Notes under the pieces: model-generated | The model's input: the letters and a program-made list of their open reading frames with translations, nothing else | Told to the model about the DNA's origin: nothing | Database searches by the model: none | Program-made: the position numbers and the translations under genes | Origin: Candidatus Saccharimonadota bacterium | Lineage (GTDB): Bacteria > Patescibacteriota > Saccharimonadia > Saccharimonadales > Saccharimonadaceae | DNA: 64,000 nt | Direction of reading: 5' to 3' | Assembly: GCA_030527585.1 (NCBI GenBank) | Contig: JAUNAL010000001.1 | Coordinates: forward strand, 64,193-128,192 | Shown here: positions 1 through 64,000 of the stretch, piece by piece | Position numbering within the stretch: the first letter of the stretch is position 1 | Layout of the letters: every line of letters begins with the position of its first letter

Positions 1-388
1 CAAGCCCAATCTCTTTCAAAAGTTCCATTGCTCGTTTTCGAACCGCTTTTCGTTTACCAATGTGAAGCTTAAACGGAGCCAAAGTCAAGTTCTCCATTAC
101 CGTCAAATTATTTATCAAATTAAAATGTTGAAAAACCATTCCTACATCTTCTCGAATTTTCCGAATATTATGATCGGTCATCAAGGTATCTTTGTAGTAA
201 ATCTCGCCGGCGGTCGGCTCTTCCAAACGATTAATACAACGCAAAAAAGTTGATTTTCCTGAGCCGGACGGCCCCAAAATCACAACTCGTTCACCTTTCT
301 TCAGCTCAAAATTAATGCCCTTAAGAATTGGGTTATCGCCAAAAGACTTTTTTAGATTCTTAACTTTTATCAAAATTTCTTCGTTCAT
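1..388 (-). CDS. Polar amino acid ABC transporter ATP-binding protein (GlnQ-like), runs off the window edge
   Basis: Manual translation from 388: MNEEILIKVKNLKKSFG...GPSGSGKSTFLRCINRLE (Walker A) ...VGMVFQHFNL. Lies directly downstream of the permease. Absent from the ORF track because it is partial. Confidence 0.92.
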   Translation of the reverse strand, partial: MNEEILIKVKNLKKSFGDNPILKGINFELKKGERVVILGPSGSGKSTFLRCINRLEEPTAGEIYYKDTLMTDHNIRKIREDVGMVFQHFNLINNLTVMENLTLAPFKLHIGKRKAVRKRAMELLKEIGL

Positions 389-389
389 T

Positions 390-1094
390 TTATTCCTCCG
401 TCCTTGAATCACTTTTCCGAAAACTCTTCTCAACCCGCCGAACGATAAACGTAATCAAATAAATCGTTGCGAGATAGAATAGCGCCGCCACAAACATCGG
501 AACTACATAGCTTGCCATATTTTGCCCCGAACCAATATCCTTCGCCGCCATATTAAGATCATACATTCCAACCATTCCAACAATCGCGGTTTCCTTTAAA
601 ACTGTGATAATTTCATTTCCGAGCGACGGAATAATATTTTTAATTGCTTGCGGCGCAACGATTTTTCGCATGATTGTAAATTTCGAAAGCCCTAACGCCA
701 AACCAGCTTCAGTCTGCCCGCTATCAACCGACAAAATCCCCGCCCTGAAAACCTCCGCCGAATATGCCGCTGAATTTAGCCCGAACGCCAAAATCGCCGT
801 AATAATTCCTGGAAAATCTCGAATCGCAAAAATAATAAAGAACATAATGAACAGCTGCAACGCCATTGGTGTTCCACGGATAATTACTGTATAAGTTCGG
901 CAAATAAATTTCGGAATCGCCAGCCACTTCGACGGCTTTGCGGTATCAACCAAAGCAATGATCGCACCAAGCAAAAGTCCCAACAAAATTGCAAAATACG
1001 AAATTTGAAGCGTCAACCAAAACCCATGGAGCAGGGAATCGATATATTCCGGCGTTCCAAATAATTCTGCTACTTTTCCGATGAATCCTTCCAT
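390..1094 (-). CDS. Amino acid ABC transporter permease (GlnP/HisM family)
   Basis: RGTPM, AYSAEVFRAGI..V..GQTEAG.ALG (EAA loop) and hydrophobic helices. Confidence 0.93.
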   Translation of the reverse strand: MEGFIGKVAELFGTPEYIDSLLHGFWLTLQISYFAILLGLLLGAIIALVDTAKPSKWLAIPKFICRTYTVIIRGTPMALQLFIMFFIIFAIRDFPGIITAILAFGLNSAAYSAEVFRAGILSVDSGQTEAGLALGLSKFTIMRKIVAPQAIKNIIPSLGNEIITVLKETAIVGMVGMYDLNMAAKDIGSGQNMASYVVPMFVAALFYLATIYLITFIVRRVEKSFRKSDSRTEE

Positions 1095-1966
1095 TATTCT
1101 TCCTCCGATAACCCCATATATTTTATTATCAAGCGGTCTAGCTCCGACTCGCCATCTTCATTCTTCCAGGTCATCTCGGTCAAGACCTCGTTAAACGCCG
1201 CCAAAAGCTCTGGGCGATTTTTATTAACCGCAATTGCATATGATTCCTCAACTGGATAATCATCCTCAATCTTCGCGCCCTTAACATAAAGTGGCGCCGC
1301 TGCCAGCCCCGGGTTTTTGTCAACGATAAAGTTTGCCGCCAACTCGTCAATAATCGCATAATCAATGATGTGCGATAAAATTGCATCCGCCGAAAGCTGA
1401 TGCGACTCTAAGCCCTTAACCGTCGTTCCAGTATCCTTCAAAGAACCTTCTTCAATCTCAGCGTCCGCAAACAAATAGCCCGTACTTCCAGTTTGCGAAC
1501 CAAGAATCGTCCCAGCCAGTTCCTGCCAAACTACATGCCCGTCGCGCATTCGTGGTGGATTATTTTTGTCGTAAATCACATATTGCACGGAATTATAATA
1601 GGGAATCGTAAAATCAACTTTCTCTGCCCGTGCCTGAGTAATTGTCAGCCCGGCCGCCCCTGCATCGGCAATTCTGCCCGCCTCGACATTATCGATAATC
1701 ACATCAAATTCAACATTTTCAAGTCGGATTGTCTTGTTAAGCTTTTCAGCTACACGGTCAACAATCTCAACGTCTACCCCAACAATTTCTCTGCCTTCAT
1801 AGAATTCAAACGGCGCAAAAAAGGCATTTGTCTGAACTATATAGTCCGATTGCTCTCCTCCGGCGATTGTATAATATACGCTAACGCCCATCCCGATTGT
1901 CGCTAACGCAAAAATAGCCATCCAGAATGGCCAAACTTTTCGAATTTTTTTCCTCTTTTTGCTCAT
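1094..1966 (-). CDS. Amino acid ABC transporter substrate-binding protein (SBP family 3)
   Basis: FAPFEF..G..IVGVDVEI and TIT..R...VDFT.PY motifs; N-terminal TM anchor. Confidence 0.92.
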   Translation of the reverse strand: MSKKRKKIRKVWPFWMAIFALATIGMGVSVYYTIAGGEQSDYIVQTNAFFAPFEFYEGREIVGVDVEIVDRVAEKLNKTIRLENVEFDVIIDNVEAGRIADAGAAGLTITQARAEKVDFTIPYYNSVQYVIYDKNNPPRMRDGHVVWQELAGTILGSQTGSTGYLFADAEIEEGSLKDTGTTVKGLESHQLSADAILSHIIDYAIIDELAANFIVDKNPGLAAAPLYVKGAKIEDDYPVEESYAIAVNKNRPELLAAFNEVLTEMTWKNEDGESELDRLIIKYMGLSEEE

Positions 1967-1988
1967 GCTTAAATTATAGCATATATTT

Positions 1989-2064
1989 TGGTGACCCGGG
2001 TGCGAGTCGAACGCACAACCTCTTCCTTAGGACGGAATTGCTCTATCCATTGAGCTACCAGGCC
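1989..2064 (-). tRNA. tRNA-Arg(CCT)
   Basis: Reverse complement folds as a cloverleaf GGCCTGG...GTTCGACT...CCA with anticodon loop GT-CCT-AA. Confidence 0.93.
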
Positions 2065-2086
2065 AGAACTATGTTATAATTATACC

Positions 2087-3112
2087 ATGAAGTTGTCTCG
2101 AAAGAAAGAAGAGAAGAAAACCGAACAAGAAAAGGTCGACCAGCGTCGCGAAGAGGTCCTTGCTGCCGGTCGTAAATTCAAATATCCCCTTCAATGGACT
2201 AAACATCGCGTTGTTATCAATACCATTTTAATTTCTTTTGTCGTTCTTGGCATTCTGGTCACTGCAGGCTGGCTTGCGCTCTATCGTTTTAATATGACAG
2301 ACGACATGCTTTATCGTCTAACTAAAATTATCCCAGTCCCAGTCGCAACCGTGGACGGCAATAATGTTCGCTTCTCGGACTATCTAATGCTTTATCGTAG
2401 CAGCATCACATCAATTAACCGCCAGTCCGACCAAAACTTAGATGGTTCCGTCGACTCCATCCGCCCACAATATATGCGTATTGCTCTAACTGAATCGGAA
2501 CAGTTTACTTATGCCGAAAAACTTGCCAAAGAATTGGGTATTACCGTTAGCCAAGAAGAAGTTGACGCTGAATTTAAACGCCACCAAAACATTGGCGGGA
2601 TTGAGCGTTCCGAAGATGGTTTCATGAAGATTATTGAAGAGAATTTCGGTCTAAGTAGAAGCGAGTATAAACATATGCTTTACCTAAGCTTAATTAAGGC
2701 CAAAGTTGAAATTGAAATTGATGAGAGTGCAAGCTCTATCGCTAATCGCGTCGAAACCTTACTTGCTGAAAATAGCGGGAATTATACGGCAGTCGCGGAC
2801 GCACTTGGCGAGGAGATTGTCTATGAGGAAACTGGTGGCATGGTGAGTAGCCAAAACATCGATGGCGGTCGCGCAACCGAAGCCTTAAAGCTCGAGCCGG
2901 GACAACAGTCCGGTCGTTTCGTCTCAATTAACGGCGATGGTTATTATTTCGTCAAACTAGTTGCAAAAACCGAAACCGAAGTTAACTTTGTCTCAATTAA
3001 AGTTCCGTTTAATGAATTTGAAAAACGCTTTGCTGCTTTGCGAGAAGAAAACAAAATCTCCGAATTCATCACCATCCCAGCTGAAGACGAATCGGTTGAG
3101 GACGGATCATAA
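2087..3112 (+). CDS. Membrane-anchored SurA N-terminal / PrsA-like chaperone
   Basis: One TM helix, then VATVDG, AKELGITVSQEEVD (SurA_N-like) and a degenerate parvulin-like C-terminus. Confidence 0.7.
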   Translation: MKLSRKKEEKKTEQEKVDQRREEVLAAGRKFKYPLQWTKHRVVINTILISFVVLGILVTAGWLALYRFNMTDDMLYRLTKIIPVPVATVDGNNVRFSDYLMLYRSSITSINRQSDQNLDGSVDSIRPQYMRIALTESEQFTYAEKLAKELGITVSQEEVDAEFKRHQNIGGIERSEDGFMKIIEENFGLSRSEYKHMLYLSLIKAKVEIEIDESASSIANRVETLLAENSGNYTAVADALGEEIVYEETGGMVSSQNIDGGRATEALKLEPGQQSGRFVSINGDGYYFVKLVAKTETEVNFVSIKVPFNEFEKRFAALREENKISEFITIPAEDESVEDGS

Positions 3113-3142
3113 AATATTGTTAATACAGAGGAGGAAAACCCC

Positions 3143-3546
3143 ATGGAAGAAACCTACAAATTCTTAAAAGAAAACACCCAGGTTAATTATCTATCAACAA
3201 TTAACGGAGATAAACCTAGTTGTAGACCGTTTGGTGACCCGATAATGGCAGATGGTAAAATATAATTATCACCAATAAGCATAAAAATGTCTCAAAGCAG
3301 TTAGCGGAAAATAATAATGTTTGTATTGTGGCATATGATGGGCAAGAATGGATCAGGATTGATTGCCAATTAATAGATGACAGTCAAAATATTAAAGTCA
3401 AACAGGCGGTCATCGAGGAATTTGAATGGGCGATTGAGGCCGGTTATACACTGGATAATCCCGAATTTCAAGTATTGTATATATCGAATGCCAATTCGAC
3501 AATTTACGACGAAGAGGGGAACGCTCTAAAACAATTTAAGTTCTAG
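3143..3546 (+). pseudogene. Pyridoxamine 5'-phosphate oxidase-family flavin-binding protein, frameshifted
   Basis: SD GAGGAGG, then MEETYKFLK...YLSTINGDKPSCRPFG...DGKI-stop (3263-3265). The frame resumes after an apparent 1-nt deletion as IITNKHKNVSKQLAENNNVCIVAYDGQEWIRI to the stop at 3546. Confidence 0.8.
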
Positions 3547-3551
3547 GCGAT

Positions 3552-3573
3552 AAAAAATGCCTCCGAAGAGGCA
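3552..3573 (-). terminator. Rho-independent terminator
   Basis: TGCCTC-cgaa-GAGGCA hairpin preceded by A6, which is a U-tract on the minus strand. Confidence 0.65.
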
Positions 3574-3909
3574 GGCTATTCACACTGGTGCACGACTTTA
3601 ATTAAAGTTCGTACTCTTTTATCATACCATAGTTAATCCCATTATATATTTATATTAAATTAGATAAAGGGGAAAACATGGGGAAGTAAAACTCCCACGC
3701 CCTGCTTTTTCTTTTGATACCCCTGCGACACCCGCAGGGTTCGCAAGCCCGCAAGGCTGCTTTATTTAACGGTGTATCCGTCGTTAAAATCTCCACTAAT
3801 GTTTGCTATCGTTATGGCGTACGCTATCATTTTATATGCTGCGTGCCAGCAAATAAAACTAGCACTAGAACGTTCCTGCAAAGAACTTGAGCTCGTAAGC
3901 AAAAAACTT

Positions 3910-5040
3910 CTATGCCCGATCGCTATCCTTTTCCTGGACCTCCCGGAATAAAAGCTCCTCAATGACTTGTTGAACCTTACGCTTTATCGTACGGGCATTT
4001 TCTCCCGATGCGAGAATGAGGGGGCTAACTGCGGCGTATACCATCTCAGGGGCTAATTTGTCTGAATATTCATCTTTTCTCGCCGAGATCTCATTTTTAA
4101 CAATTTCATAAATAGTATCACCATCAAAGTCGTCAAAATGAACAAATTTATTAATTCTATAGAAAATGGGTAGACCTAAATGCTGTTTCATGTCTTCTTC
4201 CGTGTGATAATTAGAAGTGAGAATAATCACGATCCCAGAGGTATCTACGTCATAGATAGCATCTTTAAATTCAACGTTATCAAATAGCGTGTAAAACGCC
4301 GAAAAGAAATAGTCGGGACATTTATCTAATTCGTCAAAGAAAATTAAATTTGATTCTCGTTCTAATAAATCAAACCCAAGGCTACGCCGGTTAGGGGCAT
4401 CGCCAAAGAAGTACTCAGAATAGCCATTGTTTTTAAACATAGACAAGTGTTTTTCTAGTTGCTTTCCGCCAAAAAAATTTTCTGCGATCTCGCGCACTAG
4501 CTCTGTTTTTCCAAGACTGCTATTCCCGTAAAGCATAATCACATAAGGCTTCTTTCTTTTTACAATAGTAAGATACCATAAACTTTTGCTAATTTCCTCT
4601 ATCGCCGCTTGTTGCCCGAATATTTTTGAAGATATTTTTTTCATCTTCGTGGCGAATACGGAGGGGTTGCGCACCATTGAATAATCTTCAAGCGATGTGT
4701 CCAGCTCGATTGTCGAACAGGATCGTTGGTTTCTTAAATACTCTTTCAAAATGCGAGGGGGATTGTGCAAGTATATTTCAGCGGACGCTGTCGTCAGATC
4801 CTCGATAAGCGGTCCAAGTCTGTCATGTGCAGTATTAACAATGCCGTGATAATTATCGTTTTTAACTACCAGTACATTTGCTCGCTCATCAATTGTGCGA
4901 CCATTTTGTCTTGCGGCGTCTGATAGTCTTACCAACTCCAAGAACGAATTTGCAGCATTGCTTTCTTGGGAATCTGGTAATTTTGATTCAAAAAAAGCCC
5001 TAGATCCAATAATTATATGATATTTACGTTTATCTTTCAT
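3910..5040 (-). CDS. ClpB-like AAA+ ATPase, putative Dodola DolB
   Basis: IFGQ..AI, Walker A variant LYGNSSLGKTEL, Walker B IFFDELDK, IIILTSN, NARTIKR. Start placed at the ATG at 5040, overlapping the upstream stop. Confidence 0.75.
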   Translation of the reverse strand: MKDKRKYHIIIGSRAFFESKLPDSQESNAANSFLELVRLSDAARQNGRTIDERANVLVVKNDNYHGIVNTAHDRLGPLIEDLTTASAEIYLHNPPRILKEYLRNQRSCSTIELDTSLEDYSMVRNPSVFATKMKKISSKIFGQQAAIEEISKSLWYLTIVKRKKPYVIMLYGNSSLGKTELVREIAENFFGGKQLEKHLSMFKNNGYSEYFFGDAPNRRSLGFDLLERESNLIFFDELDKCPDYFFSAFYTLFDNVEFKDAIYDVDTSGIVIILTSNYHTEEDMKQHLGLPIFYRINKFVHFDDFDGDTIYEIVKNEISARKDEYSDKLAPEMVYAAVSPLILASGENARTIKRKVQQVIEELLFREVQEKDSDRA

Positions 5041-5830
5041 CTGATTCTGGTATCTCCGCGGTGACACACGCATATAGGACATCATAAAGCATCACGCCAT
5101 CTTCTTTCTTCTTATTGGTATCGGCACTATGTTTTGAATGACCTTTTCTTGTCTTGGAAGGGTATAGTTCCGCTAAAGTCCTTGGTTTTTCTGCGGATGA
5201 AACTAGCCGCTCCATTCGTCTGACCTCTTCGATAAAATCAAAGCGGCTCCTATTAAGCGAACCGACCGGGATACAATATAGCGTCATAGTCGTAGTGAGT
5301 AAATCATTCCGTTTGTAATTGCTTACAAACGCAGAGTTGTTAAAACGAACGTAAGTCTCATCATTTATTTTATATGTGTCATAGCCATCATAGCTGTCCA
5401 TAACGGTCTTAAATTCCTCCGTGTTTACTCCTTCGACGCCACCTTTTAGGATTTTCAGATATCCACCTGCGACGCGGAGAGATGTAGAGGAGTTTTCGAT
5501 ATCCAAGATTTGAACATTATGCATAGGGATTAGCGAAGGTTTTAGTTTTTCAAACTCAGAAATTTCTGTTGAAGAAATTGTCGTTGTATTACCACAACTC
5601 GCAGCGTATGCGGCTTCTATCCTGCCAGTGAGTAGAAAAGAAAGTCTCGCAATGAATGGAGCATTGAGCTTTAACTTTGTTGACGCCTCTGCCACCATCG
5701 ACCCCGTGGCTCGTGTAGAGAGGGACGAATTTGTTTCACTCGAAAGTACGCCATGATTGTATTCTTGCAAGATATTATTAATAGTTTCTTTATCAAAGTA
5801 TATAATCTTATTTACAGTATTTTTAGCCAT
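5030..5830 (-). CDS. DUF6414-like protein, putative Dodola DolA
   Basis: N-terminal KIIYFDKETINNILQ resembles DUF6414; coupled to a ClpB-like ATPase inside a defence island. Confidence 0.65.
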   Translation of the reverse strand: MAKNTVNKIIYFDKETINNILQEYNHGVLSSETNSSLSTRATGSMVAEASTKLKLNAPFIARLSFLLTGRIEAAYAASCGNTTTISSTEISEFEKLKPSLIPMHNVQILDIENSSTSLRVAGGYLKILKGGVEGVNTEEFKTVMDSYDGYDTYKINDETYVRFNNSAFVSNYKRNDLLTTTMTLYCIPVGSLNRSRFDFIEEVRRMERLVSSAEKPRTLAELYPSKTRKGHSKHSADTNKKKEDGVMLYDVLYACVTAEIPESDER

Positions 5831-6069
5831 CTTTTTCTCTCATAATAGATAATTGTTAAACAAAAAATAATCCACCACCTTATTATATATTATAACATAT
5901 TTTTATATTGATTCAACGGACGAGAATATTCTCCCCGAAATTCTAATTCTTATTCGTTACTTTATACAGATGTCGCAACAGGTCGTGTTGAACTAGTGCA
6001 TTAAATATGGCGGCAGCCAAAATATGTAGTATAATTATAATCACAATATTAAAAAGGAGGATAAAAGCA

Positions 6070-7059
6070 ATGTCTATGAAAATAGTGTCTCTATTTTCTG
6101 GAGCTGGAGGCTTGGACCTCGGATTCGAAAAAGCCGGATTTGATATAATCTGGGCCAACGAATTCGACAGAAAAATATGGGAAACCTTTGAGCGTAATTT
6201 CCCAAATACTAAACTAGATAGAAGAAGCATCACGGATGTCTCAGTTGAGGATATCCCAGATTGTGATGGAATTATTGGCGGACCACCATGCCAAAGCTGG
6301 AGCGAAGCAGGAGCTGGTAGGGGAATTAACGACAAGAGGGGGCAACTTTTCTACGACTATATTCGTATATTAGAGACAAAACAACCGAAGTTCTTTTTAG
6401 TCGAGAACGTTTCTGGTATTATTAGCTCCAGGCATAAAGAATCATTTAGTAGGTTTTTGGAGCTTTTTGAGGGATGTGGTTATGACATTAGTTGGAAGCT
6501 TGTTAACGCAAACGATTATAATGTGCCTGAAGACAGGGAAAGGGTGATTATAATAGGAGTCCGAAAAGATCTAAATAAAAAATTCGTATTTCCAGAGCCA
6601 CAAGAACATAAGCCGAACCTAAAAGATGCAATTGGCGATTTGCCGGAAGCAACACCAGCATTGGAGAAAAATAAGACGAACGGAGAACTCACTATTAAAA
6701 ATCACGAGTATATGATTGGCGGATTTTCCCCGATTTACATGTCTCGCAACCGTGTAAGGACTTGGGAGCAGCCGTCCTTTACTATCCAAGCCGGTGGTAG
6801 ACAAGCCCCAATTCATCCAAAAGCTCCATTGATGCGAAAAGTTGGTAAAGACAAGCAAATTTTTGCTCCAGGGCATGAGGACAAATATCGTAGGTTAAGT
6901 GTCCGAGAGTGCGCGAGAATCCAGACTTTTCCGGATTCGTATATTTTTTATTACAACGAAATCGCCGATGGCTATAAGATGATAGGTAATGCTGTGCCTG
7001 TTAATTTAGCCTTCGCTCTTGCGACTGAAATTAAAAAGCAATTAAAGGAGGCAAAATGA
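6070..7059 (+). CDS. C5 DNA cytosine methyltransferase, M.HaeIII-like (probably GGCC)
   Basis: SLFSGAGG, GGPPCQSWS, ENV, MSRNRVR target-recognition region, YKMIGNAVP; SD AAGGAGG at 6054-6060. Confidence 0.93.
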   Translation: MSMKIVSLFSGAGGLDLGFEKAGFDIIWANEFDRKIWETFERNFPNTKLDRRSITDVSVEDIPDCDGIIGGPPCQSWSEAGAGRGINDKRGQLFYDYIRILETKQPKFFLVENVSGIISSRHKESFSRFLELFEGCGYDISWKLVNANDYNVPEDRERVIIIGVRKDLNKKFVFPEPQEHKPNLKDAIGDLPEATPALEKNKTNGELTIKNHEYMIGGFSPIYMSRNRVRTWEQPSFTIQAGGRQAPIHPKAPLMRKVGKDKQIFAPGHEDKYRRLSVRECARIQTFPDSYIFYYNEIADGYKMIGNAVPVNLAFALATEIKKQLKEAK

Positions 7060-8024
7060 GCGATAAAAGTAATAATCAAGGTCGTGCGTTTGAATATATC
7101 TTCATACACACACTGAAGTTCGAAGTAGAAAAGAGAAGGCTTGTTGAAATTGAAGGCAATAGTAGTCTTATCGCCGCCGAAAGAGCGTGGAATTCTCTAG
7201 ACGAAAAGACACAAAGTAATCTAAAAGAAGGAGCTACGGCGGTCTGCTCTACCTTGTTCGACGTAGAGCCATTGTTGATAGAACCGAATGACGAACCTTT
7301 AACCTTAAAGATTCAGCCAGATGATGCTGGAGTTGCCGGAGACGTACGCGATGTTCTAGCCTCATATAAAGATAGAAAATGGGAGATAGGTTTTAGCCTA
7401 AAACATAATCATTTCGCAGTAAAACATAGCCGTCTTTCAAAGAACTTAGATTTTGGGAAGTCTTGGTATGGAATTGAATGTTCAGACGAGTACTGGAAAA
7501 ATATCAAACCTATATTTAGTTCCCTAGAGCAGTTCAAGAATGAGCAAAAAGAGTGGAAGGACATACCGGATAAGGCAAAGAAAATCTACATACCACTGCT
7601 AGATGAGTTCGCCGCAGAGCTAAAGAGGGCAGACGAAAATAATGATGTTGATGTACCTGCAAAGCTAGTGGAATACTTATTGGGTAAGTTCGATTTCTAT
7701 AAGATAGTCAGCCAGGATACCGATAGAAATACCAAAATCCAAGCGTATAATCTTCATGGAGAACTTAATAAGAAGAGCAGCATATCATCCCCAGCCTTGA
7801 TAGTACCGGTTACGGAGCTGCCAACTAGAATAATTCACATAGGCAGAATCCCGGATAGCGACAACACGGTAGAATTAGCTCTAGACAAAGGATGGCATTT
7901 TACTTTTCGCATCCACAGCGCATCGACCAAGGTTGAAACTAGTTTGAAATTCGATATTAGGATAATTGGAATACCTACCGCAATTGTTACTATAGATTGC
8001 CCATGGCAGTGTGATGCATATTAG
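7056..8024 (+). CDS. HaeIII-family type II restriction endonuclease
   Basis: SNNQGRAFEY, GDVRD, EIGFSLKHNHFAVKHSRLS, FRIHSAS..V..SLKFDI; ATGA overlap with the MTase. Confidence 0.88.
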   Translation: MSDKSNNQGRAFEYIFIHTLKFEVEKRRLVEIEGNSSLIAAERAWNSLDEKTQSNLKEGATAVCSTLFDVEPLLIEPNDEPLTLKIQPDDAGVAGDVRDVLASYKDRKWEIGFSLKHNHFAVKHSRLSKNLDFGKSWYGIECSDEYWKNIKPIFSSLEQFKNEQKEWKDIPDKAKKIYIPLLDEFAAELKRADENNDVDVPAKLVEYLLGKFDFYKIVSQDTDRNTKIQAYNLHGELNKKSSISSPALIVPVTELPTRIIHIGRIPDSDNTVELALDKGWHFTFRIHSASTKVETSLKFDIRIIGIPTAIVTIDCPWQCDAY

Positions 8025-8052
8025 ATAAACAAAAAAACACCCCAAAAGGCGT

Positions 8053-8127
8053 TGGTGCGGGTACAGGGAGTCGGACCCTGGTCTCATCCTTGGGAAGGAT
8101 ACATAATAGCCGTTATACGATACCCGC
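8053..8127 (-). tRNA. tRNA-Gly(CCC)
   Basis: Cloverleaf GCGGGTA...TT-CCC-AA...TACCCGC-A-CCA; T-loop reads TCCGACT. Confidence 0.92.
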
Positions 8128-8176
8128 AACTACCCCTATTATATCATAATTCTTTAAGATATGGTATAATAATTTT

Positions 8177-9844
8177 ATGCAAGAGATTCAAAGCGAGTTA
8201 AAAAATTTGATCAAAAACCTTTACGGGCTAGATTTTGAGCCGGAAGTTACTCCTTCTCCCGAAAACATTCCCGCCGACTTCTCCTCGAACGCTCCACTAA
8301 AACTCGCCAAGGAACTCCATAACGCTCCAATCGAAATCGCTGAAGAACTCGCCGAAAAAGCCACCGAAACCGAGAATCTAAAAGCCTTTAATTTAACCGT
8401 CACCGCTCCTGGCTTCCTTAACTTTATCGCATCAGACGAATACTTAAACACCAAAATCGCCGATTTAGACCAAGATTTCGCTAAAGATATCTCATCAGAC
8501 GAATATTCCGGTAAAACCGTCATCTGCGAATTCTCCGACCCAAACCCCTTCAAGGTCCTCCATGTCGGTCATCTCTATACCTCAATCGTCGGCGACTCAA
8601 TCTCAAAACTCTACGAATATGCTGGCGCCAAAGTTATTCGCGCGAATTTTGGTGGTGACGTTGGCCTCCACGTCGCAAAAACCATGTATATTTTAATGCA
8701 GAAAAACCCGAACGAGCTAACCATTGAAGACATCGCGAAATGTTACGTCGAGGGAACTGCCGCCTACGAAGAAGACGAGCAGGCAAAACAGGAAATTACG
8801 AAGCTTAACAAAGAAATCTATAAAATCAATTCCGAAAATCTCCACGATACCGCCCTTGCAAAACTCTACTGGCAAGGTCGCGAACTCTCCTATGCCTACT
8901 TCAACGATTTTTACGCGCGAATCGGTCTCAAATTTGATAAATACTACCCAGAATCGACCGTCGCCGGGCTTGGTCTCAAGACCGTCAAAGAACAACTTGA
9001 AAAAGGCGTTTACGAATTGTCCGACGGCGCTGTTATTTTCGATGGCGAAAAATACGGTCTCCATACCCGCGTCTTCATCAACAAAGAAGGCGTCCCGACC
9101 TACGAAGCAAAAGATGTCGGTCTCATTTTCACTAAATGGAACGACTACCATTTTGATAAATCCATCGTCATCACTGGTAACGAACAGCTCGAATACATGA
9201 AAGTTGTCCTAAAATCTGTCGAACAATATGCGAAAGATCTCGTCGAAAAAACTAGCCACCTAACTCACGGTCTCGTTAAACTCCCAGGCAACGTCAAAAT
9301 GTCCTCTCGGAAAGGAAACTTCCTAAAAGCCGTCGATGTTCTTAATCTTATCGATGAAGCCTTGAAATCTGAATATAATTCCGAAGACAAAACCGTCGCA
9401 CTCGCCGCAACGAAATATGCTTTTTTGAAGTATAAAATGGGCGGCAATATCGTCTTCGATCCAAACGAATCCGTCAAAATGACTGGAAATTCTGGTCCAT
9501 ACTTGCTTTATTCTGCCGTTCGCGCGAAAAAAATCCTCGAAAAAGTCGGTGAATCCTCCCAAGACAAAAATTCCGCCGGAGAGCTAAACGACCAAGAGCG
9601 CTCGCTTGCTAAGAAAATCTTGCTCTATAAGGATGCCCTGAACGAAGCCTTAAATGAAATGGCACCACATCGTCTCGCGACTTATCTTTACGAAGTTGCC
9701 CAGGATTTTTCAAGGTTCTACGAAGCTTGCCCAGTCTCTGGCAGCGAAAAAACCGCAACCCGTAAAAAGCTCGTTAAAGTCTACCTCGATGTGATGACCC
9801 ACGGCTTAAATATTCTTGGTATCAATACCCCGGAGGAAATGTAA
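8177..9844 (+). CDS. argS: Arginine--tRNA ligase
   Basis: EFSDPNPFKVLHVGH (HIGH), KMSSRKG, GNSGPYLLY. Confidence 0.97.
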   Translation: MQEIQSELKNLIKNLYGLDFEPEVTPSPENIPADFSSNAPLKLAKELHNAPIEIAEELAEKATETENLKAFNLTVTAPGFLNFIASDEYLNTKIADLDQDFAKDISSDEYSGKTVICEFSDPNPFKVLHVGHLYTSIVGDSISKLYEYAGAKVIRANFGGDVGLHVAKTMYILMQKNPNELTIEDIAKCYVEGTAAYEEDEQAKQEITKLNKEIYKINSENLHDTALAKLYWQGRELSYAYFNDFYARIGLKFDKYYPESTVAGLGLKTVKEQLEKGVYELSDGAVIFDGEKYGLHTRVFINKEGVPTYEAKDVGLIFTKWNDYHFDKSIVITGNEQLEYMKVVLKSVEQYAKDLVEKTSHLTHGLVKLPGNVKMSSRKGNFLKAVDVLNLIDEALKSEYNSEDKTVALAATKYAFLKYKMGGNIVFDPNESVKMTGNSGPYLLYSAVRAKKILEKVGESSQDKNSAGELNDQERSLAKKILLYKDALNEALNEMAPHRLATYLYEVAQDFSRFYEACPVSGSEKTATRKKLVKVYLDVMTHGLNILGINTPEEM

Positions 9845-10368
9845 TGAAGAAAGCTAAATTGCTTTGGATTGACCTAGAAATGACCGGACTCGAGCCGGAA
9901 AAAGACAGGATTCTTGAAGTCGCCGCTATCGCCACCGACATGGAATTAAATGAAAAGGCTCGCTTTGAAGCTACCGTAAAAGTGGACGAAAAGATTATCA
10001 AAGAAAGAATGGTCGGCGATTTTTGGGAGAAAAATGACAAAATCCGCGACGAGCTTATCGAAAATAGCGAAAACGGGAAACCAGTCGAGGAAGTTGAAAG
10101 GGAACTAATTAATTTTATTGATAAAAATTTCAGCAAAACCATCTATCTTGCCGGAAATTCAATCCACCAAGACCGCAAATTTATCGAACGCGAGATGCCG
10201 GAGCTGAACAAGAAACTTCACTACCGCATGCTTGACGTTTCTGCCTGGAAAATCTACTTTGAAAACGCATTGAATAAAAAATTTACTAAGCCTGAAAACC
10301 ATCGCGCGCTCGATGATATCGAAGGCTCAATTGGAGAATTAAAATGGTATTTGACATTTCTAAAGTAA
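9844..10368 (+). CDS. orn: Oligoribonuclease
   Basis: WIDLEMTGL, LAGNSIHQDRKF, LHYRMLDVS, HRALDDI. Confidence 0.95.
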   Translation: MKKAKLLWIDLEMTGLEPEKDRILEVAAIATDMELNEKARFEATVKVDEKIIKERMVGDFWEKNDKIRDELIENSENGKPVEEVERELINFIDKNFSKTIYLAGNSIHQDRKFIEREMPELNKKLHYRMLDVSAWKIYFENALNKKFTKPENHRALDDIEGSIGELKWYLTFLK

Positions 10369-10628
10369 CCGGCATCGCAAATTTTTCTGAAAAACCGGAA
10401 AAAGAACGCACCCTCTACCTAAAAGACGAAAAAGTTTTTCTCGTCGTCAATAAAAACACCATTGAGCTTCGCACTGATGGTAAACTCGCCAAACTCCTCT
10501 CAGAAAAATACGAATCGGTCATGGATTCTCGCTATTTTGGTCGTGGCGGCATCGAAATCGTTTTAAGTAGTCAGCTCTCCGAGGATGAGCTCTACGACCT
10601 CGTTCGCCTCAGCTATAACCTCTCCTAA
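10344..10628 (+). CDS. MmcQ/YjbR-like small DNA-binding protein
   Basis: Size and the LAKLL.EKY...DLVRLSYNL pattern. Confidence 0.55.
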   Translation: MVFDISKVTGIANFSEKPEKERTLYLKDEKVFLVVNKNTIELRTDGKLAKLLSEKYESVMDSRYFGRGGIEIVLSSQLSEDELYDLVRLSYNLS

Positions 10629-10783
10629 AGCCTTTATTCTTGACTTTTTTATTAAAATGTGCTATAATGGAAGAGTAACTTGGTTTTTAACCTCGCGCAC
10701 CTTAAAATGAGCTATTTTTGCGTGAGCTAAAACCTAAACTTTCCGAGCCAAGCTCGAAACAAAAGAAAGAGGGGTAACTCAAA

Positions 10784-11455
10784 ATGAAGCAGTTAAGAGA
10801 AAAATGGCACAATTTCTGTGTCAAAAAGTCAGAAGAATTTCTTCGCACCAGTAAAGTTCTGGATAATCCAGACGACTATAACGGTGAAGAAATTCGCCAA
10901 GCGCGGAAACACGAAGAAAGCCTTGAGGGAAGGATGGATATTTCATCCGAAATGGCTGGGAACCTGCTTAGCGCGCTATCTCAAACCTCATTAATTGTCG
11001 GGCCAGACCCATACAAAATCTGTCTCGTAATCAATTTAGCGAAGGGAAGCCTGACATTCTATGAGATAGGCGAGCGCCATCGCTTACAGTCATTTATCGG
11101 CTCCTACGAAGATTTTCTGAATGGGACCATGCTGAACCCATATGATAAGAATTCATATGTAATCACCCACCATGCCGAAGAAGGCGAGTGGCTGACCAGA
11201 ATCAGCGAGCAAAACGGGCAAATTGAGGGTAGCCTGCAGTGGCTGAGGTTGTTTATCCGCCTATTCTTCCGAGAATTTTTAGACGAAGCAGGCTATGAAG
11301 ACAGCGAGCCAGAGTTAATCGCTTTAGTCGGTGAACATTCGCTCGCCCGAAGATTCCCTGAGGTAGCTTATGCTCCAATCGAGTATACGCATCTCCGAAA
11401 CAAGGGAACTGGCCCACTTTATCATTCAGACCAGTTCTTCACCTACAAGCAATAG
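10784..11455 (+). CDS. Hypothetical protein
   Basis: 223-aa ORF with its own TTGACT/TGCTATAAT promoter, SD and terminator; no recognisable motif. Confidence 0.7.
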   Translation: MKQLREKWHNFCVKKSEEFLRTSKVLDNPDDYNGEEIRQARKHEESLEGRMDISSEMAGNLLSALSQTSLIVGPDPYKICLVINLAKGSLTFYEIGERHRLQSFIGSYEDFLNGTMLNPYDKNSYVITHHAEEGEWLTRISEQNGQIEGSLQWLRLFIRLFFREFLDEAGYEDSEPELIALVGEHSLARRFPEVAYAPIEYTHLRNKGTGPLYHSDQFFTYKQ

Positions 11456-11458
11456 CTC

Positions 11459-11485
11459 AAAGCCCCGACCTAGTCGGGGCTTTTT
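11459..11485. terminator. Bidirectional terminator
   Basis: AAAGCCCCGAC-cta-GTCGGGGCTTTTT between convergent genes. Confidence 0.85.
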
Positions 11486-11934
11486 CACGCCTCTTTTTCT
11501 TTACAACCACAGTCGCGCTTTCTCCGCAACCGATTCATTGTCTTGACAATCATAAAGATCACCCAAGCGACAATCAAGAATTCAACCACATTCTGTAAGA
11601 AATTCCCATAGCGAATTACTACACCCTCTCCGCCAGTAATGAAATTCGGAATAACAATCGAGAGGTCCCTTAAGTTCACTCCGCCCATCAACATTCCCGC
11701 AATCGGCATCACCAAATCATTAACCAGGGAGTTAACAATCGCCGTAAATGCGCCACCTACCGCAACGCCTACCGCAAGGTCGACTACCGACCCGCGATTA
11801 ATAAATTCCAGAAACTCTTTTCTAAAACCATACCCCACCTTGCTGGCTTTCTTTAACTTTTCCTTAGCAACCTTCGCTGCCTTTTTCGCAGACGCACCTG
11901 CCACTTCCGTAATTTTTGTATCGTTTTTCATCAC
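11485..11934 (-). CDS. mscL: Large-conductance mechanosensitive channel
   Basis: EF..FINRGSVVDLAVGVAVGGAFTAIVNSLVND, YG.FL..VVEFLIVA. Confidence 0.95.
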   Translation of the reverse strand: MMKNDTKITEVAGASAKKAAKVAKEKLKKASKVGYGFRKEFLEFINRGSVVDLAVGVAVGGAFTAIVNSLVNDLVMPIAGMLMGGVNLRDLSIVIPNFITGGEGVVIRYGNFLQNVVEFLIVAWVIFMIVKTMNRLRRKRDCGCKEKEA

Positions 11935-11942
11935 ACTCCTTT

Positions 11943-12557
11943 CTAATTAGTTTCCGAAAAGCTGTTAAATTTTTCGTAAAGGTTGTTCAAGCTATTAAAG
12001 GAAGTCTCCAAAATCCCCTTTAGCTCCTCGTCTTTCGTAGAGCCATAAATGCTCGACTCTTTCGACGAAATCAGCGAAATCTCATAAGCCATTTTATGTG
12101 CATAAATCCGGTCTAGATTCCCATTAATCTTCGCCTCGAATAGTTCCGAAGAGAGTCCATCCTTCTCAAGCGTCGCCTCTTCGACCATCTTTTTATCAAC
12201 AGATTTTTCTGTGTAATTATATTTCTTCGCTAAATATTCATTTAGCTCGCGTTCGGTATTGGACAAAATTCCATACAGAGAAGCCGAGCTAGATCGTAAA
12301 TCAGAAGATTTCACGTTCGCCTGGTATGTTGATACGACCTCGAGAGTATTGCTTAGCCTCAGTTCCAGCCAAAAACTCTGTTCTTTCACGCCCCCCGAAC
12401 CAGCATTCAGAATTGCTCCCAGAATTAAAATCAATATTAGGGCAATTAGCCCTCCCACCCCCAACTTAAAAAATGGGGAAGACATAAAACCTGGCTTTCC
12501 GGACTTAGTTGGCCGGACATCACCAGAGATTTGATTGAGGTAATCCAAGTTCTCCAT
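11943..12557 (-). CDS. Hypothetical single-pass membrane protein
   Basis: DYLNQIS N-terminus, one TM helix, helical C-terminal domain. Confidence 0.8.
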   Translation of the reverse strand: MENLDYLNQISGDVRPTKSGKPGFMSSPFFKLGVGGLIALILILILGAILNAGSGGVKEQSFWLELRLSNTLEVVSTYQANVKSSDLRSSSASLYGILSNTERELNEYLAKKYNYTEKSVDKKMVEEATLEKDGLSSELFEAKINGNLDRIYAHKMAYEISLISSKESSIYGSTKDEELKGILETSFNSLNNLYEKFNSFSETN

Positions 12558-12575
12558 ATATGTTATAATTATAGC

Positions 12576-14210
12576 ATGAATGACTTAAAGGAGGAAATTA
12601 AATCCAGGCTGGCGGTGGAAGATGTAGTGGGACAGTATGTGGAGCTAAAACGTGCCGGCCGTAATTTAAAAGGTCGTTCTCCTTGGGGTGTTGATAAAAC
12701 CCCTTCTTTTATGGTTTCTCCCGAAAAAGGGATTTGGCATGATTTTTCTGCCAACAAAGGCGGTGATATTTTCAGCTTCGTGATGGAGGTTGAGGGGATT
12801 AGTTTTCGTGAAGCTTTGGAAAAATTGGCCGCACAAGCTGGCGTAGATATCTCGAGATATCGTGGCGGCGATAAAGACGTAATGAAGAAGAAACTTCGCG
12901 CCAAAGAAGCTCTCGTTCTCGCTACGAAATATTACCAAGCCTGCCTAGTTAGAAATCGTGAGGTTTGCGAGTATGTTTTTTATAAGCGGAACTTAAATCG
13001 CGAAACTCTCGCAAAGTTTAAAATCGGTTATTCTCCTGCTTCTGGTAAGGCTCTCCTCGAAGCCCTGAAAAAGCGGGGCTTCACGAATGAGGAGCTAAAT
13101 AGCGCTGGACTTTTGAACCAATACGGTGGTGACATGTTCCGCGATCGTATGATGGTTCCTTTTATCGACACGACCGGGAATATTATTGGCTTTACCGCTC
13201 GCGTTGTTGGAAAAGGCGAACCAAAATATTTGAACACTAGCGATACTATTCTCTTTAATAAATCTCGTTTTATTTTCGGACTCCATAACGCTAAAGAATC
13301 AATCCGTCGTAGCGGTTTCGTCGTGATTGTTGAAGGAAATATGGATGTCATTTCATCTCATCAAGCTGGCGTAAAAGAAGCCGTCGCAACGAGCGGCACC
13401 GCAATGACCGAACAACATTTAAAAGCTCTTTCGAATTTGACAACCGATATTCGTCTCGCCTATGATGGTGACGAGGCTGGCGTTCGTGCGACCGAACGTG
13501 CAATTATGATGGCGGGTAATCTCGGGATTGATTTAACTGTGATTTCTAACTACCACGGCGCCAAGGACCCCGATGAATTGATTCAAAAAGACCCAAAGCT
13601 TTGGCAACAAGCCGTTGAGGAGCGCATTCCGGCTGTCGACTGGCTTCTGAATAAGTATGAAGAAAATTTGAATCTTCGTTCCGCGCCAGATCTTCGCAAA
13701 TATACCGACATCGCTCTAAAACTTTTGAGCTATGTTAAAGACGAAATTGAACGCGCAAAATATGAGGAAAAAGTTGCAAAGAAAATTGATCTGCCGGTTG
13801 ATATTCTTCGCCAAAAAGGGAATCGTTTGAAAACTGCACTTGACGAAAAAGCTGCTTCAAAAATTCGTAAAAAACCGAAAACTGAAGTTGTTCCGGACCA
13901 TATTAAAAAGTTGGAAAATAGCCTCCTCGCACTCAAAGTTTTTGGCGGCATCACAAAAACCGATATTCCTTTTGATGTTCCTGAAAATGACGCGAGGCTT
14001 GCTGAACTAGAATTAATTTTTAATACCGAACACGAAAACATCCTCGAGCCGAACTATGAAAAAGAAGCCGCCGAACTTTTCAAACGCTATGAAGCCGAGC
14101 ATAAAAAAGATAAAATCAATCAGCTTAAAATCCAGCTCGCCGAACTCTCCGAAGACGATGAAGCTTATGAAAAATTGCTTCGTGAGATTACCGACTTGCA
14201 AAAATCTTAA
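12576..14210 (+). CDS. dnaG: DNA primase
   Basis: KTPSF, FRDRMMVP, PKYLNT, VEGNMDV, AYDGDEAG, KDPDE. Start set at the ATG at 12576, 6 nt after TGTTATAAT. Confidence 0.96.
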   Translation: MNDLKEEIKSRLAVEDVVGQYVELKRAGRNLKGRSPWGVDKTPSFMVSPEKGIWHDFSANKGGDIFSFVMEVEGISFREALEKLAAQAGVDISRYRGGDKDVMKKKLRAKEALVLATKYYQACLVRNREVCEYVFYKRNLNRETLAKFKIGYSPASGKALLEALKKRGFTNEELNSAGLLNQYGGDMFRDRMMVPFIDTTGNIIGFTARVVGKGEPKYLNTSDTILFNKSRFIFGLHNAKESIRRSGFVVIVEGNMDVISSHQAGVKEAVATSGTAMTEQHLKALSNLTTDIRLAYDGDEAGVRATERAIMMAGNLGIDLTVISNYHGAKDPDELIQKDPKLWQQAVEERIPAVDWLLNKYEENLNLRSAPDLRKYTDIALKLLSYVKDEIERAKYEEKVAKKIDLPVDILRQKGNRLKTALDEKAASKIRKKPKTEVVPDHIKKLENSLLALKVFGGITKTDIPFDVPENDARLAELELIFNTEHENILEPNYEKEAAELFKRYEAEHKKDKINQLKIQLAELSEDDEAYEKLLREITDLQKS

Positions 14211-14231
14211 AATAGACTATAATTATTACCA

Positions 14232-15203
14232 ATGAGCGCTAAAGATGATATTTTGAACGCAAAAGATTTAACACTTGATCTCGACGAGCCAAATACTGGC
14301 GACCTCGAAGATGAGGAAGAGCTTTCCGACGAAGATCTCGCGATTACCGCGGAGAATGTCGATGCTTTTGCTGATGACTCGGTGAGATTATATCTCCGTG
14401 AGATCGGTAAAATCCCACTTTTAACTCCTGAAGAAGAGGCTGATTTGGCCGCCCGAATTGTTAAGGGCGATAAAAAAGCCAAAGATAAAATGGTTGAGTC
14501 GAATATGCGGCTTGTTGTTTCAATTGCGAAGCGCTATGGCGGCCGTGGTCTTGATTTTCTTGATTTAATTCAGGAAGGGAACACGGGGCTGTTGAGGGCT
14601 GTCGAAAAATTTGACCCGGAAAAAGGTTTTAAATTCTCGACTTATGCAACTTGGTGGGTTCGCCAGGCAATTACTCGTGCCATCGCCGACCAGGCTCGTA
14701 CTATTCGTATTCCAGTCCATATGGTTGAAACCATTAATAAAGTTCTCCGCACGACGAGAAAGTTAACTTCCGAGTTAAATCGCGAGCCAACCAATGAGGA
14801 AATCGCCAAAGAACTCGATATGGAGCCGGACAAGATTGACTACGTTATGCGTATTAAACAAGATATCGCCTCGCTCGACGCCTCGGTCGGTCGAGAGGGC
14901 GATGATGAAGATTCGGTACTCGGTGATTTTGTTGAAGATGAAGAGCGCGATTCGCCAGAAGAATCCGCCGCGAACCAAATTTTGAAAGAACAACTTTCTG
15001 AAATTATCGCAACCTTAACTGATCGCGAACAAAAAATTATTCGTCTTCGCTTCGGTATTGGTGGCGGTCGTCCACATACTTTGGAAGAAGTAGGGAATGA
15101 ATTTGATGTAACTCGCGAGCGTATCCGCCAGATTGAGGCTAAGGCTCTCTCGAAACTTCGCAAGAATAAAGATACGAAAAAGTTACACGAATACTTAAAA
15201 TAG
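14232..15203 (+). CDS. rpoD: Primary sigma-70 factor
   Basis: [48 protein letters not shown]. Confidence 0.97.
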
Positions 15204-15211
15204 GAGAACTT

Positions 15212-15655
15212 ATGAAAAAAATATTACTCGCCATCGCAGCTATCTTTATCGGGGCTTTCGGACTTCTTGTTTCGACTCCAACGTTTGCAGCCAAAATTAA
15301 TGCTACAAACAGCAAGGGCGAAACTAGGCAATTTGAGGAAGGCAGTTGCGTCGAAACAGCAATTCTTGCGGAGTGGGATACCGATGGAGACGGGAAAATG
15401 GACTCTGCTTGTGATGGCGGAAATGGTGACAGCGTTATAGGAATTCTCGAAATTGTCCTTAATATTATGACAGTTTGTATTGGTATCGTTGGCGCCATCG
15501 GCATCACCGTTGTCGGCATTCAATATATGACCGCCGCTGATAATGAAGAGCAAGTTCGCAAATCAAAACGTCGCATGCTCGAAATCGTTATCGGTTTTGC
15601 CGCCTATGTTCTAGTATACGCGCTCCTAAAGTGGCTCTTGCCATCCTTTAAATAG
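15212..15655 (+). CDS. Pilin-like protein (TrbC/VirB2-like, CPR type)
   Basis: Signal peptide, Cys-flanked variable loop, two C-terminal TM helices with GIQYMTA...K.K.R...IVIG. Confidence 0.75.
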   Translation: MKKILLAIAAIFIGAFGLLVSTPTFAAKINATNSKGETRQFEEGSCVETAILAEWDTDGDGKMDSACDGGNGDSVIGILEIVLNIMTVCIGIVGAIGITVVGIQYMTAADNEEQVRKSKRRMLEIVIGFAAYVLVYALLKWLLPSFK

Positions 15656-15656
15656 C

Positions 15657-16565
15657 ATGAAACGCCTCTTTATCGTCTATAATCCAAACTCCTCTAAGTA
15701 TTGTCATGTTAAAACTGAAATTCTTGACTGCCCCGAAAACTTCAAAGGCTTTATACTAGGTAAGTATGCCATTAAAAAAACTAGTTTTAATAAAAACGTC
15801 GCCGACTTCTCAAAGTTCCTAGCTGACGGGGACCTCGTTCTTTCCGCCGGTGGTGACGCAACCGCCGCCATCGCAGCCAACGCAATCATTGAATCAAAAA
15901 AAGACGCAACGCTTGCCGTGCTTCCGTATGGCAACTTTAATGATCTCGCCCGTACTCTAAACACTTTCAAACTCAAAGATATTTTTAGCAAAACCGCGAC
16001 GACTAAAAAACTCCACCCGCTTTCGGTTTATGTCGACGGAAAGTTTTGGCGCTACGCAACCTGTTATACGACAATCGGTATGACCGCTGAGGCTGTTGAA
16101 CTTTTTGATGATGAAAATGTCAGGAAACAACTTCAAAAAGGCCATAAAAGCTCTTGGCGTTCCTACATTCATCTTATGGTCTGGTATTTCAAAAATCGCC
16201 ACAAAAAACAATTCATTCCCGACTTCAAATTAAACGGAAAGCCTCAGCATAAAAAAACCTCCGACTATGCCGCAGTTAATGGCTACTCAATGTGTCGTGT
16301 CATGAAAGGCGGACGCGATTATTTGGAGCCAAAAACTTTTCGTAGCATGACCGATCGCCTAACTAATTTTCCGCGCCTGTTTGTTTTAATGGTAAAGAGT
16401 ATTCTATATCGCACGCCAGGGAAGGACACAGTTGGCGACATATTAGAGTTCGATAATCTAGCAACCGTCGAAATCCAAGCCGAGGGCGAATATGAAATTT
16501 TCGAAAACATCAAAAAAATTGAAATCAAAAAAGGCGACGCATGTTTGAAGGTAATTCAGAATTAA
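15657..16565 (+). CDS. Diacylglycerol kinase-family protein
   Basis: VYNPNS, SAGGDAT, LPYGNFNDLAR, IQAEGE. Confidence 0.85.
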   Translation: MKRLFIVYNPNSSKYCHVKTEILDCPENFKGFILGKYAIKKTSFNKNVADFSKFLADGDLVLSAGGDATAAIAANAIIESKKDATLAVLPYGNFNDLARTLNTFKLKDIFSKTATTKKLHPLSVYVDGKFWRYATCYTTIGMTAEAVELFDDENVRKQLQKGHKSSWRSYIHLMVWYFKNRHKKQFIPDFKLNGKPQHKKTSDYAAVNGYSMCRVMKGGRDYLEPKTFRSMTDRLTNFPRLFVLMVKSILYRTPGKDTVGDILEFDNLATVEIQAEGEYEIFENIKKIEIKKGDACLKVIQN

Positions 16566-17341
16566 AAAAGGTCATTGCTTACATGCAGTCGCATTGGCCA
16601 AGTCAGGTCAAACCAGAATGGCAAGTTAGCCTAAACGAATATCCAGAAATTTTGATGAAAGTTCTCGCTGATTTTACTGTTGGAAAAACTAGAAACCGTA
16701 ATCTCGTCCGCATTGCAGGCCTTTCTGGATCCGGAAAAACCACCCAACTTCTCCCAGCCGTCGAAGCTTACTTTAAAAAAAATCACGAAAATCCCGTTCT
16801 CGTTGCCGCTCGCCGTTTTGCACCTTACCATCCACACTACCAAGAAATCTCAGATTTTTACGGCGAGGAAAATGTCCGAAAACTTACCGACGAATTTAGC
16901 ACGATTATGCTATTTTTAAGCTTATCGGAACTCATCAAAAACGGCTTCGATATTATTCTTGACGTTACGCTCCTCGATCCAGAAATCGAAAAAATCTTAA
17001 TCAAACTTTTAACTCACGCAAATTATGAACATTTCATTGTCATGATTGCGGCTTCACCCGAAATAACCGAAAAACATCTCTCATCTCGTAGCTGGCGCCA
17101 CAGTCGTGAAACCGAGCTCGAATTTATTCGTGCTACTACTCTCGCCCTCAAGTTTTACGCTGAAAACGCGGGCGAAACCAAAATCATCCTCTGGAATACT
17201 TACGACAAAAATCCAATCTATAATGGTCCAGTTAAAAACTCTCTCGCAACTTTCGAAAGGGAATCAAAAATCACCGAAGTCCCAGGGCATGATGAAGATA
17301 AACTAAAGCAAGCGAAAATAAAGTTTCTAAGCGAAACATAA
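16541..17341 (+). CDS. Zeta-toxin-family P-loop kinase
   Basis: IAGLSGSGKTT, HPHY, IILDVTL; overlaps the upstream gene. Confidence 0.65.
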   Translation: MFEGNSELKKVIAYMQSHWPSQVKPEWQVSLNEYPEILMKVLADFTVGKTRNRNLVRIAGLSGSGKTTQLLPAVEAYFKKNHENPVLVAARRFAPYHPHYQEISDFYGEENVRKLTDEFSTIMLFLSLSELIKNGFDIILDVTLLDPEIEKILIKLLTHANYEHFIVMIAASPEITEKHLSSRSWRHSRETELEFIRATTLALKFYAENAGETKIILWNTYDKNPIYNGPVKNSLATFERESKITEVPGHDEDKLKQAKIKFLSET

Positions 17342-17421
17342 AGAAAATGCGAAGCTCGCATTTTCAGAGCGGACACCCGTAAAGACGGGCTGTCCGCGGG
17401 TTTCGCGTGGAACTTTATTTT
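17315..17421 (+). repeat. Structured dispersed element, copy 1
   Basis: Outer inverted repeat, TCTAAG/CGTGG loop, GCGAAAC/GTTTCGC stem and two inner hairpins. The core matches 44221-44306 and the reverse complement at about 40928-41013. Confidence 0.85.
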
Positions 17422-17424
17422 TGT

Positions 17425-18237
17425 CTACAACTGATTTAGATTGATCTCCGGAAAATTCGTCCGGATATGCTCAGCATACCCATTATCAATATTCTTCCAC
17501 GCATCTTTCATCCTCGCCACCTTTGAATTATCTTCAAACTGTGCCAAAAACTCCGCCTCAAACTCCTCCGGCACCGGTCGCGACAAAACCCTCGCCGTGT
17601 CCATTTGCGGATTCCCAGTCCCCGCAAAACAAAAATCAATCACTCCAATCATTTTATCATTTTCATCAAGCAAAATATTCCCAAGATTCAAATCCCCATG
17701 CACCAGCTGCCCAGTCTCCGTCTCCTTAATAAATTTATGGTCCTCATCGATGTGCGAAACATAATGCTCATAATCAAGTTCATGCAAAAAATCCGACAAC
17801 GGATATTTTACTTTTTCCGGCGCCCCCCGAAGGTCGATTCCAGAAAGTTCCTTGATAAACTTCGCCGTATCATACGCCACCCCCGTGAGCGCCGTATGTG
17901 ACAAATGATAAATTCGGTCACCCAAAGTATACCCCTCAATTTTTCTGTGCACCGAAAACGGACGTCCCGCCGCGTCATAATGAAGCTCCATTTGTGGTGT
18001 ATAAAAACTCGTCTTCCCCTCAACAAAATTACAAACCGCCGCATCCTTCACGATCATTCGCGCCCAGAATGGATTCCTTGGGAACCGGAAAAAATAGCTC
18101 CCATCATCCGTCAAAACCTCAATCACAATATTCGTCCACCCCGTCAAAATATGCTCAGACTGCAGAATTTTCTTCTCTGGAAACGTCTCCGCAATAATCT
18201 TGTTAAGTGGATCTGAAGGTGTAAAAAAATCGGCCAT
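17425..18237 (-). CDS. Aminoglycoside phosphotransferase / choline kinase-like protein
   Basis: GWTN, FFRFPR, LVHGDLNLGNILLD, GVIDF. Confidence 0.85.
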   Translation of the reverse strand: MADFFTPSDPLNKIIAETFPEKKILQSEHILTGWTNIVIEVLTDDGSYFFRFPRNPFWARMIVKDAAVCNFVEGKTSFYTPQMELHYDAAGRPFSVHRKIEGYTLGDRIYHLSHTALTGVAYDTAKFIKELSGIDLRGAPEKVKYPLSDFLHELDYEHYVSHIDEDHKFIKETETGQLVHGDLNLGNILLDENDKMIGVIDFCFAGTGNPQMDTARVLSRPVPEEFEAEFLAQFEDNSKVARMKDAWKNIDNGYAEHIRTNFPEINLNQL

Positions 18238-18272
18238 GCCCCTATTATACCATAGCTAGCCCCCTGCGCCCC

Positions 18273-18300
18273 TTGATTTTTGGAGGAAATATGCTATAAT
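18273..18300 (+). promoter_or_regulatory. Sigma-70 promoter of the Ubl operon
   Basis: TTGATT-N16-TATAAT with an extended TG. Confidence 0.65.
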
Positions 18301-18378
18301 GAAGGGTGAGGCATTCTTTTTGCATGTCTTGTAATTTAAAATCCGATTTTATATCACACGAAGAAAGGAAGTGGTTTT

Positions 18379-19467
18379 TTGAAGAAACTCAAACAAATGA
18401 AGCTAAGGCAGGGTTATGGATATGACGTCCACGGAGAAATAAATATGGGGACTTGTGCTGGCATCATGGCTGTATTTTGCTTTTTTGGTGAGGTCATAGG
18501 CGCGCTTTTTGCGCCGGCATCATCAAGGGGAATAGTAGCGTTATGTATTTTTCTCGTGGCTTGGGTAATCTACGGGTTTGTTATCTTGCTGGCCTATGAT
18601 GAACATAAACGTGACTACTATTTCTTCATTGACTTACCGCGCAGTCCTCAAGGTTTCCTTATCGGACTGTCCACCTTACCGATGTTCCCAGTCTATATCA
18701 TCAGCGGGATTCGTCTAGGTATTTGGCACTTAATGCGTCATCGCGAAGAGATTGAAGCAGCCAAAGAGTCGCTTAAGAAGCAAGAAAAAATCGATAGACA
18801 GATTAATTCTGAAAGTCGAAAGCTCCGCCGGCGAGCGCGAGAAACTTACATCAAGTATGTAACGCGCACCCGAATTAGTGGAATCGAGTCGAGACGGAGA
18901 TATCTCACAGGCCTCGTCAAAGATCAGGAGAAAGATTTGCATACTTTAGGTGAACGACTGCGCGAGATGCAACGCAACTTGGCGGAAAATCGCAAAGAAC
19001 TTGCTGGCCTCCAAATCGAGACTGAAGCCGAAAGCCGAAAACGTGCTAGAAAAGAATGGGACCAAATCCGCGATATGCGCGGCGTCATTGGCGTTAGCGT
19101 TGATGGCGATGACAGACTTGTTCTTAAGGTTCGCGTGCATGTCGAGTATAAAAAGGAGCTATATGATTTCGGCGACTATGTCGTAAAAATCGGTCAAGGA
19201 GAATCTTTTTATGCAACCGAGATTCGTTCTGGGCGACTCAAGAATCCCACTAGCGCAAGACCATATTATATGGAACGTAGCGGTTTCTGCTTCGGTAGTC
19301 GGAAGTCTGAGATACAAATGTATCTTCGTAATGGGCAACTCATTGAAGCGATTACGCTCATTATCGACTCGCTTCATTCTGCCAACCCGAGCGACGAGGA
19401 TGGGATTCCGGAATGTTTCAGAAAAGTTAGTTTAATCGAAAATCTTAAACGAAAAGCAAGGGGGTGA
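18379..19467 (+). CDS. Three TM helices + coiled coil + putative prokaryotic E2-like domain
   Basis: Three hydrophobic N-terminal segments and a charged coiled coil. C-terminal ARPYY...GFCFG (Cys codon 19288-19290) and L.SANPSD resemble Prok-E2 catalytic motifs. Operon context supports this. Confidence 0.55.
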   Translation: MKKLKQMKLRQGYGYDVHGEINMGTCAGIMAVFCFFGEVIGALFAPASSRGIVALCIFLVAWVIYGFVILLAYDEHKRDYYFFIDLPRSPQGFLIGLSTLPMFPVYIISGIRLGIWHLMRHREEIEAAKESLKKQEKIDRQINSESRKLRRRARETYIKYVTRTRISGIESRRRYLTGLVKDQEKDLHTLGERLREMQRNLAENRKELAGLQIETEAESRKRARKEWDQIRDMRGVIGVSVDGDDRLVLKVRVHVEYKKELYDFGDYVVKIGQGESFYATEIRSGRLKNPTSARPYYMERSGFCFGSRKSEIQMYLRNGQLIEAITLIIDSLHSANPSDEDGIPECFRKVSLIENLKRKARG

Positions 19468-19471
19468 TTTT

Positions 19472-20125
19472 ATGAAACTATTAATTCCACGAGACATCTA
19501 TTCGAAGATGTTGTGCTACGCGACTGCAGCTTTACCAAACGAAGTGACTGGCATTGGTATTTTGGAAACCGTTCCGAATACCACCGGTTGTGTCCAAGCC
19601 TTTCGAGTTAGCGAGGTGCGCATTGCGCCACAACGAACCTCAAACGGTTATTGCGAATTCGAAGACGAGGCTCTTCATGGCGTTCTACTCGACTTAATTG
19701 AGGAGGGTCGCACAGAAGATCTCGAGAAGCTTCGGCTTCGTTGGCATTCACACGGTGCTGGCTCCGTCTTCTTCTCGACCGTAGATGTTAAAGATATCGA
19801 AGAAAATACTTTAGACGCGGCTTGGATAGTTAGCCTGGTGATTAACACCAAAGGCGAATTTACGGCTAGACTCGACCTCTACCAGCCTTTCCGCATATCT
19901 GAGTCATTAACGGTAGAGATCGTCGATGAGTTGCCTGTCGAACTGATGGCTAGCTGTCGAGTAGAAGTGACGAAGCATCTTCGTCCTATTGCGGGACCGG
20001 CTCCAGTTTTTGCGGACAAAGTTCCGGCCACTCATAGCCAGGGAAAAAGTGGTGCGTACGCTAGACCGTATTTGAAAGGGGGTGAAGAAAATGCGGGATT
20101 TTTCGGACCAAACCAAGTTCTTTGA
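19472..20125 (+). CDS. JAB/MPN+ metallopeptidase (deubiquitinase-like)
   Basis: NEVTGIG (catalytic Glu) and WHSHG..SVFFSTVD (HxH...S..D). Confidence 0.9.
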   Translation: MKLLIPRDIYSKMLCYATAALPNEVTGIGILETVPNTTGCVQAFRVSEVRIAPQRTSNGYCEFEDEALHGVLLDLIEEGRTEDLEKLRLRWHSHGAGSVFFSTVDVKDIEENTLDAAWIVSLVINTKGEFTARLDLYQPFRISESLTVEIVDELPVELMASCRVEVTKHLRPIAGPAPVFADKVPATHSQGKSGAYARPYLKGGEENAGFFGPNQVL

Positions 20126-20753
20126 CCCAGATAGCTTCGCATGGGACGTACACATTATCGGTGCCGGAGGCATTGGCAATATGGTCGTCATGCTACTTGC
20201 TAAAATGGGCGTCCAGAAGATTCATCTTTGGGACGACGATAATTTTGAGCTTCGCAATGGACCAACCGAAGTCGCTTACAGCGAAAAATTCGTTGGTAAG
20301 CCAAAAGTTGATGTTGCTGAGAAAACCATCGAGTTTTTAGTCGGCGACCATTGCGAAATCATTAAACACTATGAGCGCGTCACGAAGAAAACTAAGCTCT
20401 CAGGCATCGTCATTAGCGGCGTCGATTCGATGGCTAGCCGCCAAGTTATTTGGCAAGCCATTAAAGAGTGCTTTCTCGATGTTGCGCTTTATATCGATGC
20501 GCGTAGTGCCGGGGAAGAAATTGCTATCTTTAATGTTCTTCCGTCTGATTTTGAAGCTTGCGAAATCTATGAAAAAGATTGGCTTTTCGATGACTCGGAA
20601 GCATCACAGTTGGCTTGTGGCGCTCGCAACATTGGCTATATTTCAACCTTAATTGCAAGTATAGTCGCCGCAAATTTAACGAAATTTGAGCAAGGCGAGG
20701 AGCTGAAATTCTTTCAGTCTCTCGATGCTTCAAATTTACACACTATGTTTTAA
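20091..20753 (+). CDS. ThiF/E1-like adenylyltransferase
   Basis: IIGAGGIG, LWDDD.FE.RN, GKPKV, SGVDS, IDAR; candidate catalytic Cys in LACG; no CxxC zinc pairs. Confidence 0.92.
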   Translation: MRDFSDQTKFFDPDSFAWDVHIIGAGGIGNMVVMLLAKMGVQKIHLWDDDNFELRNGPTEVAYSEKFVGKPKVDVAEKTIEFLVGDHCEIIKHYERVTKKTKLSGIVISGVDSMASRQVIWQAIKECFLDVALYIDARSAGEEIAIFNVLPSDFEACEIYEKDWLFDDSEASQLACGARNIGYISTLIASIVAANLTKFEQGEELKFFQSLDASNLHTMF

Positions 20754-20768
20754 AAGGAGGGTAAAAAC

Positions 20769-21014
20769 ATGGCAGGGAAAGTAGTAAGTCGCTTACCACA
20801 ACCACAAGTTAGTGTGGTAGTAGGAGGGAATACTCCAAAAACCGTTGATTATCAACAGGGAGACACTGTTGCAAGTGTTTTGCAACGTGCAGGCGTATAC
20901 CTTACTGGCAGTCAAACTGCAGCTTTAGGACGTCGTCGTGTTCAGGACGCTGCGAAAACGCCTGTTAAAGCTGGCGAAACCATCGTTGTTGCTGGCAAAC
21001 CGTCTAACGGCTAG
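20769..21014 (+). CDS. Ubiquitin-like beta-grasp protein ending ...KPSNG
   Basis: 81 aa; GDTVASVLQRAG helix, PVKAGETIVV terminal strand, C-terminal Gly; SD AAGGAGG. Confidence 0.82.
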   Translation: MAGKVVSRLPQPQVSVVVGGNTPKTVDYQQGDTVASVLQRAGVYLTGSQTAALGRRRVQDAAKTPVKAGETIVVAGKPSNG

Positions 21015-21038
21015 AAAAACTGAATATCGGATTTATTT

Positions 21039-21066
21039 AAACCGGGCTTATCGTAGCCCGGTTTTT
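21039..21066 (+). terminator. Terminator closing the Ubl operon
   Basis: AAACCGGGCT-tatcgt-AGCCCGGTTTTT. Confidence 0.85.
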
Positions 21067-21096
21067 CATATCTAAAAGTTATGTTATACTTGTCTT

Positions 21097-21663
21097 ATGG
21101 AAAATGTAAAAATTCTCGCCGTTGTTGGTATGAGTGGCAGTGGCAAATCTGTTATTGTTGATCACTTAACTTCGAAAGGCTATCCAAAAGTTTATTTTGG
21201 CGGCATGATATATAAAGAAATGGAAAAGCGGGGAATCGTTCGAACCGAAGATGGAGAATCGGAAAAGAAATTCCGCGAAATGATTCGCGAAACCGAAGGG
21301 AAGGACTGGGTTGTTCGCCAGGTCATCGCCGAAGCGAAAGATTTAATTTCTGCCGGTCAGAAACGCATTGTTTTAGATGGGGTTTATTCTTGGACGGAAT
21401 ATTGTATTTTGAAACATGAATTCCCGCGTTGTTTGAATTTTGTTGCTGTCGTTGTTGACAAGAGTCTACGCTATGGCCGTGTCGCAAATCGCCCAGGACG
21501 TTCTTTCGACGCTACCGCAATTCGCGAGCGCGATCGTTCGGAAATCGAAAATCTTGAAAAAGGTGGACCGATTGCTGCTGCGGACTATTATATTTTGAAT
21601 AACGGTACAATCGCCGAAGCGACCGCTAGGACCGATGAAATCTTAAAAGAAATCGAGTTTTAA
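21097..21663 (+). CDS. P-loop nucleotide kinase (dephospho-CoA kinase-like)
   Basis: VGMSGSGKS, IVLDGV, RDRSEIE...GGPIAAADY.I.N. Confidence 0.75.
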   Translation: MENVKILAVVGMSGSGKSVIVDHLTSKGYPKVYFGGMIYKEMEKRGIVRTEDGESEKKFREMIRETEGKDWVVRQVIAEAKDLISAGQKRIVLDGVYSWTEYCILKHEFPRCLNFVAVVVDKSLRYGRVANRPGRSFDATAIRERDRSEIENLEKGGPIAAADYYILNNGTIAEATARTDEILKEIEF

Positions 21664-23990
21664 TGAAGAATTTAGTCCTTATCGATGGCAAATCGGTTTT
21701 CTATCGTGGCTACTATGCGATGGGGGCACTGAGCCTCGCGGACGGAACTCCAACCGGCGGAGTTTATGGCTTTGCCGCAATTGCAATGGAAATTGTTAAC
21801 CGCCTTAATCCGACTAAAGTCGTTGTCGCCTGGGACTCAAAAACCTCCACCTCTAAACGCCGTGCGATTTACGAGAATTATAAATCTGGTCGCGTTAAAC
21901 CGGGCGATGATTTTTACGCTCAGATTCCTCTTTTAGAAGAACTTGTTAAAAACCTCGGTTGGTCATTTATCGAAATTGACGACTATGAAGCCGATGATAT
22001 TATTGGAACTTTAAGCCGCGAGGCTGACGAAGCTGGTGATTATGAAACTTTTATTATTTCTTCCGACCTCGACATGCTCCAAATCGTCGATCACAATACC
22101 CACATGTGGCGTATTCTTAAAGGTTTTACCAATATCGAAAAAATTGACATCGCCAAGGTTGAGCAGAAATATGGTATCAAAAAGTCGCAATTCCTTGACT
22201 TAAAAGCACTTAAAGGTGATGCCTCGGATTCAATTCCCGGCGTTCCTGGCATTGGCGAGAAAACTGCCGCGAAGTTATTAAATGACTTCGGTTCACTCGA
22301 TGGGATTTACGAAAATCTCGACCAAATTAAGGGAGCAACCAGAACGAAGTTGGAAGCCGGCAGAGAATCGGCTTATATGTCTAAAACTCTCGCTGAAATT
22401 ATGTTTGACGCACCAGTCGATTTAAATGAATTGCCAGATTTTAAATTCGATGAAGAAAAGGTCATAAGAGGGCTAGAAAAACTCGAATTTAATTCTTTGA
22501 TTCGGAAATTTAGGCAAACCCCCCAAACTAACCCTCAAGAAATTATAAATACAGAGCCTGTAAGTCTAGAAAAAAATGCTATTATCGCTTGGAATATTAA
22601 AACTTTGATGCATAGTGACAAAAAAATCGCCGACCAGATTTTTGGTGGCGCTAAATTTTGGGATTTGTCCCAAGCCGCCTTTTTAATCAACCCGCTTTCG
22701 CGGGAAGAGCCTCGTCTTGTGATCCCTGAAGAAGAATATCAAAAACAAATTCATGAGCTAAAGAAAACGCCACGTGTCTTAAACGTTCTGGAAAATTTCG
22801 ACCTCCCGCTTATTCCAGTGCTCTACAAAATGGAAGAAAAAGGCATGCTGATTGATCGTGAGTATTTTAAGAATCTCGAAAAAGAATATACTACTGAAGT
22901 TAAAAAACTTGAACAGGAAATCTTCAAATTAGCCGGACGAGAGTTTAATTTAAATTCTCCAATTCAACTTTCTGAAATTCTTTTCGTCGATCTTCGCCTT
23001 CCAACTAAGGGAATTAAAAAAACCGCACGCGGCTATTCGACGGGCGCCAAAGAACTTGATAAATTAAAAGAACACCACGAGATTATTTCAAAAATCATTG
23101 AGTATCGCGAAGCTTCTAAGCTCCTCTCGACTTATATTATCCCGATCCCAACTCTCGCCGACGACAAAAATCGTATCCATACAACTTTTACCCAAAACGT
23201 CACGGCGACCGGACGCCTTTCTTCACACGATCCAAATCTTCAAAATATTCCAGTTCGCACTGAGGCGGGGAAGCGTATTCGCACCGGATTTGTTGCTCCG
23301 GAAGAAAGAGTTTTAGTTTCGGCTGACTATTCCCAATTCGAGCTTCGCCTCGCCGCTATCTTGGCGAACGACGAGCCTCTTATCCGTGACTTTAACTTCG
23401 ATGTCGATATCCATACTAAAACCGCCTCCGAAGCTTTCAAGGTTCCATTTGACTCCGTCACCAAAGACCAACGCCGTGCCGCCAAGGTAATTAACTTCGG
23501 AATTTTATATGGTATGAGTATTAAAGGTCTCGCCGAGGCCGCCAATATGTCTGTCCCAGAAGCTAAACAATTTATTGATAATTACTTTAAACTTCGCGCG
23601 CCAATTAAAGAAAAACTCGAAGCAATTTTGAAGCAAGCGCGTGAAGATGGTTATGTTGAAACTTTTTATGGTCGTCGTCGCCCAACCCCAGACGTCAAAT
23701 CTCCAAATTTTATCATCCGTCAAGCCGCCGAGCGAGCTGCCGCCAACATGCCGATCCAAGGCACCGAAGCCGATCTTATGAAGCGTGCTATGATTGAAGT
23801 TGATAAAAAACTGCCAGAAACTGCAGATTTAATTATGCAAGTTCATGATTCTTTAATTGTTGAATGCGACGAAAAAGATCGCGAAAAAGTTGCTCAAATT
23901 TTGAAAGAAACTATGGAATCTGTCGCCCCAGAACTCAGTATTAAACTCGCCGTAGATGTTTCAATCGGAAAAAACTGGGGAGAGCTTTAA
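21663..23990 (+). CDS. polA: DNA polymerase I (5'-3' exonuclease + polymerase; 3'-5' exonuclease domain reduced)
   Basis: LIDG, YEADD, LKGD.SD.IPGVPGIGEKTA, TGRLSS..PNLQNIP, ADYSQFELR, QVHD. Confidence 0.97.
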   Translation: MKNLVLIDGKSVFYRGYYAMGALSLADGTPTGGVYGFAAIAMEIVNRLNPTKVVVAWDSKTSTSKRRAIYENYKSGRVKPGDDFYAQIPLLEELVKNLGWSFIEIDDYEADDIIGTLSREADEAGDYETFIISSDLDMLQIVDHNTHMWRILKGFTNIEKIDIAKVEQKYGIKKSQFLDLKALKGDASDSIPGVPGIGEKTAAKLLNDFGSLDGIYENLDQIKGATRTKLEAGRESAYMSKTLAEIMFDAPVDLNELPDFKFDEEKVIRGLEKLEFNSLIRKFRQTPQTNPQEIINTEPVSLEKNAIIAWNIKTLMHSDKKIADQIFGGAKFWDLSQAAFLINPLSREEPRLVIPEEEYQKQIHELKKTPRVLNVLENFDLPLIPVLYKMEEKGMLIDREYFKNLEKEYTTEVKKLEQEIFKLAGREFNLNSPIQLSEILFVDLRLPTKGIKKTARGYSTGAKELDKLKEHHEIISKIIEYREASKLLSTYIIPIPTLADDKNRIHTTFTQNVTATGRLSSHDPNLQNIPVRTEAGKRIRTGFVAPEERVLVSADYSQFELRLAAILANDEPLIRDFNFDVDIHTKTASEAFKVPFDSVTKDQRRAAKVINFGILYGMSIKGLAEAANMSVPEAKQFIDNYFKLRAPIKEKLEAILKQAREDGYVETFYGRRRPTPDVKSPNFIIRQAAERAAANMPIQGTEADLMKRAMIEVDKKLPETADLIMQVHDSLIVECDEKDREKVAQILKETMESVAPELSIKLAVDVSIGKNWGEL

Positions 23991-24003
23991 GTAAAGGAGG
24001 AAT

Positions 24004-24630
24004 ATGAAAAACAACCGCAGCGAATATCATTTTCAAATCATCAACGCCCAAGAGGTAAATAATCTTATCACGAAATTCTTGCAGACAAATAAATTTACTC
24101 TGCAAAATAAGAATGGCGAGCAATATTTTCGTTCTGGTGAGCCAATGTTTGAAGGCTATAAATATTTTAGTTATGCAATTCAAGGACAGACTTTAACTAT
24201 CTGGGCCTGGCTGAAAAGTGCTCTTGGCGAATTTCCGATCGAACAAAATAACCTTAGTACGGCAGTAGTGAACTATCGTAATATTCTGAGTGGATTGTTC
24301 CAAGAAATTGAGCGTTTAAGTCAAGCTTCTACCTCTCCACAGGCTATCCAGCCTCAAGCTCAAACACAGTTTTCGCAAGCATTTCAGAACGAAACTCTAA
24401 AAAAGCAGGAAACTATGTGCGAAGTCGGTTTTTGGTTTTCGCTTATTGGTCTAGTTATTTCGTTTTTCGGGTTTGCTTATGGCGCTATCATCTATGCAAT
24501 GGATCTATGCTTCGCCGTGCAGGGGCTTAGAACCCGCAAAAAAAGCAAAGCAATCGCTACAATTATTATTTCTGTAATTTCGATTGTTATTGTCGGGATC
24601 CAATTTATTCTAGAGGCCACCAAAGCATAA
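24004..24630 (+). CDS. Hypothetical membrane protein
   Basis: SD AAAGGAGG; soluble N-terminal domain and C-terminal TM helices. Confidence 0.75.
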   Translation: MKNNRSEYHFQIINAQEVNNLITKFLQTNKFTLQNKNGEQYFRSGEPMFEGYKYFSYAIQGQTLTIWAWLKSALGEFPIEQNNLSTAVVNYRNILSGLFQEIERLSQASTSPQAIQPQAQTQFSQAFQNETLKKQETMCEVGFWFSLIGLVISFFGFAYGAIIYAMDLCFAVQGLRTRKKSKAIATIIISVISIVIVGIQFILEATKA

Positions 24631-24633
24631 GAA

Positions 24634-24681
24634 TCTCCATATTTAGTGTCAAAACCTTCTTGACACCACCACATCTAGCGT
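24634..24681 (+). promoter_or_regulatory. Tandem NrdR boxes overlapping a promoter
   Basis: TCTCCATATTTAGTGT (24634-24649) and CCACCACATCTAGCGT (24666-24681), 32 bp apart, resemble acaCwAtATaTwGtgt. Box 2 lies between TTGACA and TATAAT. Confidence 0.72.
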
Positions 24682-24740
24682 CTATAATGGTTTTAGGTAA
24701 TGCTTTTAAACAACTCTAAATAAGAAAAAAGGAGAGAACC

Positions 24741-25181
24741 ATGAAGAAAATTATTTATCGAAACCCTAATGACGCTGAAGTTTTTGAAATTAAACGTTTC
24801 CTGAAATCGCTCGGTCATTATGCAAAAATTTCCGAGAAAGAAGCGATCGAAGCCCTCGCTGACTTTGACCAGTATGAAACTATGCATGCATCCTGTCTCG
24901 TTGAAATCGGTACTAAATTAATTATGAAAAAAGAAGGCGACGAAGCCGCTCAGGAGTATTTTAACGCCCACGCTCACTATTTCGATGATGGCAACAAATT
25001 CGAACGTCTCCGCCGAATCACTGGCTATCTAGTTGGAACTTTGGATCGTTGGAATGACGCGAAAAAGGCTGAGGAAGGAGCTCGCGTGAAGCATTGCGTA
25101 AATTCTGCCATTGACGATGCGGAACGTCTCGCTGCTCTTGAAACCCAGGCGATGGAGCATAACCTCGCTTACGCTCGCTAA
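24741..25181 (+). CDS. Stand-alone NrdD C-terminal glycyl-radical domain protein
   Basis: FERLRRITGYLVGTLDRWNDAKKAE..ARVKH is the class III RNR glycyl-radical motif; protein is only 146 aa. Confidence 0.8.
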   Translation: MKKIIYRNPNDAEVFEIKRFLKSLGHYAKISEKEAIEALADFDQYETMHASCLVEIGTKLIMKKEGDEAAQEYFNAHAHYFDDGNKFERLRRITGYLVGTLDRWNDAKKAEEGARVKHCVNSAIDDAERLAALETQAMEHNLAYAR

Positions 25182-25197
25182 TTAAATAATGACTCCT

Positions 25198-25223
25198 AAC
25201 TGACGCCTCTCGGGGCGTCAGTT
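25198..25223 (+). terminator. Probable terminator hairpin
   Basis: AACTGACGCCT-ctcg-GGGCGTCAGTT. Confidence 0.65.
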
Positions 25224-25242
25224 GTGTTATAATGAATACGAT

Positions 25243-25902
25243 ATGCCAAGTTGGAACATACATTTAGAGGCGGGCAAACGCCTCAGCAAAAAACTTAACT
25301 ATTCGCCCGCCGAAGAGAAAGAATTTTTGTTGGGCAATATTCTACCCGATCTTAATAACGGCTATCTATATCCAGTGGCAAAGATTAAGTCCCATGAAGA
25401 AACTCATTTTACGCCAGATTCCCAGCCAGGAGTTTTATGCGAGAGCTTCGAGAATTTTTATCGTCAAAATTCAGACAAAATTAAAAAAGAGTCCCCAATC
25501 TACCTAGGCTATCTTTTTCATCTATATCTCGACAGTTATTACAATTATAGTGCATACCAGGCTATTGGTTGTCGTAAAGAATATGATAACTACCCTGCCG
25601 AAAAAATTCCAGAGATTAAGCGCCACGATTTTTGGCTTTATGACCGGAATTTTCATCATTCCATTAATATAGACTCCGAAGTCGAAAGCGAAAAACTCGT
25701 CCATGCCGCCAGCCAAATTTTTCCAGTCGAAACGACTGCGGACGAACTTCTAAAAATCGACCAAAAATTAAAAGACGGCACCAACATTTCAGAAAAAGAT
25801 GATAATAAATATCTTTATTCTTCGTTTGAGGGTTTTGAGAATCTTACAGACAGGCTCATTCTCGATTTTTCGAAACAATATTTAGGAGAAGACTATGCCT
25901 GA
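25243..25902 (+). CDS. Zn-dependent phospholipase C-like metal hydrolase
   Basis: MPSWNIHL, FLLGNILPD, ETHF, GYLFHLYLD. Confidence 0.65.
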   Translation: MPSWNIHLEAGKRLSKKLNYSPAEEKEFLLGNILPDLNNGYLYPVAKIKSHEETHFTPDSQPGVLCESFENFYRQNSDKIKKESPIYLGYLFHLYLDSYYNYSAYQAIGCRKEYDNYPAEKIPEIKRHDFWLYDRNFHHSINIDSEVESEKLVHAASQIFPVETTADELLKIDQKLKDGTNISEKDDNKYLYSSFEGFENLTDRLILDFSKQYLGEDYA

Positions 25903-26788
25903 ACTTCCGGAAGTTGAAACCGTTAAGCGCGGTCTGAGTAAATTTATTCTTCAGAAGAAAATCACTAAAATCGAAATCCTGAATGAAAAATCTTTTATTG
26001 GCTCGCCGACAACTGGCAAAGTTATTAGTGTTCGTCGTTTCGGTAAGGCACTTGTTCTCGATCTCGATAATGACTATTCCTTAATGATTCATCTCCGCAT
26101 GACTGGGCAACTTATTTACGACGGGGAAGAGCGTTATGCCGCAGGCCATCCGAGCGAAAATTTTGTCGCCAACCTTCCCAATAAGCAAACTCGTGTCGTT
26201 TTAAAATTCGAAAACGGAACTTTATATTTTAACGACCAACGTAAATTTGGTTTTATCAAAGCCCTAAAGACTTCAGAAGTCGAGGAGGATAGTTTTATTA
26301 AAAAACTTGCTAAAGAGCCTTGGTTTATGACTGCTGAAGAATTTTACGAAAAGCTCGGGCACCATAAAAATTCGCTCATCAAAGCCACGATTTTAGACCA
26401 AACGATTATTTGCGGCCTTGGCAACATCTATGCTGATGAGTCGCTTTTTATGTCTAAAATTCACCCAGAACGAAGGTGCGGCACCATCACAAAAGAAGAG
26501 GCCGGGAGGCTCTTAGAATCTGCCTGCAAAGTGATGGATAAGTCGATCGAATCCGGCGGCTCGACAATGGCAACTTATGTTAAGGCAGATGGCACGCGCG
26601 GCGATTACCTAGATAAATTCGCCCAAGTTTTTCATCGTGAAGGGAAGAACTGCCCAGTTTGTAATGAAAAAATTATCAAAATTCGCGTCGCCGGTCGGGG
26701 AACCCACCTCTGCCCGTCTTGTCAAAAAGTGGAAAAGTTCTGTGAAGTCGAAAAACTGACTTCACGAGAAAAGGCTAAAAATGATTAA
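25895..26788 (+). CDS. mutM: Formamidopyrimidine-DNA glycosylase
   Basis: MPELPEVE, HLRMTG, GLGNIYADESL, CPVC...CPSCQ. Confidence 0.97.
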   Translation: MPELPEVETVKRGLSKFILQKKITKIEILNEKSFIGSPTTGKVISVRRFGKALVLDLDNDYSLMIHLRMTGQLIYDGEERYAAGHPSENFVANLPNKQTRVVLKFENGTLYFNDQRKFGFIKALKTSEVEEDSFIKKLAKEPWFMTAEEFYEKLGHHKNSLIKATILDQTIICGLGNIYADESLFMSKIHPERRCGTITKEEAGRLLESACKVMDKSIESGGSTMATYVKADGTRGDYLDKFAQVFHREGKNCPVCNEKIIKIRVAGRGTHLCPSCQKVEKFCEVEKLTSREKAKND

Positions 26789-27386
26789 GGTTTTTTATGG
26801 TGACGATCGCAAACGTGCCAAGCAGGCAATTGAAAGATATCTTGGAGCGGAATACGAGATTATCGACTGCGAAGAATTAACTTCGCTTGACCTCCCGACT
26901 ATTTTTCGTGGCACAACCTTCTTCGCCGACGTTCGCAAAATTCTCCTCCGCGATTTTACCGCCAATAAGACTATTTTTGAAAAACTCCCAGAATATTTAG
27001 ACACAAAGCATGATATCGCTCTTTTTGAAACCAAACTCGATAAGCGCTCGAACACTTATAAAACGCTAAAAGACAAAATTGAGTTTATCGAATTTGCTCC
27101 TCAAAAAAATCAAAACTTTAGTTTAGTTTTTAATATCTATGGCACCGCAAAACGAGACGGCAAAAAAGCCGTCGAAATGCTTCGCCAAATCGAGCAAGAT
27201 GAAGACCCGATTATGTTTTTTGGACTTTTAGTTTCGAGTGCGCTCAAAGACTTTAACTTAAAACAGGGAACTAAAGAAAAGAGAGCCCTCGAGGAGCTCT
27301 CTAAAACTGACCTTACTTTAAAATCTACTTCGATTCAGCCTTGGCTTTTGATTGAGTCTTTTTTGCTGCAGTTGTCTTCGTTGTAG
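26781..27386 (+). CDS. holA: DNA polymerase III delta subunit-like, shortened
   Basis: VFYGDD N-terminus, KLDKRS..YK.L, D..LKS..QPW.LIE C-terminus; next to rpsT as in many bacteria. Confidence 0.65.
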   Translation: MIKVFYGDDRKRAKQAIERYLGAEYEIIDCEELTSLDLPTIFRGTTFFADVRKILLRDFTANKTIFEKLPEYLDTKHDIALFETKLDKRSNTYKTLKDKIEFIEFAPQKNQNFSLVFNIYGTAKRDGKKAVEMLRQIEQDEDPIMFFGLLVSSALKDFNLKQGTKEKRALEELSKTDLTLKSTSIQPWLLIESFLLQLSSL

Positions 27387-27705
27387 CTTTCTTAGCCGCA
27401 GGTTTCTTTTCAACTTTCTCTGCAACTTCCTTAACAGCCTTCTTCTCAACTGTTGCAATCTTCATTCCAGCTTTCTTTGCGAAACGAGCAAGCGCAGCTT
27501 TGCGACGCGAAGCCGTGTTCTTCTTCAAAAGATCTTTCTTTGCAGCCTTATCATACTCGGATTGTGCTTTTGCAAGCGTCTCCATAGTTGGATTAGCTTT
27601 AAAAGCCTTCAAAGCGGCCTTAATACTTTTCTTGATTTCTACATTATGTGCTGTACGCTTCGTCGCTTGACGAGCTGCCTTTTTGGCGGATTTAATAATC
27701 GGCAT
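27325..27705 (-). CDS. rpsT: 30S ribosomal protein S20 with a Lys/Ala-rich C-terminal extension
   Basis: MPIIKSAKKAARQ...DKAAKK.LLKKNTASRRKA. Confidence 0.93.
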   Translation of the reverse strand: MPIIKSAKKAARQATKRTAHNVEIKKSIKAALKAFKANPTMETLAKAQSEYDKAAKKDLLKKNTASRRKAALARFAKKAGMKIATVEKKAVKEVAEKVEKKPAAKKATTKTTAAKKTQSKAKAESK

Positions 27706-27839
27706 TTTATTCCTATTTAGATTAAAAATTATTGACTTTCGTAAATTATACCAAAAACTCTGAAAAAAGTAAAGGGGGCACCCTGGAAAATCCTTGATTT
27801 TATCTACGCTTATGGTAAAATTAGGGAAGAAAGGTAACG

Positions 27840-29474
27840 ATGCCGGAAGAAAATCAAACAAATACTTCTCTCTTAAATGACACACAGGCGCCAAAAGTTC
27901 CTACGGCGACGGATAATGCTGACGCAAAAAATCCAGCCAGCGAGGCTGATATTGCAGCTCCTGTTGAAAAAGATTTAATGTCCGAAGTTGCTGCGAAAAT
28001 TTCCGAAGCGCATAATGTTCTCGTTGCCCTCTCTTCCGACCCGACCGTGGACGAAATTTCTGCCGCGATTGGTCTATCGATGTATCTCGACAAAATGGGG
28101 AAGCGCGCAACCGCAATTTATTCCGGCTCGACGCCGAACGCTCTCGAGTTTTTAAAGCCAGAAGAGACTTTTGATAAGACCGCTGATACTCTCCAAGATT
28201 TCGTGATCGCTTTGAATAAAGAAAAAGCCGACCACCTTCGTTATAAACTTGATGGCGACTATGTCAAAATTTTCATTACCCCTTATCGCTCGCGAATCGG
28301 TGAGGAGGATTTAGCTTTTTCCTATGGCGATTTTAACATTGATCTCGTTCTAGCTTTAGACGTGGCAAATGGTGTTGATCTTGATTCTGCCCTTCGCGAA
28401 CATGGACGAATTATGCATGACGCCGCCGTTATTAATATTACGACTGGCAATCCGGGAAAATTCGGCGAAATTGAGTGGAGCGACAAAAAAGCTAGCTCGG
28501 TTTGTGAAATGATTGCCCATCTTCTTTATGAGGTTGGAGGCAAGTCCAAAATCCAGCCAGAAGAAGCGACTGCCTTCTTGACCGGCATTATTGCCGCGAC
28601 CGATCGTTTCTCGAAAGGGAATACTACTTCAGAAACAATGAAGATTGCCTCGAATTTAATGGAATCTGGCGCCGACCAACAACTAATTGCGAAAAATATT
28701 ACCGCTGACATCAATAATCAATTCTTTGCTTTTTCTGACTCCTCCGAGGAAACAAACGAAGACCCAACCGCATTGAACATTAACCATGCTGAGGAGGGTG
28801 AGATTTCGGAAGAGCCTGATGCTACTCTGGAGCCAGCTGCCCCGTCCGAGCCAGAAATCGAAGAAAAGCCAGAGGAGGATCCTCTACTTGAAGAACTAAA
28901 AGCTACCGAGGCCAGCCTCGCTAACGCTGGCGCCGAGACGACCCCAGAAGTTAAGGAAGAACCTCTCCGTCTTGATACTCTGCCTGCTCTTTCGGCGACA
29001 CCAGAAACCACTTCTCCAGAACTTCCACAAGTTAGTTCTGGAACGGATAATCTTTTGCGACCAGAAAAAGTTATTACTCCACCTGAAGATTTTGCTGCCG
29101 AAACGCTTAGCGAGGGAACTAACAAATACGGCGAGATGCTTGAAGCTGCTCTTGCAGAAGCCAATCCGGCTACTGCGGCCGTGCCAGAGGTTGCGACTTC
29201 ACCAGAAGTTAATGGAGTTCCAGATATTAACTATCTCCCAATGCCAGACGACCAAGTTCTTCCTCCACCACCAACCCCAGCAATTGATTTTAGTACAATC
29301 GTCCCTCCTACGGAGCTTGCCTCTCCTGCGCCAGCTGTTACTCCAGAACCAGCTATCACCGCACCGGAACAACCAACCGCTGCCTCGTCCGAACCAGTTT
29401 TGACCGCTGCTCCTACAGAAGCCCCGGCCCCTCAACCTGTCTCCCCAGACGCCTTTAAGATACCAGGAATGTAA
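27840..29474 (+). CDS. Degenerate DHH-family phosphoesterase-like protein with a Pro/Glu-rich tail
   Basis: ALSSDP.VD..SAAIGL, ASSVCEMI, A.AFLTGIIAATDRF; the DHH motif itself is absent; about 250-aa low-complexity tail. Confidence 0.7.
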   Translation: MPEENQTNTSLLNDTQAPKVPTATDNADAKNPASEADIAAPVEKDLMSEVAAKISEAHNVLVALSSDPTVDEISAAIGLSMYLDKMGKRATAIYSGSTPNALEFLKPEETFDKTADTLQDFVIALNKEKADHLRYKLDGDYVKIFITPYRSRIGEEDLAFSYGDFNIDLVLALDVANGVDLDSALREHGRIMHDAAVINITTGNPGKFGEIEWSDKKASSVCEMIAHLLYEVGGKSKIQPEEATAFLTGIIAATDRFSKGNTTSETMKIASNLMESGADQQLIAKNITADINNQFFAFSDSSEETNEDPTALNINHAEEGEISEEPDATLEPAAPSEPEIEEKPEEDPLLEELKATEASLANAGAETTPEVKEEPLRLDTLPALSATPETTSPELPQVSSGTDNLLRPEKVITPPEDFAAETLSEGTNKYGEMLEAALAEANPATAAVPEVATSPEVNGVPDINYLPMPDDQVLPPPPTPAIDFSTIVPPTELASPAPAVTPEPAITAPEQPTAASSEPVLTAAPTEAPAPQPVSPDAFKIPGM

Positions 29475-29523
29475 TAAGAAACCCTTGATTTTTTAAGCAG
29501 CATGCGTTATAATAGTCCTCAGT

Positions 29524-29600
29524 GGATTCGTAGCTCAGTTGGTTAGAGCGCTGCCCTGTCACGGCAGAGGTCGCGAGTTCGAGTCTCGTCGGATCCGCCA
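29524..29600 (+). tRNA. tRNA-Asp(GTC)
   Basis: GGATTCG...CT-GTC-AC...GTTCGAGT...CGGATCC-G-CCA. Confidence 0.96.
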
Positions 29601-29666
29601 CTTTAAAGACCTAAGAGGTCTTTTTTGTTGCATTTTTTACTCACGTGTGCTATAATACATCCCAAT

Positions 29667-29885
29667 ATGGCTATTAAAGTTACGAGAAAAGATCAGGGCG
29701 AGGCGAACGAAAACATTATCCGCCGCTTCAACCGCAAAGTCCTTCAGAGTGGAATTATGCCTCTTAAGAAGTCGCAGATGCGTTTTAGTAAATCTATTTC
29801 AAAACGCGAACGACGTCTTAAGGCTATTATTCGCGAAGCACGCAAGGCTGAAAAAACTGAGCGTATTAAATTAGGACTTAAATAG
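29667..29885 (+). CDS. rpsU: 30S ribosomal protein S21
   Basis: IKVTRK...ENIIRRFNRKVLQSGI. Confidence 0.85.
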   Translation: MAIKVTRKDQGEANENIIRRFNRKVLQSGIMPLKKSQMRFSKSISKRERRLKAIIREARKAEKTERIKLGLK

Positions 29886-29888
29886 TAG

Positions 29889-29915
29889 AAATCCCCCGAT
29901 GAAGGGGGATTTTTT
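29889..29915 (+). terminator. Rho-independent terminator
   Basis: AAATCCCCC-gatgaa-GGGGGATTTTTT. Confidence 0.8.
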
Positions 29916-29931
29916 ATGCTATAATCAAGTT

Positions 29932-30525
29932 ATGATTATCTTATTTGGTTTAGCAGGTTCAGGGAAAGGCACCCAGAGTAAAGCCCTTTCCGAAATTTTT
30001 GGCTGGCGCGCGCTTTCCGTTGGGCAGGTAATTCGTGACACCGGCGCTTACAATCATATTATCGAAAATGGTAATCTTATCCCAGACGACGAAGTGACAA
30101 GGCTGATGGCTCGTCAAATCGAAAAAGCCGAATCTGAGGGGTTCGATGTAATTTTGGATGGCTATCCTAGGACGGCGGTTCAAGCGGAATGGCTTATGGA
30201 GAATATGGCAGACAAAATTGATGGCGCAATCATTCTCGATGTCCCAAAGGAAGAACTCTACGGCCGTCTAGCTCTCCGTGGTCGTGCCGACGACCAGGAA
30301 AAAGAGTCAATCGACCGTCGCTTCGAAATCTTTGAACAAAATATTTATTCAATTTTACCTCTATTGGAAGCGAAAGATATTCCAGTCGAGCGGATTAATG
30401 GTGTTGGCGAAATCGGGACTATTACAGGGCGGCTTATCGCGACTATCGAAAGATTCAACCCAAATGCCACAAAACAAACCAGTGATGTCAATGGTGGAGA
30501 AATCGAAAAAAGTTACGGGGAATAA
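29932..30525 (+). CDS. adk: Adenylate kinase (short-LID type)
   Basis: GLAGSGKGTQ, G.LIPDD, ILDGYPRT..QA, RGRADD. Confidence 0.88.
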   Translation: MIILFGLAGSGKGTQSKALSEIFGWRALSVGQVIRDTGAYNHIIENGNLIPDDEVTRLMARQIEKAESEGFDVILDGYPRTAVQAEWLMENMADKIDGAIILDVPKEELYGRLALRGRADDQEKESIDRRFEIFEQNIYSILPLLEAKDIPVERINGVGEIGTITGRLIATIERFNPNATKQTSDVNGGEIEKSYGE

Positions 30526-30527
30526 CT

Positions 30528-31304
30528 ATGATCAATATCGGAAATTCTACTCCAGAGAAATTGAATAAAAAAATTACTGCCATGAGAGAAGGCGGTAAAA
30601 TTCTCGGCAATCTCTTAAAGGATCTAAAGGAATATGTGAAGCCGGGCATGACCGGCAAAGAGATTGATGCCTGGGTGCGAAAAGAAATTGAAACACGTGG
30701 CGCAAAAGTCGCCTATGATATGCTGGACGATGAATTTCCGGGTGCAATTTGTATTTCGGTTAATGACGAGCTTGTCCATGGCGCCCCAAAGAACGAACCG
30801 CTAGAAAAAGGTGATAAAGTTTCTTTTGATCTTGATATTTATTATAAAGGTTTCTTCACCGACTCCGCTTTTACCATGTTAGTTGGTGGCGAAGGCTCGC
30901 CTGCTGTGAAAAAAATGATTTCGGTAACTGAATCGGCAATGTGGGAGGGAATTGAACAAGTAAAACCAGGCGCCCATATTGGCGATATCGGTGCTGCTGT
31001 TGAGAAAGTTATGAGAAAAGGTCATCTTGGTGTCATCGAAAATTATATCGGTCATGGAATTGATGAACAGATGCATTCTGCACCCGAAGTACCAAATTAC
31101 GGCAAAAAAGGTCGCGGTTACCAGCTCGTCGAGGGCGATACGATTTGCATCGAGCCGATGTCTTGTCTCGGCAAACCAGCGAACTATGTCGATAAAGACG
31201 ACAACTGGAGCGTTAAAATGAAAGACGGCTCGATCGGCTGTCACTGTGAACACACTGTCCTCGTCACAAAAGACGGCTACGAAGTTTTGACACTCGCTGA
31301 TTAA
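30528..31304 (+). CDS. map: Type I methionine aminopeptidase
   Basis: ICISVNDELVHG, DSAFT, GHGI, ICIEPM, HCEHT. Confidence 0.96.
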   Translation: MINIGNSTPEKLNKKITAMREGGKILGNLLKDLKEYVKPGMTGKEIDAWVRKEIETRGAKVAYDMLDDEFPGAICISVNDELVHGAPKNEPLEKGDKVSFDLDIYYKGFFTDSAFTMLVGGEGSPAVKKMISVTESAMWEGIEQVKPGAHIGDIGAAVEKVMRKGHLGVIENYIGHGIDEQMHSAPEVPNYGKKGRGYQLVEGDTICIEPMSCLGKPANYVDKDDNWSVKMKDGSIGCHCEHTVLVTKDGYEVLTLAD

Positions 31305-31322
31305 TTGTGCTATAATGTGCTT

Positions 31323-32558
31323 ATGGATGAAACGAGCCGTTTTGTAACAGGATTGGACTTGGGTACGGAGAATGTTCGTGCTGTTATTGCGAAAGTAAAC
31401 AAAGATGGCTCACTTGCTGTTGTTGGCTATAACGAAGGTAAAACTACTGGCATGCGAAAAGGTGTCCCGGCTAACTTAGCTGGCCCAGCTGGCTCCGTTG
31501 ACAAAATGCTCGGCGAAGCTGAGCGCATGGGTGGTCTTGAGGTCCGTTCTGCCTACGTTAGTATTAATGGCGCCCAACTTCTCTCGACTAAAACCGAGGG
31601 GATGATTGCCGTTGGAACGGTTGAACATGAAATTAATGATGAAGATTTGGACCGCGTTGAGGATGTTGCTGTAACCGGAAGGATCCCCGCTAATCGTGAC
31701 GTACTCGATGTCGTGCCTCTTGAATATGCTTTGGATGGTCAGGGCGGGATTAAAGATGCTCTTGGTATGTCTGGGGCTCGTTTGGAGATGCGCGCTAATG
31801 TAATTTCTGCTTTAACCCCGAATTGCGATAATCTCAGAAAAGCCATGGAGTCTGCCGACGTTAAAGTCGAAAGACTCGTTCCGAGTGTTGTCGCCGCAGC
31901 TTATGCGGTTCTAACTGAACGTCAAAAGGAAAACGGCGTTGCTGTGATTGATTTTGGCGCTGCTACGACTTCCGTCGCAGTTTTCGAGGAAGGCGACCTT
32001 CAATATATCGGTGTGGTCCCAGCTGGTTCTAATAATATTACAAACGATTTAGCGATTGTTCTCGCTATCGACCCAGAGCTTGCTGAAGAAATTAAAACTA
32101 GATTTGTCACGGGCGATTTTAATACTGAAAAATCTCCTATTATTAAAATAGCAAAAGATGGTAAAGAACGCACTTTTGAACGCAAAGAAGTTGAAGAAGT
32201 GGTTAAGGCTCGTCTCGACGAAATCTTTGGTGAAATCCGCAAGAAACTGAAAACTGCTAAATATGACCAACGTCTACCAGAAGGAGTTGTCATCACTGGT
32301 GGCGGTGCTAGGATGCGAAACCTTGACTTGTTCGCGAAAGACGCTTTGGAGGCCGCGGTTAAAATTGGTATCCCGAAAGGTCTAGGTGGCGTTGCCGACG
32401 CCATTGAAAAGCCAGAATTTGCCACGGCAGTTGGACTAGCCTTATTGGCAGCTAATGAAAGCCCTAATAACGTCGCAGAAAAGAAGAAATCCTCGAAAAA
32501 AACCCCTAAAATTGGCGATGCTTCTGGATTCTTGAAGAAAATCTTTAGTAAATTCTAG
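31323..32558 (+). CDS. ftsA: Cell division protein FtsA
   Basis: GLDLGT, GMRKG, IDFGAATTS, VVITGGGA; upstream of ftsZ. Confidence 0.96.
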   Translation: MDETSRFVTGLDLGTENVRAVIAKVNKDGSLAVVGYNEGKTTGMRKGVPANLAGPAGSVDKMLGEAERMGGLEVRSAYVSINGAQLLSTKTEGMIAVGTVEHEINDEDLDRVEDVAVTGRIPANRDVLDVVPLEYALDGQGGIKDALGMSGARLEMRANVISALTPNCDNLRKAMESADVKVERLVPSVVAAAYAVLTERQKENGVAVIDFGAATTSVAVFEEGDLQYIGVVPAGSNNITNDLAIVLAIDPELAEEIKTRFVTGDFNTEKSPIIKIAKDGKERTFERKEVEEVVKARLDEIFGEIRKKLKTAKYDQRLPEGVVITGGGARMRNLDLFAKDALEAAVKIGIPKGLGGVADAIEKPEFATAVGLALLAANESPNNVAEKKKSSKKTPKIGDASGFLKKIFSKF

Positions 32559-32624
32559 AGAGTGAACCCTTGATTTTTCAGAGTATATGACTTATACTAT
32601 ACTTAAATAAAGCGAGGAAATATT

Positions 32625-33788
32625 ATGCCAGAAATCAAACCGACAGAGGTGGAAAGCAAAGCAAGCATTAAAGTTGTAGGTGTTGGCGGCGCCGGTGGCT
32701 CCGCAGTTGAGCGGATGAAAGAAGTCGGGCTGTCCGGCGTCGAGTTTGTCGCGATTAATACCGATGCCCAGGCCCTACACCATTCCTCTGCTGACACAAA
32801 AGTTCATATTGGTAAGGGTCTTGGTGCTGGTGGCGATCCAGAAAAAGGCCGCGAAGCAGCCGAAGAAGGCAGAGAAACAATCGAAAAAGCTCTCGACGGT
32901 GCGGATATGGTATTTATTACGATTGGTGCTGGTGGTGGTACTGGGTCTGGCGCTGGTCCAATTGTCGCCGAAGAGGCTCGCAAGAAAGATATTTTAACCG
33001 TTGGTGTCGCAACGAAACCATTCACTTTTGAGGGCGCTCGTCGTCGCGCAAACGCTGACCTCGCTATCGATAAACTTTCTCGCCAAGTCGATGCTCTTAT
33101 CACGATCCCTAATGATCGTCTTCTCCAGACTATTGACCCAACAACCCCGCTTCTCGAAACCTTTAAAATTGCCGATGACGTTCTTCGCCAAGGCGTCCAG
33201 GGGATTTCCGAACTTATTACCGAGCACTCATTAATCAACCTCGACTTTGCCGACGTTAAAGCAATTATGAAAAATGCTGGCTCAGCTCTTATGGGCATCG
33301 GTCGTGCTTCCGGCGAAAATCGTGCCGTGATCGCCGCTCAACAAGCTGTCGAATCACCACTTATCGAAGTTAAAATCGAAGGCGCCCGCGGAGTCCTCTT
33401 CTCAGTTGCTGGTGGTTATGATATGTCTATGTCTGAAATTCAAGAAGCTGCTGAAGTCATTACCGGTGCCGTCTCCCCAGATGCGAACATCATCTTCGGT
33501 GCTTCAATCCGCCCAGAGCTCGGCGATGAAATTGTCGTTACAGTCGTTGCAACTGGTTTCGACTCAGAATATTATAATGAACCGATCATTCAAGAAGCCA
33601 CTGAGATAAAAACTGAAGAAAAACCAGCGACCGAAGTGAACGATTTTGCCACTGAAGCAAAGTCGAACATGTGGGATTCCATCAAAAGTGAACCAGTGGT
33701 AGAACAAGCTCCGATTATCTCGGATGACGAAATGGACGTTCCGCCTTCTCTCCGCGAGCGCTTCAAGAACAAGAAGAAAAAAGATTAA
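32625..33788 (+). CDS. ftsZ: Cell division protein FtsZ
   Basis: GVGGAG, NTDAQAL, GGGTGSG, INLDFADV, C-terminal DVPPSLR. Confidence 0.98.
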   Translation: MPEIKPTEVESKASIKVVGVGGAGGSAVERMKEVGLSGVEFVAINTDAQALHHSSADTKVHIGKGLGAGGDPEKGREAAEEGRETIEKALDGADMVFITIGAGGGTGSGAGPIVAEEARKKDILTVGVATKPFTFEGARRRANADLAIDKLSRQVDALITIPNDRLLQTIDPTTPLLETFKIADDVLRQGVQGISELITEHSLINLDFADVKAIMKNAGSALMGIGRASGENRAVIAAQQAVESPLIEVKIEGARGVLFSVAGGYDMSMSEIQEAAEVITGAVSPDANIIFGASIRPELGDEIVVTVVATGFDSEYYNEPIIQEATEIKTEEKPATEVNDFATEAKSNMWDSIKSEPVVEQAPIISDDEMDVPPSLRERFKNKKKKD

Positions 33789-33803
33789 AGAAAGGCCTAG
33801 GCT

Positions 33804-34253
33804 ATGGAACAGAAATTTCGTATTGGAGATAGCAAAGTTCTAGAAAGCCGCGAAACGTTAGACGGCGCAATGATTCGTCGTCGTCGGGAGACTAAAGACG
33901 GCCGCCGTTTTACTACCTATGAGCGAATCGAAATGCCACCTTTAACCGTTAATAAACGTAGTGGTAATAAAGAAATTTTCGATCGCGATAAATTACTCCT
34001 TGCTGTTAAACGTAGCGTCGGTAAATTCTTTAATTCTGAACTCGAGATCGAGGCCGTCGTTAGTCGCGCCGCCGATATCCTTTACGGCTATGGAACTGAT
34101 GAAATTAGTAGTTGCCAAATTGGCGAAGCGGTCCTTGATGTCCTTGCTGAGGTTAATGAAGTTGCCTATGTCCGCTTCGCTTCGGTTTTTCGCGAATTCA
34201 AGACCCTCGAGGACTTTGAAAACATCTTAAAAGAGCAAAAGAAAAAGAAATAA
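33804..34253 (+). CDS. nrdR: Transcriptional repressor NrdR, Cys-less variant
   Basis: IRRRRE...RFTTYE, ATP cone, EVAYVRFASVFREF. Confidence 0.92.
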   Translation: MEQKFRIGDSKVLESRETLDGAMIRRRRETKDGRRFTTYERIEMPPLTVNKRSGNKEIFDRDKLLLAVKRSVGKFFNSELEIEAVVSRAADILYGYGTDEISSCQIGEAVLDVLAEVNEVAYVRFASVFREFKTLEDFENILKEQKKKK

Positions 34254-34282
34254 CAGTATATAATATATACGGGAAGGGAACC

Positions 34283-34540
34283 ATGCGCGTAATCTGCATT
34301 TATCGAGATCGCGAAGACTATACAAGAACGGTTGCTGAGTGGCTAGAGAATTTCTATCGCCAAACTGGACATAAAATCGAAGAAATGAACCCAGACCTTT
34401 CGCCTGGTTTTTGCGAAACTTATGATATCGTCGAATACCCAACTCTTATCGCTCTCGGTAATTCCGGCGAGGTACTCGCACTCTGGCGGGGAAGAAACCT
34501 CCCGCTCTTCAGCGAAGTCGCCTACTACGCTTCAAAATAA
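34283..34540 (+). CDS. Small thioredoxin/glutaredoxin-like fold protein (no CxxC)
   Basis: YDIVEYPTLIAL...W.G..LP pattern. Confidence 0.55.
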   Translation: MRVICIYRDREDYTRTVAEWLENFYRQTGHKIEEMNPDLSPGFCETYDIVEYPTLIALGNSGEVLALWRGRNLPLFSEVAYYASK

Positions 34541-34657
34541 AGCCTAAGCGAAATAATTTTAGACCCTAGGGGTTGTAGGATTTTTTTGTTCGTGCTATAG
34601 AATAGGCAGCCTGGGGAGGCGTATAGATTAACAATTTAGCTGGCAGAAAGGAGGAAA

Positions 34658-34732
34658 GTGACTTTCACCATAAAGTCGCTACGAATTGTCGTTAAGATAA
34701 AAATTTCTTTCGTCAAGCGACGAAAGAAATAA
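34658..34732 (+). CDS. 24-aa peptide MTFTIKSLRIVVKIKISFVKRRKK, candidate type I toxin
   Basis: SD AAAGGAGG with only a 3-nt spacer to GTG; alternating hydrophobic residues and a basic tail. Confidence 0.5.
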   Translation: MTFTIKSLRIVVKIKISFVKRRKK

Positions 34733-34747
34733 ACAAACCTTAATTCT

Positions 34748-34775
34748 ATATTAGCAAAGTAAACTAAAAAGTCAA
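34748..34775 (-). promoter_or_regulatory. Antisense promoter (candidate antitoxin RNA)
   Basis: Minus strand TTGACT-N16-TAATAT with an extended TG, pointing into the small ORF. Confidence 0.55.
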
Positions 34776-34964
34776 GCACTTGAAGGATGCTTGCATTCCC
34801 CAGGTCGAGCCAGCCCGGGCGATGCCGCAGTTGCTCGGGTAAATGACTGGCTCTAAGGGTTTGATCTTATTTTCTCCAGATCGTCACAAACGCAACCGTG
34901 TGAGGTCGCTGGTGGCGAGAATCTGCCAGCCAAGTTGGTCTCCTTAACCTCCTACCTTAATATG

Positions 34965-35004
34965 CTAAAACTCCGTCTCGCCTAGGACGGAGTTTTAGTT
35001 TTTT
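34965..35004 (+). terminator. Rho-independent terminator
   Basis: CTAAAACTCCGTC-loop-GACGGAGTTTTAG-TTTTTT. Confidence 0.85.
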
Positions 35005-35040
35005 GCTATTGCTTTTTTCTAGACTATGATATAATAATAA

Positions 35041-35190
35041 TGCAACAATTAAATATATGTGTTATCGCGACCGATTTTTTATCGGATGACCGAGTACGAC
35101 ATTAGCTATGGCATCATGAGGAAGTCAAAATGTTGTGCCGGTCACGCCGATACATATATTTGATTGTTGCACCCTCGTGGTGCCATTTTT
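35041..35190 (+). ncRNA. Structured 5' leader RNA with a predicted pseudoknot
   Basis: Long stem 35041-35171 with G-U pairs; loop 35108-35121 pairs over 14 bp with 35173-35186; begins about 6 nt after TGATATAAT. Confidence 0.65.
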
Positions 35191-35224
35191 GTAACTGGCC
35201 CTCGAGATAATAAAGAGAGGTAAA

Positions 35225-37936
35225 ATGTCAAAGGCCATACAAACCAAAACAAATAGGTCCAATCCAAAATCTTTCCGCCAAGGACAGCTTTCTCATTTCA
35301 TTTTTGTACTACGTCACGGTCTAAAAAAGATTCAAGAATTTTTAGGCCTTTTTCCATATCTAAAAACTCTCTTTCCGTGGCGTAGTGGCACTTTTATCAA
35401 GAAAAGTGTTAGATTCCGGACCGTAGCATTTTCCGCTATCTTCGTTTTTGCGATTCTAAATCTCGCAATTATCTTCCCAGTCAGCTTCTCAGCGAATAAA
35501 ACCGATGCTACCCCCTCCGTCAACGACCCAACTATCACTCTCGAAGTCACTAACCCAACTGCCTCAGTAGACCTTTCAGTTGAATCGGTAGACGGAACCT
35601 TTGCCTCTTCCTCTTCTTCGGCTACTTTCTTAGTTAAAACAAATAACTTCTCCGGCTATAAACTCTCCATTCTTTCTAATAGTGATAATGGACTCTTAAT
35701 CGGAAAAGGAAATACCCTATCTTCTATCGACAATGCCGTATCGGAAAGCTCTTTCTCAGACGCGGCTAATACTATCTATAATGGTAAATGGGGATATAAG
35801 CCAAACAAACTAAACTCTAGTGACAACTCTAACTATCTACCAGCTCCAACTACTGACGGAACTATTCTGGACACCGTTAACAACCCAGTTCCAAGTGGCA
35901 ATAATTATAGTATTTCTATTGGCGCCAGAGCAGATTACAATAACCAAGTCACAACTTACGACAATGTCTTTACTGTTACCGCCATCTCTAACCCTCTCCC
36001 AACCTTTATCCAAGATTACACTACCGCCATGTGTGTTGCTGAAGCCGCAGACGCCCCAGTCACCGTAACAGACTTCCGCGATGGAAAAACCTATACCGTC
36101 CGCTACATCAACGGTAACTGCTGGATGACGCAGAACCTAGCTTTAGAACCAGGCTCCACTCTAACGCCTCTTACCTCTAATGTTTCTTCAAATTACACTC
36201 TTCCAACTACGCAATTAGAAGGGAATACTCTAAGTTATGGCGAGCCGCAAACAACTTGCTCTAGTAATCCAGATTACGGTTGCTATTATAACTATGCCGC
36301 TGCCTCCGCCGGGACTATCGTTGGTGATTCTAGTGTCATCGAAGCAGCTTATTCTATTTGTCCAGCTGGCTGGAGATTGCCAAGTTCGACTCAAATGCAG
36401 GGGATCCTTCAGAATGTAGAAGAATTTTCTCCATCTATGGCAGGCCTTTATCCTGGCGGCGGGTCTCTTATGGTCGCGGGAGAACAAGGTTATTTTTGGA
36501 CATCTACTAAAGCTGCAGATGTACCAGATTACAGTCGCGAAGCTCTTTACTATGATCAGACTAATGGTTTACGAGTGGATACTTACAACGGCCGAGATTG
36601 GGGAGAATCTATCCGTTGCATCCGCACCGCCCAAACCATCATCAACTTTAACGGCAACGGCGCAGAATCTGGCGAAATGGGTCCGCAACGCATTTCTAAC
36701 GGCACAACCGCAAATCTCATCACTAGTGGCTTCACAAAGTCTGGTTATGTTGTAACTAGCTGGAATACCGAGCCAGACGGCTCTGGAACTAGCTACCCAG
36801 CTGGCGGGGAATACGCCGCCGCAGAGGGGACTGAAGATGTGGATGTTACGCTTTATGCGCAGTGGACTAAATATGGTGGTGAGATGCAGAGCTATTCTTA
36901 CTTTAGCTGTCGAGCTAATGCTGCGAACGAGCCAGTCATCTTAACCGATGCAAGAGACAATAAACTCTATTCAGTGCGGTACATTGCAGATAACTGCTGG
37001 ATGACCCAGAACTTAGCATATGACCTCACAGGGGTTACGACCCTTACCTCAGACACTTCAGACGTAACTGGAACCGTAAACTTCGGCGGCGAAGGACAGC
37101 CACCAGTCCCAGTAGATTCGATGGCATATTCCTATACAGACCCATACTTCCACATCTACACGGAAAGCGAACGAAACGGTCTAACTGCAGAACAGCTAGG
37201 CATCCTTTATAACTATGCGGCTGCTTCGGCGGGAACTATTAGGAACGATCCAAGTACGGATTCAAGCACCGCTCCAGCTGAACAATCTATCTGCCCAGCA
37301 GGTTGGACATTACCAACCTACGCCCAAACTCAGTCTCTCGTTCCGGCTGGCGGCTATAACTGGGATACAACTTACGAAGGCGTTTTCTCTCCGGTTGCTA
37401 GTGGCTACTTCGACGATGGCTCGCTCTACAATGTCGGGTCGTACGGCCTCTTCTGGTCTTCTACGGCGCTCAGTGCCGTCAATCGTTACTACCTCTACTA
37501 CAGCGTTGGCGGTGGGTTGCGCTCTGGCCGCAGCCTCGTTCGGGTCTACGGGCTCTCGGTGCGCTGTGTTCAAAAAGCCCCAACTTATGCCATTTCCAAA
37601 TCCTCCAACATCAACGACGAAGGCGTCTCAACCGGTAGCTATGCCAATAACTCTAATGTCACAGATACCGTCACCATCCCAGGCGCTAACTCTCTCAAAG
37701 TCACTATTACTTACCAAACCGAATCTACTAGCTATGACTGGGTCGCTATCTACCCATCCGACATCACTCCATCCCAGTCTAACTATTCATCATCCATTAG
37801 CGGCAAACTAGGCGGCACTACTAAAACCACCAAAGAATTTACCGTTTCTGGCGACACTGTAAAAATTTACTTCAAAACCGACGGCTCCGTAAATAACTAC
37901 TATGGCTATTACGCGATTATTGAGAAGGCGTCGTAG
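35225..37936 (+). CDS. Surface protein with two Fib_succ_major (FISUMP/CLec-like) domains and an InlB B-repeat; probable DGR target
   Basis: Two copies of D.RD.K.Y.V......CWMTQNL / YNYAAASAGT / SICPAGW.LP / S.RC; FNGNG...WNT.PDGSG...LYAQW repeat; N-terminal TM helix. Confidence 0.85.
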   Translation: MSKAIQTKTNRSNPKSFRQGQLSHFIFVLRHGLKKIQEFLGLFPYLKTLFPWRSGTFIKKSVRFRTVAFSAIFVFAILNLAIIFPVSFSANKTDATPSVNDPTITLEVTNPTASVDLSVESVDGTFASSSSSATFLVKTNNFSGYKLSILSNSDNGLLIGKGNTLSSIDNAVSESSFSDAANTIYNGKWGYKPNKLNSSDNSNYLPAPTTDGTILDTVNNPVPSGNNYSISIGARADYNNQVTTYDNVFTVTAISNPLPTFIQDYTTAMCVAEAADAPVTVTDFRDGKTYTVRYINGNCWMTQNLALEPGSTLTPLTSNVSSNYTLPTTQLEGNTLSYGEPQTTCSSNPDYGCYYNYAAASAGTIVGDSSVIEAAYSICPAGWRLPSSTQMQGILQNVEEFSPSMAGLYPGGGSLMVAGEQGYFWTSTKAADVPDYSREALYYDQTNGLRVDTYNGRDWGESIRCIRTAQTIINFNGNGAESGEMGPQRISNGTTANLITSGFTKSGYVVTSWNTEPDGSGTSYPAGGEYAAAEGTEDVDVTLYAQWTKYGGEMQSYSYFSCRANAANEPVILTDARDNKLYSVRYIADNCWMTQNLAYDLTGVTTLTSDTSDVTGTVNFGGEGQPPVPVDSMAYSYTDPYFHIYTESERNGLTAEQLGILYNYAAASAGTIRNDPSTDSSTAPAEQSICPAGWTLPTYAQTQSLVPAGGYNWDTTYEGVFSPVASGYFDDGSLYNVGSYGLFWSSTALSAVNRYYLYYSVGGGLRSGRSLVRVYGLSVRCVQKAPTYAISKSSNINDEGVSTGSYANNSNVTDTVTIPGANSLKVTITYQTESTSYDWVAIYPSDITPSQSNYSSSISGKLGGTTKTTKEFTVSGDTVKIYFKTDGSVNNYYGYYAIIEKAS
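37379..37570 (+). other. Putative DGR variable region (VR)
   Basis: 64 consecutive codons, none ending in A; NNC/NNT codons at the CLec ligand positions, ending in G.SVRCV. Confidence 0.7.
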
Positions 37937-37974
37937 CCCATCCCAAAACTCCGAAAATATGTTATAATTAAAGA

Positions 37975-40926
37975 ATGAAATATAGAGCTGGAGAACGCCG
38001 GAAGGCCATAGAATACGAAAAATCCATCGCTGAGTGGTGGAAAAAGAATAAAACTTTCGAGAAATCGGTCGAATCTCGCCCGATTGATAACCAATACGTC
38101 TTCTACGACGGCCCTCCATTTATTACCGGAAACCCACACCACGGCACCCTTCTTAGCTCTATCGTCAAAGACGCCGTCCCACGTTTCTGGACTATGAATG
38201 GTAAACGCGTCGAACGCCGTTGGGGTTGGGACTGCCACGGCCTCCCAGCCGAAAACTTCGTCGAGAAACAGCTCGGTATTAAAGACCGCCGCGAAATCGG
38301 CACAAAATGGTCTCTCGAAGACTATATCTTAAAGGCCAAAGAATCTATGGTCGCAAACTCCGAAACTTGGCGGGGAACGATTGACCGAATTGGTCGCTGG
38401 GTCGACTTCGATAATTGTTACCGCACGATGGATAAAGATTATATGGAATCGGTTTGGTGGGCATTCAAATCACTCTACGAAGCCGGTAAAATCTACGAAG
38501 GACGCAAAGTCTTAATGTATGATACGAAGTTCGCGACCCCGGTCTCTAAGGCTGAAGTAACGATGGACAACGACGCCTACCAGACCGTCACCGACCCTTC
38601 CGCCTACGTTAAATTCCATCTTAAAGATTCCGATTTAACCCTTCTCGCCTGGACGACAACCCCTTGGACTCTACCGGCAAACCTTGCCCTTGCCGTTCAC
38701 CCAGATCTCGAATATGGCGTTTACGCTGTCGATGGTGAAAAACTCGTCGTCGCAGTCGAACTTGGAAAAAAGTTATTCGGCGAAGATAAAAAACCTACTC
38801 AGGCCTATAAAGGCTCCCATTTTGTCGGCAAAAAATATGAGCCAATCCTAAACGTCGCCGACGGCCTCTTCGACCTTGGTTCAAATGGCGATAAAGGCTG
38901 TATCCGCCGCAAGGATACCTATACCGTCCTTCCTGCCGACTTCGTTTCCGCTGATGACGGGACCGGGATTGTTCATATCGCTCCAGCTTACGGCGAGGAC
39001 GATTATGCTTTGGCGAGTAAATACGAGCTCGATTTTGTCGACTGTCTTGATGAGAATGGCTATTATCTTCCAGAAATGGCGGAAGAACTGCATAATCTCG
39101 GCGTCCGTGACACCGACGAAAACGGCATCCAGGTCTGGGCTGGTAATAAATTCATCGCTAAATGCCTCGAGGAAAAGGGAATTATTTATAAAATCGATTA
39201 CATAAAGCATGAATACCCGTTTAACCCTCGCTCGAAAGAACGCATCATCTACCGCGCCTTTCCGTCCTGGTTCTTTGATATCGAGGGTCAAAAATCTCTC
39301 ATGCTTTCCGAAAATGAGAACATCAACTGGTTCCCAGCCTATCTAAAACACGGCCGTTTTGCTAAAAACATCGAAGCCGCCCCAGATTGGAATCTTTCGC
39401 GCGACCGTTTTTGGGCAACCGCCATGCCAGTCTGGAAGGGCGACAAGGGAACCATAAAAGTTGTCGGCTCCTATAAAGAACTTGAAGAACTCTCCGGAAA
39501 GTCCCTCGAAGATTATCACCGCCCATGGGTCGACGGAATCACTTTTGACATCGACGGCGAACATTTTACCCGCATCGAGAAAGTCCTGGACTGCTGGTTT
39601 GAATCTGGCTCAATGCCGTTTGCAGAACTCCATTATCCGTTTGAGAATAAAGAAAAGTTCGAGAAAAACTACCCAGCTGACTTTATCGTCGAGTATGTCG
39701 GGCAAGTTCGCGCCTGGTTCTACTATGTCCACGCCGTTAACGTTGCTCTCGCCGAGGTCGGGGCTTTTGGCGACAAAGCGAAAACCGGCGCCAAGAACGC
39801 CTATAAAAACGTTATTACGACCGGGACCTTAGCCGGAAACGACGGCCGCAAAATGTCTAAATCCCTCGGCAACTTTACCGACCCGAATATCTTAATGGAT
39901 CAATATTCCGCTGATGCTCTTCGCTTCCTCTTGCTCTCGAGCCCGGTTCTCTCTGGCGAGGACTTCGCGCTTCTCGACAAAGACGTCTCCGACGTCAATC
40001 GTAAACTTGCCATGGTCTGGAATGTCTATGATTTCTTTACGACTTACGCCGAAATTGATGGTATCGATTCGGAGGACCTCAAAAACGCTAAGGAATCCGA
40101 GAATCCGCTCGACCGCTGGATTATCTCGCGCATCTACCAACTCCGCGATCAAATCACCGAGGGAATGACCGAATACAATATTCCGAAAGCCCTCGCCGAG
40201 GTTCTCCCATTCTTGGACGATCTCTCGAACTGGTTCGTCCGTCGTTCGCGCCGTCGTTTCTCGAAATCTGATGACGAGGCCGACAAACTTTCCGCCTATA
40301 GCACGCTTTACTTCGTCTTGGTCTATCTTAGCAAAATTCTCGCCCCGTTCACCCCATTCCTTTCCGAAGAACTTTACCAGAAGTTAACTGGCGATTCCGA
40401 ATCTGTCCATCTTAAGGATTGGCCTTCATCTGGCGTGATTGACATGGATTTGATTGATGAAATGGCTCGCGCCCGCGAGATTATCACCGAGGGTCTCGCT
40501 CTCCGGATGCGCAAATCCGAGACCGAGAGCCAAATCAAAGTCCGCCAACCTCTCGCTAAATTCGTTTACACTGGTGACAAACTCGACGATTTCTATGAAC
40601 AGATTATTATGGATGAGGTTAATGTAAAGGCGGTCGAAAATGGGGCTGAGTCCTATCTTGACAAGGTTCTAACCAAGGAGCTCGAAGAAGAAGGCTATGC
40701 CCGCGATTTAATCCGCTCTATCCAATCTGCTCGTAAAAATGCCGGGCTTTCGATGGACGACCATATTAATTTGTCACTCTCGGCCGATATTCCAGAAAAC
40801 TTTATCGACCTCGTTAAAACCGAAGTTCTTGCCGACAAAATCGTAAAAGACGAAAACTATGCTTACGACGAAATCGCCAAGCTAAAAGGGAACAATATTA
40901 CAATTTCGTTAGAAAAAAATAACTAA
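37975..40926 (+). CDS. ileS: Isoleucine--tRNA ligase (type 2)
   Basis: FYDGPPF..G.PHHG, GWDCHGLP, WTTTPWTLP, GTGIVHIAP, KMSKS. Confidence 0.97.
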   Translation: MKYRAGERRKAIEYEKSIAEWWKKNKTFEKSVESRPIDNQYVFYDGPPFITGNPHHGTLLSSIVKDAVPRFWTMNGKRVERRWGWDCHGLPAENFVEKQLGIKDRREIGTKWSLEDYILKAKESMVANSETWRGTIDRIGRWVDFDNCYRTMDKDYMESVWWAFKSLYEAGKIYEGRKVLMYDTKFATPVSKAEVTMDNDAYQTVTDPSAYVKFHLKDSDLTLLAWTTTPWTLPANLALAVHPDLEYGVYAVDGEKLVVAVELGKKLFGEDKKPTQAYKGSHFVGKKYEPILNVADGLFDLGSNGDKGCIRRKDTYTVLPADFVSADDGTGIVHIAPAYGEDDYALASKYELDFVDCLDENGYYLPEMAEELHNLGVRDTDENGIQVWAGNKFIAKCLEEKGIIYKIDYIKHEYPFNPRSKERIIYRAFPSWFFDIEGQKSLMLSENENINWFPAYLKHGRFAKNIEAAPDWNLSRDRFWATAMPVWKGDKGTIKVVGSYKELEELSGKSLEDYHRPWVDGITFDIDGEHFTRIEKVLDCWFESGSMPFAELHYPFENKEKFEKNYPADFIVEYVGQVRAWFYYVHAVNVALAEVGAFGDKAKTGAKNAYKNVITTGTLAGNDGRKMSKSLGNFTDPNILMDQYSADALRFLLLSSPVLSGEDFALLDKDVSDVNRKLAMVWNVYDFFTTYAEIDGIDSEDLKNAKESENPLDRWIISRIYQLRDQITEGMTEYNIPKALAEVLPFLDDLSNWFVRRSRRRFSKSDDEADKLSAYSTLYFVLVYLSKILAPFTPFLSEELYQKLTGDSESVHLKDWPSSGVIDMDLIDEMARAREIITEGLALRMRKSETESQIKVRQPLAKFVYTGDKLDDFYEQIIMDEVNVKAVENGAESYLDKVLTKELEEEGYARDLIRSIQSARKNAGLSMDDHINLSLSADIPENFIDLVKTEVLADKIVKDENYAYDEIAKLKGNNITISLEKNN

Positions 40927-41030
40927 CTTCCACGCGAAACCCGTTCACCGCCCGTCTTTACGGGGGCTCACTCTGAAAATCCCGGCTCGGGATTTTCTTT
41001 ATGTTTCGCTTTGAAAGTTAGCTATTTTTT
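40914..41030 (-). repeat. Structured dispersed element, copy 2 (inverted orientation)
   Basis: Reverse complement AAAGCGAAACATAAAGAAAATCCCGAGCCGGGATTTTCAGAG...CCCGTAAAGACGGG...GGGTTTCGCGTGGAA with its own 18-bp outer stem. Confidence 0.85.
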
Positions 41031-41177
41031 GAGACAAACACACCTGTTAACTTGACTTTTTTCAAAAATAAAGCATAAACACTATTGACTTTTTCGATAA
41101 AGTGTGCTATACTCAAAATAAGTTAGAAAACAAAACAAACATTCTAACAAATAATAATAAAAACAAAAAGGAACAAA

Positions 41178-41339
41178 ATGGCGGAAAAACTTAACGACAA
41201 TCTACAATTTGAGTTTTATCAAGCGGAAAGGGATTATGCCTCGCCAGCAGAGATGAGCCCAGCCGCAAGAGAAAGGATCAAACGGAGAAATACACGGCTT
41301 GGTAAACTTGCGCTCGCAGCATTAAAATACCAAGCCTAA
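41178..41339 (+). CDS. 53-aa small protein, not in the ORF track
   Basis: MAEKLNDNLQFEFYQAERDYASPAEMSPAARERIKRRNTRLGKLALAALKYQA; promoter TTGACT..TGCTATACT, SD AAGGA, downstream terminator. Confidence 0.65.
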   Translation: MAEKLNDNLQFEFYQAERDYASPAEMSPAARERIKRRNTRLGKLALAALKYQA

Positions 41340-41376
41340 CAAAACAATCAAACACCAAAACAGACTAGCCAAAATA

Positions 41377-41403
41377 AAAACCGAACAACTTGTTCGGTTT
41401 TTT
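41377..41403 (+). terminator. Rho-independent terminator
   Basis: AAAACCGAACA-act-TGTTCGGTTTTT. Confidence 0.8.
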
Positions 41404-41479
41404 CTTATTCTCAACAAAGTTGACCAAAACACACGCTTATGCTAATCTAATAACAGAAAGGTCAATAAAAACAAGCACT

Positions 41480-41806
41480 ATGAACGATTATCTCGTCGAT
41501 CGGGAAACTCTGGGCCAGTTTGTCGATGCGCTGATAGCGCAAAAATACCAAAATCAGCCCGACGCGAATCTTGAAACTGTCCGCGAGGAAGCAATTCAAA
41601 AACTCGACGACCAAATTTCCCAAGCGATTTTCGGCTCACTCTCTAAAGAGCAACTTGCCGAGATTAACAAAATTTTTGATCAGAACGAAGAAAACCCAGC
41701 GGTTTTTCAGGAGTTTTTCCAGAATGCGAATATCGACCTTCAGCAAATTATTTCTAGAACCGTGCTTGCTTATAAAACCGATTTCTTAGGAGGTGAAAAT
41801 GCCTAA
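41480..41806 (+). CDS. Small helical hypothetical protein (resembles CPR DUF5663-type)
   Basis: LDDQI..AI..SLS.EQLAE pattern; start placed at the ATG at 41480. Confidence 0.6.
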   Translation: MNDYLVDRETLGQFVDALIAQKYQNQPDANLETVREEAIQKLDDQISQAIFGSLSKEQLAEINKIFDQNEENPAVFQEFFQNANIDLQQIISRTVLAYKTDFLGGENA

Positions 41807-43298
41807 TCCAGAAAAGTTAACCAGTAAAGTTGAGACCGCCGCAGAAGTCTCGCGCGAAACCCTTGAACATCGCGGCGAAAAAACTTTGGAAGCCAAGGCC
41901 CAGGTTGAAGAAGCAGAAAAAGCAAAACGCATCGCCGAACTTCGCGCCCAAATCGCTGAAGAGGACGCCAAGATTGCAGAAATAGACGCCAAACTCGCAG
42001 AACTCGACGCCAAGGAAGCAGAAAAAACCAGTGAAACTATCACCGAGGAAGAAAACACCACAGGGGACACCGAAGCTGGTGCCGAAAATGAAGAAACCAG
42101 CGAAACTGAAGACGACTCTGTTGAAAAAACTAGCGAAAAAGGAAAGAAAAGCCCAGGTTTAAAGAAATTACTTATTACGGCTACCGCTATCATTCTTGCC
42201 GGAACGCTTGGCGTTGGTGCTGTCGTAGCTCAGGGCTTTGGTAAGAAGAAAAACCCGGCTCCTAGCCCAAACCCAGGCTCTAAGGTTGAGTCAGTAGTGG
42301 ACAATGGTGAAGAAGCTGAAAAAATCGGTATCTACGACGGTTACGGCGAAAAGGGGATGTGGCTTTCGGAAAACAAGACCGGACCATACAACTTTGCCAA
42401 CGCCGCCGAAGTCGCCGAAGCATGCAAAAATGATGAATGTGAAATGATAAAATACACTGCCGAGAATCAAGTTGAAAGTTTTGCGGATTATATGGCAAAT
42501 CTTCCAGAAGAACTCCAGCCGGAAGGATTCAAGGGGCTCAGCATCATCGAAACCGAGCGGAAACTCGAAAGCCTTAGTGATGAAGAATACGAAGCGATTC
42601 AAAAACAATTCAACGAGACTATCGACAACGCTTTCACCCGCCGGGTAGTCCTAAATGGTCGCTATGACAACGCCTATATGTCTAAAAAAGACCCAAGCGG
42701 CGAAGCGGTTCATGATAACATGCAAGTTGTTCGCTGCGTGACAAACGAAAATAATCTTGAAGTTACCCAGTTCTTTTGGACGGACGCTGAAGGGAAAGAA
42801 ATCGGCAACATGACAGTTAAAATGTCTCCAGTTTATGACGAGAATGGTGAGCAAGTTGGATTTAGGGGATGCAATCAAGCCGTCAACGAACAAGGGAATA
42901 GCCCAATTTATGAAGACCTTCCAGAAGTCGAGGACCCAGACGAAGAAACTCCGCCTGAGAATCCAGAAGAAAAACCGGTCGAAAATCCAGAAGAAACCCC
43001 AAAACCAAAAAACCCTGAAAACCAACAAAAAATTATTGAAGAAGCGCCGCTCACGAACCCAGTCGAACAAACCTCCTCTGAAGAAGTTGAGCGAACGCCA
43101 GTTACTACTGAGCCTAAGATAGAATCAGGGAATCAAGAGACGAAAACGGAAAACATGGTTGTCGATGAGACGCTAACTCAAGAAGAACAGGAAGCGAATC
43201 ATCGAGCTCAAGTTGAGGCTGATGAAAATGAAATTACGGAATCCGCCCCAGTAGAAGAACAAAATGAACTTTTAAGACAACTATTCGGCAACCAATAA
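41799..43298 (+). CDS. Acidic single-pass membrane protein
   Basis: Coiled-coil/acidic N-terminus, TM helix after KKLL, PEE/PVE repeats. Confidence 0.8.
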   Translation: MPNPEKLTSKVETAAEVSRETLEHRGEKTLEAKAQVEEAEKAKRIAELRAQIAEEDAKIAEIDAKLAELDAKEAEKTSETITEEENTTGDTEAGAENEETSETEDDSVEKTSEKGKKSPGLKKLLITATAIILAGTLGVGAVVAQGFGKKKNPAPSPNPGSKVESVVDNGEEAEKIGIYDGYGEKGMWLSENKTGPYNFANAAEVAEACKNDECEMIKYTAENQVESFADYMANLPEELQPEGFKGLSIIETERKLESLSDEEYEAIQKQFNETIDNAFTRRVVLNGRYDNAYMSKKDPSGEAVHDNMQVVRCVTNENNLEVTQFFWTDAEGKEIGNMTVKMSPVYDENGEQVGFRGCNQAVNEQGNSPIYEDLPEVEDPDEETPPENPEEKPVENPEETPKPKNPENQQKIIEEAPLTNPVEQTSSEEVERTPVTTEPKIESGNQETKTENMVVDETLTQEEQEANHRAQVEADENEITESAPVEEQNELLRQLFGNQ

Positions 43299-43315
43299 CA
43301 ACAAAGGAGGACTTC

Positions 43316-44224
43316 ATGAAAACAATACAGAAAAATCTTACGACGGTTACAACTGCTACGTTACTTACTCTAACGTCCTCAATCGGCGTTTCCGCTTGGG
43401 GACCAGAACGTCCAACATACACTAACGAGGAGCCTGCCAAAAGCGCCACCTTTAACTCAATCACGAATAACGCCGCAGTGGGTGACGAGCGAGACTTCGT
43501 CCGCATCGAAGAGAAATCATCCGGGCGCGCCTATTCTAGTAATATCGAAATTGAAGCCGGGAAGCAATATGAAGTTTTCATCTACTATCACAACGACGCT
43601 TCCGCAACTTTTAACAGCGAAAAATATAATTTCGCCGGCGTCGCCCGCGATGTTAGACTCTCGTCAAACTTCCCAGATTCCTTAGCCGCCGGAGAGACCG
43701 GACAGGTTGTCGGCACTATCTCATCTTCAACCACAACCCCGGCTAAAGTTTGGGATGAAGCCAACATCACCGCTAAAGAAGCCGTCACCCTGCACTACGT
43801 CGAAGGCTCCGCCATTATCTCAAACTCGCAGGCTTCAAATGGCTCCGTCCTCCCAACCTCCCTCTTTTCCGACACTGGCACCTTCCTCTCGATTGACTAC
43901 ACTGGCGAAAATGCCGCCACCCTCGCCGGCCTAATCCCAGGTTGCGACGAATATAGCGGAGTCGTTACTTACACAATCCAAACTAAGGCAGTTGAGGGCC
44001 TAGTTCCAAATCCAGAAGACCCGACACCGGAGGACCCGACCCCAGAAGAACAACTCCCAGACGAAATCGTCAAAACTGGCCCCCTCGAGATCACCCTCGC
44101 GATTCTTATTATCCTCGGTATCGGTGGCGGATTCTTCTACCTCTGGAAAACCCGCAAAACCCTAAAAACCGTCGAAGACGTCGTATCGGGCAAAGATGTA
44201 GGGGAAAATAGCAAAAATTCCTAA
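43316..44224 (+). CDS. Secreted or surface protein with a C-terminal xKTG-TM-basic anchor
   Basis: Signal peptide, WGPERPTYT, FNSITNN...GDERDFV, PEDPT repeats, VKTGP + TM + KTRK. Confidence 0.8.
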   Translation: MKTIQKNLTTVTTATLLTLTSSIGVSAWGPERPTYTNEEPAKSATFNSITNNAAVGDERDFVRIEEKSSGRAYSSNIEIEAGKQYEVFIYYHNDASATFNSEKYNFAGVARDVRLSSNFPDSLAAGETGQVVGTISSSTTTPAKVWDEANITAKEAVTLHYVEGSAIISNSQASNGSVLPTSLFSDTGTFLSIDYTGENAATLAGLIPGCDEYSGVVTYTIQTKAVEGLVPNPEDPTPEDPTPEEQLPDEIVKTGPLEITLAILIILGIGGGFFYLWKTRKTLKTVEDVVSGKDVGENSKNS

Positions 44225-44318
44225 GCGAAACATGAAGAAAATCGGAAGCTCCGATTTTCAGAGCGGACACCCGTAAAGACGGGCTGTCCGCGGGTTTCGC
44301 ATGGAATTTTTCTATTCC
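44205..44318 (+). repeat. Structured dispersed element, copy 3
   Basis: CCTAAG/CATGG loop; core nearly identical to 17328-17412 with a compensatory hairpin change. Confidence 0.85.
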
Positions 44319-44375
44319 TATATTGCATTTTAGATAGATGTATGCTATAATACACAAAGTTAACAAAGGAATTAT

Positions 44376-44684
44376 ATGAAGAAAGCAGTTATCCTCGTTG
44401 GCGGGAAGCAATATCTCGTCGAGGAAAAAGAGACCCTACGGGTGGACCTCCTCCCGGCAGGAACCAAAGAGCTCGAGACTGATGCTTTACTCGTTATCGA
44501 CGGCGACAATGTAACCGTTGGCACTCCAACAGTAAAAGGCGTAAAAGTTTCGGCAAAGGTTGTAACCGAAGAAGTTAAAGGCGACAAAATTCGCGTCATC
44601 CGCTACCATAGCAAAAAACGCGTCCATAAAGAAAACGGTCATCGCCAGAAATACACCGAAATTGAAATCGTCAAAATCGGCTAA
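44376..44684 (+). CDS. rplU: 50S ribosomal protein L21
   Basis: AVI..GGKQY.V, GHRQ.YT. Confidence 0.96.
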   Translation: MKKAVILVGGKQYLVEEKETLRVDLLPAGTKELETDALLVIDGDNVTVGTPTVKGVKVSAKVVTEEVKGDKIRVIRYHSKKRVHKENGHRQKYTEIEIVKIG

Positions 44685-44691
44685 ATTCTAG

Positions 44692-44716
44692 AAAATCCCC
44701 CTCCCGGGGGGATTTT
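44692..44716 (+). terminator. Rho-independent terminator
   Basis: AAAATCCCCCT-ccc-GGGGGGATTTTT. Confidence 0.8.
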
Positions 44717-44841
44717 TGATGCCTAAGAACCTACCAAACATTTCGTCTATTAGACGCTTTGTCCCCCACCGCCTGATTCTCATATTAGACAAAGTGTCTA
44801 ATATGTTAAAATCACCCCAAGTGGAGAAGGAAGGATTTTTT

Positions 44842-45492
44842 ATGCTTAAAATTGTGGTTTTTGATAGCGGGTATGGAGGCGAACTTTTTGCTGATCTGCT
44901 TGAAGAAAAACTAGGAGTAGTCGAAGTCATCCGAGTTATCGATTGGCGGAACGCCAAGTTCTATCTCGACAACCCTCGCGAAGCCCGCAAACTCGCAGAA
45001 ATTGCCCTCCGCCCTTATCTAGGTCGCGTTGATTTAATTTTCTTTGCAAACCACATACTTTCCATGACTAGCTTAAAATATTTTTGTCGCCACTATAAAC
45101 AGCAACCCTTCCTTGGTTTTAAACTCCCCGCTCCAAAAGACCAAAAGCGCACGTTAATCCTCGCCACTAAAGCCGTTGCTAAAACTATTAGCTTTAAAAA
45201 TTATCTCTTCCGCCTCAAGGCCGACCGGATGATCCTCACTCCTGACGCATGGCCAGCATTAATCGATGACGGAGAATTGACTTTGAATGAAATTTCTTCC
45301 ACGCTAGAATCCATAAAAAGTTTTAATCCTGAACAAATCATGCTCATTTGCGGACAATTCAGTGATATTAAACCCGAGCTTCGCTCCGCTCTCTCCGCCA
45401 ACATCAAAATCCAAGATTCTTTCGACGACTCGTTTCGTGAAGTTTGCAAAACCCTCAAAATTCGTGGCGCAGCCGGAAAGAAGAAGTATTAA
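44842..45492 (+). CDS. Degenerate glutamate racemase-like protein
   Basis: KIVVFDSGYGG and ILAT; ACNT replaced by ANHI and GCTHY by ICGQF. Confidence 0.6.
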   Translation: MLKIVVFDSGYGGELFADLLEEKLGVVEVIRVIDWRNAKFYLDNPREARKLAEIALRPYLGRVDLIFFANHILSMTSLKYFCRHYKQQPFLGFKLPAPKDQKRTLILATKAVAKTISFKNYLFRLKADRMILTPDAWPALIDDGELTLNEISSTLESIKSFNPEQIMLICGQFSDIKPELRSALSANIKIQDSFDDSFREVCKTLKIRGAAGKKKY

Positions 45493-45497
45493 TCGTG

Positions 45498-45523
45498 AAA
45501 AATCCCGCCTCGAAAGGCGGGAT
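45498..45523. terminator. Terminator between convergent genes
   Basis: AAAAATCCCGCCT-cgaa-AGGCGGGAT. Confidence 0.75.
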
Positions 45524-45543
45524 AAAGGAGTTATCCATAGACT

Positions 45544-46266
45544 TCAAGTCCCATTCTCTGCTGGTTTAACGGACTTTTGCTCGAATTTCATGGTGCCATA
45601 TTCCGCTTGCATTTCCTCGTCCGTGAATTTATGCAACTCTCTCATCCAGTTCAAATTGCTTTTCAACATCACGCGTAAGACATGAAACCGGTCCGACCAT
45701 TCTGGCCAACTTCTTTTCGCACGTTTTAGCATTGGCAAGAGCAAATGATAGGTCTCTCGCCAATTCTTTAACGCGCGCTCACGATCGAACACGCCAATCG
45801 ATGATTCGAGATTATCCTCTCGATCTAAACCCTTACAAAACAATGCATACGGGCTCCCCAAAAGTTCTTCGAAGTAGCGACGTTTGACATCCGCTTTTGT
45901 TAAATCGTAATTCTTGGTCACAATCGTCATTAATGAAACCGCATTACGAACCTCTGGACTTTCGGAGACATTTTGAATCGGTACACCGCAATCTTCAGGG
46001 ACGTCATGCAACAAAAGTGTTGCAATTGCCTTATCATCACGAACCCCCATCCCAATAGCGAGGCAAGCCATGCTAATTGGATGAGAGATATAAAGCGTCC
46101 CATCATCTCTTCTGGTTTCTCCGTGTGATCGAATCGCAAGCTCGAGCGCAGCCTGGCTCAGTGGCAGAGGCGCCACACCGCCATTTAGAATGCCTCGGAG
46201 ATAATACTCTTGGATTTGAACATCCTGATCGGTAACTTGTTGCCTAAAAACTTCTTTGCCCATCAT
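45544..46266 (-). CDS. Stand-alone HD-domain (p)ppGpp hydrolase-like protein (SAH/Mesh1-like)
   Basis: AIRSHG..RRDDG..YISHP, LLHDVPED, K..DREDNL; SD GAAGGGGG before the ATG at 46266. Confidence 0.78.
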   Translation of the reverse strand: MMGKEVFRQQVTDQDVQIQEYYLRGILNGGVAPLPLSQAALELAIRSHGETRRDDGTLYISHPISMACLAIGMGVRDDKAIATLLLHDVPEDCGVPIQNVSESPEVRNAVSLMTIVTKNYDLTKADVKRRYFEELLGSPYALFCKGLDREDNLESSIGVFDRERALKNWRETYHLLLPMLKRAKRSWPEWSDRFHVLRVMLKSNLNWMRELHKFTDEEMQAEYGTMKFEQKSVKPAENGT

Positions 46267-46407
46267 AGAGCCCCCTTCCGAAAAAGATTCACTTGCAAAT
46301 TGATAACTTCCTAAAGCAATATTCTTGCTTTGGAGTATTATATCATAAAACTCTGAGAAAATCAAGACCTACGCATAATATCATCTTCATGTTATAATAT
46401 AAGCATT

Positions 46408-47190
46408 ATGGAGAAAGTGGCTAAGGTAATTTGTGTGACGAACCAAAAAGGCGGCGTAGGGAAGACTACGACGGCGGTCAACTTGAGCTACTATCTCGCA
46501 AAAGACAAATTTAAGACCCTGTTAATTGATTTCGACCCTCAGGGAAACGCAACTTCTGGACTCGGCATCGAAAAAAACGACCCTAAAAAGCTCGGAATGA
46601 CGATGACCGAAGTAATTCTCGGAACTGCCGACTTGAAATCTGCCATTCGCGAAACTAAATATAAAAATTTCCATCTCGCGCCTGCGACTCCCGAGCTTGC
46701 TAATGCCGAAGTTGAGATTACCGGAATGAACAAAAAATTTGTTCGCCTGCGTGACGCGATTAGAACGGTCCAGAACGCATACGACTATATTATTATCGAC
46801 CTCCCGCCATCCCTGTCCCTTCTTACTGTCAACGGGATGATCGCCTCGAACTATCTTTTGCTCCCAGTCCAGACCGAATTTTATGCCCTCGAAGGCGTTG
46901 CACAGCTTCTTGAGTCTATGAAACTCGTCATGAAACAAGCCAACCCAAATTTGAAACTTCTTGGCGTTCTTGCTACGATGTATGATCGAAGAACTAGCCT
47001 CTCTACTGGCGTCCTCGAAGAGATAAAAAAATATTTTAAGGCACTTACTTTTAATACGACAATCCCGCGCAACGTTCGTGTCGCTGAGGCCCCAAGCCAC
47101 GGCGTCCCAGTCGGAGCTTATGATAAATTTAGTAAAGGTGCTAAAGCTTATAAAGAGTTTACAAAAGAAGTAGAGGAGAGAACTAAATGA
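46408..47190 (+). CDS. parA: Chromosome partitioning ATPase ParA/Soj
   Basis: NQKGGVGKTTT, DPQGNAT, IPRNVRVAEAPSHG. Confidence 0.96.
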   Translation: MEKVAKVICVTNQKGGVGKTTTAVNLSYYLAKDKFKTLLIDFDPQGNATSGLGIEKNDPKKLGMTMTEVILGTADLKSAIRETKYKNFHLAPATPELANAEVEITGMNKKFVRLRDAIRTVQNAYDYIIIDLPPSLSLLTVNGMIASNYLLLPVQTEFYALEGVAQLLESMKLVMKQANPNLKLLGVLATMYDRRTSLSTGVLEEIKKYFKALTFNTTIPRNVRVAEAPSHGVPVGAYDKFSKGAKAYKEFTKEVEERTK

Positions 47191-48032
47191 GCATTAAAGG
47201 ACTAGGACGTGGCTTTGAGGCCTTAATCCCGACCGATTTGGTCGACGAAGAATTTGATTTAACTGCGACCGAAGACAAAAAGGAAAGTAAACTTAAAGAG
47301 CTAAAAATTGAAGACATCATTCGCGACGAAGAACAGCCTCGCCGTGAATTTAATGCCGAGGCAATCGAAGCGCTCTCCGCTTCTATTAAGGAACATGGCG
47401 TTCTCCAGCCAATCGTCGTGACGCGGGAAGATGGAAAATATAAAATTGTTGCTGGCGAACGACGCTGGCGTGCTTCGAAGCTTGCTGGGCTTGAAAAAAT
47501 CCCAGCCATCATTCGGACTTTGGATTCCCAAAATCGGCTCGAGCTTTCAATTATTGAAAACGCCCAGCGTGAAGACCTTAATGCGATCGAACTCGCGACC
47601 GCTTACGCAAAATTAAAGAATCAATTTAATTTAAGTTCTGAAGATATTGCCGCTAAAGTTGGAAAATCCGAAGCCTCAATCCAAAACACTCTCCGCCTTC
47701 TTAACCTCCCAGAAGATGTTAAAAAAATCATGGTGAAGGAGAAATTAACCGAAGGCGTCATGCGTCCGTTAGTTTCACGTGACGAAACTACTATCAAGAA
47801 AGTTCTTCCGAAGATTATTGAAGAGGGTTGGACGGCTCGTAAAGTCGAACGTTATTTTCAGGACAACAAGAAAAAATCCTCCGCCGCTGCTATTAAAAAA
47901 CAAGAATTCAATAAAGACGAAGACGCATTAACTGCTAAGTATAATATTCCAGTCAAGATTTCCGGTCGCGCCCTCGCTTTCAAATGCAAAAACGAATCTG
48001 ATCTTCGCGCACTCATCAAAAACTTGCTATAA
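47187..48032 (+). CDS. parB: Chromosome partitioning protein ParB
   Basis: KGLGRG, QPRR.F, GVLQPI, AGERRWRA, IENAQREDL. Confidence 0.96.
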   Translation: MSIKGLGRGFEALIPTDLVDEEFDLTATEDKKESKLKELKIEDIIRDEEQPRREFNAEAIEALSASIKEHGVLQPIVVTREDGKYKIVAGERRWRASKLAGLEKIPAIIRTLDSQNRLELSIIENAQREDLNAIELATAYAKLKNQFNLSSEDIAAKVGKSEASIQNTLRLLNLPEDVKKIMVKEKLTEGVMRPLVSRDETTIKKVLPKIIEEGWTARKVERYFQDNKKKSSAAAIKKQEFNKDEDALTAKYNIPVKISGRALAFKCKNESDLRALIKNLL

Positions 48033-48039
48033 TTAATCT

Positions 48040-49524
48040 ATGAAAGAGAAAAATTCTCCACGCGTTGAGAAGGCAATCGAAATTGCAAAGCAAGCGCACG
48101 AGGGGCAATTCCGCAAAACCGGCGAGCCATATATCGTCCATCCTCTTGCTGTCAAAAAAATCCTTGAAGAGTGGCACATGGACGAGGACACGATTATCGC
48201 TGGAATTCTTCACGACACAGTAGAAGATACCGATTTAACTCTCGAAGATATCCGCAAGGAATTTGGCGATTCAGTCAGTTTTCTCGTTAATGGTGTTACT
48301 AAGATCTCGACCGCCCGAACTGGTATGCGCGACATTGATTCTTATCTCCCAGAAACTAAAGACAACTTCCTGCGTCTTCTTATTGCTCTTGGCGACGATA
48401 TTCGCGTCCTAATTATTAAACTCGCTGACCGTCTTCATAATCTCCGTACTCTCTCCGCCCTTCCTCCAGACAAACAACGTAAAATCGCCAAGGAATCGCT
48501 CGAGGTTTTTGCCCCCCTCGCCGATCGTCTTAACATGGGACGACTTCGTGTCGAAATGGCAGATATTGCTTTTAAATATGTCGATCCAAAACGCTACGAT
48601 TATCTGAAGGAGTTGATCGAGAAACACAACGAATCCGCCGAAAAAAGTCTGAAGAAAATCGAAAAAGAAGTCTCGGATGCTCTTAGGAAAGAGAAAATTG
48701 ATTTCGAGCTAGCTGGTCGCGTGAAGTCGGTTTACTCACTTCACAGAAAACTTGCCAAACACAACCAAAACATGGGCGAAATTTATGACCTTACCGCTCT
48801 CCGCGTTATTGTAGATGATATTACGGATTGTTATCTTACGCTCGGCATTATTCATTCACTTTACACCCCAATGGGCGGTCGCATCAAGGATTATATTGCC
48901 GTTCCGAAACAAAACGGTTACCAATCTCTCCATACAACCGTCATCACGAAAGATAAAAAAATTGTCGAATTCCAAATCCGGACCAAAGAAATGCATGAAT
49001 TCGCCGAACATGGTCTTGCAGCAAGCTTTTACTATAATGAACAAAAGGTTACAGAGAATTACAAAAAAGGGAAGATTGAACATCTCCCGACCAATCTTCT
49101 CTGGATTACCGAACTCCAGATGACCGCCGCGAAGCTTCGCGAAGGCAAAAAAGTTGATTTAAGAAAATTAAAAATTAATCTTTTTGCCGATAAAATTTTC
49201 GTCTATACTCCAAAAGGCGATATTATCGACCTTCCGAAAGGTGCTCTGCCGCTCGACTTTGCTTATCGACTCCATTCGGAAATTGGCGACCACGTTATCG
49301 GCGTTAAAATCAATGGTAAAATGAGTAATTTGAACAGGAAACTAGAACAAGGTGATATCGTCGAGATTTTGACTTCCAAGAACCAAGTCCCAAATTCTTC
49401 TTGGCTCAGTAAAATCCTAACTTCTCACGCTCGCCAAAAACTCACGCGGGCTCTTAATGCCGCAAATCGCGAGCCTGCCGAAAAACCAAAAAAATCTTCT
49501 CGCAAAAAACAAAAAAGGTCTTGA
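48040..49524 (+). CDS. rel: RelA/SpoT bifunctional (p)ppGpp synthetase/hydrolase (HD-SYNTH-TGS, no ACT domain)
   Basis: GEPYIVHP, LHDTVED, KLADRLHN, YQSLHTT, EFQIRT, FVYTPKG..DFAY. Confidence 0.93.
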   Translation: MKEKNSPRVEKAIEIAKQAHEGQFRKTGEPYIVHPLAVKKILEEWHMDEDTIIAGILHDTVEDTDLTLEDIRKEFGDSVSFLVNGVTKISTARTGMRDIDSYLPETKDNFLRLLIALGDDIRVLIIKLADRLHNLRTLSALPPDKQRKIAKESLEVFAPLADRLNMGRLRVEMADIAFKYVDPKRYDYLKELIEKHNESAEKSLKKIEKEVSDALRKEKIDFELAGRVKSVYSLHRKLAKHNQNMGEIYDLTALRVIVDDITDCYLTLGIIHSLYTPMGGRIKDYIAVPKQNGYQSLHTTVITKDKKIVEFQIRTKEMHEFAEHGLAASFYYNEQKVTENYKKGKIEHLPTNLLWITELQMTAAKLREGKKVDLRKLKINLFADKIFVYTPKGDIIDLPKGALPLDFAYRLHSEIGDHVIGVKINGKMSNLNRKLEQGDIVEILTSKNQVPNSSWLSKILTSHARQKLTRALNAANREPAEKPKKSSRKKQKRS

Positions 49525-49592
49525 CTTTCCGCGGGGGGGGGTATCATAAAAGCATAAAGGTCATATACAAAAATAAACACGAAAGGAAAAAG

Positions 49593-51446
49593 ATGAAAAT
49601 TCATCATGGCAGAACCAGTGCCAAACGCAATTTGCGCATTTTCGCCGCCGGTTCTGTTTTGCTCGGCGCCGCCGGTTTCGGCCTCGCCCAGCTCGCCAAA
49701 ACTCAATCGCCGGTCGATGCGGTAACTGACGACTATATATCAATTAATATTGTCAACTTTCCGGAGTCTCTTCAGCCTAATTTCTTCCCGGACCTCTCGG
49801 CTCCAGAAATTCCGAAAAGTGATGGCCCCCAACTTTTTTCTACACATAGCAGCACATCGGACCTACAACAGGCAGTCGTGGATTATATGAGGGATGTCAT
49901 AGGATCCTATGACGGCAGTAAGCCAGGTTATAACATTGCTTGTGCCGATGCTAAAACCCAGGAGGAGATCAATAGTTGTTTACTTAACGGGTCTTTCTAT
50001 ATCCCCATTAATGATCCTTTCGGTCTTGATTTAGATAACATTGATAATGTAAGTAGTATTTATGAAAATCTCTTTTACAATACCCTATATGAAAATCCTG
50101 AACTCTTTTACGCCATGACTGGTGTATATACTGGCGTAGCTGAGGCTCAGAGTGGAGAAAAAGTAGTTTTGGTATTCCCATGGATCCTTGAAGAGTTTGA
50201 CGCTGCCTCTGAACTAAACACGGGAAAAACCAAATTTAATAATGCTATTGCCGATTGGGAGAAAGAAATTTTCGGTGACGACGTAGACGAAATGTCGGAT
50301 TTGGAGAAAGCTTTATCCGCCTATAGCGTGATGATGCGCCGCAATAATTATACAGGAGTATCACTTTTACAGCAAAATAAGTTGATGAGTGAGGATGTTC
50401 CTTACAGCATGAAGGCCCACACAGCTTATGGTGCGCTCGTCGACCACGATTCGGTCTGTCAAGGCATCGCTGCTGCATTGAATCTTTTGCTAAATCGTGC
50501 AGACGTTTCCACCGTTACGACCGTATCAGATAACCATGCCTGGAACCACGTTGAAATCAATGGGAAATATTATTTAATGGATGCCACTTGGGATGATCCT
50601 TTCCCAGCAACGTTCTATAAATCTGTATATTTGAACTTCTTGCAAAGCGACAGTGCATCTGGCCACGATGCTGCCTCTGGGCAGGAAGGCACTAACCGCT
50701 TTGGTATAACAGCGCCAGACGCTTATACGGGCGAAAATTTCTGGATTAATTCCGGAACGCCAATTATTTGGGACAATGACGCAGATGCTTTAACTATGGT
50801 TGACAATATAGCTCAAATTTCTAAGGCAAGCAATGGCGCCATAAAAATCGAGCCAGCTAGTGCGACCACGTTTTCGACCGTTAACGTCGCTGAAGACGGC
50901 GAAGTTACGAAAAACGCTTATGCCGAAATCCAAGCTCCAGTATTCGATGCTGTTGAGCATGACGATGTTATTTACTATACTACCACGAATGGGAACATCG
51001 CTTCATACGATTTGACCACCCAGTCCGCGGGCGATTACAATAAAGCGGGCACATGGACCGATGACATTAGAAGTCTATATCTACTCCAAATCAACGACGG
51101 CGCATTGCAAAAACTCTCCTTTAACTGGAACACCGGCGCCTACGAACCTACCAATTTGATTCAGCTCGGCGAATCCGATACAAATTCCCCGAATGACACT
51201 CCAGGCGAAGGCGACCCGGGCAACGAAGACCTCGAAGAAGATGAAGACGGCGAATTCATCCCGGTCCCGAATACCGGCACAACCGATACTCCAGCCGCTC
51301 CGAAAACTGGTCAAGCCGGTAGCTTCGACATCCAGGCAGTTGCCGCGTCGTCCATCTCGACCATCGCAATCCTCTTTGTTATCGCAAAGATCGGCTACCG
51401 CTCATTCTCCCGCCACCTCACTCGCCGCCGCTTCATGCGCGACTAA
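49593..51446 (+). CDS. Surface protein with a transglutaminase-like Cys-His-Asp domain
   Basis: VCQGIAAA, HAWN.V, DATWDD; N-terminal signal; VPNTG and APKTG + TM + Arg-rich tail. Confidence 0.82.
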   Translation: MKIHHGRTSAKRNLRIFAAGSVLLGAAGFGLAQLAKTQSPVDAVTDDYISINIVNFPESLQPNFFPDLSAPEIPKSDGPQLFSTHSSTSDLQQAVVDYMRDVIGSYDGSKPGYNIACADAKTQEEINSCLLNGSFYIPINDPFGLDLDNIDNVSSIYENLFYNTLYENPELFYAMTGVYTGVAEAQSGEKVVLVFPWILEEFDAASELNTGKTKFNNAIADWEKEIFGDDVDEMSDLEKALSAYSVMMRRNNYTGVSLLQQNKLMSEDVPYSMKAHTAYGALVDHDSVCQGIAAALNLLLNRADVSTVTTVSDNHAWNHVEINGKYYLMDATWDDPFPATFYKSVYLNFLQSDSASGHDAASGQEGTNRFGITAPDAYTGENFWINSGTPIIWDNDADALTMVDNIAQISKASNGAIKIEPASATTFSTVNVAEDGEVTKNAYAEIQAPVFDAVEHDDVIYYTTTNGNIASYDLTTQSAGDYNKAGTWTDDIRSLYLLQINDGALQKLSFNWNTGAYEPTNLIQLGESDTNSPNDTPGEGDPGNEDLEEDEDGEFIPVPNTGTTDTPAAPKTGQAGSFDIQAVAASSISTIAILFVIAKIGYRSFSRHLTRRRFMRD

Positions 51447-51470
51447 CTGCGACTAAGGCTAAACCTAATC

Positions 51471-51498
51471 AAAAAACCACCCGAAACGGTGGTTTTTT
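51471..51498 (+). terminator. Rho-independent terminator
   Basis: AAAAAACCACC-cgaaac-GGTGGTTTTTT. Confidence 0.85.
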
Positions 51499-51526
51499 GT
51501 CGGGCAATGTGTTATAATCATCCCAT

Positions 51527-51602
51527 GCCGATGTAGCTCAGTTGGTAGAGCAGCTCATTCGTAACGAGCAGGTCACAGGTTCGATCCCTGCCATCGGCTC
51601 CA
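51527..51602 (+). tRNA. tRNA-Thr(CGT)
   Basis: GCCGATG...TT-CGT-AA...GTTCGATCC...CATCGGC-T-CCA. Confidence 0.95.
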
Positions 51603-51617
51603 TTTTTTTGCAAAAAA

Positions 51618-52838
51618 TTAATCCTCTACCACCACCTCGGCTTCAAGCAATTGCGCGTGACCTCTCCTATGTCGCCATTGTAACCGCGCTGAACTTAGCA
51701 TATAAAGTGCCAAAAATCCCACGAAAAACGGCAAAATATTCGTCACATCCACAAATGCCATCGCAATAAATAATCCCTGGCTAATAACGCGCCCCATTGT
51801 CAGCATTAATTCGCGCAAAGTAAAATACTCTACTTTGTATTTCGCCTGAATGGCCTTAGAATTGGCAATATTTAGCGTCGCATTCGTGTTTATCATATTT
51901 GTTAATTGTTGTGAAATTGTTTGGAAGAAGTTAAAGATAATAATTGTCATAGCATTGCAGTCCAAAATCATCACGACGAGGCTTACGATCGTCAATGTCA
52001 TCGACCCCACAATAGAGTAAGCATAATTTTTCTTTTTCAAATATTTTGCAAATACCACCCCGACCCCCGCTGCCAATAGATTAAACACTGAGTTAAAAAC
52101 TCCCATACTGAAACTATCACTAAAAACTTTAATAATATACAGTGTTGTTACGCTCGTAATTGCTCCACCCGAGTAAGTCAGTCCAAGCAGAAAACTAATT
52201 TTATAAATCTGACGAATATTTTTATTTTTTAGCACTACTTTTGAAAATTTCCCGAACTGCACTTTATGTGTTCTCGGCACTGCTTTGTCACGGAAAAGCA
52301 ATGCTAAAACAACCATTACTACAACAATCCCCAGAATAACTAAGAAACTCTCCAAAAAACCGGCCAGCGCAATCAAACTCCCAAAAAACATCGAGAAAGA
52401 GACCGCCAAAATTGCCTTGAGTGCCACCGTATTTCCTTGGAACCGCGCCCGCTCCGCGTTCGAAACGCCATCCGACTCATAAACGTTAATCACCGAATAG
52501 TAAACTCCCTCTTTAATCCCATACAATACGCCAATAACATAAATATAGTCCACAATCTGTTCGCGTAGCAATATAATTACTAAAAAGAATAACAAATTTA
52601 GACAAATCCCAATTTTGAGCAACATTCCACGCTTCTTAGTTTTGCAAACATTCCTTAGCAGGTAAAACGGTATGAATAACATCACCATTGAGATAATCTT
52701 ATAAATCCCGAGCGGCAAGATATTCCCATCTGATAGCGTCAAAAGATATAGAACCAAGAAACTATCGATAAAAAGGTCTATAACACCTTTTAACAAGTTT
52801 AGGTAAAAGAGAACCTGGTAATTTCTTATTTTTAGCAT
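51618..52838 (-). CDS. MFS-type transporter
   Basis: 406 aa with about 12 hydrophobic segments; AT-rich. Confidence 0.78.
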   Translation of the reverse strand: MLKIRNYQVLFYLNLLKGVIDLFIDSFLVLYLLTLSDGNILPLGIYKIISMVMLFIPFYLLRNVCKTKKRGMLLKIGICLNLLFFLVIILLREQIVDYIYVIGVLYGIKEGVYYSVINVYESDGVSNAERARFQGNTVALKAILAVSFSMFFGSLIALAGFLESFLVILGIVVVMVVLALLFRDKAVPRTHKVQFGKFSKVVLKNKNIRQIYKISFLLGLTYSGGAITSVTTLYIIKVFSDSFSMGVFNSVFNLLAAGVGVVFAKYLKKKNYAYSIVGSMTLTIVSLVVMILDCNAMTIIIFNFFQTISQQLTNMINTNATLNIANSKAIQAKYKVEYFTLRELMLTMGRVISQGLFIAMAFVDVTNILPFFVGFLALYMLSSARLQWRHRRGHAQLLEAEVVVED

Positions 52839-52929
52839 AATCTACTGAACTATTTTACCATAAACGGAATTTTTTCACTCTTCTTGGCGTTAAAAACTAG
52901 ATATGCTATAATTTAAAAAAGGAGCTAAA

Positions 52930-53523
52930 ATGCCAAAAATGGAAATTATGAAACGTCCAGTTGAAAAAATGGGCGGCGATATCAAAAAAACCGCTTGGGG
53001 TGCGATTATTGAATCTTTGATTACTCTTGCGCTTGGAATTTTTTTAATCGCTTGGCCAGAACTTGTGATTAAAATTCTCGCCTACATTATTGGTGTATTC
53101 TTCATCGTTAAAGGTGGTTACCAAATCATTAACTATTTCGTCATCAAAGGCCAAAACGACTTCTTTAATAACGACCTTTTGATGGGCGTCATCTCTCTCC
53201 TAGTTGGCGTGGCTGCTCTCGTCATGGGGGAAGAACTGGCTGCAGTTTTTCGTATCGTAGTTGGAATTTGGATTATCTACGAAGCGCTCGTTCGCATTGA
53301 TACCGCTATTAAACTCGCTACCGCGAGAATTAATACTTGGAGCTATACGCTGATCCTGGCTATTATTATGTTGCTTCTTGGCATTTTTGTCACCTTTAAC
53401 ACCGGCGCCGGAACCGTTCTTGTTGGTTGGATGATGATTTTAGCTGGAATCGCAGGGATTGTTGGCGGCACGATGTTTATCCAGCACGTAAACCAAATTA
53501 TTGATAAAATTACCAAAGATTAA
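52930..53523 (+). CDS. DUF308/HdeD-family membrane protein
   Basis: Six Gly-containing TM helices with a G...I.LGI.LIAWP pattern. Confidence 0.75.
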   Translation: MPKMEIMKRPVEKMGGDIKKTAWGAIIESLITLALGIFLIAWPELVIKILAYIIGVFFIVKGGYQIINYFVIKGQNDFFNNDLLMGVISLLVGVAALVMGEELAAVFRIVVGIWIIYEALVRIDTAIKLATARINTWSYTLILAIIMLLLGIFVTFNTGAGTVLVGWMMILAGIAGIVGGTMFIQHVNQIIDKITKD

Positions 53524-53524
53524 A

Positions 53525-53887
53525 ATGAAACATTTTGCTGAAGATTTTAAAAAGATTTACCAACATGAACGTTTCATGTTAATTTTAATGATTTTAAATC
53601 TTCTGGCCTCGATTATTTTAATTATTGTTAGTGTTATTAACTTGAACCCAGAAAGCGCCATTGTAAAAGTTGGCTATGGTGATATCGGCGGCTATCGCGA
53701 CGGGTCATGGACCGACTTTTTAACTTTCCCGCTTCTCGGTTTGATCTTCGGCATTTTTCACAATCTTATTGCCATCACCATCTTCCATAAACGTGGCGCC
53801 GGCATGACAAAATTCTTCTTGTTGGCTACTTCAGCCTTAATCGCCGGCTCATTCGTCGTATTAATTCGCCTCTTAGGAGAAGGCTAA
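53525..53887 (+). CDS. Hypothetical three-TM membrane protein
   Basis: Hydrophobic ORF co-oriented in the operon; YGD.GGY..G.W loop. Confidence 0.7.
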   Translation: MKHFAEDFKKIYQHERFMLILMILNLLASIILIIVSVINLNPESAIVKVGYGDIGGYRDGSWTDFLTFPLLGLIFGIFHNLIAITIFHKRGAGMTKFFLLATSALIAGSFVVLIRLLGEG

Positions 53888-53888
53888 T

Positions 53889-55532
53889 ATGCGTATCAAC
53901 CTCGAAATCCCACAAGGCAAACGCACGAGACTCTACCGTTTCCTCGAAATCCTCCCTGGGCTAATTTCATACGGCGCAATAATTTTATTGTTCATTTTAT
54001 CTTGGCTCGATCCTATTATTGGTTCAATTTATTTGTTCGCTCTAATTTCCGCTACGCTCGTTAAGGCTGTCAGCACAGCTTATCGCACCGTCCAGGGTTA
54101 TAAAGTTATGGAACGCGCTGGACGTGTTGACTGGCGAAAACGAATGGAAGACCTCGAAAACCCCCACGACGCTTACGAAAGACTTCATGACGACAACAGC
54201 AAGAGCTATCACTTCCTCGAACATCTTGAGAACTTAAAACTAATGGCCGCAATGCCAGGCGATTATCCCGACCCGACCAAAACTTTACATGTGATTATCA
54301 TGGCAGCCTATAATGAGGGAATTGAGACTCTTGGTCCTTCCGTAGAGGCTATTAAAAAGACGACCTTCCCGAACGATCGCATTATTTTTGCCCTTGCCTA
54401 TGAGGAACGGGGTGGGGAAGCGATGGAGAAAACCGCAAAACTCCTCGCCGAAAAATATAAAGGCGTTTTTAAAGATCTCTTACTCATCAAGCATCCCGCC
54501 GACCTTCCGGGCGAAATCGTTGGCAAGGGCCCAAACCTAACTTACGCCGGTAAAGAAATCGCCGATTATTTTAAGAAAAAACACCTCCCGGCTGACAATG
54601 CCATCGTCACGTCCCTAGATAGCGATAATCGTATGGCCCCAAAATATCTCGACTCCGTCGCCTACGAATTCATTACTCACCCAAATCGCCAGCACCTCAG
54701 CTACCAGCCAGTTTCGCTTTTTATGAATAATATTTGGGACGCCCCTGCCCCAACTCGCGTCATTGCCGTTTCGAACTCTTTCTTTAATGTTATTTCTACC
54801 ATGCGCCCTCACGCTCTCCGAAATTTTGCTTCTCACTCTCAACCGCTCCAGGCTCTCGAAGCTATGGATTTTTGGAGCAAACGCACCATCGTCGAGGATG
54901 GCCACCAATATTGGCGCAGTCTCTTCTTCTTTAACGGCGATTACTCCGTTCTCCCGATCCGCATCCCAATCTACCAAGACGCCGTTCTCGACGAGACTTT
55001 TTGGAAGACCGTCAAAGCCCAGTTCATTCAAGTCCGTCGTTGGTATTATGGTGCTTCCGATGTCGCTTATGTCGGCTCGAAATTATTTGTCCGCCGTGAG
55101 CGTCGCCCAGTTCCATTCCGTAAGCTTTTCCCGAAGTTCGTCCGCCTGCTTGATGGCCATATCACTCTCGCCATTCTTGCCCCAATCGTGGCTTTTGGCG
55201 GCTGGGTACCAACCGTCATGAACTTGTCCGGTCGCTCAATGGTTGCTTTTAATCTCCCGAACGTGGTAAGCGTCGTCGAGACCTTCGCATCAATCGGTCT
55301 TATCGTCTCAATTCTAGTCTCATTCCGGATGCTTCCGAAGCGACCGGCGAAATACAAAAAAGGGAAGAGTCTTTTGATGGTCGCTCAGTGGATTTTGATG
55401 CCGATTACCTCCATTCTCTATCAGTCCATCGCCGCCTACTATGCCCAAACCCGTCTCATGTTCGGAAAATACATGGAGAAGTTTGACGTTACCAAAAAAG
55501 TTATAAAAACCAGAGAGCAAAAACATTCCTAA
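53889..55532 (+). CDS. Membrane-bound family 2 glycosyltransferase
   Basis: AAYNE, GKGPN, LDSD, IVEDG, QVRRW (QxxRW), flanking TM helices. Confidence 0.9.
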   Translation: MRINLEIPQGKRTRLYRFLEILPGLISYGAIILLFILSWLDPIIGSIYLFALISATLVKAVSTAYRTVQGYKVMERAGRVDWRKRMEDLENPHDAYERLHDDNSKSYHFLEHLENLKLMAAMPGDYPDPTKTLHVIIMAAYNEGIETLGPSVEAIKKTTFPNDRIIFALAYEERGGEAMEKTAKLLAEKYKGVFKDLLLIKHPADLPGEIVGKGPNLTYAGKEIADYFKKKHLPADNAIVTSLDSDNRMAPKYLDSVAYEFITHPNRQHLSYQPVSLFMNNIWDAPAPTRVIAVSNSFFNVISTMRPHALRNFASHSQPLQALEAMDFWSKRTIVEDGHQYWRSLFFFNGDYSVLPIRIPIYQDAVLDETFWKTVKAQFIQVRRWYYGASDVAYVGSKLFVRRERRPVPFRKLFPKFVRLLDGHITLAILAPIVAFGGWVPTVMNLSGRSMVAFNLPNVVSVVETFASIGLIVSILVSFRMLPKRPAKYKKGKSLLMVAQWILMPITSILYQSIAAYYAQTRLMFGKYMEKFDVTKKVIKTREQKHS

Positions 55533-55617
55533 GGAGCCATTGAATGTTGAGGCGTGAGTGGTTCGATTCTTTAGATGAGAACCGCGAACCCACGGCTCCG
55601 TGGAATGTTTCTGCTCT
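55514..55617 (+). repeat. Structured element with the same CCTAAG/CGTGG frame but a different interior
   Basis: AGAGCAAAAACATTCC-TAA-GGAGCC ... GGCTCC-GT-GGAATGTTTCTGCTCT; provides the GT2 stop codon. Confidence 0.7.
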
Positions 55618-55654
55618 TGATTTGTGTTCCTGTTTGTGCTATTATAAAAAATAC

Positions 55655-55731
55655 GGGTGATTAGCTCAGTTGGCTAGAGCGTCTCGTTTACACCGAGAAG
55701 GTCGGGGGTTCGAGCCCCTCATCACCCACCA
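55655..55731 (+). tRNA. tRNA-Val(TAC)
   Basis: GGGTGAT...TT-TAC-AC...GTTCGAGCC...ATCACCC-A-CCA. Confidence 0.96.
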
Positions 55732-55855
55732 CATTAACGACCTCAGCAGTGACGTCGGAGATTGTATTTTAATGACCAAAAAGGTCGTTTTTTTGTTCCC
55801 GAAAAAAACATAAGCGGGTTGAAAAATCCCTAAAAATTGCTAAAATAAAAAGTAT

Positions 55856-57898
55856 ATGGGACCTACACAAAATCCGGCACCAATTAATTCTGTGCCTCAA
55901 ACTGAATCGCCAAAGAAAAAACAATATCTTGGGCTAAAAATCACACTCGCTTCACTATGTTTCACGATTGCCGGGCTCATAGCCGCCATCGCAGTTTTTG
56001 CCATAACTGGCCAGGACCAAAATAGTGGACCAGTCACTCGAACATTCATGATTTATATGACCGGATCAGACCTTGAATCTGATAACGGGGCTGCTACCCA
56101 TGAGCTATCCGGAATCGATCCCAAAGAAGTCGATCTAGAGAATATTAACGTTATTATGATTGCCGGAGGCTCAAAGCGCTGGAGAAATAATTATATTGAT
56201 GCCGACGAAACCTCAATCTACCAGCTTACCTCGAGCGGCTTTACTAAGGTTAAAACTCAAAATCTCATGAACATGGGCGAGCCAGAAACCCTAAGCAGCT
56301 TTCTCAAATATGTAACCGATAATTATAAAACCAAAGAATACGAGCTAGTTTTCTGGAATCATGGCGGAGCCCTTGAGGGAAGCGAATACGATCAGTTGCA
56401 CGGTGATGACGCATTATCTCTCCAGGAAATTACGGAAGCCCTATCAAATACCACATTCAATAAAGATAATCCCATTAATACTGTTATTTTTAGTACTTGC
56501 CTTAACGGCACGATTGAGAACGCGAATGTCTTTAAAGAGCATGCCCGTTATTTTGTCGCCTCTGAAGAGACTTCTTGGACAAGCCCGACGGGAAGCGACT
56601 TTAGCTTTATTAACGATGTCGAACTTGCCACTAAAAATGAAGAAATTGGTGATTCATTCATCAAAAATTACAAAGAAAAAATGGTCAATATGCGAGACAT
56701 GTATAATGCCTACAACGTTGATTATGACATCTACTCAACCTACTCGCATATTAATTTGACTAAACTCGATGCACTAAATAAGGCTGTTGACGAATTCTTT
56801 GCCGATATCAATGTTGCCTCGAACTATAGCTCAATCGCCAAAATTCGGAGCAACCTTCTTCAGTATGGGGTAGTGGAAAGTCATCCTAGCACATTACGCT
56901 TCGATACGGTTGATTTATATAATTTAGTTGAACAATTAAAGCCTTTCTCGCCAGACAAGGCCCAAAAAGTTCTTGATGAATTTAAAAATGTCGTTATGTA
57001 TAATTATTCGACCGATGCCGATTCGAGAGGGCTTAGTATTTATTTCCCATTTAACGGCAGTAATCGCAGTCAAGAACAATTCCTTTCTATCTATAATGAA
57101 ATTAGCAGTCTGAAGAACTACAATAAGTTTATTGAGAATTTTAACGCCACTAAACTCGCTGGCGCTTCGAACCGACTTTCATTTTCGAAAAATCATACCC
57201 AAGCAACCACGACCAGTGAAGGTGCCGATTTTGAATTAGTGCTGACCGACGAACAGCTTGCCAATTTCACCAAAGCCAATTATATGGTTTGGCGTGACAA
57301 TCATGACGGGACTTTCCGCCCTGTCTACAAGGGTATTGAGGTTGCTCTGGAAGGAAATACCTTAAAGGCTCAGATTAAAGACCGCCAACTAGTCGTCAAT
57401 GACGCCGAAGCGACTACTGATGAAATGCAAGAATATGGCGGGGGATTGCTTACTTTGTTTGAAGATGAAGTAACGGATAGTTACATTAAATATACCACAA
57501 ATGTTACGCTTACGGATCTGGATGCGGACACTGCGATTGGGATTGATTTGATTGCCGCTAGCCTAAATCTTATCCTGAATAAAGAAACTGGTGAAGTTAG
57601 TTTAGGCGAAACAACATTAATCAGTGATGGATTCGCTAGCGGAACGGTCGTCGACCTCAATGAATACGACACTATTGGCTTCGCAACAAGCAGCTACCAT
57701 ATCCAAAACGCAGACGGCTCTTTCAATGAAGACTGGTCGACCACCTCGGATGGTATTATTACCGGCTGGGAATGCGAGGTTGGGTCATGTGACTTCACCA
57801 TCGAGGATTTCGATAGCGACCAAGATTATTACTGTGTCTTCCATATCAAAGATATCAACAATAATGTTTATTATTCAAATTTAATAAAGCTAGAGTAG
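55856..57898 (+). CDS. Clostripain-family (C11) cysteine peptidase, membrane anchored
   Basis: T.MIYM.GSDLES, FWNHGG (His), FSTCLNG (Cys), VASEE, GLSIYFP. Confidence 0.88.
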   Translation: MGPTQNPAPINSVPQTESPKKKQYLGLKITLASLCFTIAGLIAAIAVFAITGQDQNSGPVTRTFMIYMTGSDLESDNGAATHELSGIDPKEVDLENINVIMIAGGSKRWRNNYIDADETSIYQLTSSGFTKVKTQNLMNMGEPETLSSFLKYVTDNYKTKEYELVFWNHGGALEGSEYDQLHGDDALSLQEITEALSNTTFNKDNPINTVIFSTCLNGTIENANVFKEHARYFVASEETSWTSPTGSDFSFINDVELATKNEEIGDSFIKNYKEKMVNMRDMYNAYNVDYDIYSTYSHINLTKLDALNKAVDEFFADINVASNYSSIAKIRSNLLQYGVVESHPSTLRFDTVDLYNLVEQLKPFSPDKAQKVLDEFKNVVMYNYSTDADSRGLSIYFPFNGSNRSQEQFLSIYNEISSLKNYNKFIENFNATKLAGASNRLSFSKNHTQATTTSEGADFELVLTDEQLANFTKANYMVWRDNHDGTFRPVYKGIEVALEGNTLKAQIKDRQLVVNDAEATTDEMQEYGGGLLTLFEDEVTDSYIKYTTNVTLTDLDADTAIGIDLIAASLNLILNKETGEVSLGETTLISDGFASGTVVDLNEYDTIGFATSSYHIQNADGSFNEDWSTTSDGIITGWECEVGSCDFTIEDFDSDQDYYCVFHIKDINNNVYYSNLIKLE

Positions 57899-57912
57899 AA
57901 GATTAGTAAGAA

Positions 57913-58713
57913 TTAAGGACGAAGGCCCATGCCGCCCTCAAGCGTAATCGTTTCGCCGGACATATATTTAAAGTCCGGCGTTGCGATTTGTACGCAAACA
58001 CGCCCAATTTCGGTTTCTGGATCCGCGTAGTGACCCATTGGCGGCATATGAACATTTGCTTTATAGGCTTCTGGGTATTCTTTCTCGAACTTCTCGAGTT
58101 GCGCCGTCCAAGCCAACGGACAAATTACATTCACATTAATTCCATCTTTGCCCCACTCGGTTGCGGCGACGCGGGACAAACCACGGATACCTTCTTTTGC
58201 TGCCGCATAGGAAGACTGCCCAGCATTACCAAACAATCCCGCACCAGACGCAAAATTAATTACCGAACCCTCAGCCTCTTTTAGGTAAGGATAACACTCC
58301 CGCATGTAATAAAATGCTGCATAAAGCCCAGAATAAAGTGCCAGATCAAATTGTTCACGAGTTTGGTCTGCCAGCATCACACCCGAAGCCGAAGCCTGGG
58401 CATTATTAATTAAGACATCAATTCGCCCGAACTTTTCAATCGTCTTTTCGACAACTTTTTTAATGCGCGCTTCCGCCTCAGCGCTATTATCGACATCCGC
58501 CTGCACGCACAAAACCTCAACATTATAAAGTCGTTCAAGTTCTTCTTTGGCATCTTCTAGTTTCTTTAGATTCCTTCCAGTTATTACTAAATTCGCCCCC
58601 TCTTTTGCATAGGCAGTTGCAATCCCGTATCCAATCGAGCCGCAGCGACCATCGGAAAGGACGGAACGCCCTCCCCCAGTAATAATCACAGTTTTTCCAG
58701 TAAATAGTCCCAT
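57913..58713 (-). CDS. SDR oxidoreductase resembling clostridial 12alpha-hydroxysteroid dehydrogenase
   Basis: TGGGRSVLSDGRCGSIGYGIA (inserted Gly motif), NNAQASASG, YAAAKEGIRGL, C-terminal TLEGGMGLRP; 266 aa. Confidence 0.8.
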   Translation of the reverse strand: MGLFTGKTVIITGGGRSVLSDGRCGSIGYGIATAYAKEGANLVITGRNLKKLEDAKEELERLYNVEVLCVQADVDNSAEAEARIKKVVEKTIEKFGRIDVLINNAQASASGVMLADQTREQFDLALYSGLYAAFYYMRECYPYLKEAEGSVINFASGAGLFGNAGQSSYAAAKEGIRGLSRVAATEWGKDGINVNVICPLAWTAQLEKFEKEYPEAYKANVHMPPMGHYADPETEIGRVCVQIATPDFKYMSGETITLEGGMGLRP

Positions 58714-58756
58714 AATATCCTTATTATAGCATAGATAATGATGTTATAATAAGGAT

Positions 58757-59683
58757 ATGCAGATTGAACTTACCCAATTTTACATCCGCCTCGGCGCGAT
58801 TGGTCTAATTATTGCACTCGGTTTTTTGCTTGGTAAATTAAAACTAATTAGCGAAAAGACTAATAGGGAATTAACTAATCTTTTACTCGTTGTTTTTATG
58901 CCGGCCTCTTTATTTGCGGCTTTTCCGACCAACTATGACGAGGCTTCGGCCGGGATTTTCTTTGCCGGCTTAGCCGGCGGCGCGCTCGTCATGCTGTCCT
59001 TAATTATGGTTTCGAAACTTATTTTTAACTCGAAGCTTTATAAGGAGAAAAATCTTCGCTATGAGTCCCAATTTGCATTAGTTTTTAATAATGCGACTTT
59101 TCTTGGCTACCCAATCGTCGCTAGCACCTTTGGTCCGCAGGGAATTTTGGCTTACTGTGGATTTATTATTGCTTTTAATATCGCGCTCTTTTCATACGGC
59201 ATCTGGCTCTTTGAACGTAAAATTTCTTGGCGCTTAGCAAGGAGTGTCATTTTAAACCCGAATATTATCGCGGTCTTGCTTGGCATGGTCCTTTTTCTAT
59301 TAAGTATTAAACTACCAGATATTGTTTCAGATTCAGTCTCCTACGTTGGTCCAGCCACTACTCCACTATCATTAATTTGTATTGGTTTCATGCTGTCCCG
59401 TGCGGAACTTTTGAAGATTTTTAAAAAGTGGCGGCTTCTTCTTACTTCACTCGTTCAACTTGTCCTGGGCCCGCTCATTACTTGGGGGCTCCTGACCCTC
59501 TTAAAGTTTCCAACGGAAGTTATTCAGGTCTGCGCTTTGATTCAGGCTCTCCCAACCGCAACTTCGCTAGGTCTCTTCGCTGTTAAATATGGCGGCAATG
59601 AAAGCGAGTCTTCTGAACTTGTGGCGGTTTCAACTCTGCTTTCGATTGGGACCATGCCTCTGATGATGCTCCTACTTTTCTAA
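58757..59683 (+). CDS. AEC (auxin efflux carrier) family transporter
   Basis: FMPA.LF, N..FLGYPI, NPNIIA, PLSLICIG, ALPTA, STLLSI.T.P. Confidence 0.9.
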   Translation: MQIELTQFYIRLGAIGLIIALGFLLGKLKLISEKTNRELTNLLLVVFMPASLFAAFPTNYDEASAGIFFAGLAGGALVMLSLIMVSKLIFNSKLYKEKNLRYESQFALVFNNATFLGYPIVASTFGPQGILAYCGFIIAFNIALFSYGIWLFERKISWRLARSVILNPNIIAVLLGMVLFLLSIKLPDIVSDSVSYVGPATTPLSLICIGFMLSRAELLKIFKKWRLLLTSLVQLVLGPLITWGLLTLLKFPTEVIQVCALIQALPTATSLGLFAVKYGGNESESSELVAVSTLLSIGTMPLMMLLLF

Positions 59684-59703
59684 AAATATAGTATAATGTT
59701 TCC

Positions 59704-60711
59704 ATGAACACACCATGGTCTTATAAGAACTCTTGGAAAAACGCCATTGATAACGACTGGTGTAGGCTAATCTTTAAACTGCAAGCACTAATCCAGATTG
59801 AAACGGTTAAATTTTACGAAGCAAGAGGGATTGTTCCGCTGCTTTTACCGGTGACAACAGGAAGTATTTCTAGTCCAATGGGCTTAGGGAGCGATTCGTT
59901 GCCTGTGCAAATAGAGCTAGATGGGCGAAAGACTTATCTTGCAGATTCGATGCAATTTTTATTGGAATATGGTTGTCGATTTTTCGAAAAAGGGTGTTAT
60001 TATATTATGCCGACTTTTCGCGGAGAGCCGGTTAACGCACGACATTTAAAACAGTTCTTTCATAGCGAAGCGGAGATCCCCGGGTCTCTTGACGACGTGA
60101 TTCAGCTGACCGATTCATACATTAAACATCTATCGGCAGCAATATTGGAAAAATACGGCGTTAAGATCCGAGAGATAGTTGGCAATACGGAACATATTGA
60201 AAATTTAATTAAAAATCAAATTCCGAGGTTTGCTTTTGATGAAGTGGAAAAAATTTTGGAAGAAAAGTGTTCGGATGATTTGAGAGAGTGTATAGAATAC
60301 AATGACGGTTTTCGTAGCATAACGAGTGCTGGAGAAAAAGCAATTATGGAGATAGTTGGCTCCCCGCTCTGGATTACCCATTATGATAAAAATGCAGTCC
60401 CATTCTATCAAAAGACAGACGAAAAATATAATGGGCAAGCCAAAAATGCTGATCTACTCTTAGGGATTGGAGAAACTGTTGGTTGTGGGGAGCGAAATTC
60501 TACAGCAAAGGAGGTAATAGAATCTTTAAGAGAACGTCAAATTTCGCCAGGAGAATACCAGTGGTATATTGAACTTCGTGAGAAATATCCTTTACAGACT
60601 TCAGGCTTTGGACTCGGGATTGAGCGATTTCTGTTATTTATTTTGGGGCATGACGATATTCGTGATGCGCAAGTAATTAGAAGGTTTAACGACGGAAAGG
60701 ATATTTTATGA
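59704..60711 (+). CDS. AsnRS-like catalytic domain without an anticodon domain (asparagine synthetase AS-AR-like)
   Basis: YLADSMQ, FRGE....RHL.QF.H.EAE (motif 2), GETVGCGER, YQWY, TSGFGLGIERF (motif 3); only 335 aa. Confidence 0.85.
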   Translation: MNTPWSYKNSWKNAIDNDWCRLIFKLQALIQIETVKFYEARGIVPLLLPVTTGSISSPMGLGSDSLPVQIELDGRKTYLADSMQFLLEYGCRFFEKGCYYIMPTFRGEPVNARHLKQFFHSEAEIPGSLDDVIQLTDSYIKHLSAAILEKYGVKIREIVGNTEHIENLIKNQIPRFAFDEVEKILEEKCSDDLRECIEYNDGFRSITSAGEKAIMEIVGSPLWITHYDKNAVPFYQKTDEKYNGQAKNADLLLGIGETVGCGERNSTAKEVIESLRERQISPGEYQWYIELREKYPLQTSGFGLGIERFLLFILGHDDIRDAQVIRRFNDGKDIL

Positions 60712-61787
60712 AAAAACCAGCGGCATTAAAAAGAGGAGATAAAATTGCGATTGTTTCGCTATCGGATGGCGTGCTTGGTGAGCCGTTTGCAAAGCACGAA
60801 GTTGTTTTATTGGAGAAACGGTTACGGGAGGAGTTTGGTCTAAATTTTGCCTATATGGATAATGCGAAAAAGGGGATTGAATACTTAAAGAAACATCCTG
60901 AAGCACGGGCAAAAGATTTAATTCAGGCGTTTACGGACAAAAACATTAAAGCAATTTGGACGGTACTTGGCGGAGATGATACGTTTCGGATTTTGCCGTT
61001 TCTAATGAATGATGAGTTTAAAAAAATTGTTCAAGAAAATCCGAAGGTTTTTCTTGGTTTTTCAGATACGACAAACAACCATTTGATGTTATATAAATTG
61101 GGTCTTTTGACTTATTATGCGCCATCGTTGCTTGCGGATGTTGCGGAGCTTGGCCCTGAGATTTTTCCGTACACAAAAGAATGGTTGATGGAATTATTTG
61201 AACCGAACACGAAGAAACAAATTGCTAGCAGTCCAGTTTGGTATGGCGAGCGGAAGAGCTTTGGTGAGGATCAGCTGGGAGTTAGGCGACCAGAATATCC
61301 AGAAAAACATGGTTTTGAATTTGTACGAGGCAAAGGAGTTGTCGAAGGAAAGTTACTCGGCGGCTGTTTGGATAGTCTTTACGAAATGCTGAAATATGTA
61401 CGCTATGATGATCAAAAGGAAATCTTTGAGAAATATCCAATCTTTCCAGAAAAAGAAATTTGGCGAGATAAAGTTTTGTTTATCGAGACGAGTGAAGAAA
61501 AACCGACACCAGAAAAATATGAAAAAATGCTGGAGGCATTAGAGGCACGAGGGGTTTTTGAAGCGATTTCTGCGATGATTGTCGGTAAACCGCAGGGCGA
61601 AGTTTATTATGAAGAATATAAAAATATTTTGTTGCGGTTTGCGGAGAAGTATAATTTGCCGTTCGTTTATAATTTGAATTTTGGACATAATGCGCCGCGA
61701 ATGGTTTTGCCGTATGGGCAAAAAATACTGATTAATTTTGATGAGCAAAAAATAACATTAGTTGAGGAGATGGTGGAGAATGGATAA
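60708..61787 (+). CDS. S66 peptidase (LD-carboxypeptidase / MccF-like)
   Basis: LK.GDKIAIVS, GGDD, FLGFSDTT (Ser), GKLLGGC, FIETSEE (Glu), FGH..P (His). Confidence 0.92.
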   Translation: MKKPAALKRGDKIAIVSLSDGVLGEPFAKHEVVLLEKRLREEFGLNFAYMDNAKKGIEYLKKHPEARAKDLIQAFTDKNIKAIWTVLGGDDTFRILPFLMNDEFKKIVQENPKVFLGFSDTTNNHLMLYKLGLLTYYAPSLLADVAELGPEIFPYTKEWLMELFEPNTKKQIASSPVWYGERKSFGEDQLGVRRPEYPEKHGFEFVRGKGVVEGKLLGGCLDSLYEMLKYVRYDDQKEIFEKYPIFPEKEIWRDKVLFIETSEEKPTPEKYEKMLEALEARGVFEAISAMIVGKPQGEVYYEEYKNILLRFAEKYNLPFVYNLNFGHNAPRMVLPYGQKILINFDEQKITLVEEMVENG

Positions 61788-62898
61788 TAAAAATCTCCCA
61801 AATGCGCTAAGCCGATTGCCTGAAGAAATTGGATGTTCTGCGCGAATGCGCCAGTATGGTCAGGTGGCACTGGACGCGCTGAAGAATTTATCAAATGCAG
61901 ATACCGAATCGCTGTTTATGGCGATAAACGAAGAGCGTGCAAAAACCGTGACTGCGCGCGAAATTCTTGAAGGTAATCGGTTTAATGTGCCGTCCAGCGT
62001 TGATGTACGTGCCTTGCATGATGTCGAAGGAATGTTTTATGACAAAATGCCGGATGTTGATTTTATTGATATCGCGCCATTGCAGCCAATGGGCCTGAGT
62101 ATGTTTTTGACTGGCACGAGCGAGAAAAAAATTGTTTCTAGCACTCGGAATTCTGAGGCGAATGCTGACCCGACAAACTCTTTATTCAGAATCGCATATA
62201 ACGAATTCAAAGATACGCCAGTTCGCATTGCGACGCATTGCCGATCGACTCGAGCGCAAAACTTTGGTGAAAACAGTAAGTTGTTGCCACATTTTAAAAC
62301 TTTTTGTCAAGTTTCTGTTGGCCGTCAAGGTTTACGTCATGGCGAGGAGGAGATAAGGTCGCTTCTAGCCCACCTAAATTCAGAATTATCAGTTTTAAGG
62401 TCTTTAATTCCAGAAGAAAATTTATCAGTTTCTGTTAGCAATGTATTATTCTCGAAAGAGTTAGTCAGGATCGGCATGCTAGACAAGGAGACCTTGCGAA
62501 AAGATATGCGAAATTATTCGCAGGAGAAATATGATGTCAGGGCTATCAAAATGCGTGATAGCGGCGAGGTCTTGCGAGTTTTGGAGGAGCAGGGCGTGCA
62601 GAGCGGAGTGAAAATTTTTAAGCTGTTTGACGAGGTCCTGAAAGAGGATTTCCCGCATTTGGTTGATAAGCTTGAGATTGATCTTAATCGAGTTGCTGGA
62701 ATGGATTATTATAAACATATGTGTTATAAGGTTGTTGGTTTTACTGAGGAAGGCGAGCCAATTCCGCTGGATGATGGCGGAACTACGGATTGGGCGCAAA
62801 AAGTTGGGGGTCGGAAAGATATTTATACAGTTACTTCCGGCGTCGGCACGGAATTATTAACTAAAAATTTCGTAAGAAAGGATGAGAATGGAAATTAA
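61780..62898 (+). CDS. Uncharacterised protein with class II aaRS-like catalytic motifs
   Basis: ADPTN.L, RSTRAQ.F.....HF (motif 2-like), R..GMDYY, DGG.TDW...SGVGTE.L (motif 3-like). Confidence 0.55.
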   Translation: MDNKNLPNALSRLPEEIGCSARMRQYGQVALDALKNLSNADTESLFMAINEERAKTVTAREILEGNRFNVPSSVDVRALHDVEGMFYDKMPDVDFIDIAPLQPMGLSMFLTGTSEKKIVSSTRNSEANADPTNSLFRIAYNEFKDTPVRIATHCRSTRAQNFGENSKLLPHFKTFCQVSVGRQGLRHGEEEIRSLLAHLNSELSVLRSLIPEENLSVSVSNVLFSKELVRIGMLDKETLRKDMRNYSQEKYDVRAIKMRDSGEVLRVLEEQGVQSGVKIFKLFDEVLKEDFPHLVDKLEIDLNRVAGMDYYKHMCYKVVGFTEEGEPIPLDDGGTTDWAQKVGGRKDIYTVTSGVGTELLTKNFVRKDENGN

Positions 62899-63712
62899 TA
62901 AAATGAATTATTCTCAATTTGTGGGGCTAGTAGATGAACGAAATCGTCCATCTGGCGGAATTAGAACCGTCCAAATTGCAACCCTGAACGCTAGAATTGA
63001 TAGAAATAGCAAGGTGCTTGAGATTGGGAGTAATACGGGTTTTACCTCAGTCAATATCAGTTTACTGACGGGCGCCGAAGTTGTTGGGATTGATTATAAC
63101 GGACCTTCCGTAGAAAAGGCCCGAGAGTACGCAAACAATATGGGTGCCGAAAGAGTGAAGTTTCTGGAAGCCGACGCGACACGATTGCCATTTGGCGATG
63201 GTGAGTTTGATATGGTTTGGTGCAGCAATGTCACTTCTTTTATTGAAGATAAAGATAAGGCAATTGCAGAATATTTGCGTGTTTTGAAGCCATTTGGGAC
63301 CTTAATATTGGTGCCGATTTATTATCATATTTCGCCGCCAGAAAAAATCAGAAAAGCTGTTTCTAATGCAATTGGCTGCGAAGTTGGTGTTTGGGACAAG
63401 CAATTCTGGTTAGATGCTTTTAAAAGAAATGCATACAAACATAATGTTGCTTTGGAAAAATATTTTGATCAAGAGTTCCAATATCTAGATCGGAGTGCGA
63501 ACTTGAAAGAATATACAGAATTGCAATTAAGTAAAATCGATAGGAATAATTATTCGGACGAAGAATGGGTGAAGATTCAAGAAAAGGCAAAATATTTTTA
63601 TACTTTATTTAATGAAAATAATTTTAAATATGCAAGATATTCTGTGATTTTGTTGCAAAAGCGATTGGTTGAAGAAGAAGCCGAATTATTTATTTCAAGG
63701 GCAGTAGAATGA
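62888..63712 (+). CDS. Class I SAM-dependent methyltransferase
   Basis: VLEIGSNTG, VVGID, ADATRLPF....FD, EYLRVLKP.G. Confidence 0.92.
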   Translation: MEINKMNYSQFVGLVDERNRPSGGIRTVQIATLNARIDRNSKVLEIGSNTGFTSVNISLLTGAEVVGIDYNGPSVEKAREYANNMGAERVKFLEADATRLPFGDGEFDMVWCSNVTSFIEDKDKAIAEYLRVLKPFGTLILVPIYYHISPPEKIRKAVSNAIGCEVGVWDKQFWLDAFKRNAYKHNVALEKYFDQEFQYLDRSANLKEYTELQLSKIDRNNYSDEEWVKIQEKAKYFYTLFNENNFKYARYSVILLQKRLVEEEAELFISRAVE

Positions 63713-64000
63713 TAGAAATTAGGGAAGCCAGACCAGAGGACGCAAGCGAAATTTGCCAGATCCAGCGGGCTACATGGATTCAAGCTTATGTCTCGCAAGA
63801 ATATGAGGTGACCAGAAAAGATCTAGAAGAATATACAAAGAAGTGGACATCCCCGGAGAATGTAGAGGATTTTTCGAAATTAATTGCTAGCCAGACGGAA
63901 AATGATTTTTGGTTGGTGGCAGAATGTGATGGACGAATTGTAGGACATATCAAATCGGGGAAGCTGAGAGAGGTTGTATTTATCCATATGTTGTACGTAC
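63709..64000 (+). CDS. GNAT acetyltransferase, truncated by the window end
   Basis: MIEIREARPEDA..I..I...TW..AY ... WLVAECDGRIVG ... IHMLYV; ATGA overlap with the methyltransferase. Confidence 0.85.
   Translation, partial: MIEIREARPEDASEICQIQRATWIQAYVSQEYEVTRKDLEEYTKKWTSPENVEDFSKLIASQTENDFWLVAECDGRIVGHIKSGKLREVVFIHMLYV

Follow-up and report, generated by a model that had tools for sequence, protein, structure and literature searches.

At positions 18273 to 21066 of the window, by which we mean the whole 64,000-nucleotide stretch that was analyzed, there is a four-gene operon that we consider a probable self-contained ubiquitin-like conjugation cassette, whose parts would be a ubiquitin-like tag (Ubl), an E1, a membrane-anchored E2 and a JAB peptidase. 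The genes, their folds, their conserved residues and their relatives are described first, and the chemistry, topology, targets and role that they may imply are taken up after that.

The operon, its tag, its peptidase and its E1

The features below are all on the forward strand, with coordinates in the window.

18273..18300, +: sigma-70-type promoter, TTGATT-16 nt-TATAAT with a TG extended -10 (TTGATT-16-TGcTATAAT), 10/12 match
18379..19467, +: gene 1, a 362-aa membrane and coiled-coil protein with a predicted C-terminal divergent UBC/E2 domain
18445..18732, +: three hydrophobic segments of gene 1 by hydropathy, residues 23-47, 52-73 and 92-118
18733..19029, +: charged linker of gene 1, residues 119-217, 44% K/R/E/D, probably coiled-coil
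19030..19464, +: E2/UBC-like domain of gene 1, residues 218-362
19288-19290, +: codon of the candidate catalytic Cys304 in the FCFG motif
19472..20125, +: gene 2, JAMM/JAB metallopeptidase, 217 aa
20091..20753, +: gene 3, single-domain E1-like adenylyltransferase, 220 aa, with a 35-nt overlap with the end of gene 2
20616-20618, +: codon of E1 Cys176 ("LACG")
20769..21014, +: gene 4, an 81-aa beta-grasp ubiquitin-like protein ending Asn80-Gly81-stop
21039..21068, +: intrinsic terminator, a perfect 10-bp stem (21039-21048/21055-21064) with a 6-nt loop and a T run

The initial annotation had read this stretch as a promoter, 4 tightly packed genes each led by a Shine-Dalgarno sequence (SD), and a terminator, and every one of these elements is in place, so that 18273-21066 is one operon running from promoter to terminator. 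The spacings between the ORFs are 4 nt and 15 nt, together with the one overlap. Gene 1 starts at a TTG codon 9-10 nt downstream of its SD AAAGGAAG, and the E1 start is taken as the ATG at 20091, with the SD GGGGGTG upstream, where the ORF list has the GTG at 20082 instead. The leader (18305-18400) folds no better than its shuffles (z = +0.86), an Rfam scan of 17900-21300 returned no match, and the borders of the cassette carry no terminal direct or inverted repeats. A screen of sequencing runs listed the operon in no RNA data set and 8% of its sequence words in one DNA run.

The gene 4 product had been called a beta-grasp protein with a single terminal Gly (KPSNG), and both parts of that description are borne out. 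Its AF2 model (pLDDT 82) is a beta-grasp, Foldseek matches it to TtuB, ubiquitin and SUMO at probability 1.0, and VIA places it at Z = 9.0 to SAMP1, 8.1 to ThiS, 7.6 to MoaD and 7.1 to BubA. The C-terminus reads GKPSNG-stop, with N80 and G81 invariant across 21 orthologues, and in 7 of these a tail of 1-2 residues comes after the Asn-Gly (the tails being C, RG, QI, R, Q, AS). The earlier claim that the Ubl needs no maturation, leaving the JAB as a deconjugase, thus fits the copy in the present genome and fails for those 7 orthologues, and because of their tails the JAB in this family probably serves in maturation of the tag in addition to deconjugation.

Gene 2 scores 27.8 bits against Pfam Prok-JAB (cut-off 25), and the metal-site residues that had been reported as intact are E24, H92-x-H94, S102 and D105, in the pattern E...HxH x7 S xx D. 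The motif is kept in all full-length homologues, 19/19 from CPR and 37-38/38 from viral contigs; in one orthologous locus (L012) the JAB is split.

Gene 3 matches Pfam ThiF (PF00899) with 75.2 bits against a cut-off of 28.1. Its nucleotide-binding and catalytic residues G24xG26G27, D112 and R117, and also K72 and N56, are invariant in homologues, as is Cys176, the LACG residue nominated beforehand as catalytic, across 95 sequences (50 CPR, 45 viral-contig) plus one crAss-like phage sequence. PDB sequence matches are to UBA3, MccB, ThiF, BubCD, MoeB and UBA5, and all of them end at residue 134, before Cys176. Against the ThiF and MoeB equivalog models the protein scores far under the cut-offs, e.g., 54 versus 275 bits, and it has no rhodanese domain. 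It is the only ThiF-family gene found in its own genome, which is 84% complete.

The E2-like domain and the membrane anchor of gene 1

The full gene 1 protein belongs to no family in Pfam, NCBIfam, PADLOC or PHROGs, and its E2-like relatives amount to 352 cluster representatives at 50% identity. The AF2 model of the C-terminal domain has a pLDDT of 91 and the order helix, 4 strands, helices of the alpha/beta UBC fold. Nearly all of the top 50 Foldseek matches are E2 or UEV, each of them weak (best E = 0.02, TM 0.3-0.5). VIA gives Z = 6.5-5 to RWD, UEV and E2 chains, including the bacterial CdnG-E2 and Cap2, with Knl1 (6.5), RNF25 RWD (6.4) and Vps23 UEV (6.3) at the head. UEV, Prok-E2_D, RWD and CBASS-E2 are among the Atlas rows for the domain. 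A separate Atlas feature search returned scores below 0.9, to be taken as leads only.

The CPR domain itself finds no E2 in a PDB sequence search and has no match to Pfam Prok-E2_A to E or to UQ_con, and for this reason the link to E2 is made through the viral-contig homologues. An hhalign comparison of the CPR and viral-contig E2 domain profiles gives a probability of 99.3% (E = 1.7 × 10−20, 138 columns), with the CPR P-x-Y...FCFG landing on a viral-contig HPH...C[LWF]GN, in which the Cys is invariant. The 9 best PDB matches of the viral-contig profile are all UbcH7/UBE2L3, at a borderline E = 0.055, and there HPH...C aligns on HPN...Cys86 of human UbcH7 and Y..G.F on the E2 strand motif. On the CPR side, the FCFG Cys (Cys304) is at least 90% conserved among 63 diverse homologues at about 30% identity; the HPN motif is absent from that branch, which has x-P-x-Y (RPYY in the present copy), retaining the Pro alone and missing the His and Asn. 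C-terminal to the Cys, H333 is a conserved His in most close homologues, and is not conserved across the wider family. We conclude from fold and profile homology, which agree with the E2-like call of the initial annotation, that the domain is probably a divergent UBC/E2 with the fold and the conserved Cys of that class and without its HPN. As a separate observation, the best structural matches of the CPR domain, at Z of about 6, are non-catalytic RWD/UEV domains tied with true E2s.

The three-segment arrangement ahead of this domain is retained in most of 150 representatives of the gene 1 family, and the present copy lacks a loop of ~64 aa between segments 1 and 2. The linker has only weak library matches, to coiled-coil segments of SMC and XseA. 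The anchor is present in most CPR homologues and in none of the viral-contig homologues examined, so it looks like a CPR-specific addition. Conjugation at the membrane, as proposed earlier, would follow from the three hydrophobic segments. As to topology, it is the K+R count summed over 97 homologues that favors a C-in arrangement with a cytoplasmic E2 domain, the present copy taken singly being ambiguous. A naive N-in reading from three hydrophobic segments and a basic N-tail would make the E2 domain extracellular.

Distribution, proposed pathway and alternatives

The same 4 genes occur in the same order, E2-JAB-E1-Ubl, in 15/16 species-representative loci found with the E2-like domain, and 2 divergent forms (L022 and L023) come in addition; the linkage is therefore more than chance. 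Around the present operon lie genes resembling a T4SS pilin, DAGK, a zeta-toxin kinase, an APH kinase and an AAA kinase, as well as PolA, and, as had been stated, no gene for thiamine, Moco or cysteine synthesis and no CD-NTase is among them. None of the flanking genes recurs at every locus as a fifth member would, and no conserved target or E3 gene adjoins the cassette in the loci compared. A CmpB-like and GT2 pair sits beside it in 6/17 loci and topoisomerase I in 5/17, recurrences that probably reflect shared genome ancestry. The cassette was found in none of 3 same-genus genomes, none of 22 same-family genomes and 6 of the 401 genomes sampled from the order. Relative to 2 same-genus genomes (G747 and G331) it is a clean 2.8-kb indel between conserved neighbors. 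By these comparisons it is an accessory unit that appears to move horizontally.

Sequence comparison also makes the cassette part of a wider E2-JAB-E1(-Ubl) superfamily with other members in large phage genomes. These were retrieved with the E1 alignment, and searching viral contigs with a narrow E2 profile had found no relatives. E2-JAB-E1 modules are carried on IMG/VR records of 180-395 kb with terminal repeats or 95-100% CheckV completeness; their E1s show 25-41% identity and have the same invariant Cys, and their JABs have the same motif. By these features and the profile match given above they are true homologues. The E2 proteins of the phages differ in being soluble, with lengths of 320-800 aa, and in retaining HPH...C[LWF]GN, and the Ubl is detected in some loci only, ending in GG or G plus a tail and not in Asn-Gly. 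In crAss-like phages, the recognizable parts are the E1 (ThiF) and a Prok-JAB protein only, and the 426-aa and 224-aa neighbors of the E1 have no detectable similarity to the E2 domain. PHROGs identified only a helicase among the neighbors at 2 viral loci, and plasmids gave only weak E1 matches (E of about 10−6). A quick, midpoint-rooted E1 tree puts the CPR E1s (n = 50) as one well-supported group within the viral-contig diversity. Links of this kind suggest that viruses and their hosts have exchanged ubiquitin-like machinery.

In the pathway we propose, the 220-aa E1, which probably forms a homodimer in the manner of MoeB, ThiF or UBA5, would adenylate Gly81 of the 81-aa tag and then hold the tag as a thioester on Cys176. 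The tag would move to Cys304 of the UBC/E2 domain, tethered by the roughly 100-aa coiled-coil stalk and the three-segment anchor, and be handed to targets near the inner membrane face, which would be encoded elsewhere than beside the operon. The JAMM/JAB would trim the short tail past Asn-Gly in some orthologous tags and probably reverse conjugation too. A complex prediction in which 2 copies of the E1 and the Ubl were paired with the E2 domain reached a score of 0.11, where the mark is 0.32, a result that counts neither for nor against the complex. As to role, an accessory and horizontally moving unit with superfamily members in large phages makes phage-host or epibiont-host conflict the most likely one, distribution being what speaks for defense; a role of that kind, in conflict or as an accessory, would agree with the patchy, indel-like occurrence and with relatives carried by phages, which do not prove it.

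Other readings use the same genes differently. The E1 alone might activate and conjugate the tag, independently of an E2, as in tagging of the archaeal SAMP/UbaA type, and the gene 1 domain would then be a non-catalytic UEV/RWD-like receptor at the membrane for the tag or for tagged proteins, or else a substrate. RWD and UEV chains leading the VIA matches, the loss of the HPN His and Asn from the CPR branch and SAMP1 as the nearest structure to the Ubl model all suit that arrangement, but the Cys, typically absent from UEV and RWD domains that are non-catalytic (Iyer et al. 2006, PMC1779556), is here conserved through very divergent homologues and aligns with the phage Cys and via these with UbcH7 Cys86, and we regard this reading as improbable. 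Still less probable is a sulfur carrier of the ThiS/MoaD/CysO/TtuB type, with the E1 making a Ubl thiocarboxylate, the JAB acting in maturation in the way Mec+ acts on CysO, and gene 1 having an unrelated function. A JAB-Ubl-E1 trio that lacks an E2 is characteristic of sulfur transfer (PMC1779556), the E1 does score against ThiF and MoeB models, and the Ubl fold is nearest to ThiS, MoaD, SAMP and TtuB. Yet those E1 scores are the ones far under the equivalog cut-offs, the rhodanese domain is missing from the E1, neither MoaE nor ThiG nor a rhodanese turned up in a search of the 84%-complete genome, and in all but one of the 16 loci there is linkage to an E2-homologous domain whose Cys is conserved. 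Complete congeners, moreover, lack the cassette, which rules it out as part of a core cofactor pathway.

The cassette might also have come from a phage and now lie in the chromosome as inert cargo that does nothing for the cell at present. In favor of this one can cite the indel relative to congeners, the related modules on phage records with the CPR E1 clade nested in viral-contig diversity, the split JAB, and 2 TGA stops in an E2 match in another genome (G743). We give this the lowest standing of the alternatives: the operon has 4 intact frames with their own promoter, SDs and terminator, and the apparently CPR-specific anchor is likewise against it. None of the catalytic residues varies among the CPR copies, although these share only 30-60% identity. 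This, with the single CPR E1 group, points to long persistence, vertical or horizontal, under selection within CPR. The conjugation cassette continues to be the reading we prefer.

Relation to known systems

That the operon is distinct from Bil and Bub, as first suggested, is supported by the model searches, since no Bil, Bub, CBASS or PRTRC model is reached at threshold, and the libraries and literature searched hold no name for this branch of bacterial ubiquitin-like systems. Similar in plan is BilABCD (Type I and Type II Bil), where a Ubl, an E2, a JAB and an E1 likewise come from one gene each and there is no E3. In Bil Ubls a short tail of variable sequence comes after a conserved Gly (PMC10557695), a feature also of the present family, and thioester chemistry is expected via Cys residues in Bil (PMC10557695, PMC11601596) and would likewise be expected here. 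The differences are in gene order, Ubl-E2-JAB-E1 in Bil against E2-JAB-E1-Ubl here; in the E1, since BilD has the domains IAD-AAD-CYS and a zinc site in roughly 450-500 aa and the present E1 is one 220-aa adenylation domain containing the Cys; and in the E2, which in the present operon is tied to a membrane anchor by a coiled coil. PADLOC returns only a partial BilD match (E = 8 × 10−6, residues 22-135) and none to BilA, BilB or BilC.

In the survey of Iyer, Burroughs and Aravind (2006; PMC1779556), row 6c is Type II Bil, and row 6d, with separate Ubl, JAB, E1-like and E2-like genes, is probably the PRTRC cassette. Row 6d resembles the present operon in the separation of the 4 genes and in an E2 without the classical His and with a conserved His after the Cys (compare H333). 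NCBIfam gives weak matches that fall far below the cut-offs (PRTRC_A, 25.1 versus 101.8 bits; PRTRC_ThiF, 24.8 versus 144.75 bits), and, unlike PRTRC, the operon has no ParB-like, alpha-helical companion or B-F genes and its JAB no extra N-terminal domain. Bub (6E/DUF6527) is also a bacterial Ubl-E1-E2 operon, to whose BubCD our E1 has a weak match (E = 3.5 × 10−5) alongside the Ubl-BubA similarity. It has a fused Ubl-E2, JAB-E1 or E2-E1, a DUF6527 serine protease, and Tyr/Ser oxyester chemistry with no catalytic Cys (PMC11601596), whereas the genes here are separate, there is no DUF6527 match, and both the E1 and the E2 Cys are conserved. Type II CBASS (Cap2/Cap3) differs in that no CD-NTase is in or beside the operon and the E1 and E2 are separate, and the PADLOC CBASS E1-E2 matches span the Rossmann part only.

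The cassette would add a further family to the bacterial ubiquitination-like operons, so far Bil, Bub and type II CBASS, and stands apart from them by the smallest possible E1, the membrane-anchored E2 and the Asn-Gly end of the tag. It is conceivable, if on the unlikely side, that the CPR cassettes and their phage relatives are a third, undescribed lineage of prokaryotic ubiquitination, with a one-domain E1, an E2 from the canonical HPx...Cys type and a CPR membrane tether that directs tagging to the cell envelope. Were that so, it would be the first membrane-localized ubiquitin-like conjugation in bacteria, and candidate envelope targets would be epibiont-host contact or DNA-uptake/secretion proteins, incoming phage components, or a lipid head-group as in Atg8-PE. 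The family connects ultrasmall epibiotic CPR bacteria with large and crAss-like phages, and it gives genes annotated as "hypothetical" a proposed role that biochemistry can test, in organisms in which the function of a large share of the genes is not known.

An architectural analogy is the eukaryotic UFM1 system (UBA5/UFC1/UfSP), which has a minimal single-domain E1, an E2 without canonical HPN, and a single-Gly Ubl with a 2-residue precursor tail, and is membrane-organized, with a soluble UFC1 and the membrane anchor in the E3 complex. UBA5 is among the PDB sequence matches and UFC1 among the structure matches, at a level that shows no specific sequence relationship. The host of the cassette has a tiny genome of the Saccharibacteria type.

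Architecture and components of the cassette

The operon at 18273-21066 is a single transcription unit, and the promoter, four tightly packed genes with Shine-Dalgarno leaders, and terminator that the initial annotation described are all found at 18273-21068. Its borders are:

18273-18300, promoter, near-consensus, TTGATT-16-TGcTATAAT
21039-21068, terminator, perfect 10-bp hairpin and T run

Between them lie four ORFs on the same strand, each with its own Shine-Dalgarno, encoding in order an E2-like protein, a JAB protease, an E1 and a ubiquitin-like protein (Ubl). A 35-nt overlap joins genes 2 and 3, and the other two junctions are spaced by 4 and 15 nt. The window shows no folded leader RNA: the fold of 18305-18400 is no stronger than that of shuffled sequences (z = +0.86), and 17900-21300 has no Rfam match. 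For the E1 start, ATG 20091 is preferred over the GTG 20082 of the ORF lister because it is placed behind GGGGGTG. Translation verified the codons of the motifs FCFG, ACG, HSHGAGSVFFSTVD and PSNG*.

Gene 2 scores above the Pfam threshold for Prok-JAB and has the whole active site, E...HxHx7SxxD, a metal site retained in all full-length homologues examined. At its C-terminus the JAB has a tail, ...GGEENAGFFGPNQVL (20040-20125), whose coding region overlaps the E1 start; this tail is conserved in 3/4 aligned homologues with the consensus GGxENGxGLFGSAKxF. It may act as a docking peptide.

Gene 3 is a ThiF-family adenylation domain (75 bits against a Pfam cut-off of 28) only 220 aa long, with no rhodanese, zinc-finger or second domain. 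Its nearest solved relatives by sequence in the PDB are UBA3, MccB, ThiF, Uba4, BubCD, MoeB and UBA5, and all 50 CPR and all 45 viral-contig homologues keep its Cys176. At another locus (L021:4354-7775), a 218-aa E1 with 37% identity to the window E1 sits between two isochorismatase-family genes and an MFS transporter, with no JAB, E2 or Ubl adjoining, and represents another use of the same short-E1 subfamily.

The 81-aa gene 4 product is predicted to have a beta-grasp fold (pLDDT 82), with VIA matches to SAMP1 (Z 9.0), ThiS (8.1) and MoaD (7.6) and Foldseek matches to TtuB, ubiquitin and SUMO at probability 1.0. Taken with the JAB motif and the exceptionless E1 Cys, this upholds what had been proposed for these three proteins: an intact JAB site, a candidate catalytic Cys, and a beta-grasp protein. 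The last two core residues of the Ubl, Asn-Gly, are invariant in 21 orthologues, and 7 of the 21 carry 1-2 extra residues past them (C, RG, QI, R, Q, AS). A conserved Gly with a variable tail behind it is the hallmark of a processed ubiquitin-like modifier. Bil Ubls are reported to have the same arrangement (PMC10557695).

The E2-like protein and its membrane anchor

No Pfam, NCBIfam, PADLOC or PHROGs family covers gene 1. Three hydrophobic segments are followed by a 99-residue linker, 44% of it charged, and then, at the C-terminus, by a conserved domain of about 145 aa, modeled with pLDDT 91 as a helix, four strands, and then helices. The top 50 Foldseek matches of this domain are nearly all E2 or UEV, each of them weak (best E = 0.02), and VIA gives RWD, UEV and E2 chains, including bacterial CdnG-E2 and Cap2, at Z 6.5-5. 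Since these scores are middling, a bridge in sequence to canonical E2s was sought. A domain profile search returned 352 cluster representatives at 50% identity, most of which share the three-segment anchor; a soluble subgroup has two tandem copies of the domain. Among 63 divergent members, YDxGD, R66, Y80, FCFG, A107, N119, P127 and F130 are conserved at ≥90%, and His333 and a second Cys (C346) are not general, so that a zinc site or Cys-His pair is not a family feature.

The bridge runs through the viral-contig homologues. Their domain profile matches the CPR profile with a probability of 99.3% (E = 1.7e-20, 138 columns), and in the aligned segment HPH[VI]xxxGxxC[LWF]GN stands against the CPR xPxYxxxxxFCFG. 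Against the PDB, the nine best matches of the viral-contig profile are all UbcH7/UBE2L3, aligning HPH...C onto HPN...Cys86 and Y..G.F onto the E2 strand motif; the E-value of 0.055 is borderline alone and agrees with the remaining evidence. Because fold, motif and transitive homology combine, we take gene 1 to be a genuine though divergent UBC-domain protein, as its earlier E2-like designation had it. By these alignments, Cys304 falls at the E2 catalytic position, and the His and Asn of HPN have been lost in the CPR branch.

With an odd number of hydrophobic segments, the two ends of gene 1 would lie on opposite sides of the membrane. Summed over 97 homologues, loop 1 and the post-anchor flank together have a K+R count of 11.4, versus 6.2 for the N-tail plus loop 2, which favors a cytoplasmic E2 domain. 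The window gene 1 has no long loop 1, and the topology signal is ambiguous in that copy.

Proposed chemistry and relation to known systems

The most likely scheme, in which we infer all of the chemistry, is that the E1 would adenylate Gly81 of the Ubl and take the tag as a thioester on Cys176, from which it would move to Cys304 of the membrane-held E2 for transfer to targets on the membrane's inner face, while the JAB would trim Ubl tails and reverse conjugation. A sulfur-carrier role for the cassette is a weak alternative, since the 84%-complete genome yields no MoaE, ThiG or rhodanese, the cassette E1 is its only ThiF gene, and complete congeners do without the cassette. A noncatalytic, UEV/RWD-like role for gene 1 is less likely, as the conserved Cys of its domain argues against it.

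BilABCD has an equal gene set, but the cassette differs from it in gene order, E1 architecture and membrane anchor (PMC11601596, PMC10557695). None of the cassette proteins reaches the threshold of a PADLOC Bil model, and the E1 gives a partial match to BilD (E = 8e-6). Bub is ruled out by its fusions, DUF6527 protease and Cys-less chemistry, and type II CBASS by the cassette having neither a CD-NTase nor an E1-E2 fusion. PRTRC, which we take to be row 6d of Iyer et al., is also ruled out, with scores far below threshold and partner genes missing. The proposal that the operon is distinct from Bil and Bub is borne out. In architecture, the closest analogue is the eukaryotic UFM1 system: there too the E1 is minimal, the E2 is of a non-HPN type, the tag has a single Gly and a 2-residue tail, and the reaction is sited at a membrane. 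In the literature searched, no paper connects CPR with ubiquitin-like terms. We regard the cassette as a real, intact and undescribed variant of the bacterial ubiquitin-like conjugation operons, whose function we infer.

Distribution, indel site and phage relatives

The order E2-JAB-E1-Ubl is conserved in 15 of 16 species-representative loci, all of them from Saccharibacteria, Nanosyncoccaceae or Saccharimonadales MAGs; some family members are labeled "Nomurabacteria". More distant cassettes include L023, in which the E2 domain is in tandem and the Ubl has the C-terminus ...VTNG, and L022, ordered E2-Ubl-JAB-E1, whose Ubl terminates in ...ANGAS. The flanks are housekeeping genes that differ from genome to genome, and there is no fifth conserved gene beside the cassettes among the loci compared. 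The cassette is rare: among 401 genomes sampled across the phylum it was detected only in the window's own, and a sample of 401 from the order gave 6, with divergent forms undercounted because a narrow profile was used for the survey. It was detected in none of 22 same-family and none of 3 same-genus genomes, most of them 99-100% complete.

Upstream of the cassette lie:

15212-15655, T4SS-pilin-like protein
15657-16565, DAGK-like protein
16541-17341, zeta-toxin-family kinase (Pfam E = 1.7e-20)
17425-18237, minus strand, APH-family phosphotransferase

Congeners share at least two of these, the zeta-like and the APH-like gene, which therefore lie outside the indel. In the same-genus genomes G747 and G331, the APH-like gene and a 188-aa kinase gene, which both flank the window cassette, are about 150 and 24 bp apart, respectively, so that window ~18255-21081 is a clean indel, with no terminal repeats at its borders. 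The cassette is accessory. Where the window has the cassette, G747 (L030:320-470) has a ~150-bp intergenic element with a 15-nt inverted repeat, ATAAACTATTCTTGC / GCAAGAATAGTTTAT, enclosing an inner hairpin; this element could be a member of a repeat family, and insertions may recur at the site.

An orthologous cassette has its JAB split across two frames (L012:5474-6249), an E2-domain match in another genome has 2 TGA stops (G743:C1:6432-6824), and G512, a genome from the same order, has two pairs of E2-domain matches, four in all, on contigs C13 and C53; such cases point to decay in some lineages and expansion in another. In one of the species-representative genomes the membrane E2-like gene is retained (L018:189-1544) with no JAB, E1 or Ubl within 5 kb downstream, where NusG/L11-type genes lie. 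Elsewhere in the window, 24741-25181 encodes a stand-alone 146-aa protein whose match to NrdD is confined to the C-terminal glycyl-radical end of that enzyme (Pfam E = 8e-7, positions 531-562 of the 562-position profile).

The cassette has phage kin. Outside CPR, the E1 finds its best GenBank matches in short ThiF proteins of crAss-like phages (26-32% identity, ~90% query coverage, E down to 1e-23), its nearest GenBank-phage relatives, which keep the same Cys; plasmid matches reach only about 1e-6. In crAss-like phage cr111_1, a 415-aa Prok-JAB-domain protein precedes the ThiF gene. The locus (L036, MT774387.1 58661-61891) is a conserved crAss-like block in the replication region, encoding a 426-aa unknown, the JAB protein, a 251-aa ThiF and a 224-aa unknown, with no Ubl or E2 recognizable by sequence.

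An IMG/VR scan with the E1 alignment gave 49 loci, at least 27 of which have an ORF matching the E2-domain profile adjoining JAB and E1. Records with full E2-JAB-E1 modules include genomes of 183-395 kb that carry direct terminal repeats or are 95-100% complete by CheckV; one has a terminase match. In a quick E1 tree with a provisional midpoint root, the 50 CPR sequences group together (SH-aLRT 99) and, under that root, lie inside the viral-contig diversity, a placement compatible with transfer in either direction. Five IMG/VR loci (L038, L039, L053, L058, L079) have two or three separate E2-like-domain proteins near one JAB-E1 pair, which suggests that in large phage records one E1 serves several E2s.

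Follow-up and report, generated by a model that had tools for sequence, protein, structure and literature searches.

Results

Organization of the cassette

At the right-hand end of a 64,000-nt stretch of DNA (the whole of which we refer to as the window), we identified a five-gene cassette that we consider fairly probable to be a minimal, horizontally moving module that both produces an aminoacyl-AMP mimic and confers immunity to it. Our analysis established the identities of the genes, their folds and intact catalytic motifs, the set's conservation, and its relatedness to the agrocin 84 (agn) and microcin C (mcc) clusters, of which agn is the closest known system.

A sequence-only reading of this DNA had described five genes with overlapping stops and starts on a plus strand that is G-rich unlike most of the window, and both points held. 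The ORF listing shows five plus-strand genes from 59704 to the window edge, each stop overlapping the next start by 4, 8, 17, and 4 nt (g1/g2, g2/g3, g3/g4, and g4/g5, respectively). The 8-nt overlap is counted from the g3 ATG at 61780; a TTG at 61762 is an alternative start. The features of the locus are as follows.

58757–59683, plus strand: AEC-family (Mem_trans) transporter (PF03547, E = 1e-31)
59692–59697, plus strand: TATAAT, –10-like box read from the sequence, 6 nt before the g1 ATG
59704–60711, plus strand: g1, AgnA-type class IIb aaRS catalytic core without anticodon-binding domain, 335 aa
60708–61787, plus strand: g2, MccF-type S66 serine peptidase, 359 aa
61780–62898, plus strand: g3, predicted HisRS/HisZ-fold class IIa core, 372 aa from the ATG at 61780
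62882–63712, plus strand: g4, AgnB1/MccD-type class I SAM-dependent transferase, 276 aa
63709–64000 (open at the window end), plus strand: g5, GNAT N-acetyltransferase, partial gene

The plus-strand GC skew is +0.25 over 60001–64000 and mostly negative elsewhere in the window. Coding-strand skew per cassette gene is +0.20 to +0.32, compared with a maximum of 0.19 among the other plus-strand genes of the window, and the GC3 of the cassette genes is 0.33–0.42 versus 0.436 ± 0.044. The source is a MAG and the cassette, with its deviant composition, sits at a contig end, so a mis-join is a residual possibility. Against it, a homologous cassette in locus L026 is linked with an RNR gene that shares 80% identity with the RNR genes of this bacterial family.

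The operon had also been read as continuing past the window edge. This was correct in that g5 runs beyond it, but the contig stops 89 nt later, within the GNAT gene, leaving 127 of about 174 codons present (counting those 89 nt). Full-length g5 homologs are 173–174 aa long and form the final cassette gene in loci L002 and L003; the GNAT gene comes last in homologous cassettes, and the operon probably does not extend beyond it.

No Shine-Dalgarno sequence lies ahead of g1. The TATAAT box is a possible, weak candidate for a leaderless-type promoter of the cassette: similar A/T boxes precede the first gene of homologous low-GC cassettes, and a consensus scan at the box did not call a full –35/–10 promoter. 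The AEC transporter gene ends 20 nt upstream of g1, has a coding GC skew of –0.06 that matches the host genome, and is not kept beside homologous cassettes; it is a possible exporter for the cassette, its membership being uncertain. The cassette itself contains no spare aaRS, dedicated exporter, ligase, or nucleoside-tailoring genes by ORF list and Pfam.

Two synthetase cores without anticodon domains

The expectation of two aaRS-like domains was borne out, for g1 by a Pfam match and for g3 by fold alone. g1 matches PF00152 (tRNA-synt_2; E = 4e-31) and aligns over its full length with AgnA of plasmid pAgK84 (42% identity over 317 aa, E = 4e-88); motif 2 (R106, E108) and motif 3 (G301–R308) are invariant among 10 AgnA-like proteins. 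Archaeal-type asparagine synthetase A (AS-AR; PDB 3p8t/1nnh) and AsnRS likewise have a class IIb catalytic core with motifs 2 and 3 intact, and AS-AR, like g1, has no anticodon domain. In contrast to the AgnA alignment, that of g1 with the solved AS-AR covers only part of the protein (residues 199–326, E = 4e-12). The best NCBIfam model for g1 is asparagine synthetase A, at 257.5 bits against a cut-off of 322, and every NCBIfam AsnA cut-off was missed. A plain AsnA was ruled out by this score together with the identity to AgnA. PGAP also labels pAgK84 AgnA "asparagine synthetase A."

g3 matches no Pfam family, tRNA-synt_His included. Its AF2 model (pLDDT of 93.6) aligns with human HisRS (4phc_A; VIA alignment, Z = 24.4, rmsd 3.5 Å over 299 residues) and with HisZ, the ATP-PRT regulatory subunit (VIA, Z about 23), and the fold agrees with HisRS/HisZ over g3 residues 58–372 (Z = 21–24). 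The model thus predicts a HisRS/HisZ catalytic core without the anticodon domain, in which about 57 N-terminal residues form an additional helical segment that HisRS and HisZ lack. g3 retains counterparts of the motif 2 arginine, of HisRS R259, and of the DYY and GG motifs; R155, R158, H171, F172, R304, G333, G334, W338, and G356 are invariant across 40 sequences. The canonical motif 3 arginine (R311 in Escherichia coli HisRS) is replaced by Leu359, so the ATP chemistry of g3 may be unusual or absent.

The g3 proteins form an undescribed family of 799 cluster representatives, with no relation by sequence to AgnC1. The genes that accompany them are invariably of the AgnA-like, SAM-enzyme, and S66 kinds, unlike the partner of HisZ, HisG, which was not found in our genome (84% complete). 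Some family members carry a GNAT fusion, recalling MccE, in which a biosynthetic domain is joined to a GNAT that provides immunity.

Peptidase, SAM enzyme, and acetyltransferase

The predicted peptidase, methyltransferase, and GNAT were all recognized by Pfam/NCBIfam. g2 has both S66 domains (PF02016, Peptidase_S66; PF17676, S66C) and matches an MccF-like structure (PDB 4e94, E = 1.7e-98) and E. coli MccF (E about 1e-21). The Ser-Glu-His triad is intact, with S119, E260, and H327 corresponding to S118, E243, and H311 of the MccF active site, and inspection of the aromatic position placed F185 at the adenine-stacking W186 of MccF. The NCBIfam LdcA score (43.6 bits, cut-off 378) and the MccF-like match rule out a plain LdcA. 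The closest proteins are stand-alone S66 peptidases of Streptococcus and Lactococcus (47% for a gene on an L. lactis plasmid). Compared with the S66 proteins of modules that fall outside the low-GC clade, g2 shows only 20%–32% identity.

For g4, which matches Methyltransf_11/25/31, the methyltransferase reading can be sharpened: the enzyme is of the AgnB1/MccD type. It is 37% identical to pAgK84 AgnB1 (97% coverage) and 29% identical to E. coli MccD over 216 aa, N-terminal extension included; its best plasmid matches are Bacillus pseudomycoides pBTZ_2 (41%), AgnB1, Peribacillus, and Yersinia/E. coli mccD. The 97-aa piece of g5 within the window matches PF00583 (E = 6.7e-4). Its PDB relatives are weak (streptothricin, N-terminal, and RimI-type acetyltransferases), and its likeness to MccE2 is only generic (E = 0.016).

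The gene set recurs across phyla

The set of g3, AgnA-like, SAM-enzyme, and S66 genes was found on about 20 independent contigs of 33%–69% GC in at least four gene orders, far beyond chance co-occurrence, and is kept as a unit across phyla. The sequence-only reading would have been undermined had the genes not co-occurred elsewhere; we found the opposite. In 22 metagenome loci and four others, g3-family genes accompany the three partners on every contig of sufficient length. None of 200 genomes from the same bacterial family yielded the cassette. Some copies gain a PLP decarboxylase, an ATP-grasp ligase, or an MFS pump: the decarboxylase adjoins an MccD-like gene in L004/L031 and L043/44, which parallels MccD and MccE1 of microcin C; L031 additionally has an L-amino-acid ligase and an MFS pump, and L005 a PNP/Mtn-superfamily gene.

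Related genes lie on plasmids. AgnA-like and MccD-like genes are adjacent on pAgK84 (beside the immunity LeuRS AgnB2), on a Peribacillus plasmid (near two AlaRS-type genes, an MFS pump, an ATP-grasp ligase, and an S66 gene), and on B. pseudomycoides pBTZ_2, which also has a g3 homolog beside a second MccD-like gene, GluRS, ATP-grasp, MFS, S66, and aminotransferase genes. The agnC operon of pAgK84 also encodes an S66 peptidase.

Agrocin 84 is an aminoacyl-AMP mimic with an N-acyl phosphoramidate (PMC8323819). Its cluster, on pAgK84 of Rhizobium rhizogenes/Agrobacterium radiobacter K84 (AgnA, AgnB1, AgnB2, AgnC0–C7), shares with the cassette a truncated AsnRS-like core beside a SAM enzyme, a second class II aaRS-like protein, an S66 peptidase, and the absence of MccA/MccB, agn being non-ribosomal. 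The cassette is smaller (five genes versus 17): it lacks the resistant spare aaRS AgnB2, AgnC0/C1, the nucleoside- and sugar-tailoring genes, and the ABC exporter, has an additional GNAT, and, unlike agn, resides in a Saccharibacteria-type genome of about 0.7 Mb.

With microcin C (mccABCDEF, E. coli plasmids), in which the roles of MccD, MccE2, and MccF have been described (PMC8323819), the cassette shares the MccD-type SAM enzyme, the S66 triad with its aromatic residue, and a GNAT. As had been noted from the window, neither an MccA precursor ORF nor a ThiF-type MccB accompanies this copy, and the MFS protein MccC is also absent. The warhead would be built by aaRS-like enzymes in the cassette, whereas in microcin C it is built on a ribosomal peptide.

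Discussion

Like the products of the agrocin 84 and microcin C pathways, the product here would be a stable aminoacyl-AMP mimic that inhibits a tRNA synthetase. g1 and g3 would be two adenylate-forming enzymes stripped of their tRNA-binding domains: one would activate an amino or hydroxy acid and convert it to a carboxamide, as asparagine synthetase A does, and the other would form an N-acyl phosphoramidate by linking the amide nitrogen with the alpha-phosphate of a nucleotide. By sequence, either enzyme could take either step; in the biochemically unsolved agrocin 84 pathway, AgnA or the second, remote class II aaRS-like protein AgnC1 has been proposed to form the N–P bond (PMC8323819). g4 would place a SAM-derived group, which in microcin C is 3-amino-3-carboxypropyl, on either the phosphoramidate or the acyl portion. 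In the producer cytoplasm, g2 would hydrolyze the acyl–N bond of the free toxic nucleotide; g5 would acetylate its alpha-amino group as MccE2/RimL do, and export may run through the AEC transporter encoded just upstream. The intact catalytic residues of g1, g2, and g3 support this scheme. Several points weigh against it. Destroying the product with an S66 peptidase would make little sense unless it were quickly modified or exported. The cassette has no spare aaRS, exporter, ligase, or nucleoside-tailoring gene of its own; g3 is unrelated in sequence to AgnC1 and has lost the motif 3 arginine; and g5 resembles MccE2 in a generic way only.

Alternatively, the two class II ligases, acting independently of tRNA, could work with the methyltransferase, the peptidase in a trimming role, and the acetyltransferase to make a small molecule that does not inhibit an aaRS, such as an amidated or N-acylated amino acid or a dipeptide-like metabolite, or could serve cell-wall stem-peptide modification or PoxA-like protein aminoacylation. 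Truncated class II aaRS paralogs are known as amide ligases and protein aminoacylases (AsnA, PoxA/GenX, amino acid:carrier-protein ligases), peptidoglycan peptides are also S66 substrates, and the absence of a spare aaRS, exporter, and nucleoside-tailoring gene fits such a role, as does the non-MccD-type SAM enzyme of several distant modules. We nevertheless regard it as unlikely, given that three of the five genes have their nearest characterized relatives (AgnA, AgnB1/MccD, MccF) in aminoacyl-nucleotide antibiotic clusters, that sister clusters carry a spare LeuRS, AlaRS, or GluRS, a hallmark of self-resistance to aaRS inhibitors, and that g2 is distant from LdcA.

It is more doubtful still that the cassette is a resistance island only, with S66 and GNAT detoxifying aminoacyl-nucleotide antibiotics that come from neighbors or the host bacterium, and with the aaRS-like proteins serving as decoys or sequestering agents. 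Stand-alone MccF and RimL/MccE2-type enzymes do confer resistance without biosynthesis genes (PMC8323819), and g2, nearest to stand-alone peptidases and of low identity to the S66 proteins of more distant modules, has the look of an immunity gene that was recruited. However, g1, g3, and g4 have kept their catalytic motifs and are inherited together with S66 across wide distances, and homologs of AgnA/AgnB1 occur in clusters that are known or likely producers and that also encode ligases, decarboxylases, and pumps. We also know of no precedent for the decoy role.

Very improbable, and already disfavored, is a chance neighborhood of housekeeping genes (an archaeal-type asparagine synthetase A, a muropeptide LD-carboxypeptidase, a HisZ-like regulator, and an unrelated methyltransferase and acetyltransferase), which the annotation names of g1 and AgnA and the HisZ fold of g3 would suit: g1 proved AgnA-like and g2 MccF-like, NCBIfam scores all fall under their cut-offs, the set is conserved as a unit across phyla yet missing from the 200 same-family genomes, and, with AspRS, LysRS, HisRS, and GatB present in the 84%-complete genome and AsnRS and HisG not found there, a housekeeping role of g1 or g3 is unlikely, Asn-tRNA probably being made by transamidation so that tRNA charging needs no free Asn.

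A self-contained, horizontally acquired biosynthesis and immunity module remains our preferred reading. The suggestion from sequence that the genes produce an aminoacyl-nucleotide, or guard against one, gains support from the kinship to agn and mcc; that the cassette makes such a compound, and does not only detoxify one, we infer. We know of no product for any member of the module. What this locus presents is a rare five-gene operon in a tiny Saccharibacteria-type genome, two of whose enzymes are cut-down tRNA synthetases.

Gene layout and composition of the cassette

The ORF listing resolved five genes on the plus strand at the end of the window.

59704–60711, plus strand: g1, AgnA-type class IIb synthetase core
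60708–61787, plus strand: g2, S66 peptidase
61780–62898, plus strand (ATG at 61780; alternative TTG at 61762): g3, HisRS-fold protein
62882–63712, plus strand: g4, class I SAM enzyme
63709 to past the window edge, plus strand: g5, GNAT

Successive stops and starts overlap by 4, 8, 17, and 4 nt. The contig ends inside g5, 89 nt past the window; the GNAT is the last gene in homologous cassettes, and a terminator scan found no terminator after the GNAT of one of them (L026). The plus-strand GC skew of the cassette is +0.25, against mostly negative values elsewhere in the window; each gene has a coding-strand skew of +0.20 to +0.32, compared with at most 0.19 in other plus-strand genes, and GC3 is 0.33–0.42 versus 0.436 ± 0.044. 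Overlaps, ORF listing, and GC skew thus bear out the sequence-only reading of five coupled plus-strand genes with deviant composition. Across the window, minus-strand genes mostly have a coding GC skew of +0.17 to +0.32, and plus-strand genes outside the cassette range from −0.19 to +0.19. The pattern is consistent with a window-wide replication-strand bias, which the cassette breaks.

A TATAAT box lies upstream of the g1 ATG, ending 6 nt away, with no Shine–Dalgarno sequence; a consensus promoter scan called no promoter for the cassette. Just upstream, an SDR gene (minus strand) and an AEC transporter gene (plus strand) diverge from a 43-nt spacer (window 57913–59683), and each has a TATAAT-like box a few bases before its start codon, as does g1. 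These boxes suggest that the genome makes frequent use of leaderless-type starts. Beyond this pair lies a gene for a 680-aa clostripain-family (Peptidase_C11) protein (window 55856–57898).

An AgnA/AgnB1-like pair

The g1 product matches PF00152 and lacks an anticodon domain. Its best NCBIfam model is asparagine synthetase A (NF005053), at 257.5 against a cut-off of 322, and the other AsnA models likewise fall below cut-off; having missed every NCBIfam equivalog cut-off, g1 was rejected as an archaeal AS-AR-type asparagine synthetase A. Among solved structures, AsnRS is closer (E 5e-22) than archaeal AsnA (E 4e-12, partial). AgnA, encoded in the agrocin 84 (agn) cluster of plasmid pAgK84, is 42% identical to g1 over 317 aa (E 4e-88), and the motif 2 and motif 3 residues of g1 are invariant in an alignment of AgnA-like proteins.

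In the same operon, g4 encodes a class I SAM enzyme by Pfam. A tblastn search of 72,556 plasmids placed first Bacillus pseudomycoides pBTZ_2 (41%), then pAgK84 AgnB1 (37% over 97% of the length), a Peribacillus plasmid, and the mccD genes of the Yersinia/Escherichia coli microcin C (mcc) clusters. The match to E. coli MccD (29% identity over 216 aa, E 1e-21) includes the N-terminal extension. Kinship between g4 and MccD is clear in sequence; the group transferred may be methyl or 3-amino-3-carboxypropyl. MccD carries out 3-amino-3-carboxypropyl transfer, and MccE1 decarboxylation (PMC8323819). The window's cassette has no decarboxylase, although its relatives encode one.

The agrocin 84 pathway is unsolved, notably the formation of the N-acyl phosphoramidate (PMC8323819; Travin, Severinov, Dubiley 2021). 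AgnA has been proposed to form the phosphoramide bond, with AgnC1, a remote ProRS-like protein, as another candidate, and AgnB1 is listed as a SAM enzyme; searches with AgnC1 revealed agn-like clusters in Ensifer and Actinobacteria (PMC8323819). On pAgK84, AgnB1 is encoded between AgnA (annotated “asparagine synthetase A”) and the immunity LeuRS AgnB2, and the agnC operon includes an S66 peptidase. The window's cassette has in common with agn both the AgnA-type core and the AgnB1-type SAM enzyme. It differs in having no AgnB2-like spare aaRS (no full-length aaRS lies in or beside it), with a GNAT instead, and no AgnC1 homologue, the partner being HisRS-fold and not ProRS-like.

Putative immunity functions of g2 and g5

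MccF confers immunity by cutting the aspartyl-N bond, and MccE2 by N-alpha-acetylation (PMC8323819). The g2 product matches an MccF-like structure (PDB 4e94) at E 1.7e-98 and E. coli MccF at E about 1e-21. Its S119, E260, and H327 correspond to the MccF triad S118, E243, and H311, and are invariant in an alignment of E. coli MccF with six cluster-borne S66 peptidases. The sequence-only reading had called this peptidase MccF-like, and the loop aromatic is indeed kept, with F185 aligned to the adenine-stacking W186 of E. coli MccF. An Asp occupies the MccF N220 position, so the acyl side-chain preference may differ from that of MccF; neither this pocket nor that of g3 allows a call on the identity of the amino acid. 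An assignment as the LD-carboxypeptidase LdcA was rejected (43.6 bits against an NCBIfam equivalog cut-off of 378). S66 proteins of the window's clade are 59%–63% identical to each other and 47% identical to the product of a stand-alone Lactococcus lactis plasmid gene, but only 20%–32% identical to those of modules outside the clade. Such divergence suggests that the hydrolase was recruited and can be exchanged, in keeping with an immunity role.

The similarity of g5 to the MccE C-terminal domain is that of GNATs in general (E 0.016 over 69 aa); among solved structures, streptothricin and N-alpha-acetyltransferases come closest (E 5e-5 to 2e-4). GNAT genes accompany the module in a low-GC clade only (L002, L003, L026, L027, L035, L036, and L039). 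No MccA or MccB had been visible on first reading, and this stands: the 450 nt upstream of g1 and six homologues hold no conserved short ORF that could be an MccA-like precursor, and Pfam identified no ThiF-type MccB among the five cassette genes.

An uncharacterized HisRS-fold family

No Pfam family, tRNA-synt_His included, matched g3. Matches of the family profile to HisZ and HisRS in the PDB were weak (E 0.015–0.03), and a fold search was therefore needed. An AlphaFold2 model built from a 40-sequence alignment (pLDDT 93.6, pTM 0.91) superseded an earlier, mediocre model from six sequences (pLDDT 69.6). Residues 58–372 superpose on the HisRS catalytic domain 4phc_A (Z 24.4, rmsd 3.5 Å, 299 residues), with a Z of about 23 for HisZ; nothing follows the catalytic core in the model, which has no anticodon domain. 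Nine residues are invariant in the 40 sequences (R155, R158, H171, F172, R304, G333, G334, W338, and G356). In the profile alignment, R304 corresponds to HisRS R259, Y310/Y311 to the DYY motif, and G333/G334 to the GG motif; Leu359 stands at the motif 3 arginine position (R311 in E. coli HisRS).

A role as HisZ or HisRS was rejected given the lack of a Pfam match and of an anticodon domain and the failure to find HisG in the 84%-complete assembly; only the fold is held in common. Homology to AgnC1 was also rejected at the sequence level: the g3-family HMM found no match on pAgK84, and hhalign gave 0.3% probability against an origin-spanning AgnC1 candidate ORF. By analogy, g3 may be a class IIa-fold functional counterpart of AgnC1.

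Close homologues of g3 number only five among 5.8 billion proteins. An exhaustive search for the family returned 799 cluster representatives at E < 1e-3, 390 of them at E < 1e-10. Some family members carry a C-terminal GNAT fusion, such as P0063 (554 aa, L009:745–2409) and P0132 (492 aa); the neighbors of P0063 on L009 are not module genes by module HMMs or Pfam.

A recurrent four-gene module

The five genes had been taken for one pathway on first reading, and they do co-occur elsewhere: a four-gene core (g3 homologue, AgnA-like protein, SAM enzyme, and S66 peptidase) recurs at about 20 other loci. The full five-gene cassette is found in L002 and L003, with a partial copy on a 4.2-kb contig. 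Species-representative genomes contributed one locus only, in a Kineosporiaceae MAG (L004, 68% GC), with the order AgnA-like, B12-radical SAM, PLP decarboxylase (21% identical to the MccE N-terminal half), MccD-like, S66, g3 homologue, MFS pump, and thioesterase. A metagenome scan with a 14-sequence g3 alignment returned 22 loci, whose ORFs were scanned with purpose-built HMMs; every g3 homologue on a long enough contig had AgnA-like, SAM-enzyme, and S66 genes alongside. Arrangements were collinear, divergent, or convergent, GC content spanned 33%–69%, and g3 identity went down to 27%. The flanks vary (RNR, flavoprotein, SHMT, ThyX, and others), which argues that the module is self-contained.

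Several loci carry additional genes. On soil contigs (L005–7), a PNP/Mtn-superfamily gene precedes g3, AgnA-like, MccD-like, S66, and aminotransferase genes. After this aminotransferase, L005 encodes a second g3-family paralogue (6014–7141, minus strand; E 8e-107 to the family HMM), with genes for an S58 peptidase and a PALP enzyme after it. In L043/44 (33% GC), the module has a neighboring PLP decarboxylase gene, and two S66 genes flank the AgnA-like and MccD-like genes; the additions in L031 are an L-amino-acid ligase and an MFS pump. In L027 the cassette is otherwise intact, with the S66 gene split into ORFs 1323–1646 and 1650–2405 (frameshift/stop or sequencing error).

Two of the plasmids matched by g4 carry related clusters. 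The Peribacillus psychrosaccharolyticus plasmid (L015, record 40749–50006) has MccD-like, AgnA-like, and S66 genes in order; a divergent arm encodes an AlaRS, an AlaRS-related gene, an MFS pump, and an ATP-grasp ligase. This plasmid yielded no g3 homologue; the locus is a likely alanyl-AMP-mimic cluster. On pBTZ_2, two loci lie around the record origin (L017, record 1010–11647; L014, record 128700–136526). One side has an aminotransferase, an S66 peptidase, an MFS pump, a g3 homologue (27% identity, E 3e-32), a second MccD-like gene, a GluRS, and an ATP-grasp enzyme; the other has ATP-grasp, AgnA-like, MccD-like, TauD, and SAH hydrolase genes. The arrangement resembles a single large aaRS-inhibitor cluster or a pair of neighboring ones, with an IS6 element between the two sides. 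The spare GluRS suggests that the product could be a glutamyl-AMP mimic.

Our literature searches turned up no description of the HisRS-fold family, of the four-gene core, or of such a cluster in Saccharibacteria. A literature search on AgnA/AgnC1 enzymology, the phosmidosine cluster, and HisRS-like biosynthetic enzymes gave nothing beyond PMC8323819.

A rare accessory element in the host lineage

The host assembly comprises 598 kb in 37 contigs and is an estimated 84% complete. Among 200 genomes of the host's family, of which 153 are at least 90% complete, none yielded a g3 homologue. The homologous cassette in L026 adjoins an RNR gene 75%–80% identical to that of many genomes of the host's family, indicating that this lineage does harbor the cassette, though as a rare accessory element. 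Rarity, deviant skew, and GC3 jointly point to horizontal acquisition.

Within the genome, PF00152 scored above cut-off for AspRS, LysRS, and g1 only, and PF13393 identified one HisRS. GatB is present; AsnRS and HisG were not found in the 84%-complete assembly. On this gene content, tRNA charging does not depend on Asn from g1, and there is no HisG for g3 to regulate.

Discussion

We consider the cassette to be probably a minimal module for the biosynthesis of, and immunity to, a predicted aminoacyl-AMP-mimic compound. For three of the five genes, the nearest characterized relatives lie in the two known families of aminoacyl-AMP-mimic antibiotics, the gene set travels as a unit, and sister clusters add spare aaRS genes, ligases, decarboxylases, and pumps. 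One synthetase core (g1 or g3) would make a carboxamide and the other the N–P bond; g4 would decorate the product, and g2 and g5 would protect the producer. These assignments rest on analogies to AsnA, to what has been proposed for agn, and to the mcc enzymes.

Some observations count against this reading: g3 lacks both the motif 3 arginine and sequence kinship to AgnC1, and the window's copy has no spare aaRS, exporter, or tailoring gene. A different small-molecule or modification pathway would fit the lack of a spare aaRS, exporter, and tailoring gene; given the agn and mcc relatives of three of the genes, we regard it as unlikely. The exchangeable hydrolase would fit a resistance-only island, an explanation that we hold to be less probable still, since relatives of g1 and g4 lie in sister clusters with ligases, decarboxylases, and pumps. 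That these are unrelated housekeeping genes is highly improbable, since the asparagine synthetase and carboxypeptidase models that would favor it fell below cut-off and the core recurs as a unit.

Within the biosynthesis and immunity reading, a bolder version is conceivable, if doubtful. Two truncated class II synthetase paralogues, one AgnA-type and one HisRS-fold, would take a free amino acid and a nucleotide and make an N-acyl-phosphoramidate aminoacyl-nucleotide directly, using neither a ribosomal peptide nor a ThiF-type enzyme. In that case the enzyme class still missing for this chemistry would be the HisRS-fold family, and the product a weapon of an ultra-small epibiotic Saccharibacterium against its host or competitors.

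New at the window's locus are the HisRS-fold partner, the GNAT in place of a spare aaRS, and the ultra-small genome. Agrocin 84 is the compound behind the activity of a commercial strain used for crown-gall biocontrol (PMC8323819). The five-gene cassette, with its recurrent four-gene core, is the smallest natural AgnA/AgnB1 setting seen in this analysis, and the pairing of AgnA/AgnB1 with an uncharacterized family makes it a tractable system for reconstituting N-acyl phosphoramidate chemistry. The cassette further places a Pfam-less HisRS-fold family of about 800 sequence clusters in a functional setting. Saccharibacteria are generally regarded as having next to no secondary metabolism. Our findings suggest that the handful of non-ribosomal aminoacyl-nucleotide antimetabolites described so far greatly understates how widespread such compounds are, and that they would reach even genome-reduced Saccharibacteria.
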